Below, piece by piece: positions 1 through 32,000 of a DNA stretch of 32,000 nt. Numbering within the stretch: position 1 is the first letter of the stretch; the number at the start of each line of letters is the position of its first letter. A program made the position numbers and the translations under genes. The notes beneath the pieces were generated by a model, which was not told where the DNA came from, made no database searches, and saw only the letters and a program-made list of their open reading frames with translations. Location: positions 1,290,001 through 1,322,000 of the forward strand of contig NZ_RSDW01000001.1 in NCBI RefSeq assembly GCF_003945235.1, given 5' to 3'. The stretch comes from Edaphobacter aggregans. GTDB lineage: Bacteria > Acidobacteriota > Terriglobia > Terriglobales > Acidobacteriaceae.

Positions 1-821
1 GCGATGCGCTGGGGCGACCGATTCTGGGGACGAAGAAGACGGTTTCGAGCTTCAACCAGCAGATTGTGTTCGACTTTTACGCCAGCCAGTTTACGCCCCG
101 GAATATGGTGTTTTCTGCGGCGGGGAACCTGGAGCACGATGCGTTTGTGATGCAGGTGGAGCAGCAATTCCGGTCGCTTTCGGCTACTGGGGACGTTGTG
201 TTGCAGAAGGAAAAGGCTCCGGTGGCCACGCCACACGTTACGCTGAAGCGGAAGAAGTCGCTGGAGCAGGTGCAGGTTTGTCTGGGTGTTGAGGCTCCGC
301 CGGTCAATGACAAGGACCGGTATGCGGTTTATATGCTGAATACGATGCTGGGTGGGGGGATGAGCTCGCGACTATTCCAGACGATTCGGGAGGACCGGGG
401 GCTGGCGTACTCGATTTACTCGGAGATGAATCCGTTTCGAGATACGGGGTCGCTTTGTGTGTATGCCGGGACGTCGGTGGACAAGACGCAGGAGGTGCTG
501 GAGCTTACCCTGCGGGAGTTGCGGCGTCTGAAAGAAGAGACAGTTAGTGTCGCCGAGTTGAAGCGGGCTAAAGACCAGCTGAAGAGCAATATTGTGATTG
601 GACTGGAGAGCTCGGGCAGCCGGATGGCGAATCTGGCGCGGCAGCAGATGTATTTTGGACGGTTCTTCGATGTTGACGAGATTACCGCGGAGATTGAGGC
701 GGTGACTCCGGATGATGTTCAGGCGCTGGCGCGGCGGATGTTTCGGCCGGAGGCGCTGGCTCTGACACTTTTGGGGAATCTTGGAACGATGAAGATCGAG
801 CGCGAAGAGCTGGCTTGCTGA
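1..821 (+). CDS. M16-family (pitrilysin/insulinase-like) peptidase, C-terminal portion; 5' end lies outside the window
   Basis: The frame of ORF 66..821 stays open to the window edge (from nt 3: DALGRPILGTKKTVSSFNQQIV...). It contains GGGMSSRLFQTIREDRGLAYSIYS, a segment typical of Peptidase_M16 C-terminal domains. Stop TGA at 819-821. Confidence 0.85.
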   Translation, partial: DALGRPILGTKKTVSSFNQQIVFDFYASQFTPRNMVFSAAGNLEHDAFVMQVEQQFRSLSATGDVVLQKEKAPVATPHVTLKRKKSLEQVQVCLGVEAPPVNDKDRYAVYMLNTMLGGGMSSRLFQTIREDRGLAYSIYSEMNPFRDTGSLCVYAGTSVDKTQEVLELTLRELRRLKEETVSVAELKRAKDQLKSNIVIGLESSGSRMANLARQQMYFGRFFDVDEITAEIEAVTPDDVQALARRMFRPEALALTLLGNLGTMKIEREELAC

Positions 822-866
822 TAGAGTTTTGATCGATATATAGGAAATCTGGACGGGCTGAGGAAT

Positions 867-1391
867 ATGAAGACGATGGACGGTTTAGAAGTGCGCGCAC
901 GACGAATGGCCGAGGCGGGCTTTACGCTGATTGAGCTGCTGATTGTGATGTCGGTGATGCTGATCCTGATGACGCTGGCGCTGCCGCAGATGCTGAAGTT
1001 CCGCAAGCAGGCGCAGGAGACTTCGGCGATTCAGTCGGTGCGGACCATTGGGAATGCAGAGCTGCAGTACAACTCGCAGTACCCGCAGAATGGGTTCGCC
1101 TGCTCGCTGGCTGTGCTGGGGGGCGATCCGAAGTCGGGTGCGCCGACGGCTCAGAGCGCGCAGCTGATTGATCCGACTCTCGCGACCGGGCAGAAGGCTG
1201 GATATACGTTTGCGATCACGAACTGCTCGAAGGTGACGGTGAACAATCAGGATATGTACACATCGTTCCAGATTACGGCGGTGCCGCAGGCGGTAGGTAA
1301 GACGGGTGACCGTGGGTTCTGCACGGATGCAAATAACCTGATTACAGTCGACCGGACGGGTGGAACGAACTGCACGGAGCCTCTGCAGTAG
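867..1391 (+). CDS. prepilin-type N-terminal cleavage/methylation domain protein (type IV pilin / T2SS pseudopilin-like)
   Basis: ...RRMAEAG|FTLIELLIVMSVMLILMTLALP fits the class III signal: Gly-1, Phe+1, Glu+5 and a hydrophobic helix. There are four Cys, including a C-terminal pair (CTDANNLITVDRTGGTNC) like a pilin D-region loop. An alternative ATG at 906 would give a 5-residue leader. Confidence 0.85.
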   Translation: MKTMDGLEVRARRMAEAGFTLIELLIVMSVMLILMTLALPQMLKFRKQAQETSAIQSVRTIGNAELQYNSQYPQNGFACSLAVLGGDPKSGAPTAQSAQLIDPTLATGQKAGYTFAITNCSKVTVNNQDMYTSFQITAVPQAVGKTGDRGFCTDANNLITVDRTGGTNCTEPLQ

Positions 1392-2026
1392 TGATTGCAA
1401 GGGCGATTCTGCTGGTACTGGTTTGTCTGACTCCTCGGCTTTATGCACAGGATGCGGATGCGCTGGTACGCAAGGTCGATGACCACTATAACCATCTGAC
1501 TTCGCTTAAGGCTCGGTATACGGAGCACTACGCGGGCATGGGGATGGATAAGACCGAGTCGGGTACGCTAGTGCTGAAGAAGCCGGGACGGATGCGGTGG
1601 AGTTACGACCAACCGGCGGGCAAGGTCTTCGTACTGGATGGGAAGTATGCGTGGTCGTACACGCCGGGGACAGACCAGGCACAGAGGGTTTCGGCTAAGC
1701 AACTGGATGATCTACGGTCTCCGCTGCGGTTTCTGCTGGGGCATACGCAATTGAAGAAAGAGCTTGATCAGCTTACGGTTACGCCGAGTGGGGCGGGCTT
1801 TCAGATTGCGGGCGTTCCTAAAGGGATGGAGCAGCGGGTAAAGCTGCTGACGCTGGGTGTGGCGGCTTCGGGTGCGATTGAGCGGATGCGGATCGAAGAG
1901 ATCGATGGGGCGGTGACGGAATTCGCGTTCTCTGAGATGCAGGAGAATGTACCGGTCAAGAATGAGGACTTTGTATTTACGCCTCCGGCGGGGGTGAGCG
2001 TGGTGGATGGGCTTCCGCCGATCTAG
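1391..2026 (+). CDS. lolA: LolA-like outer-membrane lipoprotein carrier family protein
   Basis: The GTG start at 1391 shares one nt with the upstream TAG stop. Sec signal MIARAILLVLVCLTPRLYA|Q. The segments GTLVLKKPGRMRWSYDQP..VFVLDGKYAWSYTP and FVFTPPAGVSVVDG parallel E. coli LolA GDLWVKRPNLFNWH..ILVSDGKTLWFYNP and FTFTPPQGVTVDD (recalled from memory). Confidence 0.8.
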   Translation: MIARAILLVLVCLTPRLYAQDADALVRKVDDHYNHLTSLKARYTEHYAGMGMDKTESGTLVLKKPGRMRWSYDQPAGKVFVLDGKYAWSYTPGTDQAQRVSAKQLDDLRSPLRFLLGHTQLKKELDQLTVTPSGAGFQIAGVPKGMEQRVKLLTLGVAASGAIERMRIEEIDGAVTEFAFSEMQENVPVKNEDFVFTPPAGVSVVDGLPPI

Positions 2027-2179
2027 CTTTTAGTGCCGATTTTTTGGGACGTTTACACAGTTTTCTTAATTCTCAGGTTGACTCTTGCGTGTGGGTGCAG
2101 GAGTAAAATTGAACTAAATATTGTGCAAGTCAAAACCGACCGCGCGGCCTGTGCTGCGCAGAATTTGTGAGTTATCCAA

Positions 2180-2902
2180 GTGAGTAATGTTCTTACTGCC
2201 AAGTTTCTGACTACTGATGAGTTTCGTGACTCGGTCTATGAGTTGAATCCTTCTGTGGCTGTCTTTGACTGCGATGGGACGCTTTGGTCGGGCGATGCTG
2301 GGTCCGGATTCATGAACTGGTCGATTGAGACCGGTTTGGTTTCGCGCGAGGCGACGGACTGGATCGATGGGCGATATCGCGGATACAAGCGAGGCGATGT
2401 CAGCGAATTGGCCATCTGCGGTGAGATGGTGCAGTTGTATCAAGGACTGCGGGAGAGCGAGCTTCGCAAGGCGGCAAAAGAGTTTTTTGCGAGCCGCATT
2501 GAGCGGAATATCTTTCCGGAGATGGTAGAGCTGGTCAGGGAGCTGCGGGGCCGAGGAGTAGATATCTGGGCGGTCAGCTCGACCAACGACTGGGTGATCG
2601 AAGAGGGCGTTCAACGGTTTGGGATATCTGGGGATAGGGTGTTGGCTGCGTGCGTTCGGGTGAAAGATGGGATGGTCACGGATGTGATTCGCGATGTTCC
2701 TACCGACGAGGGCAAGGTGACAGCACTGACGCGGGTGGGTATTACGGCGCCGGATGCGGTCTTTGGAAACTCAGTGCATGACGCGGCAATGCTGGCGATT
2801 GCCCGACGGGCGTTCCCAGTGAATCCTTCGGCGGCTCTGCTGGAGCGGAGTGCGGTGGAGGGCTGGGCGGTTTACCATCCGGCATCAGTTAGGCCAGCTT
2901 GA
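2180..2902 (+). CDS. HAD-superfamily hydrolase (HAD-IB / phosphoserine-phosphatase-like subfamily)
   Basis: GTG start. Motif I is VAVFDCDGTLW (DxDxT), motif II is IWAVSSTN, and motif III/IV is K...FGNSVHDAAML. A cap-like insertion lies between motifs I and II. Confidence 0.75.
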   Translation: MSNVLTAKFLTTDEFRDSVYELNPSVAVFDCDGTLWSGDAGSGFMNWSIETGLVSREATDWIDGRYRGYKRGDVSELAICGEMVQLYQGLRESELRKAAKEFFASRIERNIFPEMVELVRELRGRGVDIWAVSSTNDWVIEEGVQRFGISGDRVLAACVRVKDGMVTDVIRDVPTDEGKVTALTRVGITAPDAVFGNSVHDAAMLAIARRAFPVNPSAALLERSAVEGWAVYHPASVRPA

Positions 2903-2911
2903 GCCAGGTAG

Positions 2912-3406
2912 TTGAAGCTATTACGCTGCGGTGGGCGTCTAAACTGTAGTCAGGTGAAAGAGACCATTCGCAAACTGGATGAACCGACAGTACACAAGCC
3001 TTTGCGGCTGGTGGTGGCCGCGCTGATTTTGCGCGAGGGGACGGATGGCATCGAGGTGCTGGTATGCCAACGCAAGCCAGACCAGCCTATGAGCCTAAAG
3101 TGGGAGTTTCCGGGGGGCAAGATCGAACCAGGCGAAGGGGCGGAGGATGCCTTGGCGCGCGAGCTGGACGAGGAGCTTGGGATTTCCGCGGTGATCGGCA
3201 GGCGGGTGGCCCAGATTCGGCATAAGTACCGGAACGGCGGGGCGATCGATCTACAGTTCTTCATGGTGCGGGAGTTCAATGGCGCGCTCGAAAACCGGAT
3301 ATTCAACGATATTCGATGGGCCAGCCTGCGGAGCCTACCGGACTATGACTTTCTGGCTGCGGATCTTGGGTTGATCCGTGATTTGTCGGAAGGCAAGCTG
3401 CTCTAG
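2912..3406 (+). CDS. Nudix hydrolase, MutT/NudG-like (d)NTP pyrophosphohydrolase
   Basis: Complete Nudix box GGKIEPGEGAEDALARELDEELGI (Gx5Ex7REUxEExGU) preceded by WEFPGG. The start is uncertain: TTG at 2912 or in-frame GTG at 2954. Confidence 0.85.
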   Translation: MKLLRCGGRLNCSQVKETIRKLDEPTVHKPLRLVVAALILREGTDGIEVLVCQRKPDQPMSLKWEFPGGKIEPGEGAEDALARELDEELGISAVIGRRVAQIRHKYRNGGAIDLQFFMVREFNGALENRIFNDIRWASLRSLPDYDFLAADLGLIRDLSEGKLL

Positions 3407-3429
3407 ATAGTCGGACCGACGGTTCCTGC

Positions 3430-4680
3430 TCAAGAATGAAGCAGGTTCCAAATCCACAAGAGGGACAGAATGGTAACGATGATTGCCGTTAGCCATGCTA
3501 TGGTATTGAGCCAGCGGGAGTTGGTGTACTTCCCCATCAGCTCTGGACGGTTGATGAGCTTGAGCATGAATACCAGGATGACCGGCAACAGAAGGCCGTT
3601 GAGGACCTGGGACAGGATGCTAAACCGGATGATCGGGAAGTTGGGAATGAGGACGATCGCGGCTCCGGATCCGAGCAGCAGTGTGTAGAACCAATAGAAA
3701 AACTTCGCTTCGCGGAAGCTCTTGTCGAGTCCGCTCTCGAGACCAAGGCCCTCACAGACAGTGTAGGCCGTGGACAGGGGCAGGATGGAGGCTGCGAAGA
3801 GCGAGGCGTTGAAGAGTCCGGCGGCGAAGAGGATGAAGGCGTAGTTCCCTGCCAGTGGCTTCATGGCCTGGGCGGCGTCGGAGGGATCGACGATGTTGCG
3901 GATGCCGTGGAGGTAAAGGGTGGCTGCACAGGCGACAACAATGAACCAGGCGACGATATCGGTGAAGATGGAGCCCACGACGACGTCGAGGCGCGAGGCC
4001 TTGTACTGACGGACGCTGACTCCTTTCTCGACGATGGAGGATTGCAGGTAGAACTGCATCCAGGGGGTGATGGTTGTGCCGATGACGCCGACGGTCATGT
4101 AGATGTAGCTATGGTCGCGCCAGACGCTCCGCGGGGGGAGCTTGATAGTCTCGACGAGTGCAAGGTGCCAATTGGGGCCGCTTAGCACTCCGGCTGCGAT
4201 GTAGGCGATATAGAAGACGCTGGCGACGAGGAAGACTTTTTCTACGCTCTTGTAGTCGCCCTTGACGACTAGAAACCAGACGATTGTGGCGCACGCGGGC
4301 ACGCTGATGTACTTGCTGACGTGAAAGAGCTGCATGCTGCCAGCGATGCCGGAGAACTCCGCGATGACGTTGCCGAAGTTGACGATGACGAGAAGGATCA
4401 TCACGATCAACGTCATACGGAGGCCGAACTCTTCGCGGATGAGATCGCTGAGGCCTTTGCCAGTTACGACTCCCATGCGGGCGCACATCTCCTGCACGAC
4501 GATAAGCGCCAGGGTGATGGGGAGCATGGTCCAGAGGAGGCTGTACCCGTACTGCGCGCCAGCTTGAGAGTATGTAAGGATGCCACCGGCGTCGTTGTCC
4601 ACGTTGGCGGTGATGAAACCTGGGCCCAGGACAGCAAAGAAGAGTATCAGCCGGGTTCTCCAGATGCGCCAGGACGTCAT
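3430..4680 (-). CDS. Nramp/SLC11-family cation transporter with non-canonical metal-site residues (NRMT-like rather than classical MntH)
   Basis: LGPGFITANVDNDAGGILTYSQAGAQYGYSLLW aligns without gaps to the Nramp TM1 signature ...DPGNFATNIQAGAKYGY. The TM6 region GTTITPWMQFYLQSS aligns to GATVMPH..YLHS. The protein is polytopic and hydrophobic throughout. AAGGA lies 7 nt upstream of the ATG. Confidence 0.85.
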   Translation of the reverse strand: MTSWRIWRTRLILFFAVLGPGFITANVDNDAGGILTYSQAGAQYGYSLLWTMLPITLALIVVQEMCARMGVVTGKGLSDLIREEFGLRMTLIVMILLVIVNFGNVIAEFSGIAGSMQLFHVSKYISVPACATIVWFLVVKGDYKSVEKVFLVASVFYIAYIAAGVLSGPNWHLALVETIKLPPRSVWRDHSYIYMTVGVIGTTITPWMQFYLQSSIVEKGVSVRQYKASRLDVVVGSIFTDIVAWFIVVACAATLYLHGIRNIVDPSDAAQAMKPLAGNYAFILFAAGLFNASLFAASILPLSTAYTVCEGLGLESGLDKSFREAKFFYWFYTLLLGSGAAIVLIPNFPIIRFSILSQVLNGLLLPVILVFMLKLINRPELMGKYTNSRWLNTIAWLTAIIVTILSLLWIWNLLHS

Positions 4681-4809
4681 TGCGGTTCCTTGTGGTTTGG
4701 TCAGGAGAACGTGTCAGCTCGCCCAGGTATCAGGCTAACTCAGATGTGCGATGAGAGTCTTTTGAGGTAATCGTTGAGGTGAGATTCTTTGGGTCTGGAG
4801 CCTTGAGAG

Positions 4810-5727
4810 TTACTCCGGATGTGGCTCGCCGTGGGAGTCGCGAATTCTCTCTTTTTGATCGCGAACCAGGTTAAGGAATGCTTCTACGATGCTTGATTTT
4901 TCTTTTGTTCGCCAGGCTAGAGCAACCCCGATTGATCGGGTTGGGGTGAGCTGGCAGAAAGAGACTCCGCTGAAACGAAATCTTTGCACGCCTGCCGTGA
5001 CAAGGCCGACGCCCTCACCGGCTTCGACCAGAGCGAGGACTGCGGGCCATCTGGCGGCGGTATTTGCAATATGAGGGGAGAAGCCAGCGCTGGAGCAGAG
5101 AGTGATAATGGAATCGAATAACGTCGGCCAGACTTCGCGCTGAATGAGAACGAAGCGTTCCGACGCGAGGGATTCGAGAGAAACTGGGCCGCCAGCGAGG
5201 GGGTGGTCACTCGGCAGAACAGCGACGAGGGGTTCTTCGAAGAGGAGTTCCGACGTTAACGTTGTGGCAAATTGGGGATCGAGTTCGCGGGTGATGGCGA
5301 TATCGATTTCGTTGTTTGCGAGAGCCTCCATCTGCGGGCGGGCTGACATCTCGAAGAGCGAGAGGCGGACTTCGGGATGGCTCTTGCGGAACTCGCGGAT
5401 CAAGGTGGAAAAGAAGGCGCCGATGCCGTTGGTAAAGAAGCCGATTCTGAGGGTGCCAACCTCTCCTCGCTTCGATCGGCGCGCCATTTCGACGGCATGA
5501 TCGACGGCGGCAAGAACTTTCTTCGCTTCTTCAAGGAAGACTTCGCCTTCGTCGGTAAGTGCGACTTCTCTGCGGCTGCGGTGGAGGAGTTGGACGCCTA
5601 CTTCTCTTTCAAGGTCGGCGACCTGCTCGCTGATGGCCGACTGGGAGACGTAGAGTCTGCGGGCAGCATGACTGAAGCCCTTCCATTCCGCGACTGCGAC
5701 GAAGTATTTGAGGTGGCGCAGTTCCAT
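4810..5727 (-). CDS. LysR-family transcriptional regulator (CatR/BenM-like N-terminus)
   Basis: The N-terminal wHTH MELRHLKYFVAVAEWKGFSHAARRLYVSQSAISEQVADLEREVGVQLLHR is a textbook LTTR. It is about 300 aa with a periplasmic-binding-protein-like effector domain and is divergent from the RND operon. Confidence 0.9.
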   Translation of the reverse strand: MELRHLKYFVAVAEWKGFSHAARRLYVSQSAISEQVADLEREVGVQLLHRSRREVALTDEGEVFLEEAKKVLAAVDHAVEMARRSKRGEVGTLRIGFFTNGIGAFFSTLIREFRKSHPEVRLSLFEMSARPQMEALANNEIDIAITRELDPQFATTLTSELLFEEPLVAVLPSDHPLAGGPVSLESLASERFVLIQREVWPTLFDSIITLCSSAGFSPHIANTAARWPAVLALVEAGEGVGLVTAGVQRFRFSGVSFCQLTPTRSIGVALAWRTKEKSSIVEAFLNLVRDQKERIRDSHGEPHPE

Positions 5728-5738
5728 GGGCTTAGGTT

Positions 5739-5753
5739 ATCGGTTTTTCCGAT
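5739..5753. promoter_or_regulatory. candidate LTTR box (T-N11-A) ATCGG-N5-CCGAT
   Basis: ATCGGTTTTTCCGAT has perfect 5-bp inverted arms and fits T-N11-A. It lies 12 nt upstream of the LysR start codon, in the 133-nt divergent region shared with the RND permease gene. Confidence 0.35.
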
Positions 5754-5860
5754 TACGGTCACCTGATATACATCTGAAACGCTCAGCCAATTGGTGTGTC
5801 CAATCTATAGAGCGCTTAACATAACGATAAGTCTGCCCTGACTGCGCCTCCGAGGACTCT

Positions 5861-8800
5861 ATGTGGATTGTAAAGACAGCCCTGAATCGACCGTATACGT
5901 TCATCGTTCTTGCGCTTCTTATTCTCCTTTTGAGCCCCGTTATCATTCTGCGGACGCCTACAGACATCTTTCCCAACATCAACATTCCAGTGGTGTCGAT
6001 TGGATGGACGTATACCGGACTGAATCCCGAAGAGCTTGAAGGGCGCCTGACAACGCCGTATGAAAAAGCGCTGACCACGCTTGTCGACAACATTCAACAT
6101 ATTGAGTCGACGACCTACAACGGTACGGTGGTTGTGAAGGTGTTTCTGCAGCCAGGTGCGAGCCTCGATACGGCCAATGCTCAGGTCACGGCGGCGTCTC
6201 AGTATCTACTACGCCAATTGCCTCCTGGAATCCTTCCTCCGGAGATTATCAACTTTTCCGCTTCGAGCGTTCCGATTCTTCAGCTAGGGGTTTCGGGTAA
6301 GGGGCTCTCCGAACAGCAACTCAACGACTATGCAACGAACTTCATTCGTCCACAGTTGATTACCGTTAATGGCTCTGTTGTTCCGCTACCTTACGGCGGC
6401 AAGCAGCGCCAAATCACGATCAGCATGGATCAGGCAGCGATGCAGTCAAAGGGCGTTGCTCCGGGCGACTTGCTGAATGCTGTGGCGGCACAGAATGTCG
6501 TGATGCCCTCCGGGACGATCAAGATCGGGCAAAGTGAGTACGACGTTCGTACGAATGGGACGCCGAGGACAGTGGAAGAGCTCTCCAATGTTCCGCTCAA
6601 ACAGGTGAACGGCACCACAATCTATTTGCACGATGTTGCCAGTGTCAGCGACGGATTTCAGGTTCAGACCAATGTTGTTCGTCAGGATGGGCACCGAGGA
6701 GTGCTTATCAGCATTGTGAAAAATGGCAATTCTTCGACGCTCGATGTTGTGAGTGGCATTCGCAAACTGCTTCCTCGCGTCGCGAGCACTTTGCCATCTG
6801 AGCTAAAGATCACTCCGCTTTCGGATCAATCCGTCTTTGTGCGAGGGGCGATAAAGGGCGTCATCCGGGAAGCGGTCATTGCAGCGATGCTCACCGCCGT
6901 GATGATTCTGCTGTTTCTGGGCAGCTGGCGATCGACTGTTATCATCGCCATCTCCATCCCACTGTCGATCCTCACGTCGGTGATTGTACTCAGCTTGATG
7001 GGCGAGACGATCAACACGATGACTCTCGGTGGACTTGCGCTAGCCGTCGGTATCTTGGTCGACGATGCCACGGTCACGATTGAAAATATTGAACGATTTT
7101 TGGAAGAAGGGCACTCGCTGCGGAACTCCATCCTCGATGGCGCTGCGCAGATTTCGGTCCCTGCCCTTGTGTCAACGCTTTGCATCTGCATCGTCTTTCT
7201 TCCGATGTTCTTCCTTGGCGGCGTTGCGCGGTACCTGTTTGTTCCGCTGGCGATGGCGGTTGTTTTTGCGATGCTCGCCTCGTACATCCTTTCGAGAACG
7301 CTGGTTCCTACGCTTGCGATGTATCTGTTGCGTCATAAAGATCATGACTCGAAGGGGAACATCTTTACGCGGTTCCAGCGCGGATTTGATCGGCAGTTTG
7401 AACGCGTTCGCGCGGGTTACCACCAAACGCTGGAGCGGCTCGTTGTTCGCCGCAAGGTCTTTGTGCCGGTCTTTCTCGGGGCTTGTCTCAGCGCCTTCCT
7501 GCTTGTTCCATGGCTGGGTCAGGACTTCTTTCCTGATACGGACAGCGGTCAGTTCATCCTCCATGTACGTGGGACGTCGGGAATGCGTATCGAAGAGATG
7601 GCCCGTCTCTGCGACCTGGTCGAGCAAAATATTCGCCAGCAGATTCCGGCTAAGGAACTGGACAACATCCTCGATAACATCGGGCTTCCCTACAGTGCAA
7701 TGAACACGCAGCACCTGACGAATGGAACCCTGGGCGCCTACGACGCCGATGTGATGGTCACACTCAAGGAAGATCATCATCCTACGGCAGCTTATGTTCG
7801 TGCCCTGCGTGAAGGATTGCCGCGCGCGTTTCCTCAAGCGACCTTTTATTTCCTGCCCGCAGATATCACGACACAGATCCTCAATTTTGGCCTGCCTGCG
7901 CCGATCGACATTCAACTGGAAGGCAACGATATCAATGCCAGCAAGCAGATAGCAGATAAGTTGCTGACACAACTGCATCAGGTCCCCGGACTGACAGACC
8001 TGCGTATTCAACAGCCATTCGATTATCCGACGCTGCAGATTGGCGTTGATCGCACAAAAGCTTCACAAGGCGGATATTCGGAGCGCGATGTTGCGACCAG
8101 CGTATTAAACACGCTGAGCGGAAGCTTCCAGGTGACACCGATGTTCTTCCTGAACTGGAAGAATCATGTTAACTACAACATCGTGGCGCAGACACCGCAG
8201 TACAAGATGGATTCGTTGCAGAGCCTACAGAACATTCCGATCAATCGGACGACTTCTGTGTCCGGCAATGGAGCGTCGACGCAATCGCAGGAGATTCTCG
8301 GAGACCTAGCCTCCATCCAACGAGGGCATGAGATGGGCACCGTAAGTCATTACAATATTCGCCCGGTGGTCGATATTTATGGCGGTGTCCAAGGGCGCGA
8401 TCTCGGAAGTGTAAGCCGCGATATCCAGCGGATTCTGAACAAGCAGGACGTGCCGCGCGGCACATTTGTCACCCTTAAAGGCCAGGTGGAGACGATGCGG
8501 AGCTCCTACATCGGTCTGCTCGGGGGTCTGGTATTTTCTATCGCTCTTGTCTACTTATTGATTGTTGTGAACTTCCAGAGCTGGCTTGATCCGTTCATCA
8601 TTATTACCGCGCTTCCGGCGGCTTTGGCAGGTATTGTTCTCTTCCTCTTCCTGACGCATACCACGCTCAGCGTGCCCGCGCTAATGGGCGCAATCATGTG
8701 CATGGGCGTGGCAACGGCAAACAGCATTCTGGTTGTGTCGTTCGCAAAGGCTAAGCTGGAAGAGCATAGCGACGCAATTCGGGCTGCCATTGAAGCGGGA

Positions 8801-9046
8801 ACGACGCGCTTTCGTCCCGTCATCATGACGGCTCTGGCAATGATCATCGGTATGGTCCCGATGGCGCTGGGAGCCGGGGACGGAGGCGAGCAGAATGCTC
8901 CTCTTGGGCGTGCGGTTATTGGCGGTTTACTCTGTGCAACGGTCGCTACGCTTGTGTTTGTACCTTGTGTCTTCGCGTTGATTCATAACAGCAAGGCACG
9001 CCAAGAGGCCCGTGACAGGAAAAAGTTTGAACAACAGTTCGTGTAA
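5861..9046 (+). CDS. RND efflux transporter permease subunit (AcrB/HAE-like)
   Basis: 1061 aa. The N-terminus NRPYTFIVLALLILLLSPVIILRTPTDIFPNINIPVVSIGWTYTGLNPEE shows the RND TM1/porter pattern. TM4 reads LAVGILVDDATVTIENIERF, with the Asp-Asp proton-relay pair as in AcrB. The second half is duplicated (SVPALMGAIMCMGVATANSILVV). Confidence 0.95.
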   Translation: MWIVKTALNRPYTFIVLALLILLLSPVIILRTPTDIFPNINIPVVSIGWTYTGLNPEELEGRLTTPYEKALTTLVDNIQHIESTTYNGTVVVKVFLQPGASLDTANAQVTAASQYLLRQLPPGILPPEIINFSASSVPILQLGVSGKGLSEQQLNDYATNFIRPQLITVNGSVVPLPYGGKQRQITISMDQAAMQSKGVAPGDLLNAVAAQNVVMPSGTIKIGQSEYDVRTNGTPRTVEELSNVPLKQVNGTTIYLHDVASVSDGFQVQTNVVRQDGHRGVLISIVKNGNSSTLDVVSGIRKLLPRVASTLPSELKITPLSDQSVFVRGAIKGVIREAVIAAMLTAVMILLFLGSWRSTVIIAISIPLSILTSVIVLSLMGETINTMTLGGLALAVGILVDDATVTIENIERFLEEGHSLRNSILDGAAQISVPALVSTLCICIVFLPMFFLGGVARYLFVPLAMAVVFAMLASYILSRTLVPTLAMYLLRHKDHDSKGNIFTRFQRGFDRQFERVRAGYHQTLERLVVRRKVFVPVFLGACLSAFLLVPWLGQDFFPDTDSGQFILHVRGTSGMRIEEMARLCDLVEQNIRQQIPAKELDNILDNIGLPYSAMNTQHLTNGTLGAYDADVMVTLKEDHHPTAAYVRALREGLPRAFPQATFYFLPADITTQILNFGLPAPIDIQLEGNDINASKQIADKLLTQLHQVPGLTDLRIQQPFDYPTLQIGVDRTKASQGGYSERDVATSVLNTLSGSFQVTPMFFLNWKNHVNYNIVAQTPQYKMDSLQSLQNIPINRTTSVSGNGASTQSQEILGDLASIQRGHEMGTVSHYNIRPVVDIYGGVQGRDLGSVSRDIQRILNKQDVPRGTFVTLKGQVETMRSSYIGLLGGLVFSIALVYLLIVVNFQSWLDPFIIITALPAALAGIVLFLFLTHTTLSVPALMGAIMCMGVATANSILVVSFAKAKLEEHSDAIRAAIEAGTTRFRPVIMTALAMIIGMVPMALGAGDGGEQNAPLGRAVIGGLLCATVATLVFVPCVFALIHNSKARQEARDRKKFEQQFV

Positions 9047-9066
9047 CCAATGGGGTTATTGAATAT

Positions 9067-10317
9067 ATGGAAAACACATCGACACCGGATCGGATTGATA
9101 TGACGGACTTCTCCGCTTCAGTGCATGAAGTGGCCGAAGATCTGCCGACTTCCTCGACTACAGCAAGCGAACTAAAGATTCGCAAAGGACCGGTTCTGGC
9201 GGGCCTCGCCGTACTTGCGCTGCTTGGTTTGGCAATCGTCTATGGCGTGCATTCCCGCACCAAGACGGAGAACCAGTTGACGCAGGCGACTGCCGAGGCT
9301 GCGATACCTAGTGTGAACGTCACGCGTCCGACGGGAGGGTCGTCTGCACAGGAAGTCGTTCTGCCGGGTAACGTTCAGGCCTTTACCGACACGCCTATTT
9401 ATGCGCGCACTAACGGCTACTTGAGACGGTGGTATGTCGACATCGGGACGCATGTACGGAAGGGACAGTTGCTCGCCGAGATCGAAACACCTGAACTCGA
9501 TCAACAGTTGCAACAGGCAGAGGCGGACCTGAAGAGTGCAGAGGCCAATATGCATCTGGCAGAGACTACGAGCACGCGCTGGCAGAGTCTTCTGCAAAAA
9601 CATGCTGTTTCGAAACAGGAGACAGACCAGGTCATGAGCGACTACGCGGCTAAGCAGGCCAACTATGCTGCGAGTCAGGCCAATGTCCGTCGCCTGAAAG
9701 AGCTGCAGGGTTATGAACGAGTGACGGCGCCGTTTGATGGTACGATTACTGCTCGCGCTACGGATATTGGCGCCTTGATTGGCACTGGATCGGGTACAAC
9801 GCCACATGAACTCTTTCACCTTGCCGCTGTTGGCCGCCTCTTTGTGTACGTCGCGGTACCAGAGATTTATGCCGAGAGCGTCCATGATGGCGCTAAGGTC
9901 AAGATCACGCAGGATGCGAATCCGGGCGAGATCATCGTCGGCACAATTGCCCGAAACTCCAGCTCCATCGACCAGACGACGCGCACTCTGAATGTTCAGG
10001 TCGACGTCGACAATGCCAAGGGACAATTGCTTCCAGGGGCTTACGTTTTTGTCCATCTGCAGTTGCCCGCAGCCAACCGCGCTGTCACGATTCCATCCAA
10101 TACACTGCTCTTTCGCGCAGAAGGACTTCGTGTTGGGATTGTGCGCAATGGAGTCGTGCAACTCACGCCAATTACGATTGGTCATGATTTTGGCAACAGT
10201 GTCGAGGTCACGAGTGGGCTGACACCTAATGACGTCGTCGTGCTTGATCCGTCCGACTCGCTGACAAGCGGAACGCGTGTGGAAGTGAATGCTCCACAGA
10301 AGGGGACTGCACAGTGA
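9067..10317 (+). CDS. RND efflux periplasmic adaptor (membrane fusion protein, HlyD/AcrA family), membrane-anchored
   Basis: An N-terminal cytoplasmic tail is followed by a TM helix (VLAGLAVLALLGLAIVYGV). Next come a lipoyl-like motif (YLRRWYVDIGTHVRKGQLLAEIETPELD), an alpha-hairpin (QQLQQAEADLKSAEAN...) and beta-barrel/MP domains. It starts 20 nt after the permease gene. Confidence 0.9.
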   Translation: MENTSTPDRIDMTDFSASVHEVAEDLPTSSTTASELKIRKGPVLAGLAVLALLGLAIVYGVHSRTKTENQLTQATAEAAIPSVNVTRPTGGSSAQEVVLPGNVQAFTDTPIYARTNGYLRRWYVDIGTHVRKGQLLAEIETPELDQQLQQAEADLKSAEANMHLAETTSTRWQSLLQKHAVSKQETDQVMSDYAAKQANYAASQANVRRLKELQGYERVTAPFDGTITARATDIGALIGTGSGTTPHELFHLAAVGRLFVYVAVPEIYAESVHDGAKVKITQDANPGEIIVGTIARNSSSIDQTTRTLNVQVDVDNAKGQLLPGAYVFVHLQLPAANRAVTIPSNTLLFRAEGLRVGIVRNGVVQLTPITIGHDFGNSVEVTSGLTPNDVVVLDPSDSLTSGTRVEVNAPQKGTAQ

Positions 10318-11780
10318 AACGTACCGCTCTTTTCCCTGTGGCGTCTGCCCTGCTCTGTGCTCTATTGAGCGGATGCATGGTCGGCCCGAAGTACACGCGT
10401 CCTGTAACTCCGTTGGCTCCAGAGTTCAAGGAAGCTACTCCTGAGTCATTCAAAGAGATGAACGGGTGGAAGGTCGCTCAGCCGAACGACCAACTTCTGC
10501 GTGGCAAGTGGTGGGAGCTCTTCAATGATGCTCAACTGAACGCTCTTCAGGAACAGGTTGATCCTGCGAACCAGACGCTGAAGGCCGCTGAGGCCAACTT
10601 TCGCGCGGCTCGCGCTGCGATCCGAATCAATCGGTCAGGTGAAGCACCCACTTTGACCGTCAATCCGGCCGTCGGTGCGGTTCGTGATTCGGAAAATCAG
10701 CCGTATTTTAACAAGGCCAGTGCGAATAATGGAACAGGCTCATTTTCGCTTCCAATCGATATGGACTATGAGGTCGATTTGTGGGGGCGAATTCGTCGCG
10801 GCGTTACAGCTGCTCGCGAACAAGCGCAGGCCAGCGCGGCTGATAAGGAGACTGCTCGGTTGAGCCTACATGCTGAGTTGGCGATTGACTACTTCAATCT
10901 GCGCAGCGCTGATGCACAAAAGAAGCTGCTAGATGAGACGGTGAAGGCCTATCAGGACGCGCTTCAACTTACACAGGACCGCTATGATGGCGGCGCTTCC
11001 CCGCTCTCCGACGTTGCACAAGCTCGCACGCAGCTGCAAACCGCACAGGTGCAGGACACAGAGATTGGTATTCAACGCGCGCAGTTTGAACATGCGATTG
11101 CTGTTCTGATCGGGAAGCCTCCAGCGCAACTGAGCATTGCCCCGACGCCCGCTACTGTTCAGCAACCAACAATTCCGGGGATACCCGGGGCTTTGCCATC
11201 ACAGCTTCTGGAACGTCGACCGGACATCGCTGCCGATGAGCGTCGTATGGCGGCTGCAAATGAGCAGATCGGAATTGCACAGGCTGCGTTTTACCCGACA
11301 CTGAGCCTTTCGGCTGTTGCAGGATTTTCTGGCACGTCGGTGTTGAACTGGTTCGAATGGCCAAGCCGCTTTTTTGCAGTAGGCCCGATGCTTTCGCAGA
11401 CCGTCTTCGATCATGGCCGTCGACGTGCGAGTTCAGATGTCGTAATCGCACAATATGACGCGACGGTAGCCGACTATCGCCAGACATCGCTGACGGCGTT
11501 TCAACAGGTCGAAGATAATCTTGCCGCACTGCGAATACTGGAGACCGAGGCACAGCAGCAACGCGCCGCCACACAGTCGGCGCAGGAGTCGCTAGATCTT
11601 TTCCAGACCCGGTATGAAGGTGGTGTTGACACCTATCTCCAAGTGATCACCTGGCAGACTTCGGCCCTCGAAAATGAACGCAACGATATCGACATCATGC
11701 GCCGACAGCTTGAGGCGAGCGTGCTGCTCATCAAGGCTCTGGGTGGGGGATGGGATACTACGCAGTTGCCGAAGGTGTAG
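10314..11780 (+). CDS. efflux outer-membrane factor lipoprotein, NodT/OprM family
   Basis: The GTG start overlaps the adaptor stop (GTGA). Lipobox LLSGC|MVGPKY. Typical OMF repeats (WWELFNDAQLNALQ, RPDIAADERRMAAANEQIGIAQAAFYPTLSLSA, YEGGVDTYLQVI). Confidence 0.9.
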   Translation: MKRTALFPVASALLCALLSGCMVGPKYTRPVTPLAPEFKEATPESFKEMNGWKVAQPNDQLLRGKWWELFNDAQLNALQEQVDPANQTLKAAEANFRAARAAIRINRSGEAPTLTVNPAVGAVRDSENQPYFNKASANNGTGSFSLPIDMDYEVDLWGRIRRGVTAAREQAQASAADKETARLSLHAELAIDYFNLRSADAQKKLLDETVKAYQDALQLTQDRYDGGASPLSDVAQARTQLQTAQVQDTEIGIQRAQFEHAIAVLIGKPPAQLSIAPTPATVQQPTIPGIPGALPSQLLERRPDIAADERRMAAANEQIGIAQAAFYPTLSLSAVAGFSGTSVLNWFEWPSRFFAVGPMLSQTVFDHGRRRASSDVVIAQYDATVADYRQTSLTAFQQVEDNLAALRILETEAQQQRAATQSAQESLDLFQTRYEGGVDTYLQVITWQTSALENERNDIDIMRRQLEASVLLIKALGGGWDTTQLPKV

Positions 11781-11826
11781 TTCTCGCTCTCTGAATTTCT
11801 TGCCCTGGGTTGAAAAGGCTGTACGA

Positions 11827-11841
11827 TACCGGGGAAGGGTA
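11827..11841. promoter_or_regulatory. candidate CsoR/RcnR-family operator TACC-GGGGAAG-GGTA
   Basis: TACCGGGGAAGGGTA is a G-rich core flanked by the inverted TACC/GGTA. It has the same 15-nt layout as the E. coli RcnR site TACT-G6-N-AGTA. It ends 10 nt before the ATG of the RcnR-like gene and is followed by a GGGTA GGGTA direct repeat. Confidence 0.35.
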
Positions 11842-11850
11842 GGGTAGCTG

Positions 11851-12123
11851 ATGTCACACAGTGAACGTGAAAAGCTGAAGTTGCAGCATCGACTCAAGAA
11901 GATCCGCGGCCAGTTCGATGCGATCGAACGCGCGCTGAGCGAAGAGGACGACTGCGCCAAGATTCTGATGCAACTGTCTGCGGTGCGTGGCGGAGTCAAC
12001 GGCCTGATGGCTGAAGTTCTGGAGGACCACCTGAGACTGCATCTCGCCGATAGGGATGGTAAGGGGATTGCTCCTGATCTTGCCGAAGACCTGGTTGAAC
12101 TGGTCCGGAGCTATCTGAAGTAA
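11851..12123 (+). CDS. CsoR/RcnR/FrmR-family (DUF156) metal-sensing transcriptional repressor, RcnR-type fingerprint
   Basis: The 90-aa MSHSEREKLKLQHRLKKIRGQFDAIERALSEEDDCAKILMQLSAVRGGVNGLMAEVLEDHLRLHL aligns colinearly with E. coli RcnR. The W-X-Y-Z positions are His3, Cys35, His60 and His64. Confidence 0.9.
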   Translation: MSHSEREKLKLQHRLKKIRGQFDAIERALSEEDDCAKILMQLSAVRGGVNGLMAEVLEDHLRLHLADRDGKGIAPDLAEDLVELVRSYLK

Positions 12124-12153
12124 CTCTGTCCCTCATTTGGAGAGACAAACATG

Positions 12154-12191
12154 CCATTGCCGCCGGCAGCTGGTCCAGACGGCGGCAATGG
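12154..12191. terminator. hairpin between convergent genes (possible bidirectional terminator)
   Basis: There is a perfect 12-bp stem, CCATTGCCGCCG (12154-12165) with CGGCGGCAATGG (12180-12191), and a 14-nt loop. It sits between the RcnR-like stop (12123) and the arcA stop (12208). No U-tract is present, so its status as an intrinsic terminator is uncertain. Confidence 0.45.
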
Positions 12192-12207
12192 ACATTCGCT
12201 AGCCTAA

Positions 12208-13461
12208 CTAGTAGTCGACTGCATCCCGGATGATCGGACAGGTCATGCAATGGCCGCCGCCACGTCCGCGGCCCAGTTCTGCGCCGACGATCGTGATCAC
12301 CTCTATGCCTTCCTTGCGTAGCAGTGTGTTTGTATAGACATTCCGGTCGTATGCGTAAACGACACCAGGCGATGCGCACACGAGGTTCGCGCCGCTGTCC
12401 CATTGGGTGCGTTCACGCTGGTAGGCGTTGCCACCGGTCTCGACCACGCGCAGCTTTTTCAAGCCCAGAGCTCCGGCAACCACTTCGACGAACGACCCCT
12501 TGTCTTTGGACAGCTCGACACCGCCAGGCTTGCTGCTGGGACGGTAGGAGAAAGCTTCGATTTTGTTCACGATATCTGGATACAGCAAAACGCAGTCACG
12601 ATCCGCAAACGTGAACACCGTGTCGAGATGCATGGCTGCTCTTAGTTTCGGCATCGCAGCCACGATGACTCGCTCGGCGGCGCCGTTCTCGAATAGGGCG
12701 GCTGCGACCTGACTGATCGCCTGACGCGACGTGCGCTCGCTCATACCGATCAGAACATTGCCCTTGCCAATGGGCATCACGTCGCCACCTTCGAATGTTG
12801 CCATCCCATGGTCTTTGGTTGGATCGCCCCACCACACCTTCACTTTACCGGCGAAATCTGGATGAAACTTGTAGATCGCAGTCGTCAGGATCGGTTCTTC
12901 GTGTCGCGCTGGCCAATACAGAGAATTGAGCGTAACACCGCCGTAGATCCAGCAGCTCGTGTCACGCGTGTATAGCGTGTTCGGCAGCGGAGGCAAGAGA
13001 TACTCGGTAACACCAGCCGCGTCCTTAACCAGCTTAAGCATTTCACCGCCGTGCGTCTCCGGGAAATCTTCCGTCGACAGACCGCCGAGCAGCGTTTCGG
13101 CAAGCTTGCGCGAATCCAAGCCTTCAAGGTAACTCCGGATTTCGTCTACCAGCCCCAGACCCACCTGGTCTGGTATGACCTGATTGTCGAGGATCCATTT
13201 TTTGGCTTCGGGAACAGCAACCGTTTCGGCTAGCAGATTGTGCATCTCCACCACGTCAACACCACGGTCGCGCATCTTGTTGATGAAGTCGAAGTGGTCG
13301 CGCTTGGCGTTGTCGACCCACAGTACGTCGTCGAAAAGCAGATCGTCGCAGTTGGATGGCGTTAGGCGAGTATGAGCCAAACCCGGCGCGCAGACCATCA
13401 CCTTGCGTAGTTTGCCGACCTCCGAGTGCACGCCGAACTTTACATCATTCGCATTCGTCAT
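12208..13461 (-). CDS. arcA: arginine deiminase
   Basis: The N-terminus [41 protein letters not shown] and the C-terminal catalytic-Cys segment [19 protein letters not shown] are canonical ADI signatures. 417 aa. Confidence 0.95.
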
Positions 13462-13496
13462 GATGAAACTCCTTAGATTGAATCAAGCCACTATGT

Positions 13497-14930
13497 TTAA
13501 ATTTGAATAAGTCCGCTTATGAGCCCGTAAACACCTACCAAGGCACCGATAATTGCAACGGCGAAGATGACGATATCCCCGGTCTTGGCGAAGACCTTGG
13601 CATTTTGTTCGCGTCGCGCCCAAATGTAGAGCACCGTCCCCGGCCCGTACAGTACAGCAGAGAGCAGGATGAACTTCGTGCCTCCGGCGAAAATCATGAA
13701 AGCCGTGTAGACCACCGCGACTAAAGCAATAATCAAATCCCGCTGGCGACCCTCTGGGTGCGTGTCATAGGATTCGCCGCGCTTCGAGATCTTGAACCCG
13801 TAAGCCGCAACGAACAGATACGGGATGAGCGACATCGCACTTGTGAGATTCAGCATCAGCGCGAATGCGTCTCTCGACCAGTACGTGCTGATAACAATAA
13901 GTTGGACGACAATGTTGGTCAGCCATAGAGCTGCCGCAGGAACGCGGTTCACATTTTCGGTAGCGAAAATCTTTGGCATGTCTTTGTTCTTTGCAGCCGC
14001 GAAGAGCACTTCGGCGCAGATCAGCGACCACGCCAGGTAGGCTCCGAGCACCGAAACGATAAGTCCGAGGCTGACGAAGACCGCGCCCCAATGCCCAACC
14101 ACGGCCTCCAACACAGCAGCCATCGACGGCTGACGCATGCCGGCGATATCAGCCCGGTGTAGCACGGCGTACGGAGTTAAGGTTACGAGGACCATCAGGC
14201 ACGTGACACCAATGAAGCCGGTGATTGTAGCCACACCGACATCGGAGCGCTTCTTTGCGTAGCGCGAGTACACGCTCGCTCCCTCAATCCCGATAAAAAC
14301 GAACACCGTGACCAGCATTGTGGCTTTGACTTGTTGGAACAGGTTTCCCGTAAGATCGCCGCCATAGAAGTTGCCGCGGAACATGTCGGCCTTGAATGCA
14401 AAGATCATGATCACGACGAATACCAGGATCGGAATAACCTTCGCGACCGTTACGACGCTGTTGATGAATGCCGCCTGTTGGACACCCTTCAAGATCATGA
14501 AATGAAAGAGCCATATCCCGATCGAGGCAACGAGAATTGCTACGACCGTATTGCCGTCTCCAAAAATCGGGAAAAACGCCCCCAGCGTCGCCTTGATCAG
14601 CACCCAGTACGAAACGTTGCCGATGCAACTACCGATCCAGTAGCCGAAGGCCGAGAGAAACCCGGGATAGTCGCCGAAGCCGGCCTTGGCATACGCGAAT
14701 ACGCCGGCATCCAGTTCGGGTTTGCGCTCGGCGAGCGATTGGAACACACGGGCCAGCATGTACATGCCGGTACCGGCAATAAGCCATGCGATGACAGCGC
14801 CGAATGGGCCGGTAGCGCCCGCAAAAGTGCGCGGGAGCGAGAAGATACCCGCCCCAACCATTCCGCCTACCACCATTGCTGTCAGTTGCATCAGGGACAT
14901 CTTCTGGTCAGTCTGGTCAGTCGAAGCCAT
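13497..14930 (-). CDS. arcD: APC-superfamily basic amino acid antiporter, arginine/ornithine antiporter ArcD type
   Basis: MVVGGMVGAGIFSLPRTFA...RKPELDAGVFAYAKAGFGDYPGFLSAFGYWI...FFPIFGDGN closely follows the ArcD pattern. It has about 12-13 TM segments and lies 35 nt upstream of arcA on the same strand. Confidence 0.9.
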   Translation of the reverse strand: MASTDQTDQKMSLMQLTAMVVGGMVGAGIFSLPRTFAGATGPFGAVIAWLIAGTGMYMLARVFQSLAERKPELDAGVFAYAKAGFGDYPGFLSAFGYWIGSCIGNVSYWVLIKATLGAFFPIFGDGNTVVAILVASIGIWLFHFMILKGVQQAAFINSVVTVAKVIPILVFVVIMIFAFKADMFRGNFYGGDLTGNLFQQVKATMLVTVFVFIGIEGASVYSRYAKKRSDVGVATITGFIGVTCLMVLVTLTPYAVLHRADIAGMRQPSMAAVLEAVVGHWGAVFVSLGLIVSVLGAYLAWSLICAEVLFAAAKNKDMPKIFATENVNRVPAAALWLTNIVVQLIVISTYWSRDAFALMLNLTSAMSLIPYLFVAAYGFKISKRGESYDTHPEGRQRDLIIALVAVVYTAFMIFAGGTKFILLSAVLYGPGTVLYIWARREQNAKVFAKTGDIVIFAVAIIGALVGVYGLISGLIQI

Positions 14931-15068
14931 GCCATTCCTCCTGAAAATAGTTATTTCAACATTTGCATTGGCTACATGTCCCCGTGAGGCAGGCCCCTTC
15001 GATTATCTTCGCGCGATAAAAATACGAATGGAGATCGAATCGCACCAACTCGGCACATCCCGAGTTCT

Positions 15069-15109
15069 ATTATTAGACGTAAACACGCCCTTGCCCCTGA
15101 CGTACGTCA
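15069..15109 (-). promoter_or_regulatory. candidate class II CRP/FNR-type promoter for arcD-arcA: TGAC-N4-GTCA box plus -10-like AATAAT
   Basis: A perfect 12-bp palindrome TGACGTACGTCA lies at 15098-15109, which is the core of TTGAY-N4-RTCAA sites. On the minus strand AATAAT occupies 15074-15069. The centre-to-centre distance is 32 bp, as expected for a box at -41.5 and a -10 hexamer at -9.5. The box is 168 nt upstream of the arcD ATG. Confidence 0.4.
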
Positions 15110-15716
15110 CAGCTACGTTAAAAATTGGCCCGATGTTCTACAAGGTGCCACTCGAGATCCAAGCCTTCGGCCTGCTCTGGCACCTCGCTACTCCACGGGC
15201 ACCCTCGGTCGGAAACAATAACAGAAAAGAGTGTTAGAGAACAAATTACGTCATCGGGTTGCTTGTAGTTTGCGGACGCGGCAGACCTACTATTCTTGCA
15301 TCAGAAGCTCTTTCTGTTTTAGCTTATGCCTGCTATGGAACTATCGCTCAGTGTTGCTCTGAATGAGTTATCTTGCTGACGAAGGAGAATTAACTTTCAA
15401 ACTAGTAATTGCGTAGCTAGAAACTGCGTAGGCATCGGATAACGCAAATTCACCGAATTTACCTATCGATTTAAGACTTTGGTCGTATTAGGACCTTGGT
15501 CGCGTTGACATAGCGCTTCTAACTCGATAAAGATCGACGGTGTTGCAAGCCTTGCTCTGAAATTCAAATACCATGCAATAATTGCACTACAATTTTGAGT
15601 TGGAAGTTCCGGCCCGAATAACTCTCCATGGTTACGATGTAGTATCTGACAGTTCCGCGAGTTGATGGTTCTGCGAGTGTTTTTCCATCAGAGCCATCGT
15701 AAAGGGAGACGGTGTT

Positions 15717-17210
15717 ATGACTGATCCATCCATCACGTCACGCAGCGTCAAGGAACCGTCGTATGCGGATGCGATCATTCCCGCGGTGACCCTCATCGTC
15801 CTGATCGCAGGCGCTATCTTTCTGTTCGGGCTGGACGCTCTTGACGGTCCCGTGCAAGTCGCATTAATTTTCTGCGACATTCTCGTCGGCCTGATCATTA
15901 CCAAGAATGGGCATTCCTGGGACGACGTCGGTAGATCCGCGCAAGTCGCGATGGGGTCCGTCACCACGCCGTTTTTCATTTTGTTTGGCATTGGCGCACT
16001 GATTGGCACTTGGAACATGTCAGGCACGATCCCGACCATGGTTTACTACGGCATCCATTTGCTCCATCCCGCTTATTTTTATGTCGCGACGTTGGTTATC
16101 TGCTCTTTGATATCGCTCAGCATCGGGAGTTCCTGGACAACGGCAGGAACGATTGGTGTGGGTCTGGTGGGACTTGCAACGATGGTCGGCGTCTCCCCAG
16201 CTATCACCGCCGGAGCCGTCGTCTCTGGCTCCTACGTAGGTGACAAAATATCCCCACTCTCCGAGACAACCGTCCTGACAGCTCAGCTGGCGAAGGTCGA
16301 CGTCTTCACGCATATCCGCGCCATGCTTTGGACGACAGTGCCTTCCTTTCTCATTGCGTCTGTAGTGTTCACGTTTCTCAGCCTGCGGGAAGGCACCCTC
16401 GTCCACAACGTCGACACTGGGGGCGAACTACATAAGCTGAATCAGTTCTTTTGGATTACGCCGTGGAACCTGATCCCGCTGCTTTTTCTGCTGGTACTCT
16501 CGTTTCGCAAAGTACGCGCCTCAGTTGCAATCCTCAGTTCGGCGTTGCTCGCAGGCGTTATGGCGGCGATTCTGCAACCGCAAGCCATTTTGCACTTTGT
16601 CAACGATTCAACGCTTCCAGTCCTGCTCGTATACATCAAGGGCATTTGGATGGCGATGGCGAATGGCTATCATGTTAATACGGGCATCAAAGAGGTTGAC
16701 AGCCTCCTTTCACGCGGCGGCATGGCCAGCATGTTGGGGACGCTTTGGATCATCATCGGTGCGGTGACCTTTGGGACATTACTCGAAGAGTTTCAGCTGC
16801 TCGCCAAACTCATCAATCCCATACTCAGCCGCGCAAAAACCACAGGAGGTTTGATTGGAACAGTCGTTGGGACAGCGCTTGGGCTAAATATCATCGCCGC
16901 TGATCAATACATCGCACTGGTGTTACCCGTTCGGCTGTATCGTACCGAGTTCGAGAAGCGCGGCCTGAAAGCGCAAAACCTGTCACGAGCCTGTGCGGAT
17001 GCGGGAACTGTGACATCGCCTCTCGTGCCGTGGAACTCGTGTGGCGCTTACATGGCCGCCGCGCTCGGCGTAGCCACCCTGTCATATTTGCCGTTTGCCA
17101 TCTTCAACATCGCCGCCCCCCTCATGTCGCTCTTTTTGGGATTCACCGGCTTCAAGATCCAACGCATCCAGCCTTCCGAAGCGCAGGCAGAGACCACACC
17201 AACCGCCTAG
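15717..17210 (+). CDS. nhaC: NhaC-family (Na+/H+ antiporter-like, IT superfamily) membrane carrier
   Basis: 497 aa and polytopic. The segments FGIGALIGTWNMSGTIPTMVYYGI, LSIGSSWTTAGTIGVGLVG, SGSYVGDKISPLSETT and VPWNSCGAYMAAALGV are characteristic NhaC blocks. GGGAG lies upstream of the ATG. Confidence 0.88.
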   Translation: MTDPSITSRSVKEPSYADAIIPAVTLIVLIAGAIFLFGLDALDGPVQVALIFCDILVGLIITKNGHSWDDVGRSAQVAMGSVTTPFFILFGIGALIGTWNMSGTIPTMVYYGIHLLHPAYFYVATLVICSLISLSIGSSWTTAGTIGVGLVGLATMVGVSPAITAGAVVSGSYVGDKISPLSETTVLTAQLAKVDVFTHIRAMLWTTVPSFLIASVVFTFLSLREGTLVHNVDTGGELHKLNQFFWITPWNLIPLLFLLVLSFRKVRASVAILSSALLAGVMAAILQPQAILHFVNDSTLPVLLVYIKGIWMAMANGYHVNTGIKEVDSLLSRGGMASMLGTLWIIIGAVTFGTLLEEFQLLAKLINPILSRAKTTGGLIGTVVGTALGLNIIAADQYIALVLPVRLYRTEFEKRGLKAQNLSRACADAGTVTSPLVPWNSCGAYMAAALGVATLSYLPFAIFNIAAPLMSLFLGFTGFKIQRIQPSEAQAETTPTA

Positions 17211-17314
17211 CGAATCATCGCTGTACCTGTACGCCTTGTACGAATTGCTCTGCTGAGGAGCGCTGTTCGATCTCCCGGGCCATGTCTCTAGACCTAGAGG
17301 ACAGGAGGCTAACC

Positions 17315-18814
17315 ATGAAGATAGCGACGATAATGCCACTGATGTTTTTGCTGCTTTCGGGCACGACGCAAACGATAGCGCAGGAGACTCCCACACAGGA
17401 CGAGGTGGCGCGCAGATTACAGGGTCGGATGGATGAGTTGAGAACCCAAATGAACGAGATTCAGGGTGAACTGGATGCCTTGCATGGGGTGAATAATCTT
17501 GCCGAGGCCGTGAAGGACCTCAAGCCTGTGCCTCAGTCTTTACAGACGGGAGCTATTGAGAGGACGATGCCGCCGTTGCCGTCTGCGGTACAGCTAACGC
17601 CGGAACAGCAGCGGATGGCCGTAGGCAAGGAGACCGCTGCTTATGAGTCGTTTGCGGAGGAGTCGGAGCCTGTACCACGGCTTTACAATGCGCCGCTGGA
17701 GGCCACAATGCCGGGGTTCTTCGTGCTGCCAGGTACGCAGACCATGATGCGGATCAATGGGCTCATCAAAACCGACGTTATGTTTGACCCGCGGCCGGCT
17801 GGATTGGCGGACTCTTTTATCCCGTCGACGATACCGATTCCGCAGACAACGAGCACTAACAATTTCAACGCGAGTATTCGGGAAAGCCGATTCTCGGCAG
17901 ACTTCCGGATTCCTGTGAGCAATATAGGAATGGCTCGGACGTTTATTCAGTTCGATTTCTTCGGTGGTAATGGAGCTACTACGCCGCGGCTGCGCCATTT
18001 CTATGCGCAACTCCACAACGTTCTGGTGGGACAGACGAATACGGTCTTTATGGATCCAGATGCGTGGCCGGACATTATCGAGTTTCAGGGACCTACATCG
18101 GGACTCCTCGCTCGCATTCCGCAGGTTCGTTATACCTTCCCGCTGGGGAAAGGATTTAGTGCTGCTGTGTCAGTGGAGCAGCCTAGTACCGATGTCAGCT
18201 TCTCGGTGAATGGCTCATCGGCGGTTCCTATTACTCCTGCTCCTGATGGGGGCTTGCGGGTTCGGTATGAAGGCGATCGCGGGCATCTCTACTTCTCTTC
18301 GATCCTTCGTGAGCTGGCAGTGCATATGCCCGTTACCGGACAGCAGCAGTCTGTTTTGGGTTGGGGTTTGAACCTATCGAGTACCTGGCGTGTGGTGGGG
18401 AGAGACACTCTCAATTATCAGGTTGCTTATGGCAATGGAATCGCAAAATATACGGGTGATGGGTTCGGCCTTGGTCTGGATGCGCAACCCAAGTCGGACG
18501 TCGACCTTACGCTAAAAGCACTGCCAACCTTCGCTCCGTGGGTCAGTTATCAGCACAACTGGACCAGATCCGTCCGGTCGAGTGCGACCTTTGGATTGTT
18601 GCAGATTCAGAATACTGCGTTCCAGCCAGGCACCACATATCATAAGAGCACCTATTCGTCAGCCAATGTCATCTGGAATGCATATGGCAGCTTGTCTTTC
18701 GGTGCGGAGTTTATGTACGGGTGGGTGGAGCAGAAGAACCAGGAGAAGGCCAATGCGCCCCGTCTTCAGTTTTCTGGGAGATATACCTTCGTGAAGTTGC
18801 ATCCGAACGAATAA
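17315..18814 (+). CDS. outer-membrane porin, DcaP-like (N-terminal coiled coil plus beta-barrel)
   Basis: AGGAGG lies 7 nt before the ATG at 17315. Sec signal MKIATIMPLMFLLLSGTTQTIA|Q, then a coiled coil (VARRLQGRMDELRTQMNEIQGELDAL). The barrel shows alternating-pattern strands (MRINGLIKTDVMFD, IRESRFSADFRIP, TFIQFDFFG) with a terminal strand LQFSGRYTF. The longer ORF from 17030 overlaps nhaC and is rejected. Confidence 0.65.
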   Translation: MKIATIMPLMFLLLSGTTQTIAQETPTQDEVARRLQGRMDELRTQMNEIQGELDALHGVNNLAEAVKDLKPVPQSLQTGAIERTMPPLPSAVQLTPEQQRMAVGKETAAYESFAEESEPVPRLYNAPLEATMPGFFVLPGTQTMMRINGLIKTDVMFDPRPAGLADSFIPSTIPIPQTTSTNNFNASIRESRFSADFRIPVSNIGMARTFIQFDFFGGNGATTPRLRHFYAQLHNVLVGQTNTVFMDPDAWPDIIEFQGPTSGLLARIPQVRYTFPLGKGFSAAVSVEQPSTDVSFSVNGSSAVPITPAPDGGLRVRYEGDRGHLYFSSILRELAVHMPVTGQQQSVLGWGLNLSSTWRVVGRDTLNYQVAYGNGIAKYTGDGFGLGLDAQPKSDVDLTLKALPTFAPWVSYQHNWTRSVRSSATFGLLQIQNTAFQPGTTYHKSTYSSANVIWNAYGSLSFGAEFMYGWVEQKNQEKANAPRLQFSGRYTFVKLHPNE

Positions 18815-18943
18815 GCGCGGCCGCGAGGCGATATATCGACAATCGACTTTTGCATTTTCCATAGGACCTATAAGCCACGACTAAACACTTCGAAGTCGGG
18901 CAAGAAAGAATTTCTCTATGAGTCGTAATCTTGGGCCTCGTTA

Positions 18944-21151
18944 CTAGAACTTACGTAAGTTTGCGCGTATAGCTTCATTCCCAGGTTCGAGTTGTAGCGC
19001 ATGTTGCAAGTCGCGCCGCGCTGCAGAAATATCTCCAGCCCGCGCCTCGATCACCCCGAGGTCATTCCAATCGCCCGCGTTTCCGGGGGAGAGGGTAACA
19101 ACTATCTTCTGTTCCCGTACTGCATCGGATTCGCGTCCCAGTTGACTGTACATCTGCGCTAGAGCCCGATGTGGGTCCGCATCGGTCGGCGATAATCGTT
19201 GCCAAGACTGAAGATGCTCCAACGCCTTCTCTGGTGTTCCAATTCTGGCATATACAAGGGCTAACAGGCGCTGAGCATCCTTATCGTTCTGCACCGCAAT
19301 CGCCCTTAAAAGGAGGGACTCCGCCAATTGTAGGTTGCCATTTTCTACCTCGATCCTCGCCGATCCATACAAGGCATCGAAATTGTCCGGCGTGGCCTCG
19401 AGTACCTGATCGAACTCTCTCTTTGCCTCACCCGGACGACCGCTCGCCAGCAGTACATTCGCCAGTCCGTTTCGTGCCGCTGCGTCCTCCGGATGGGAGA
19501 GCGTGAGAGTACGAAACAGTTGCTCTGCCTCAGGCAGCGCGTCATGCCTCAGGTCGATCGACGCCAGATCGAATAGCGCATCCAAGTAGTTCGGATCTTT
19601 CGCCGCTGCAGCACGGTACTGCGCTTGGGCTGATTTCCAGTCGCCACTCGCTTCCATTGCAGAGCCTAGAGAAGTCAGCGTACGTACGTCGTCTGGGTGT
19701 CTTTCCAACGAGCGCCGATATAGCTCCTCGGCCCGTGCTCCATTACCCTTCATCATCGCCAGCGAAGCCAGGTTATACAGCGCAATATCGTCATGTGCAT
19801 TTTTGCGGAGTCGATCTTCCATCCACACGCGCTCTAACTCCATCTGAGGATCCACACCCACAACTTGATTCTCGGGACGCGGCACTACCTGCAGCCAAAG
19901 GTGACCCATTTCATCTACAGACCGGTTCCCTGCCCTTACTCTGACAGGTGGAGAATTCGGATTCCGTACATTATTTGCCGAGTTATCGTAGGTGTAGCGC
20001 ATATGAACCACGCTTCCACGTGGCAATGAGACCGGCTTCGCAAAACGGTAGACGGATTGTCTATTGATGTCCCAGTCCTTTATTAGGATCAACCACCGGC
20101 GTTCTCCATTCGGTAAAACAGCCCAACCTTCCATTCTCTTACCGAGATAATGCGCGTGAGGATAGATCCCCAGCACGTCGACCGAGACCGGTAGCTTGAG
20201 TTCGTCTTCAATAACAAAAGCGGCGCCCGGAGGAATGTCCAGAGCCGCATCGTGCTCCAATTGCAGCAGCATAGGATGTTCTGTTGCCGGCTTGTCAGTG
20301 AAGTAAAGTCCAATCTGAGCGCGAACGTGCTCTATCTTGCCGGTTGGCTTTAAGTGCATGTTCAACACGAGATCGTTTCCTTCATCCAAGCGCCATGGCA
20401 ACCCTTCAGGCTCGATCAGCGCCGTCGAGTCTGGCTTCCAGAAGAGAAAATGGCTGTCTGGATCGAAGCTCTCGCCCGAGTCCACCAGGATATCCATTCC
20501 TGGTATGCCCTTCTGCCAATCATTGGGATGCGCCCGCCGCAAGGAAGCCGTTCGGTCCAGAATCACGTTTGCATGATGTACAACTTGAGGAGCTCCTGGC
20601 TTAATCTCCATGGCTCGCACCCATCGAGTCCCCTTCTGCGGCACCGGCAGAACGAAATTCTCGAAGAGATCCGTTCCACCCGCAGGGACTTCTATCGGCG
20701 CTGCCATCTCCAGCACAAGATCCGGACGTCCCAATACCCAATCACTTTTGTACACGGGTGGGGTGGGGGTGCTGCCGTCTCCCTCCGGCATCCCTGCTTC
20801 GACCCAGGCCTTCACCAACTCAATATCCTCATTCGTCAGGCGCCGCTCGCCTTCAAATGAACCGTATCCTGGCTCGGGCAGCCACGGAGGCATGTAGCGA
20901 CTCGCTGTTACGGTCTTTATCAAGCCACCCCAGCGTTTCGCATCCTGGTAGGTCATCAGCGCAAATGGACCGGATCCACCAACGTGGTGGCAACTCGTGC
21001 AGTTTTTGTAGACCAATGGAGCAATCTGCTGCCGCCATGTCACTGGCTCCGCGGACGCGTATACCGTCTCCCACCCTTTATGCGATGCGGCCAGCACTAT
21101 GCCTGACATTGCCACGGCTGCAGCTACATGCACCCTGACCGTCGCGTTCAT
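18944..21151 (-). CDS. exported fusion protein: cytochrome-c-type CxxCH module + PHM/DBH-like copper monooxygenase-fold region + C-terminal TPR array
   Basis: N-terminal hydrophobic signal/anchor. IAPLVYKNCTSCHHVGGSGPFALMTY...SRYMPPW carries a CxxCH at residues 51-55. Copper-site-like motifs are QVVHHANV (His192/193), LVLNMHLKP (His266), IYPHAHYLGKRMEGW (HxHxxGK, His332/334) and SVDEMGHLW (Met415). Their order and spacing resemble the PHM CuH (H,H,H) and CuM (H,H,M) ligands. Residues from about 445 onward are TPR repeats. Confidence 0.7.
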   Translation of the reverse strand: MNATVRVHVAAAVAMSGIVLAASHKGWETVYASAEPVTWRQQIAPLVYKNCTSCHHVGGSGPFALMTYQDAKRWGGLIKTVTASRYMPPWLPEPGYGSFEGERRLTNEDIELVKAWVEAGMPEGDGSTPTPPVYKSDWVLGRPDLVLEMAAPIEVPAGGTDLFENFVLPVPQKGTRWVRAMEIKPGAPQVVHHANVILDRTASLRRAHPNDWQKGIPGMDILVDSGESFDPDSHFLFWKPDSTALIEPEGLPWRLDEGNDLVLNMHLKPTGKIEHVRAQIGLYFTDKPATEHPMLLQLEHDAALDIPPGAAFVIEDELKLPVSVDVLGIYPHAHYLGKRMEGWAVLPNGERRWLILIKDWDINRQSVYRFAKPVSLPRGSVVHMRYTYDNSANNVRNPNSPPVRVRAGNRSVDEMGHLWLQVVPRPENQVVGVDPQMELERVWMEDRLRKNAHDDIALYNLASLAMMKGNGARAEELYRRSLERHPDDVRTLTSLGSAMEASGDWKSAQAQYRAAAAKDPNYLDALFDLASIDLRHDALPEAEQLFRTLTLSHPEDAAARNGLANVLLASGRPGEAKREFDQVLEATPDNFDALYGSARIEVENGNLQLAESLLLRAIAVQNDKDAQRLLALVYARIGTPEKALEHLQSWQRLSPTDADPHRALAQMYSQLGRESDAVREQKIVVTLSPGNAGDWNDLGVIEARAGDISAARRDLQHALQLEPGNEAIRANLRKF

Positions 21152-21753
21152 CGTGCCGAATCACCTTTAGCGGTTTCCTTAGAGCTAATAATCCCGCACC
21201 CCACTGGGGTCCCTGTCGCAGTCTCTACGCGCCCCCCACTTAACGCAGCGTTCAGCGCTCGATCAGCAAAGTGCTTGGTCGCATGCGAGCGTTCTTCCCC
21301 GATTCGAACGTATCGATCATCAATACGTCCGGTGTACGCCGGCCGCCATCCAGCCGTTCCGTCGGGCACCAGCACTGAGACTTCCGGAGTTACCCGCGCT
21401 CCGCTTATTTCTACAAGCTTGCCCTGCACATCGAGTACAGCCTCGCCGCCGGCATCATACGCAACCTGATGCTGCGTCACCTTCTCCGATTGTTCCCCTT
21501 TATTCGGATAGACAAACCAGAAGCGGACTCCGCGCGGGGCAAATTCCTCGCGTAACCGTTTCATCTCAGGGAAGGTACGGTTCGAGATCGGGCAATCCGT
21601 AGCCACAAAAAAAAGCACGATCGCTTTCGTACCGGGCGCAGCCAACGAACTTATCTTCCGTCCATCGGTCCCAACGCCATATGTCGGACGCTCCTGTGCC
21701 AAAAGGGGCAAGGTGGCAAACGTCAATGCGAGCGAAAGTACGCAGCGCAACAT
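21148..21753 (-). CDS. exported thioredoxin-fold (redoxin/TlpA-like) protein with monothiol CPIS motif
   Basis: Sec signal MLRCVLSLALTFATLPLLA|Q. KAIVLFFVATDCPISNRTFPEM has the layout of beta1-active site-alpha1 in the thioredoxin fold, with CxxS in place of CxxC. Its stop overlaps the downstream start (ATGA at 21148-21151). Confidence 0.6.
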   Translation of the reverse strand: MLRCVLSLALTFATLPLLAQERPTYGVGTDGRKISSLAAPGTKAIVLFFVATDCPISNRTFPEMKRLREEFAPRGVRFWFVYPNKGEQSEKVTQHQVAYDAGGEAVLDVQGKLVEISGARVTPEVSVLVPDGTAGWRPAYTGRIDDRYVRIGEERSHATKHFADRALNAALSGGRVETATGTPVGCGIISSKETAKGDSAR

Positions 21754-21820
21754 ACCTTATCCTAATCGCTTGGCCCTTACTCCGAAACCTATGGCTTGGG
21801 TCTCGTGGCGCAGAGATTTC

Positions 21821-23536
21821 CTAGTAGCGTGATGGATGGCCCTTGCCTTCGGTCAGTTCGAAAATGAGGTCGGGAGTTGAAGGCGGATCGAAGAGTTCGG
21901 TGAGGCCGTTGGGCCAGCGGACCTGAATGTCCTTGAGCTGGGTCTCGGTGCCAAGGCCAAAGTGGAGGCGGAGATCGCTCGAAGAGTTGTAGCTAGAACC
22001 GCTGCGAACCTCATCGACCCAGAGACGGGTGGCGCTATGGAGGGTGACCCTGGCTCCGATGGCATCTCGGTTGGAGGTGGTTCCGACGAGGTGCAGGCCG
22101 AGCCAGTGGTTCTGGCTCTTGGCGAGATTAATGAGAAGCGTCGGATCGTCGCTGAGATTGTTGACAACAGCTTCGATACGGCCATCGTTAAAGAGGTCGG
22201 CAATTGCCAGGCCACGGCCGGAGTGGCGTTCTGCTAAGGCGGGGCCGGAGGTTTTACTGATGTCCCTGAATTTGCCGTTGCCGAGGTTGTAGTAGAGGAA
22301 GCGGGGTTCGCGGTAGAAGGAGCCTAGCTTGGCCGAGTCAACCTCAGGGTAGACGTGACCATTGACCACGAGAAGATCGGGCCAGCCATTGTTATCGACA
22401 TCAGCGAACATAACACCCCAGCCAAGGGCGTCGGTGTTGATGCCGAGACCCGCTTGGAAGGTTGCATCGGTGAAGGTGCCGTCGCCGTTGGCATGGTAGA
22501 GGGTGGAGGTATCGTCCGAGAAGTTAGTTTTGAAGAGGTCGGGGTAGCCGTCGCCATCGTAGTCGGCGGAGGCGGAGCCCATGCCGGCCTGCTCGCGACC
22601 ATCTTCGTTGTAAGCCACGCCAGAGTCGGCGGCGACGTCAGTGAAGGTACCGTCGTGGTTGTTGCGATAGAGAATGGAGGGGGTGGAGTCGCAGGCAACG
22701 TAGATGTCGGGCCAGCCGTCGTCGTTATAGTCGATAGTGGTGACTGAGAAGCAGTAATGACCGTTGGTCCGCTCGAATCCACTGGATTTGCTGACGTCTT
22801 CAAATTTGCCATCACCGAGATTGTGATAAATCACGTTCGGCGCGCTCGGAAGGCCGCGTGGGCCACACATGACCGGGGCACCTTTCCACATACAACTGAC
22901 GCCAGCGCCCGGTTTAGGAGTTGTCGCGAGATCGAAGTGCACGTAGTTGGCGACGACGAGATCGAGTTTGCCGTCGCGGTCATAGTCGACGAAGGCGCAG
23001 CCGGTGCCCCACTCTTTGCCGGTACCGGCGACTCCTGCCTGCTCAGCTACCTCTTTGAATGTGCCGTTGCCTTGGTTGTGGAAGAGCCGATTCTTGCCAT
23101 AGCCGGTGACGTAAAGGTCGTCGAAGCCGTCGTTGTCATAATCACCGACGCAGACTCCCTGGCCCCAGCCGATCGAAGCCAAGCCTGCACGGGCAGTGAC
23201 GTCGGTGAACGTACCATCGTGGTTGTTGTGGAAGAGGTGACTGGTTGGTTTTTCTTTTGGATTGGCGGAGTCGCCGGGCAGCGTGGTCCCGTTGACGAGA
23301 AAGATGTCGGGCCAGCCGTCGCGATCGTAGTCGACGATTGCCACGCCGGAGCCTGTGGCTTCGATGATGTAACGCTTGGAATCGACACTTCCATTGACGT
23401 TGCGGACAGTGATACCCGCTTTGGAGGCTACATCGACGAACCAAGCGGGCGGTGGGTGATCAATAGTGGGTGGATAGGGTTGTTGTGCGAAGACGTGCGA
23501 TAGAAGAAGAAGCAAGAGCATCGTGAAGGCGCGCAT
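21821..23536 (-). CDS. CRTAC1-family protein (FG-GAP/VCBS beta-propeller repeats + ASPIC/UnbV C-terminal domain), Sec signal
   Basis: Signal MRAFTMLLLLLLSHVFA|Q. Repeated units D(Y/F)DxDGxxD(I/L)(F/Y)V.N and (L/F)(F/Y)xNNxDGTFTDV. The C-terminus NRDAIGARVTLHSATRLWVDEVRSGSSYNSSSDLRLHFGLG...VRWPNG is the ASPIC/UnbV signature. Confidence 0.85.
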   Translation of the reverse strand: MRAFTMLLLLLLSHVFAQQPYPPTIDHPPPAWFVDVASKAGITVRNVNGSVDSKRYIIEATGSGVAIVDYDRDGWPDIFLVNGTTLPGDSANPKEKPTSHLFHNNHDGTFTDVTARAGLASIGWGQGVCVGDYDNDGFDDLYVTGYGKNRLFHNQGNGTFKEVAEQAGVAGTGKEWGTGCAFVDYDRDGKLDLVVANYVHFDLATTPKPGAGVSCMWKGAPVMCGPRGLPSAPNVIYHNLGDGKFEDVSKSSGFERTNGHYCFSVTTIDYNDDGWPDIYVACDSTPSILYRNNHDGTFTDVAADSGVAYNEDGREQAGMGSASADYDGDGYPDLFKTNFSDDTSTLYHANGDGTFTDATFQAGLGINTDALGWGVMFADVDNNGWPDLLVVNGHVYPEVDSAKLGSFYREPRFLYYNLGNGKFRDISKTSGPALAERHSGRGLAIADLFNDGRIEAVVNNLSDDPTLLINLAKSQNHWLGLHLVGTTSNRDAIGARVTLHSATRLWVDEVRSGSSYNSSSDLRLHFGLGTETQLKDIQVRWPNGLTELFDPPSTPDLIFELTEGKGHPSRY

Positions 23537-23538
23537 GA

Positions 23539-25413
23539 CTAGCCTTTACTCGATGTTTGCTGAGGACCCATGGCTACTGTCTTAAGAATCTTGCCGCCTT
23601 CCTGAATGACGTAGAGGTGATTGGGGGCGAGTGCGGGAATCTTGTCGACGGTACCAGAGGGCCAACGAATCTCGACGTCGGCCTTAGTAGCGTGGTCGAG
23701 GCCAAAGTGGAGTCGGAGGTCGTTCTGTGAGAAGTAACTGCCGCCGCTACGAACCTCATCGATCTGGACGAAAGGTTTGGCATCGGGAGATGGTTGCGTG
23801 GTAACTGATATTCGTGAGCCGATACCGGTGCGATTGGACTTGGTTCCTATAGTGCGGATCTTGATCCAATTGCGAGCGGGGCCGGCGTCGGGAGAGGGAT
23901 CGCAGCGAAGGAGTTGGGGAAGGCTATTGATGCAGTTGACGACCACATCGAGGTCACCATCGTTGTCATAGTCTCCGAAGGCCGTACCTCGCGCGGGAGC
24001 GGGCGTGGTGATGCCGGGGCCGGCTAGTGCGGTGACCTCTTCAAACTGGCCGTTGCGGAGATTGCGGTAGAGGTACTTGTGCTGCGCGTAGGGGGCATCG
24101 ACGTTGGTGCCTTCAACCTCAGGGTAGACGTGGCCGTTGGACATGAGAATGTCGAGCCAGCCGTCGTTGTCCATGTCGAAGAAACCCACGCCCCAACCAA
24201 GGAAGCGAGTATTGACACCGAGGCCGGAGAGGTAGGTGTGATCGTCAAAGTTGCCGTTGCCAAGATTGAGATAGAGGGAGTCGGTGTCGCCGGCAAAGTT
24301 GGTCTTGACGATGTCGAGGAGGCCATCGCGGTTGAAGTCACCGATTGAGACGCCCATGCCGGCCTGGGGTTTGCCATCGGGGGAATAAGCAATGCCGGCC
24401 TCAATGGCGACATCTTTGAAGGTACCGTCCTTTTGATTTTGATAGAACGTTGCGGCGGTGGAGTCATTGGCGACGTAGATGTCGGGCCAACCGTCGTTGT
24501 CGAGATCGGCGACTGAGACAGAGAGGGCGTACGTCCCAATGGTGTCCCACATGCCGCTCTTCTGTGAAACGTCGGTGAAGGTACCGTCGCCGTTGTTGTG
24601 GTAGAGGATGTTCTTCCCACCTTGTAAACCGGGAGGACCGCAGGCTACCTGAATGCCCTTGTAAGCACAGCCTGCGGCTTCGGGAAGTGGTGCGGTCTTA
24701 ATGTCGAAGTCGATGTAGTTAGCGACGAAGAGATCGAGATTGCCGTCACGGTCGTAGTCGAGGAAGGCGCAGCCGGAGTTCCAGCGGGTTTTCGATTGGA
24801 GGAGGCCAGCTTTGGCAGTGACGTCGGTGAAGGTACCGTCGCCGTTGTTGCGGTAGAGGACGTTCTGACCGTAGTAACTGATGAAGAGATCGTTCCAACC
24901 GTCGTTGTTGTAGTCGCCGACACAGCAGCCCTGTCCCCATCCGCTGCGTGCAAGACCGGCTTTAGCAGTAACGTCGGTGAAAGTACCATCCCGATTGTTC
25001 TTGAAGAGATGCGAGACGGGTTCCTGGTCCTTGGCAAAGCCTTCGAGACGGGAACCGTTGACGAGAAAGATATCGACCCAGTCATCGTGGTCATAGTCGA
25101 AGAAAGCTACTCCGCAGCCTGTGGTTTCGAGCAGGTATCTGTTCTTGTGCTCACCCCCATAGATAGTTTTGGCATTGAGGCCGGACTGGCGGGCGACGTC
25201 GATGAAGCTGATGCCAAGAGGAGTGCCAGCGACAGGCGAGGGAGCACCTTTGGGCGCTGGCCGAGGCTTGGCGTCGTAGGTGGGGCGTGAGCCGACCTGT
25301 GGAGTTGCTTGTTGTGTACTTGCCGGAACTGCCAAGGCGAGCACGTCATCGAGCGAAAGAACGAGAGATGTGCAGGAGAGAGAGGTGAGGAATGTACGAC
25401 GAGACCAGGTCAA
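23539..25413 (-). CDS. CRTAC1-family protein (FG-GAP/VCBS repeats + ASPIC/UnbV domain) with twin-arginine (Tat) signal
   Basis: TTG start with GGGGGAG 8 nt upstream. The N-terminus MTWSRRTFLTSLSCTSLVLSL...LALA|V fits S-R-R-x-F-L. The repeat architecture matches the downstream paralogue. The C-terminus NRTGIGSRISVTT...VQIDEVRSGGSYFSQNDLRLHFGLG...IRWPSG. Only 2 nt separate its stop from the next ATG. Confidence 0.85.
   Translation of the reverse strand: MTWSRRTFLTSLSCTSLVLSLDDVLALAVPASTQQATPQVGSRPTYDAKPRPAPKGAPSPVAGTPLGISFIDVARQSGLNAKTIYGGEHKNRYLLETTGCGVAFFDYDHDDWVDIFLVNGSRLEGFAKDQEPVSHLFKNNRDGTFTDVTAKAGLARSGWGQGCCVGDYNNDGWNDLFISYYGQNVLYRNNGDGTFTDVTAKAGLLQSKTRWNSGCAFLDYDRDGNLDLFVANYIDFDIKTAPLPEAAGCAYKGIQVACGPPGLQGGKNILYHNNGDGTFTDVSQKSGMWDTIGTYALSVSVADLDNDGWPDIYVANDSTAATFYQNQKDGTFKDVAIEAGIAYSPDGKPQAGMGVSIGDFNRDGLLDIVKTNFAGDTDSLYLNLGNGNFDDHTYLSGLGVNTRFLGWGVGFFDMDNDGWLDILMSNGHVYPEVEGTNVDAPYAQHKYLYRNLRNGQFEEVTALAGPGITTPAPARGTAFGDYDNDGDLDVVVNCINSLPQLLRCDPSPDAGPARNWIKIRTIGTKSNRTGIGSRISVTTQPSPDAKPFVQIDEVRSGGSYFSQNDLRLHFGLDHATKADVEIRWPSGTVDKIPALAPNHLYVIQEGGKILKTVAMGPQQTSSKG
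24569..24860. repeat. intragenic direct repeat: two 40-bp copies (24569-24608 and 24821-24860) differing at one base
   Basis: The copies are ACGTCGGTGAAGGTACCGTCGCCGTTGTTG(T/C)GGTAGAGGA, 252 bp apart and in frame. On the coding strand they encode LY(H/R)NNGDGTFTDV of consecutive FG-GAP/VCBS units. More diverged copies lie near 24970, 23200 and 22630. Confidence 0.9.
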
Positions 25414-25530
25414 ATGGGCGCTCCCCCTCTATAGGCCGAATGCTATATCAGTCGGCTGCGACCGCCGGCCACTGGATAGCAGTGCAGTGAGTATAGAGAA
25501 GGGACCTGCAGGCAGGCAATGAGGCACTCT

Positions 25531-27360
25531 TTACTGGCGGGAAGGGGAGTTAGCTCCTGAAGTCGATTGGGCTTGCGTGAGCTTTTGAGCTTGTTGACGC
25601 TCAAGGGCGGCATCGGCGCTCCGGCCTTGCAGAGCAAATGCATCGGCGAGGGCAGAGTGAGCCTCGGCGTAATTTGGGTCGGCGGCGACAGCTGCCTGGA
25701 GTTGCGCGGTGGCTTCGGAGAGTTGGCCACGCTTGAGTAAGAGGCGTCCGCTGTCGAGTGCAAAGTTTGCGCGCTGGCGACTGACGGCGACGCGGCTGAG
25801 GTCGGCGGCTTTTTTGCGCTCGGCTGCTGCGCCAGCGGTATCGCCCTGGCGTATAAGAATAGCTGCAAGAGTGATATGAGGGCTTGGCTGATCGGGCATC
25901 AGCTCAATTGCGTGACGTAGCGCAGCGATAGCTTTTTCAGGTTCGTTGTTCTGCTTGTAGACATTGCCGAGCATGGCCCAGGCGTCGCCGTGATCTGGCC
26001 TGAGGGTTGTGGCTTTCTCAAGCTCGACCTGGGATTCAGAGAAGCGTCCGAGCTGCATGAACAAAACGCCGAGAGTGTAGGGAGGATCGGGAAGAACGGG
26101 GTCGAGTTTTGCTGCTTGCTCGAACTCCTGAATAGCGGCGGGCACATCGTCCTTTAGTTTGAAGGCGAGGCCGAGATCGTAATGGAGTTGGGGATTATCA
26201 GGTTCCACGACGAGACCTGACCGAAATTGCTCGATGGCATGATCCAGATCGGCTTGCTGAAGATAGGCGACTCCGAGATTTTCGCGGAGTGTTCCGCTGT
26301 TGGGCGTAAGTTTGAGCGCGGTGAGATAGAGAGGGATTGCGCGCTTGGCATCCCCTAGCTGCACGAGATCTAGGCCGAGATTGATGAGGGCGGCGGAGTC
26401 TTGCGGACGGGCAGCAACAACCTGCTCGAAGAGGGGTAAAGCTTCCCGGGCGCTACCGCTGGCCTGAAGGGTTAGGGCGAGTTCATATTTGGTGTCTATA
26501 CGAGACGGATCAAGTTGAAGAGCATGACGAAGAATTGCGGCAGATTGCACATCCTGATTAGTGTCACGGAGAGCGCGGATAAGTTGGAGAATGTAGTCGA
26601 TGTTGTCCTTAGCGAGGGCGTTCGCCTGTGTAAGCTCGGTTACGGCGTTGGCGGGATCGTGAATAGTGAGGAAGACAGAACCAAGGTGGTAGTGCGCAGC
26701 AGGAAGATTCGGATCGAGCACGATAGCCTGGCGGAACTGCGATGCTGCATCATCGTAGCGTTCCTGCTGGGCGAGGACAGTGCCGAGTGTGTCGTGAAGC
26801 GTTGCGTCATTGGGTTGGGCGGCGAGAGCCTTTTCGAGCTGGCTTTGCGCGGCCGCGGGTTGTGATGTGGCAACGAGCGCGGTGGCGTATGCAATGGCCG
26901 CATTGGGTGTGAGAATCTGGTCTGCCTGGTTTATCAGGTCGAACATCGTTACGGATTTGGTATAAGCGTGAAGCTGCTCGTAGGCGACGGCGAGGTTCAG
27001 TGTCGCGTTGGTGTCGTGCGGATCGAGTTCGCGGGCTTGTTCCAGCTCTGCCGCGGCTGCATGGGGATTTCCTTCGGCTAGTAGAACCGTTCCAAAGGCG
27101 GTGTGCCCGGCCGCTACATTGGGAGTAAGATGTACGACCTTTGCAAACTGCGCGTGGGCGGTAGGCAGATCGTTCTGCTGATAGGCGGCGGACCCTGCGC
27201 GAAAGGCTGCATCCGCTGCTTTGAGATTGGCAGTTGGGGCCGGGCTCGACTTGGCTGAGGGAGTAGCGTTCGTTTGTGCCGAAGTCTCGACGTACGCCAG
27301 CGACAGGATAGCTGTGAAAAAGACGGGCAGGAGCGACGAGTGTGCAGGGTGAAGGCGCAT
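25531..27360 (-). CDS. exported tetratricopeptide-repeat (TPR) protein
   Basis: Nearly the whole protein is made of 34-residue TPR-like units (e.g. AHYHLGSVFLTIHDPANAVTELTQANALAKDN, AWAMLGNVYKQNNEPEKAIAALRHAIELMPDQ). The ATG at 27360 gives a good signal peptide, MRLHPAHSSLLPVFFTAILSLAYVETSA|Q. The ORF could instead start at TTG 27387. Confidence 0.85.
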   Translation of the reverse strand: MRLHPAHSSLLPVFFTAILSLAYVETSAQTNATPSAKSSPAPTANLKAADAAFRAGSAAYQQNDLPTAHAQFAKVVHLTPNVAAGHTAFGTVLLAEGNPHAAAAELEQARELDPHDTNATLNLAVAYEQLHAYTKSVTMFDLINQADQILTPNAAIAYATALVATSQPAAAQSQLEKALAAQPNDATLHDTLGTVLAQQERYDDAASQFRQAIVLDPNLPAAHYHLGSVFLTIHDPANAVTELTQANALAKDNIDYILQLIRALRDTNQDVQSAAILRHALQLDPSRIDTKYELALTLQASGSAREALPLFEQVVAARPQDSAALINLGLDLVQLGDAKRAIPLYLTALKLTPNSGTLRENLGVAYLQQADLDHAIEQFRSGLVVEPDNPQLHYDLGLAFKLKDDVPAAIQEFEQAAKLDPVLPDPPYTLGVLFMQLGRFSESQVELEKATTLRPDHGDAWAMLGNVYKQNNEPEKAIAALRHAIELMPDQPSPHITLAAILIRQGDTAGAAAERKKAADLSRVAVSRQRANFALDSGRLLLKRGQLSEATAQLQAAVAADPNYAEAHSALADAFALQGRSADAALERQQAQKLTQAQSTSGANSPSRQ

Positions 27361-27479
27361 TATCTCAGAGGTGATTTTAGCGAGCAATGGGTGTTTAGGG
27401 AATTTTGCAGATGGAATCGTCTCGTCTGTGAAGAGCCGGGAGGGTAGACTGGGGAGTCTTTGATGGCGATGGAGGCAAT

Positions 27480-29999
27480 ATGCGCCTTGTCTTGGTTGGG
27501 ACAGCGATGCTTTGCGGAATGGCTGCCGCGCAGACGACCGGTCTGCAGCCTGTAAACTCTTTTCCGCTAAAAGAGGATGGACTAGTTATTCGCCGGCATG
27601 TGGAGTCGGGTATGCCTTTTACGGTGGCGGGCACTCAGGGCGTCATCCTAGGTCAGCAGGAGGGTATATTCGAGGCGTGGACGCTGCCTGTGAAGCTGCT
27701 TAGTCATTTCAGCATCAAGGCCGAGGTGGAGGGATATCCCGTACCGATTGAGCTGAAGGATCACGCTCGTGAGATTGAAGTGTTTCCTAATCGCACGGTG
27801 ATCACGTATTCACATATCGCCTTTACGCTGCGACAGATTATGTTTGCGCCGGATGAGATGGAGCCTGGCACGGGTGCTGTAGTGCTGTTTCAAGTGGACT
27901 CGGCGCGGCCGGTTGACCTGACGTTCAGCTTCAACCCTGAGATGCGTCCAATGTGGCCACAGGAGGATCAGGGGATACCGTCGGCAGAGTGGATTAAGCT
28001 GGATGCGAGCGGGTTCTACGTGCTCCATACAGACTTTCCAAATCTTGCCGGTGCTGTGGCGATGCCCACGTCGCAGCCAGGCATTATGGCCCCCTATCAG
28101 GAGAAGCCGCAATTTCATCCGTTGGAACTGAAGCTCCACTACGACCAAAAACGGGATAAAGACCGTTACTTCCCGCTGCTTATGGCAGTGGGGACTACGA
28201 CCGAAACCGCTACGAATGTAGCATTGCAAGCGAAGTTGGAGCGGCTGGGAGCAATAGTAGAGCAAACATATTCAGCTCATGCGGCGCGATACCTCCGCAT
28301 GATGAAAGAGTTGACTGCGATTCGGACCCCTGATGCGGATTTGAATAACGCGTTCTCCTGGGCGTCAATTTCCATTGAGCAGTTGAGAGCGAAGGTGCAG
28401 CCCACTGGCGAGGTTGGGCTGGTGGCTGGATATTTTTCGTCCGGCGATTCGGCACGGCCTGGATTTGGCTGGTTCTTCGGGCGGGATGCGCTATATACGC
28501 TCTATGCGGTGAATGACTTTGGCGACTTCAGGCTAAGCCGCGAAGCAATGGAATTTCTGATACGGCGGCAGAGGGACGACGGGAAGATGATGCATGAGTA
28601 CTCGCAGACAGCGGCGAATGTGGATTGGAGGGCACTGCCGTATATGTATGCTGCGGCTGACGCGACGCCGTTATTTCTGACCGCGATGCTGGACTACGTG
28701 CGGAGCAGTGGGGACGCGGACTTCTTAAGGCGCCACCGCGAGTCGGTTGAAAAGGCATGGCATTTTGAGATAACGCATGACTCGGACGGTGACGGCATCT
28801 ACGACAATGCCCAGGGAACCGGCTGGGTTGAGAGCTGGCCACCGGGGATGCCACATCAGGAGATCTACCTGGCGCTCTTGGACCAGCAGGCGTCCACTGC
28901 CATGGCAAAGTTGGCTAGCTTACTGAACGACAAGGCTACAGCAGAATCAGCCGCGAAACGAGCGGATGAACTGAAGAAGAAGATCGAGAGGGAATATTAC
29001 GATTCCACCCGCGATGCTTATGCGTTCAGCCGCAATAGAGATGGGACGCTTGACCATACGGCGACGGTCTATCCGATGATCGCATGGTGGAATGGAGGAG
29101 ACGGTCTGACCCATGCAGATGCAAGTTTTCAACGATGGGCTTCACACGATTTCTCAACCGATTGGGGCCTGCGCGACATCGCAGAGAGCGACCCTCTCTT
29201 CGATCCGATCAGTTATCACCAGGGATCAGTGTGGCCGTTGTTTACAGGATGGGCTGCTGTGGCGCAGTATCGCGCGGGACATCCGCTCACTGGGTATGCT
29301 CACCTGATGCAGAACGCCGATCAGACAACGATGCAGGATCTTGGGGCAGTTACAGAATTACTGTCCGGAGCTTTCTTTCAGCCGTTCGGACGAAGCACAA
29401 GTCATCAGCTCTGGTCCTCTGCTATGGTTGTCGTTCCGGCGATACGAGGCTTGTTTGGGATCGATGTGGATGCAGTATCGGAAAGTGTTTGGCTCAATCC
29501 ACATCTTCCGGCTAATTGGGACAACGCTGAGGTGCAACGGCTGCATGTGGGGGAAGCAGTGTGTGCTCTGGAGTACAAGCGCGAAGGGCAGAGACTGGTT
29601 GTACACATCAAGACTGTGTCCGGCAAAAATGTCAGGCTGACGACCTCGGTGAAGGAATCGCAGGTGACAGCAGATGGATCCTCTATCATTTTTGCGCTGC
29701 CGCCGGTCGAAGTTGCATTACCGCATCGGCTGCCGTTGCAGGGGGCGCGAACGGCTCAGATGAAGGTGCTCAGCGAGACGAGGGATTCACACTCGTTGAA
29801 GCTTGAGTTGGAGGCTGCCGCAGGATCTATTGTTGAATTGAAGGTTCGCCGCAATGGTCCGAAGCTGAATCTTCGCATCGAAGGCGGCACTCTGACTGCT
29901 GCAGGAGATACTGATGCGCAGAGCAATATCGATCAAGTAGTAGTAAGATTTCCGGACGGATCAGGATATCAGCATCGCGCTCTAACACTGAGTTGGTAA
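27480..29999 (+). CDS. exported six-hairpin (alpha/alpha)6 glycoside hydrolase, glycogen-debranching-enzyme C-domain-like (amylo-alpha-1,6-glucosidase family)
   Basis: GGAGG precedes the ATG. Signal MRLVLVGTAMLCGMAAA|Q. GFGWFFGRDALYTLYAV, ...DATPLFLTAMLDYV... and ISYHQGSVWPLFTGW resemble the GDE_C/COG3408 motifs FGRD and YHNGxVWP. There is a C-terminal beta-rich tail. Confidence 0.6.
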   Translation: MRLVLVGTAMLCGMAAAQTTGLQPVNSFPLKEDGLVIRRHVESGMPFTVAGTQGVILGQQEGIFEAWTLPVKLLSHFSIKAEVEGYPVPIELKDHAREIEVFPNRTVITYSHIAFTLRQIMFAPDEMEPGTGAVVLFQVDSARPVDLTFSFNPEMRPMWPQEDQGIPSAEWIKLDASGFYVLHTDFPNLAGAVAMPTSQPGIMAPYQEKPQFHPLELKLHYDQKRDKDRYFPLLMAVGTTTETATNVALQAKLERLGAIVEQTYSAHAARYLRMMKELTAIRTPDADLNNAFSWASISIEQLRAKVQPTGEVGLVAGYFSSGDSARPGFGWFFGRDALYTLYAVNDFGDFRLSREAMEFLIRRQRDDGKMMHEYSQTAANVDWRALPYMYAAADATPLFLTAMLDYVRSSGDADFLRRHRESVEKAWHFEITHDSDGDGIYDNAQGTGWVESWPPGMPHQEIYLALLDQQASTAMAKLASLLNDKATAESAAKRADELKKKIEREYYDSTRDAYAFSRNRDGTLDHTATVYPMIAWWNGGDGLTHADASFQRWASHDFSTDWGLRDIAESDPLFDPISYHQGSVWPLFTGWAAVAQYRAGHPLTGYAHLMQNADQTTMQDLGAVTELLSGAFFQPFGRSTSHQLWSSAMVVVPAIRGLFGIDVDAVSESVWLNPHLPANWDNAEVQRLHVGEAVCALEYKREGQRLVVHIKTVSGKNVRLTTSVKESQVTADGSSIIFALPPVEVALPHRLPLQGARTAQMKVLSETRDSHSLKLELEAAAGSIVELKVRRNGPKLNLRIEGGTLTAAGDTDAQSNIDQVVVRFPDGSGYQHRALTLSW

Positions 30000-30015
30000 C
30001 TGACAGACGTAGTCA

Positions 30016-31866
30016 TCATTTGAGACGACCGATCCATGATCCGTAGGGCGGCAGGGTGATTTCGGAGAGAGCGGTCACATTCTGAAGCGATGCGTCACTC
30101 GTGAGCAGTGTTTGTGCAGATTTCCCCAAAGTCTTAGCGTACGTCTGATCGACAAAAAGAGGTTGCGGCTGGCCGGTGCAATTGAGCGAGACGAGAATGG
30201 ACGGCTGCCCAGCGGCATCTTGGCGAATGAACGACAGCACAGAAGGGTTGTTTACGTCGACCATAACCATTTTGCCGTTACGCAGGGCTGGGTCTTTTCT
30301 ACGCAAAGCGATTAATTGCTTGTGCCAGTTGAGCAGTGAATTCGGCTCATGCTCTTCCGCCTTGACGCTGGTCGCGCGATAGCTTGCAGGAACGGGCAGC
30401 CAGGTTGTGTCGGCGGTACTAAAACCCGCGTTCTTCGAATCATCCCACTGCATAGGAGTGCGTTCTCCGTCGCGGCCTTTCTCCAGAGGCCAGCCCGTGA
30501 CGCCAATGGGATCCTTCACGTCCTCTACGCGTGTCGGTGGAGTAGTGACCATTCCTATCTCCTCGCCGTAGTACATCAGCGCGGTAGAACGCGAGGTAAA
30601 CAGAAGGGCAGCAATGAGTTTAGCGATGGCCTCGTTATGCACGCCATCACCGTAACGGTCCCAACTACGGATGTTGTCATGATTGTCGAAGACGAAGAGC
30701 GGTTGATTGCCGCTGATCTTTGTCTCCGCATCGCTGATTCGCTGACGAAGAAGGTTGGCGTCGAGTTGATTAGTGAAGCCTACTTGCATGTCCATGGGAA
30801 GTTGGAGCTCGTCGTGCTTTGCTCCGCCGTACCACTTGTCGAGTTCCTGTATGTTTGGCAAATAGGTCTCACCGATCAGCACACGATCGCCAGGGTATTG
30901 ATCAGCTAAGGCGCGAAGACGGCGCATGACATCGTGCACCTCTGGCAGGTTGTCGTACATGTCATGCTCTTGCTTGCGATCGCCATAGGCGTTGGTGCCT
31001 TCTATCTCCTTGGCATCGCGAAGAGCTGGATCTTCGAAGAGCGTGGGGATTGCGTCGAACCGGAAACCTGCTACGCCTCTGTCGAGCCAGAAACGGACGG
31101 AGTCGAACATGGCTTTTTCTACGGCAGGATTGCGCCAGTTTAGATCGGGCTGTTGGGCGTAGAAGCGGTGGTAGTAGTACTGGCCTGTCTTTGGATCGTA
31201 CTGCCATGCTGAGTGCCCGAATTCACTGATCCAGTTATTGGGCGGATTGTTCGGCGGAGTTCCTCCAGCTTTTCCATCGCGCCACACGTACCAGTCACGT
31301 TTTGGATTATCTTTCGAGCTTGCCGATTCAATGAACCACTTGTGTTTATCGGAGGTGTGGTTCATCACCATATCCATAAGGATTCGGATATTTCGTTTCT
31401 TGGCCTCGGCTACAAGCCTGTCGAAATCGGCGAGCGTACCGTACTGCGAGTCAATATTCTCGTAGTCGGAGATGTCGTAACCAAAATCGACTTGCGGAGA
31501 GGGATAGATGGGCGAGAGCCAGATGGCGTCGACGCCGAGAGACTGCAAATAGTCGAGACGCTGGGTGATTCCGTTGAGATCGCCGATTCCGTCGCCGTCT
31601 GAGTCCTGAAAACTACGCGGATATATCTCATAGAAAACGGCGTGTTTCCACCAGGGATCATTGCTATGCTGCACCCCGTTGTTTGCATGCGCGTCTGTAG
31701 CGCCATGTGGGGGTGCCTGTGCCGATGCGAGATTCCAGGCCCCGGAGATAACCAAGAGCGCGAGCGAGGCGAGGGACATCCGGATCATCTGAGAGCGGGT
31801 GGAGGTACTTGTAATAGCGGTCAAGACTTGCCTCCTGCGATGCGGGAACAATATAGCACTGCCCAT
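30016..31866 (-). CDS. GH13 alpha-glucosidase / oligo-1,6-glucosidase-type alpha-amylase family enzyme, with N-terminal signal-like segment
   Basis: WWKHAVFYEIYPRSFQDSDGDGIGDLNGI is present, along with the four GH13 regions: DMVMNH (I), GFRFDAIPT (II, nucleophile Asp), LIGETY (III, acid/base Glu) and FDNHDN (IV). The start is either ATG 31866 (GGAG upstream) or ATG 31788, which yields a clean signal MIRMSLASLALLVISGAWNLASA|Q. Confidence 0.9.
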   Translation of the reverse strand: MGSAILFPHRRRQVLTAITSTSTRSQMIRMSLASLALLVISGAWNLASAQAPPHGATDAHANNGVQHSNDPWWKHAVFYEIYPRSFQDSDGDGIGDLNGITQRLDYLQSLGVDAIWLSPIYPSPQVDFGYDISDYENIDSQYGTLADFDRLVAEAKKRNIRILMDMVMNHTSDKHKWFIESASSKDNPKRDWYVWRDGKAGGTPPNNPPNNWISEFGHSAWQYDPKTGQYYYHRFYAQQPDLNWRNPAVEKAMFDSVRFWLDRGVAGFRFDAIPTLFEDPALRDAKEIEGTNAYGDRKQEHDMYDNLPEVHDVMRRLRALADQYPGDRVLIGETYLPNIQELDKWYGGAKHDELQLPMDMQVGFTNQLDANLLRQRISDAETKISGNQPLFVFDNHDNIRSWDRYGDGVHNEAIAKLIAALLFTSRSTALMYYGEEIGMVTTPPTRVEDVKDPIGVTGWPLEKGRDGERTPMQWDDSKNAGFSTADTTWLPVPASYRATSVKAEEHEPNSLLNWHKQLIALRRKDPALRNGKMVMVDVNNPSVLSFIRQDAAGQPSILVSLNCTGQPQPLFVDQTYAKTLGKSAQTLLTSDASLQNVTALSEITLPPYGSWIGRLK

Positions 31867-31916
31867 CAGATGGTTACTCCGATCTTAGCTCTGATGCGAT
31901 CGATTTGTGAGTTGCG

Positions 31917-32000
31917 TTAGTCGAGACCAAGCTTGTGCTGAAGCTGTTCGAGCGAGACGCCTTTTGTTTCGGGATAGATAAAGAGCACGACAAAAAATTG
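31917..32000 (-). CDS. C-terminal end of an MFS sugar-porter-type transporter (5' part outside the window)
   Basis: The minus-strand frame open to the window edge reads QFFVVLFIYPETKGVSLEQLQHKLGLD*. PETKG(x)SLE(E/Q) is the conserved C-terminal motif of sugar-porter MFS proteins. The stop at 31917-31919 lies 50 nt upstream of the GH13 gene. Confidence 0.55.
   Translation of the reverse strand, partial: QFFVVLFIYPETKGVSLEQLQHKLGLD

Follow-up and report, generated by a model that had tools for sequence, protein, structure and literature searches.

A predicted exported cytochrome c protein of Edaphobacter aggregans with a PHM/DBH-like dicopper core, a TPR array and a linked thioredoxin-fold partner

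The window analysed, a stretch of 32,000 nucleotides from Edaphobacter aggregans (contig NZ_RSDW01000001.1), carries a gene for a 735-amino-acid protein in which a signal-like segment is followed by a heme domain, a two-domain core resembling that of peptidylglycine alpha-hydroxylating monooxygenase (PHM) and dopamine beta-monooxygenase (DBH), and a C-terminal array of TPR repeats. A second gene, encoding a thioredoxin-fold protein and missing from the first-pass annotation of this DNA, lies directly upstream on the same strand. The features of both genes are listed in Table 1. The ORF list contains the 735-aa frame on the minus strand with these exact limits, 18944..21151, and each motif previously quoted for it was found at the residues given, namely CTSCH (51–55), YMPPW (86–90), VVHHANV (190–196), NMH (264–266), PHAHYLGK (331–338) and DEM (413–415), with inter-motif spacings of 73, 66 and 81 residues. 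The PHM motifs (HHM, HTHHLGK and DEMC) and spacings (64, 70 and 70 residues) that had been given for comparison agree with deposited rat PHM (4e4z_A). A promoter and terminator scan gave counts within shuffle expectation and was uninformative.

Table 1 Features of the 735-aa protein gene and its partner gene, with positions in the window.
Feature	Position	Strand	Basis
Whole gene, 735-aa cytochrome c / PHM-like dicopper core / TPR protein	18944..21151	-	ORF list
N-terminal signal-like segment, aa 1-33, hydrophobic stretch VAAAVAMSGIVLAA	21053..21151	-	sequence reading
Monoheme cytochrome c domain, aa 34-125	20777..21052	-	Pfam and PDB profile matches
Heme attachment motif C51-T-S-C54-H55	20987..21001	-	100% conserved, 142 homologs
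Y-M87-P-P-W, candidate distal Met heme ligand	20882..20896	-	conservation
First beta-sandwich domain, aa ~140-290, PHM CuH-domain equivalent	20282..20734	-	AF2, Foldseek, hhalign
H192-H193, paired with PHM CuH ligands H107-H108	20573..20578	-	hhalign
H266, paired with PHM CuH ligand H172	20354..20356	-	hhalign
Second beta-sandwich domain, aa ~291-432, PHM CuM (catalytic) domain equivalent	19856..20281	-	Cu2_monoox_C, Foldseek, hhalign
H332-A-H334 in PHAHYLGK, paired with PHM CuM H242/H244 in HTHHLGK	20150..20158	-	hhalign
D413-E414-M415, paired with PHM D312-E313-M314 (CuM Met ligand)	19907..19915	-	hhalign
C-terminal TPR array, aa 445-735, about 8 repeats, 17-18 helices	18947..19819	-	Pfam, AF2, PDB
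Partner gene, 201-aa thioredoxin-fold protein, predicted secreted	21148..21753	-	AhpC-TSA match, synteny

The N-terminal segment varies across the homolog alignment and contains a helix (residues 4–21) of low pLDDT in the AF2 model of the 735-aa protein. Since this segment is hydrophobic and c-type heme attachment needs export, the protein is predicted to be exported to the periplasm. The protein has no cysteines besides C51 and C54, both in the heme attachment motif.

Assignment of the following domain as a c-type cytochrome module, as originally proposed, was confirmed with 20 diverse heme domains, all of which matched Cytochrome_CBB3, while 19 matched Haem_bd and 13 matched Cytochrom_C. The query heme domain alone scored 21.4 bits against Cytochrom_C (cutoff 21.3) and 22.7 bits against Cytochrome_CBB3, under the cutoff of 27; the relative P0122 reached 34.1 bits with the latter model. 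The top PDB profile matches were PccH (4rlr) and hydrazine synthase alpha, the latter in its heme domain. The more specific suggestion of a planctomycete-type cytochrome c was not supported, as none of the 20 heme domains matched PSCyt1 (PF07635) at E ≤ 1. The heme region has low pLDDT in the AF2 model, in which, as in the hhalign alignment, the heme domain lies immediately N-terminal to the CuH-like domain.

The core was analysed separately from the rest of the protein because TPR proteins dominated the profile and fold searches made with the full-length protein. The resulting core-only AF2 model (pLDDT 87.4, pTM 0.82) was compared with the PDB using Foldseek, and the top 31 matches were all DBH or PHM, with E-values from 2.4e-13 to 6e-9 and TM-scores of 0.51–0.66 over about 300 columns. 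Behind them came capsid jelly-rolls, with E ~1e-5 and a TM-score of ~0.2. PHM and DBH were also the best non-TPR structural matches of the full-length model. The PHM/DBH fold assignment of the first-pass annotation is thus upheld by the structure search. The rmsd of 5–6 Å and TM of 0.5–0.66 against PHM/DBH show that the structures have diverged considerably or that their domains are oriented differently.

Profile–profile alignment gave a concordant result. The family profile aligned with rat PHM at an hhalign probability of 93.4% (E 2.6e-7), and a profile of 142 sequences aligned at 95.4% (E 1.9e-8, score 62.6) over 248 columns covering both domains, against scores of at most 18 and probabilities of at most 0.5% for 20 shuffled controls. 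All six proposed ligands fell in register with the CuH and CuM ligands of PHM, as had been predicted. The Pfam comparison was only partly favorable: Cu2_monoox_C matched weakly at 17.7–19.6 bits (cutoff 23), and Cu2_monooxygen, the N-domain model, was unmatched by the query. Among 26 diverse family members, Cu2_monoox_C matched at the same place in 22 and above its cutoff in none, and Cu2_monooxygen matched one (E 0.088). PHM was not found in PDB sequences by single-sequence phmmer or by hmmsearch with the core profile. Because the Pfam scores are sub-threshold and the N domain is unmatched, the kinship between the core and PHM is taken to be a remote homology beyond the reach of HMM-to-sequence searches. 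Together the model and the alignments support homology of the core to PHM/DBH, with a putative CuH-type His3 site and a putative CuM-type His2Met site, near neither of which is there a cysteine.

Conservation was assessed in 142 diverse homologs, about 41–62% identical to the query. The ten predicted cofactor residues are 98.6–100% conserved: C51, C54, H55 and M87 of the heme module at 100% each, H193 at 100%, H266 and H334 at 99.3%, and H192, H332 and M415 at 98.6%. Neighbouring residues are similarly constrained, including P88 (100%), P89 and W90 (99%), E414 (99%) and the L-G-K flanking H332-A-H334; M87 is the candidate axial heme ligand. The histidines outside the proposed sites, H56, H234 and H417, vary. 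As judged from the alignment, this conservation of the motifs is far beyond chance.

The C-terminal region was confirmed as a TPR array, with Pfam TPR families matching at E-values of 1e-14 to 8e-30 (TPR_19, 8e-30) over about residues 445–735. The TPR superhelix is modelled at pLDDT >90 and matches TPR structures in the PDB. No named TPR equivalog (PrsT, MamA, PilW, LapB or TadD-like) scored above its NCBIfam cutoff; the best was PrsT, at 94.9 bits against 312.2, and the LapB models gave 16–31 bits against cutoffs of 363–474. A TPR array is present in 128 of 150 family representatives, the remainder having EF-hands or nothing in its place, and is therefore a common yet optional accessory to a constant portion made up of cytochrome c domain and core. 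It may act as a docking arm.

At least 7,990 homologs of the 735-aa protein were found. Among 50%-identity clusters, E ≤ 1e-3 was reached by 14,313 representatives and E ≤ 1e-30 by 2,523. The family is widespread in Acidobacteriota and present also in Planctomycetota. Its public names (TadD, LapB, "TPR repeat protein" and "cytochrome c family") arise because only TPR and CxxCH matches feed them; the two-domain core has no Pfam or NCBIfam model. Structure-based superfamily resources (InterPro, Gene3D or SUPERFAMILY, for instance) may have assigned a PHM/PNGase F-like domain to some family members. The first-pass annotation had held that no bacterial enzyme of this architecture is characterised, and none was found described in the literature, where coverage was thin for subscription journals. 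This very large bacterial family thus appears to be uncharacterised.

The partner gene overlaps the start of the 735-aa protein gene by four nucleotides (ATGA, its stop codon sharing the sequence with the downstream start). It was found directly upstream and on the same strand in 73 of 80 genome loci, and partner–enzyme fusions of both N- and C-terminal types occur in P0161, P0139, P0255 and P0259. It was not found near the family genes of two sampled distant members (P0187 and P0239). The partner matched AhpC-TSA (31.8 bits, cutoff 26) and Redoxin (27.8 bits, cutoff 26.6). A test for a CxxC active site failed, the motif being C54-P-I-S with the second cysteine replaced; the invariant residues of the partner are C54 (DCPxSN), H95 and the distal C186 (GC.I). 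Its nearest structures by PDB profile were 2ywi (E 3.5e-22), 3u5r and 2cvb, followed by ResA (1.9e-9). The partner thus shares the thioredoxin fold of the periplasmic ResA/TlpA-type thiol-disulfide oxidoreductases and of the uncharacterised proteins 2YWI, 3U5R and 2CVB. The ResA/TlpA-type proteins have a CxxC active site, whereas the partner has CPxS and keeps the first-position cysteine; 2YWI shares its C-terminal GC motif but lacks the invariant His95. Sequence gave no backing to a Sco-like copper chaperone role: Sco proteins were unmatched at E ≤ 0.01, and among characterised proteins the closest to the partner are ResA-type oxidoreductases. The partner probably reduces or protects through thiol chemistry, or helps to handle cofactors or substrate.

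Other neighbours were linked to the gene far less consistently. Two upstream FG-GAP/ASPIC-UnbV genes and a gene for a 618-aa TPR protein were within 8 kb in about 25 of 80 loci, a weak link, with variable position and strand. Matches to the 618-aa TPR protein inside the 735-aa protein gene are probably cross-matches to the latter's own TPR array. Porin, NhaC and glycoside hydrolase neighbours were also dismissed, their linkage being conserved in only 0–6 of 80 loci.

Taken together, the data are best explained by an exported protein in which a cytochrome c domain feeds a PHM/DBH-like dicopper monooxygenase core that carries a variable TPR array and is assisted by a partner protein, a reading to which we assign a probability of roughly 65%. 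The fused heme would draw electrons one at a time from respiratory carriers in the periplasm, handing them to the adjacent CuH domain, which would relay them over the interdomain cleft to CuM. Activation of O2 at CuM would then lead to hydroxylation of a C-H bond in the bound substrate, with the translationally coupled thioredoxin-fold protein as an obligate accessory. Bacteria, to our knowledge, generally lack ascorbate, and for this reason the fused heme is proposed as the electron source in its place. A copper oxygenase served by a heme domain as its dedicated one-electron donor has a precedent in LPMO, which is reduced by the cytochrome domain of cellobiose dehydrogenase. Cytochrome-mediated electron transfer has been the subject of a review (PMC6472588). 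The donor concept is common to that system and to the proposed enzyme, but the folds are unrelated: LPMO has a mononuclear histidine-brace copper where a two-copper PHM-type core is predicted here, and the heme of cellobiose dehydrogenase is a heme b on a separate enzyme where a heme c on the same polypeptide is predicted here.

Glycine-extended peptides, which had been put forward as substrates for activity screens, are unlikely to be accepted, since the carboxylate-binding residues R240, N316 and Y318 of PHM are replaced. In the 735-aa protein their places are taken by Y330 (Tyr in 101 of 142 homologs), H417 (Asp or Glu in 88) and W419 (Trp in 68). Because this peptidyl-glycine-binding triad is not conserved, the substrate is expected to differ from that of PHM. 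Its probable identity is a peptide, a protein or a secondary metabolite that the C-terminal module would help to recruit. In one genome locus (L086), three PHM-like units and a partner sit within an NRPS cluster, a setting that hints at a peptide-related role.

The same fold and metals could instead serve another chemistry, with the heme and two coppers working as an oxidase or an electron-transfer device and not to hydroxylate C-H bonds; such a protein might oxidise thiols of the partner or of clients, turn over peroxide or superoxide, or pass substrate electrons to the respiratory chain. The tight linkage and occasional fusion of a Cys/His/Cys thioredoxin-fold partner points toward thiol chemistry; a VKOR-thioredoxin gene lies near one distant family member, the PHM substrate-binding residues are lost, and the heme could pass electrons in either direction. 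We nevertheless regard this reading as clearly the less likely one. In the known members of the fold, PHM, DBH and tyramine beta-monooxygenase (TBH), the CuH/CuM ligands serve specifically to activate O2 for hydroxylation, and here the complete His3 and His2Met set is kept at 98.6–100% together with the DEM and HxHxLGK motifs, with no cysteine close to the putative copper sites.

Much less probable is a non-catalytic role as a TPR scaffold or plain electron-carrier cytochrome, with the beta-sandwich region as a binding module. Scaffolding of protein interactions is the usual role of TPR arrays, non-redox proteins with a jelly-roll of the PHM/PNGase F type are known, and the source names of the family (TadD, LapB, TPR, cytochrome c) would fit such a role. 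Those names, however, rest on the TPR and CxxCH matches alone, with no NCBIfam model for the core and TPR equivalog scores far under their cutoffs. The TPR array is moreover the dispensable part while cytochrome c and core are constant, and six near-invariant metal-ligand residues would be unexpected for a binding module in homologs diverged to about 40% identity. That a beta-rich protein of unrelated origin happens to carry short His/Met motifs like those of PHM, as the empty single-sequence and HMM-to-sequence PDB searches and the sub-threshold Pfam scores might suggest, is effectively refuted by the PHM/DBH-specific structure search with its E-value gap of several orders to the next fold, by the 248-column alignment, which takes in both domains and whose shuffled controls stayed at or below 0.5% probability, and by the recurrence of the Cu2_monoox_C match at one place in 22 of 26 members.

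With the exported heme-fed monooxygenase as the preferred reading, a broader proposal can be made tentatively, at a confidence just short of even: the 735-aa protein may be the founding member of a very large and so far unrecognised class of bacterial, ascorbate-independent PHM/DBH-type copper monooxygenases, with a covalently fused c-type heme as reductant and an obligatory Cys/His/Cys thioredoxin-fold component, which would hydroxylate peptides, proteins or NRPS products in the periplasm and may be the prokaryotic ancestors of the eukaryotic enzymes that process neuropeptides and catecholamines. The characterised PHM/DBH members we know of are all eukaryotic and ascorbate-dependent, with roles in peptide amidation and catecholamine synthesis. 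If correct, the proposal would add periplasmic enzymes of a new class that oxidise C-H bonds, with possible roles in natural-product tailoring or protein modification, would provide evidence on how the animal enzymes arose in evolution, and would correct the annotation of thousands of entries labelled TadD, LapB, TPR or cytochrome c. It would also provide a tractable, disulfide-free and non-glycosylated model in which electron delivery could be triggered and followed optically via the heme. The mechanism of PHM and DBH, notably the long-range electron transfer from CuH to CuM, is still debated (PMC12164859).

Compared with PHM, the core of PAM (1PHM, 1OPM, 1SDW, 4E4Z), the 735-aa protein shares the two-domain beta-sandwich fold, and the bacterial family shares the HH...H and HxH...M ligands and the HxHxLGK and (S/T)xDEM motifs, although identity between PHM and the 735-aa protein is only 14–18%. 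PHM is a eukaryotic secretory-pathway enzyme with several disulfides, whereas the bacterial protein is predicted to be periplasmic and, with its cysteines limited to the heme motif, has none. The R240/N316/Y318 triad of PHM corresponds to Tyr, Asp or Glu, and Trp in the bacterial family. Where PHM depends on ascorbate, an N-terminal cytochrome c domain would stand in its stead, and where PAM ends in a PAL lyase domain, the bacterial protein has a TPR array and a separate thioredoxin-fold partner. The best structural match came from the group of DBH, tyramine beta-monooxygenase and MOXD1 (4ZEL; E 2.4e-13, query-normalised TM 0.66). DBH and the 735-aa protein alike have an extra domain before the CuH domain and further C-terminal domains; the former is a DOMON domain in DBH, a disulfide-linked glycoprotein that uses ascorbate, and a predicted covalent c-type heme domain in the bacterial protein. 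The position of PHM Q170 is mostly occupied by Gln in the bacterial family and by Asn in the 735-aa protein.

As modelled, the core of the target has the fold of peptidylglycine alpha-hydroxylating monooxygenase (PHM) and dopamine beta-hydroxylase (DBH), an identity settled by structure comparison. HMM-to-sequence searches of PDB sequences did not reach PHM, and the Pfam model Cu2_monoox_C was sub-threshold (17.7 bits, cutoff 23, aa 323-394); among 26 diverse core sequences it matched weakly at one common place in 22 and passed its cutoff in none. The best non-TPR PDB matches of the full-length AlphaFold2 model (pLDDT 84) were PHM and DBH (E ~5e-10 to 2e-9, about 310 columns). For a core-only model (aa 126-432; pLDDT 87.4, pTM 0.82), the top 31 PDB matches were DBH 4zel (E 2.4e-13, TM 0.66) together with 29 PHM entries; an E-value gap of about three orders of magnitude separated these from the next matches, viral jelly-roll capsids (E ~1e-5, TM ~0.2). 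Comparison of a family profile with rat PHM gave 93.4% probability (E 2.6e-7) with 26 sequences and 95.4% (E 1.9e-8, score 62.6, 248 columns, both domains) with 142. The PHM/DBH-type two-domain region proposed in the first-pass annotation was recovered by both approaches.

All motifs quoted in that annotation were present in the ORF where it had placed them, with the claimed inter-motif spacings of 73, 66 and 81 residues. The PHM motifs and spacings that it cites likewise agree with the reference used here, the rat catalytic-core sequence 4e4z_A from the PDB sequence set (VHHM, HTHHLGK and SDEMC; 64, 70 and 70 residues; chain residue + 44 = PAM numbering, taken from the 5wm0_A row). Flanking HxHxLGK and DEM motifs are common to PHM and the target family, and the six putative ligands of CuH and CuM, the two copper sites of PHM, pair with PHM ligands in the profile alignment.

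Features of the window (nt) and of the target protein (aa), with PHM equivalents from the profile alignment and conservation among 142 representatives
Feature	Position	Strand	Details
Ordinary genes	5861-14930 and 27480-31866		RND efflux system (AcrB-like, HlyD-like, outer-membrane factor), arginine deiminase, amino-acid permease, MGH1-like glycoside hydrolase, alpha-amylase
NhaC-type antiporter gene	15717-17210
DcaP/Porin_2-like outer-membrane protein gene	17030-18814	plus	GTG listed as start
Target ORF	18944-21151	minus	735 aa, single ORF
Partner gene	21148-21753	minus	201 aa, predicted secreted, thioredoxin fold, upstream of target
Two paralogous FG-GAP/ASPIC-UnbV (CRTAC1-like) genes and a TPR gene	21821-27387	minus	571 and 624 aa; 618 aa
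CTSCH	aa 51-55		C51, C54, H55 100%
YMPPW	aa 86-90		M87 100%
VVHHANV	aa 190-196		CuH; H192/H193 = PHM H107/H108; 98.6%/100%
NMH	aa 264-266		CuH; H266 = PHM H172; 99.3%
PHAHYLGK	aa 331-338		CuM; H332/H334 = PHM H242/H244; 98.6%/99.3%
DEM	aa 413-415		CuM; M415 = PHM M314; 98.6%; E414 99%
H56, H234, H417			variable

The cytochrome-c-type module was borne out by individual scans of the aa 34-128 region from 20 diverse members: Cytochrome_CBB3 matched all 20, Haem_bd 19 and Cytochrom_C 13, while the planctomycete-type model PSCyt1, suggested as a check, matched none of the 20. The target's own heme domain alone scored 21.4 bits with Cytochrom_C, barely above the cutoff of 21.3; Cytochrome_CBB3 was sub-threshold against the full target (17.8 bits, cutoff 27) and passed with the relative P0122 (34.1 bits). 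The closest solved sequences were PccH (4rlr) and the hydrazine synthase alpha heme domain. The heme domain lies immediately N-terminal of the CuH-like domain, an arrangement that fits a proposed passage of electrons from the heme via CuH to CuM.

At least 7,990 homologs of the non-TPR part (aa 1-451) were found in a 90%-clustered protein database; the best 120 share 65-97% identity, and the few organism-named entries among them are Acidobacteriaceae, e.g. Granulicella. Searched exhaustively, the 50%-identity representatives include 14,313 members with E<=1e-3, and 2,523 with E<=1e-30. Conservation was scored on 142 representatives that span the full core and share about 41-62% identity with the query. 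The constant unit of the family is cytochrome c plus PHM-like core. The claimed TPR repeats form a strong Pfam array in the target (about aa 445-735), and a TPR-like tail occurs in 128 of 150 representatives; P0168 (468 aa) and P0187 (422 aa) are nearly tail-less, and P0122 comprises two tandem units with EF-hands. Public names, where given, are TadD, LapB, 'TPR repeat protein', 'mono/diheme cytochrome c family' or 'cytochrome c', also on Planctomycetota entries. No NCBIfam model matched the non-TPR part of the target, and named TPR equivalogs scored far under their cutoffs.

The PHM residues that bind the peptidyl-glycine carboxylate, R240, N316 and Y318, are replaced in the bacterial family by Tyr, mostly Asp/Glu (His in the target) and Trp, respectively. 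Apart from the heme pair the target has no cysteine, and hence none of the disulfides of PHM. The family also has its own invariant motifs (W.LG.PDL, W.PG, W.F.WQ..Y and DNS..N..NP..PP..V..G....DEM). From these departures in sequence, a substrate other than glycine-extended peptides is expected.

The favoured reading, with a probability of roughly 0.65, is a periplasmic non-coupled dicopper monooxygenase of PHM/DBH type, in which two electrons would reach the dicopper core via the enzyme's own c-type heme, replacing ascorbate. It would act on some substrate other than peptidyl-glycine, with the variable C-terminal module serving in recruitment and the thioredoxin-fold protein as an accessory. 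The leading alternative, that the same cofactors serve different chemistry, for instance that of a thiol oxidase or some other oxidase, is rather unlikely. That the protein is just a scaffold without catalysis, or a plain carrier of electrons, is highly improbable. The near-invariance of the ten proposed cofactor ligands, with other histidines variable, indicates selection on exactly those residues. Chance likeness to PHM can be dismissed almost entirely, shuffled PHM controls (n=20) having scored <=18 with probability <=0.5%.

On this monooxygenase reading, the catalytic fold and ligand set are already known, and structure-based superfamily databases may already flag the core fold. The kingdom, electron-supply module and partner are new, and the substrate pocket differs. 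Consistent with the earlier remark that no bacterial enzyme of this architecture is known to be functionally characterised, the full-text literature, incompletely covered, yielded neither a described bacterial member nor a described fusion to cytochrome c; prokaryotic homologs also go unmentioned in a 2025 review of PHM, DBM and BURP enzymes (PMC12164859).

A feature missed by the first-pass annotation is the conserved partner gene, whose stop overlaps the target start (ATGA). A homolog occupies the position immediately upstream, in the same orientation, at 73 of 80 genome loci. Of the seven exceptions, at least two (L027, L066) have the target at the extreme start of the locus sequence, without upstream DNA. 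The partner scored 31.8 bits with AhpC-TSA (cutoff 26), and three residues show essentially no variation: C54 (in DCPxSN), H95 and C186 (in GC.I). Its signature also occurs in a separate gene adjoining a marine member (L084), near the tandem member (L086), and fused to the enzyme N-terminally (P0161, P0139) or C-terminally (P0255/P0280, P0259); no partner was found near the sampled distant members P0187 and P0239. Its closest structures were the uncharacterised 2ywi (E 3.5e-22), 3u5r and 2cvb, then ResA, with no Sco-type chaperone among them. Candidate roles are thiol reductant, peroxide protector, and cofactor-maturation or substrate-handling helper.

At L084, the marine member P0220 and its Redoxin partner are followed, two genes downstream, by a VKOR-Thioredoxin_4 fusion gene (9898-11364; disulfide-bond formation), and a sulfatase gene is at the locus edge; this setting may bear on thiol chemistry or be coincidental. 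At L087, a 1029-aa protein (1812-4901) adjoining P0280 has DUF7133, HEAT, faint NHL and faint cytochrome c matches. In eukaryotes PHM is followed by the PAL lyase, a beta-propeller of NHL type.

Directly upstream of partner and target, and likewise on the minus strand, are the FG-GAP/ASPIC-UnbV pair and the 618-aa TPR gene; all five genes may make up one operon here. Across genomes this association is loose, with relatives within 8 kb at only about 25 of 80 loci and in varying position and strand. The contig at L086 (1-13195, Logan SRR21362870) carries three cytochrome c-PHM-like units, namely a 584-aa gene (3228-4982) and the two tandem units in P0122 (5001-8195), with EF-hand rather than TPR tails, and one partner (2582-3205). 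They are embedded in an NRPS cluster and flanked on either side by Condensation, AMP-binding, PP-binding, Thioesterase and Sulfotransferase genes, a setting that hints at a role for some members in tailoring a peptide natural product.

None of the RND, arginine deiminase, permease, hydrolase or amylase neighbours is conserved beside the target in other genomes (glycoside hydrolase, 6 of 80 loci). Close homologs (46-52% identity) at L049 and L078 come from bins labelled Rhodanobacteraceae and Heliobacteriaceae, the other matches being acidobacterial; these could be mis-binned metagenome contigs or horizontal transfer. The listed GTG start of the DcaP/Porin_2-like gene overlaps the end of the antiporter gene; translation probably begins instead at the internal MKIATIMPLMFLLL..., at about residue 106 of the ORF as listed.

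Follow-up and report, generated by a model that had tools for sequence, protein, structure and literature searches.

The window analysed here, a stretch of 32,000 nt from Edaphobacter aggregans, contains a cluster of five minus-strand genes that lies beside two glycosidase genes. The cluster is made up of two modules, one consisting of a redoxin and a 735-aa fusion protein and the other of a TPR protein and two CRTAC1-type propellers. The features, in window positions, are:

25531–27387, minus strand: first gene, exported all-TPR protein, 618 aa as longest ORF (ORF and Pfam)
23539–25413, minus strand: CRTAC1-type beta-propeller A, 624 aa (Pfam FG-GAP_3 and UnbV_ASPIC)
21821–23536, minus strand: CRTAC1-type beta-propeller B, 571 aa (Pfam FG-GAP_3 and UnbV_ASPIC)
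21148–21753, minus strand: exported thioredoxin-fold redoxin, 201 aa (Pfam, invariant residues, model)
18944–21151, minus strand: exported cytochrome c/PHM-like/TPR fusion, 735 aa (Pfam, model, conservation)
20792–21046, minus strand: cytochrome c module of the fusion, ~residues 36–120 (conservation of CxxCH and M87)
19862–20734, minus strand: predicted PHM/DBH-like catalytic core of the fusion, ~residues 140–430 (Foldseek and ligands)
18947–19819, minus strand: C-terminal TPR domain of the fusion, ~residues 445–735 (Pfam; TPR structures are the top structural matches)
21148–21151, minus strand: ATGA start/stop overlap of the redoxin and fusion genes (sequence)
27388–27479, no strand: intergenic region between the cluster and the divergent secreted glycosidase gene (ORF map)
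27480–29999, plus strand: secreted (alpha/alpha)6 glycosidase-like protein, MGH1-like/GDE_C, 839 aa (MGH1-like_GH, 7.2e-14)
30016–31866, minus strand: exported GH13 alpha-glucosidase-type enzyme, 616-aa ORF with the signal peptide from M27/M30 (Alpha-amylase, 2.7e-134)

The coordinates of the five ORFs given in an initial annotation were exactly reproduced, and the junctions are, in gene order, 117 nt, 2 nt (TAG-tc-ATG), 67 nt and −4 nt (ATGA). Inspection of the start region indicated that the all-TPR gene probably begins with the ATG at 27360, so that 92–119 nt remain before the divergent glycosidase gene at 27480, in agreement with the ~90–120 nt first proposed for this secreted GDE-like gene. 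The region 27388–27479 is likely the shared promoter region of the cluster and the glycosidase gene, and no RNA family matched within it. Promoter and terminator scans did not yield more than chance and were uninformative for the 117-nt and 67-nt gaps, either of which could harbour a promoter of its own. The plus-strand GC skew flips its sign at ~22 kb, between the two modules. As judged by eye from the N-termini, every product encoded between ~17.3 and 31.9 kb carries an export signal. Within the cluster these are, as the initial annotation had it, Sec-like in four of the five products and of twin-arginine type in one; the latter is propeller A (SRRTFL), whose twin arginine is retained in orthologues (NRRKFI, NRRQFL).

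The 735-aa protein begins with a signal or anchor, which is followed by a monoheme cytochrome c domain, a PHM/DBH-like core and ~8 TPR repeats. Conservation was scored over 150 diverse family representatives with 41–64% identity, in which the CxxCH motif and the six canonical copper ligands are each retained in at least 98%. The heme attachment motif C51-x-x-C54-H55 is present in 145/145 representatives of the family alignment and the candidate distal ligand M87 in 148/148, so that CxxCH, a distal Met and export, the marks of class I c-type cytochromes, are found together. The Pfam Cytochrome_CBB3 profile scores 17.8 bits on this protein, under the cut-off of 27, whose value it just attains in the homologue P0139 (27.0 bits) and exceeds in P0122 (34.1 bits); weak matches occur in 22/34 family members, and a PDB profile search also matched monoheme cytochromes weakly. 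The heme domain has low confidence in the AlphaFold2 model, as is expected for a model without heme. The TPR domain varies in length across the family (members of 422–1117 aa) and is sometimes absent.

The AlphaFold model of the whole protein (pLDDT 83.8) matched human DBH (4zel) with an E value of 6.5e-10 and PHM (3mll) with 9e-10 and a target TM of 0.60 in Foldseek, with the set 4zel, 3mll, 3mlj and 1sdw ranging from 6.5e-10 to 2.3e-9 and target TM from 0.38 to 0.60; the PHM entries 3mll, 3mlj and 1sdw lie at ~1e-9, with target TM of 0.55–0.60. Two beta-sandwich (jelly-roll) subdomains, as in PHM and DBH, are predicted in the catalytic core. Candidate CuH-type ligands, assigned by motif similarity rather than by residue-level structural alignment, are H192 (148/150 representatives), H193 (150/150) and H266 (148/149); the putative CuM-type ligands are H332 (146/148), H334 (147/148) and M415 (143/145). 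Cu2_monoox_C aligns over residues 323–394 at 17.7–18.7 bits, below the Pfam cut-off of 23, and is matched weakly in 17/34 family members with no rival Pfam family. Cu2_monooxygen (PF01082) was not detected by Pfam, and a PDB sequence search did not recover PHM. The PHM/DBH-like assignment proposed initially nevertheless holds, by predicted fold and ligand conservation.

The redoxin exceeds the AhpC-TSA/Redoxin cut-off of 26 slightly (31.8 bits) and was modelled with a pLDDT of 90. Its active-site sequence is C54-P-I-S, and the invariants of the family alignment are C54-P-x-S57, H95, the cis-Pro motif T122-P123 and C186 in VGCxI. Its best match was 2YWI by both profile (E 1.6e-9) and fold (7.7e-11), with ResA/TlpA/DsbE in a second tier, and C54-P55 and G185-C186 pair with the motifs of both 2YWI and 2CVB in the profile alignment. 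As judged by profile and predicted fold, it is an atypical two-cysteine thioredoxin-like protein of the family of PDB 2YWI, 2CVB and 3U5R, in which the C-terminal GC cysteine has been interpreted as a resolving cysteine (PMC3091736). The earlier description as a monothiol redoxin was thus right about a single active-site cysteine and overlooked the second invariant one. Three other types were rejected: a peroxiredoxin (AhpC/TSA), as PxxxTxxC is absent and LFFVATDC54P has Thr at −2, Ala at −3 and no Pro at −7; a TlpA/ResA/DsbE protein, as there is no CxxC (CPIS here and CPIA in locus L169, with the cis-Pro T122-P123 invariant); and a Sco copper chaperone, as the motif has no second Cys (CxxxC) and no Sco is among the top fold matches.

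The 618-aa protein consists of TPR throughout (TPR_11, E 6.5e-57) and is the orthologue of the TPR595 cluster, which in relatives precedes CRTAC_A-type propellers, directly in 11/13 loci and separated from them by a single gene in L016 and L051. Propellers A and B are paralogues with 48% identity, and B starts 2 nt past the stop codon of A. Both carry FG-GAP-type propeller repeats (FG-GAP_3, 1.1e-53 in A and 2e-58 in B) followed by UnbV_ASPIC (7.6e-18, C-terminal in A, and 4e-18), all above the Pfam cut-offs, which is the arrangement of the CRTAC1/ASPIC-UnbV family; B has a Sec signal. The redox, TPR and FG-GAP/UnbV modules recognized at the outset were therefore recovered by Pfam, with the weak heme and copper calls backed by AlphaFold/Foldseek and ligand conservation.

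The redoxin gene lies directly upstream of the enzyme gene on the same strand in 74/78 Acidobacteriaceae loci, and the two overlap by 4 nt in 65/74 related loci (ATGA 53, GTGA 9, TTGA 3). The redoxin adjoins the enzyme gene in 42/69 more diverse metagenome loci, is found downstream in two cases (L088, L169) and upstream, with an overlap, in L170, and is joined to the enzyme in one ORF in P0161/L085 (37% identity to the window redoxin, E 2e-26). The redoxin and the cytochrome c/PHM-like/TPR protein are therefore a strongly conserved, translationally coupled unit despite varying gene order. TPR and CRTAC1 genes occur within 10 kb of this core in 17/80 Acidobacteriaceae loci and in 7/80 of the shorter, more diverse loci, and form a separate module. 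Unbiased clustering of all flanking genes in 80 Acidobacteriaceae and 80 metagenome loci returned, as recurrent neighbours in the two sets respectively, a TonB-dependent receptor (36 and 9), a small TPR protein (21 and 9), a multiheme cytochrome-TPR protein (20 and 4), the CRTAC1 cluster (15 and 6), GH13 (14 and 6) and TPR595 (13 and 3). Across genera these are arranged in four or more gene orders. Most other flanking genes are not common to the loci, and some clusters of plain synteny also attain 9–10 loci. The cross-genus set comprises the TonB-dependent receptor, the small TPR protein, the multiheme cytochrome-TPR protein, the redoxin, the cytochrome c/PHM-like protein, TPR, CRTAC1 and GH13; the first three of these are missing from the 32-kb window. 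A diheme or multiheme cytochrome adjoins the enzyme gene in L002, L137 and L171. CRTAC1, FG-GAP and TonB-dependent-receptor genes are abundant in these phyla, and their enrichment near the core is argued rather than computed. Since the families co-occur outside this genome, the cooperating set of the initial annotation is not overturned on computational grounds, and its redox modules also survive domain reassignment (fold, copper ligands, CxxCH).

We favour, with a little better than even confidence, the reading that the two conserved modules work in one extracytoplasmic system, with the redox pair as its core and the TPR/CRTAC1 set as an accessory whose link to the core we infer from recurrent co-location. 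The main competitor holds that two or three unrelated units, TPR with duplicated CRTAC1 and redoxin with the enzyme, lie side by side and that the propellers are foreign to the redox pair. The exact five-gene order of the window recurs at only one other locus, L001, 63 of the 80 Acidobacteriaceae loci (~79%) have no CRTAC1 within 10 kb, which counts against one system, and the modules are parted by the 117-nt and 67-nt gaps and by the change in GC skew. Acidobacteria, moreover, have an expanded set of CRTAC1/ASPIC-UnbV paralogues (PMC3174227). Against this, an orthologous TPR595 and CRTAC_A pair (~70% identity) adjoins the core upstream, downstream or divergently, depending on the genus; random placement of one orthologue in ~5 Mb would put it within 10 kb in ~0.4% of cases, compared with the observed ~17%; and FG-GAP propellers recur close to distant family members, within 10 kb of the enzyme in 5/8 distant contexts. 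We hold mere juxtaposition to be the less probable reading.

The glycan-oxidation alternative of the initial annotation has some contextual support in the presence of GH13, trehalase, the TonB-dependent receptor and a regulator of the GntR/LacI type. Developed further, it would give the core pair the oxidative part in a locus for carbohydrate uptake, LPMO-like in role and not in fold. An oligosaccharide would enter through the TonB-dependent receptor and be cleaved in the periplasm by GH13, GH63-like or trehalase enzymes, and the copper enzyme would attack a C-H bond of the glycan oxidatively. The GH13 orthologue directly adjoins the pair in many relatives, in two orientations, and in L058 has a 4-nt overlap with the enzyme gene and a trehalase gene after it; many loci also encode a sugar regulator of the GntR/LacI type and a SusC-like receptor that carries CarboxypepD_reg; the two glycosidases of the window are secreted and mutually adjacent, the cluster of the 839-aa one (GH839) lying near the core pair in 8/80 Acidobacteriaceae loci; and PHM and PNGase F, an enzyme that binds glycans, belong to one Pfam clan (PMC8812541). 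We nevertheless regard this reading as unlikely: glycoside hydrolase and receptor genes are dense in acidobacterial genomes, which makes adjacency weak evidence, many loci and the distant contexts L085–L087 have no glycoside hydrolase nearby, sugars are not a known substrate of any PHM-family enzyme, and alpha-glucosides are not recalcitrant and do not need oxidation.

The original working model appears less likely still. In it, a peptide or protein would undergo PHM-like hydroxylation, the heme and the redoxin would supply the electrons, and the TPR proteins and propellers would serve as substrate-binding or assembly partners. The PHM/DBH fold and ligands, the export of every product, the abundance of TPR proteins in the recurrent gene set and the common binding of peptide termini by TPR domains are consistent with it. 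However, the redoxin is an unlikely route for the electrons. With its two cysteines and its thioredoxin fold of 2YWI/2CVB type it is a two-electron thiol-disulfide carrier, poorly suited to one-electron copper sites, and its nearest relatives are peroxiredoxin-like or ResA-like. By motif alignment, the peptide carboxylate binder R240 of PHM would correspond to Y330 and Y318 to W419, both of them invariant, whereas the counterpart of N316 would be variable; the flanking-gene clusters contain no precursor-peptide or peptidase gene consistently nearby. That the core is instead a non-catalytic jelly-roll binding module (CBM/PNGase F-like) in a TPR/cytochrome scaffold, as the sub-threshold PHM similarity and the annotation of named family proteins as TPR, TadD or LapB only might suggest, is very improbable, because 143–150/150 divergent representatives keep every one of the six metal ligands as well as the DEM motif, a conservation unexpected without a metal site.

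Under the favoured two-module reading, a cooperating extracytoplasmic oxidative system is plausible. For the chemistry of the 735-aa enzyme we infer the following scheme, with peptides, proteins and glycans as candidate substrate classes. In a periplasm presumably without ascorbate, its own heme c would be reduced one electron at a time by the respiratory chain or by partner cytochromes and would pass the electrons to the CuH-type site (H192, H193, H266), while the CuM-type site (H332, H334, M415) would activate O2 so that a substrate C-H bond is hydroxylated. The heme, together with the extra cytochromes of relatives, is a plausible one-electron route. The TPR domain of the enzyme may bind a protein partner or the substrate, the redoxin would act as a near-obligate thiol-based partner, with the control of peroxide or oxidative damage, the maturation of the copper or heme site and disulfide exchange with the substrate as candidate roles, and the propellers may be binding or processing partners. 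The system most likely processes something carried across or held at the outer membrane, because the TonB-dependent receptor, small TPR protein, multiheme cytochrome-TPR protein and GH13 recur around the core.

Compared with known systems, the relatives' loci resemble polysaccharide-utilization loci (PULs) of the SusC type, centred on a TonB-dependent receptor, in that the core is flanked by a CarboxypepD_reg receptor, a sugar-type regulator and glycoside hydrolases. They differ from described PULs in the lack of SusD and in a redox pair and cytochromes without counterpart; for the window itself a PUL-like uptake locus was rejected, as no receptor lies in the 32 kb. Relative to the CRTAC1/ASPIC-UnbV family in general, for which we found no bacterial function in the literature, the CRTAC_A lineage is Tat-exported, preceded by a TPR gene and often part of a TonB-dependent-receptor operon. 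The redoxin shares one active-site Cys-Pro and the C-terminal GC motif with 2YWI (Geobacillus), 2CVB/2YWO (Thermus) and 3U5R (Sinorhizobium), solved relatives of 2YWI/2CVB/3U5R type without known function, and differs from them in having a signal peptide and a gene coupled to that of a predicted copper enzyme.

The cytochrome domain of cellobiose dehydrogenase feeds LPMOs, and cytochrome b561/DOMON proteins are the eukaryotic partners of DBH-type enzymes. A heme one-electron shuttle to an extracytoplasmic copper oxygenase is predicted here as well, unlike those systems with a c-type heme fused to the oxygenase itself and with multiheme or diheme cytochromes encoded alongside in relatives. The LPMO families AA9–AA17 were rejected, the fold and ligand set being binuclear and PHM-like rather than a mononuclear histidine brace with an N-terminal His, and any LPMO likeness would be one of role only. 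The closest comparison is with PHM, DBH and tyramine beta-monooxygenase (PF01082/PF03712), the non-coupled binuclear copper monooxygenases, with which the protein shares the predicted two-jelly-roll catalytic fold and, family-wide, the HH...H and HxH...M ligand sets in VHHA, PHAHYLGK and DEM contexts. Unlike PHM and DBH, it is bacterial, exported to the periplasm and below the Pfam gathering scores, has a c-type heme domain fused N-terminally and TPR C-terminally in the absence of DOMON, apparently does not retain the carboxylate-binding Arg of PHM, and has a near-obligate thioredoxin-fold partner gene and presumably a reductant other than ascorbate. We found no biochemical or expression work on this cytochrome c/PHM-like family in the literature; it is very large and without known function, and its member in the window appears to be a bacterial relative, with its own cytochrome c, of the hormone-making copper enzymes PHM and DBH.

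The grouping of five exported-protein genes on the minus strand of the window is real and above chance, and its robust part is a two-gene redox core. The initial annotation had read all five as one cooperating machine. This reading is partly supported: the redoxin and the enzyme form a robust pair, and the TPR and CRTAC1 genes are best seen as members of a facultative, shuffled accessory set. The five genes are as follows.

25531-27387, minus strand, 618-aa protein, all TPR by Pfam
23539-25413, minus strand, 624-aa CRTAC1-type propeller (CRTAC_A)
21821-23536, minus strand, 571-aa CRTAC1-type propeller (CRTAC_B)
21148-21753, minus strand, 201-aa redoxin (RDX)
18944-21151, minus strand, 735-aa enzyme (ENZ), cytochrome c, PHM/DBH-like core and TPR

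These positions and the strand are exactly those first annotated, as are the junctions of 117, 2 and 67 nt and the 4-nt ATGA overlap; the 2-nt junction reads TAG-tc-ATG. For the first gene, an ATG at 27360 (MRLHPAHSS...) is a more likely start than that of the longest ORF, and the divergent glycosidase gene, placed about 90-120 nt away, starts at 27480 across a gap of 92-119 nt. Promoter and terminator scans along the cluster performed at chance level, and an Rfam search of the window returned zero matches. Both propellers carry FG-GAP_3 and UnbV_ASPIC domains in Pfam and are paralogues, 48% identical to each other. The redoxin matches AhpC-TSA/Redoxin narrowly over the Pfam cut-off. NCBIfam gave generic TPR matches under cut-off for the cluster proteins and none for the redoxin or propeller B. 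Two long ORFs overlap the CRTAC1 genes, one of 248 aa on the opposite strand (22757-23503, plus) and one of 198 aa in a different frame of their own strand (24024-24620, minus); both are probably artefacts of GC-rich, repeat-rich coding sequence. The plus-strand GC skew flips sign at about 22 kb (21000-23000), within the same-strand cluster, the coding strands being C-rich in the TPR/CRTAC1 genes and G-rich in the redoxin and enzyme genes. This flip may come from amino-acid or codon usage, or from different histories of the two modules.

The assignment of four Sec signals and one twin-arginine signal also holds, with Sec-type N-termini recognized by eye on four products and SRRTFL on the 624-aa propeller. 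Orthologues of the latter keep the twin arginine (NRRKFI, NRRQFL), so the Tat assignment does not hang on this single protein. Retention of this signal throughout the CRTAC_A lineage (window 23539-25413; orthologues in L002, L009, L058, L062 and other relatives' loci), against a Sec signal in its paralogue CRTAC_B, suggests that propeller A is exported pre-folded or cofactor-loaded. Every gene product of positions 17315-31866 is exported, namely a DcaP-like porin, the five cluster proteins, the MGH1/GDE-like glycosidase and a GH13 enzyme, whose signal peptide starts at M27/M30. The real start of the porin gene lies at about 17315, which removes any overlap with the NhaC gene. Farther along, 12208-17210 holds arginine deiminase, amino-acid permease and NhaC/ArcD-like antiporter genes together, an ADI-pathway-like set, and the 4810-11780 region holds an RND efflux operon (AcrB, HlyD, OEP) accompanied by a LysR regulator, with an Nramp gene further away.

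Conservation of the core was assessed in two collections of 80 loci each. The first was drawn from GTDB species representatives and consists wholly of Acidobacteriaceae-type loci, 51-78% identical; the second comes from metagenomes, is more diverse and was found with a 7-sequence alignment, one of 18 sequences having proved too divergent to scan with. A further eleven contexts were inspected individually. Co-occurrence outside the source genome was found for redoxin and CRTAC1 genes alike. Of the 78 testable loci in the first collection (L001-L083), 74 have the redoxin gene directly upstream of the enzyme gene and in the same orientation (71/75 when counted by HMM), and 65 of those 74 have the 4-nt start/stop overlap. 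The redoxin adjoins the enzyme in 42/69 cases of the diverse set. Among distant genomes, it lies downstream in L169 and, after two tandem enzyme paralogues, in L088, upstream with the same 4-nt overlap in L170, and fused with the enzyme in a single ORF in L085 (P0161; 37% identical to the window redoxin, E 2e-26). Because adjacency is conserved despite changes of order, and a fusion occurs, comparative genomics offers strong evidence that the two proteins work together. Tandem enzyme-gene paralogues may share one redoxin gene (L088 5794-10136; L089; L097; L102), with up to three copies in L102.

The redoxin had been described as monothiol. Its redoxin/thioredoxin fold stands, but the description is incomplete, as a second cysteine, C186 in VGCxI, is invariant across 35 homologues, together with C54-P-x-S57, E63, M64, H95 and T122-P123 (the thioredoxin cis-Pro). 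The best profile and fold matches are 2YWI, 2CVB/2YWO and 3U5R, structures of unknown function that have the Cys-Pro...GC pattern in common with it, followed by ResA, TlpA and DsbE. The C-terminal cysteine of 2YWI has been treated as a resolving cysteine (PMC3091736). Membership of the canonical peroxiredoxins, the ResA/TlpA-type reductases and the Sco-like copper chaperones was rejected in each case, as PxxxTxxC, CxxC and CxxxC, respectively, are absent; Sco, peroxiredoxin and ResA-type roles are possible as functional analogies.

PHM and DBH are classic enzymes of animals. The reading of the 735-aa protein as heme c, PHM-like core and TPR is upheld by fold, ligands and weak Pfam signals. In Pfam its C-terminal TPR is strong and its redox domains are sub-threshold (Cu2_monoox_C 17.7 bits, Cytochrome_CBB3 17.8 bits). 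Across 34 family members, the sole families hit, even weakly, were Cytochrome_CBB3 (22), Cu2_monoox_C (17) and Cytochrom_C (2). PDB sequence searches with the whole protein, the family profile or the C-terminal copper subdomain gave TPR proteins, weak monoheme cytochromes or noise, and PHM and DBH were detected by fold alone. In an AlphaFold model built from 50 homologues (pLDDT 83.8, pTM 0.75), residues ~140-430 match human dopamine beta-hydroxylase 4zel (E 6.5e-10) and PHM structures 3mll, 3mlj and 1sdw (E ~1e-9, target TM 0.55-0.60); TPR structures are matched as well. Conservation was measured over 150 sequences, each representing one 50%-identity cluster and sharing 41-64% identity with the window protein. 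The heme site is invariant (CxxCH 145/145; candidate distal ligand M87 148/148), and both copper sites are nearly so: H192 148/150, H193 150/150 and H266 148/149 for the CuH-type site, H332 146/148, H334 147/148 and M415 143/145 for the CuM-type site. The local contexts VHHA, PHAHYLGK and DEM resemble those of PHM CuH H107, H108 and H172 and CuM H242, H244 and M314, a correspondence drawn from motif similarity and a partial Pfam alignment (residues 323-394) rather than from residue-level superposition. The PHM carboxylate-binding arginine is presumably replaced by an invariant Tyr in this family, which would argue against classical glycine-extended peptide amidation. Alignments and model thus show a protein that is exported, bears a heme-attachment motif together with the complete PHM-type ligand set, is predicted to take a PHM/DBH fold and is near-obligately linked to a two-cysteine thioredoxin-fold partner. 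It is best seen as a new variant on the PHM/DBH plan, a cytochrome c-wired, redoxin-paired monooxygenase of predicted activity.

The genes around the core are far less fixed. The five-gene order of the window is repeated solely in L001, an 89%-identical relative. CRTAC1 genes occur within 10 kb in 17/80 Acidobacteriaceae loci (19 genes per 1.34 Mb flank) and 7/80 diverse loci (8 genes per 0.50 Mb flank). CRTAC_A-type genes always have a member of TPR595, the orthologue cluster of the 618-aa protein, next to or near them; it lies directly upstream in 11/13 loci, and a single gene separates the two in L016 and L051. When the 1,685 flanking genes were all clustered without bias, the following neighbours recurred.

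Table. Loci per 80 with each family in the flanks of the core pair (Acidobacteriaceae; metagenome)
Redoxin (greedy gene-call count, an underestimate): 56; 32
TonB-dependent receptor, TBDR (CarboxypepD_reg and OMP barrel): 36; 9
Small TPR protein, ~356 aa (tpr356): 21; 9
Multiheme cytochrome c and TPR, ~586 aa (MHC-TPR): 20; 4
CRTAC1 (flank clustering): 15; 6
GH13: 14; 6
TPR595: 13; 3
GntR/LacI-type regulator: 12; 0
Short-chain dehydrogenase: 11; 2
GH839 (MGH1/GDE-like glycosidase): 8; 1

These counts cover the flanks of the core pair, for families abundant in genomes, and a few plain-synteny clusters (FtsZ, penicillin-binding protein, MFS transporter) likewise reach 9-10 loci. The remaining flanking genes are mostly unshared, which probably places the recurrence beyond plain synteny. 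Gene order around the core pair varies by lineage.

Type I, 7 loci including Granulicella and Tunturiibacter: GntR< TBDR> tpr356> MHC-TPR> RDX> ENZ> TPR595> CRTAC>
Type II, 5 loci: CRTAC< TPR595< tpr356< TBDR< / RDX> ENZ>
Type III, 5 loci: tpr356< TBDR< / GntR> GH13> RDX> ENZ>
Type IV, about 3 loci: tpr356< TBDR< MHC-TPR< / RDX> ENZ> GH13> GH839>
Bryocella (L022): GH13> GH839< TPR595> MHC-TPR> RDX> ENZ>

The same partner families recur in the diverse set, where L137 has two CRTAC1 genes, GH13, the core pair, MHC-TPR and a small TPR gene. Of eight distant contexts, five have FG-GAP_3 propellers no more than 10 kb away. The window carries a reduced version of the set, without receptor, small TPR protein or multiheme cytochrome. 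The multiheme cytochrome c-TPR protein (c7/c3/c554-like, paired CXXCH; L002 7542-9338, L044 7047-8807, L137 11945-13627) adjoins the core pair in 20/80 Acidobacteriaceae loci and is a candidate electron donor. In L058 (12208-15836), a GH13 gene shares a 4-nt overlap with the enzyme gene and is itself followed by a trehalase (GH37/MGH1-like), which puts the redox pair in one apparent operon with alpha-glucoside hydrolases. Another clade has a 770-aa PMT_2 (GT-C glycosyltransferase)-TPR membrane protein divergent from the enzyme gene (L089 7536-9848; also L091, L093, L094, L097, L101, L102), in many cases together with a TonB-dependent receptor of another type.

In the mechanism we propose, the fused heme c would take the place of ascorbate as one-electron donor to the CuH-type site. 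Its own electrons could come from the respiratory chain, or from the diheme and multiheme cytochromes whose genes lie beside relatives. The CuM-type site would be the place of O2 chemistry, and the TPR domain would bring in a partner or substrate. For the redoxin we infer a thiol-based role, in controlling peroxide, maturing the copper or heme site or exchanging disulfides, rather than the delivery of electrons to the copper first suggested. An imported carbohydrate-related molecule is favoured as substrate by the genes for GH13, trehalase, GH839, the receptor and the sugar-type regulator, while the abundance of TPR proteins points to a protein as substrate or to a protein complex.

With the N-terminal 451 residues as query, a search for the family finds 14,313 clusters at E <=1e-3 and 2,523 at E <=1e-30 (50%-identity representatives). 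Lengths run from 422 aa (without TPR) to 1,117 aa, and P0122 (1,064 aa) has a duplicated core and EF-hands and lacks TPR. The named members belong to Acidobacteriaceae, Rhodothermales, Planctomycetota and Phycisphaerales and are called TadD, LapB, TPR or 'mono/diheme cytochrome c' proteins. The family is without a named Pfam or NCBIfam model of its own, and no precomputed Pfam domain of its members spans the core. PHM-family proteins have been called mainly eukaryotic (PMC8812541), and our literature search found no account of bacterial cytochrome c-PHM fusions or their redoxin pairing, and no function for bacterial CRTAC1.

The widest reading is a very large bacterial family (>14,000 clusters at 50% identity) of respiratory-chain-wired, cytochrome c-fused, redoxin-paired PHM/DBH-type dicopper monooxygenases. 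In Acidobacteriota these enzymes would join the CRTAC1 propellers, the TPR scaffolds, the multiheme cytochromes and the TonB-dependent receptor in an envelope machine of a new kind. It would hydroxylate a glycan, an aromatic compound or a protein that is either imported or bound at the surface. Taken whole, we consider this unlikely, and a functional multi-protein system tied to the receptor is unproven. If true, the envelope machine would for the first time set bacterial CRTAC1 proteins in a functional context. An active enzyme would offer a tractable bacterial model of electron supply to two separated coppers, and would stand for a new class of enzymes that oxidise C-H bonds in the periplasm of abundant soil bacteria. 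It would also give a first functional lead on the CRTAC1 propellers and the recurrent receptor-linked gene set. Compared with PHM and DBH, the bacterial branch retains the full dicopper site, and the ascorbate/DOMON logic would give way to a c-type heme within the same protein and a thioredoxin-fold partner dedicated to it.
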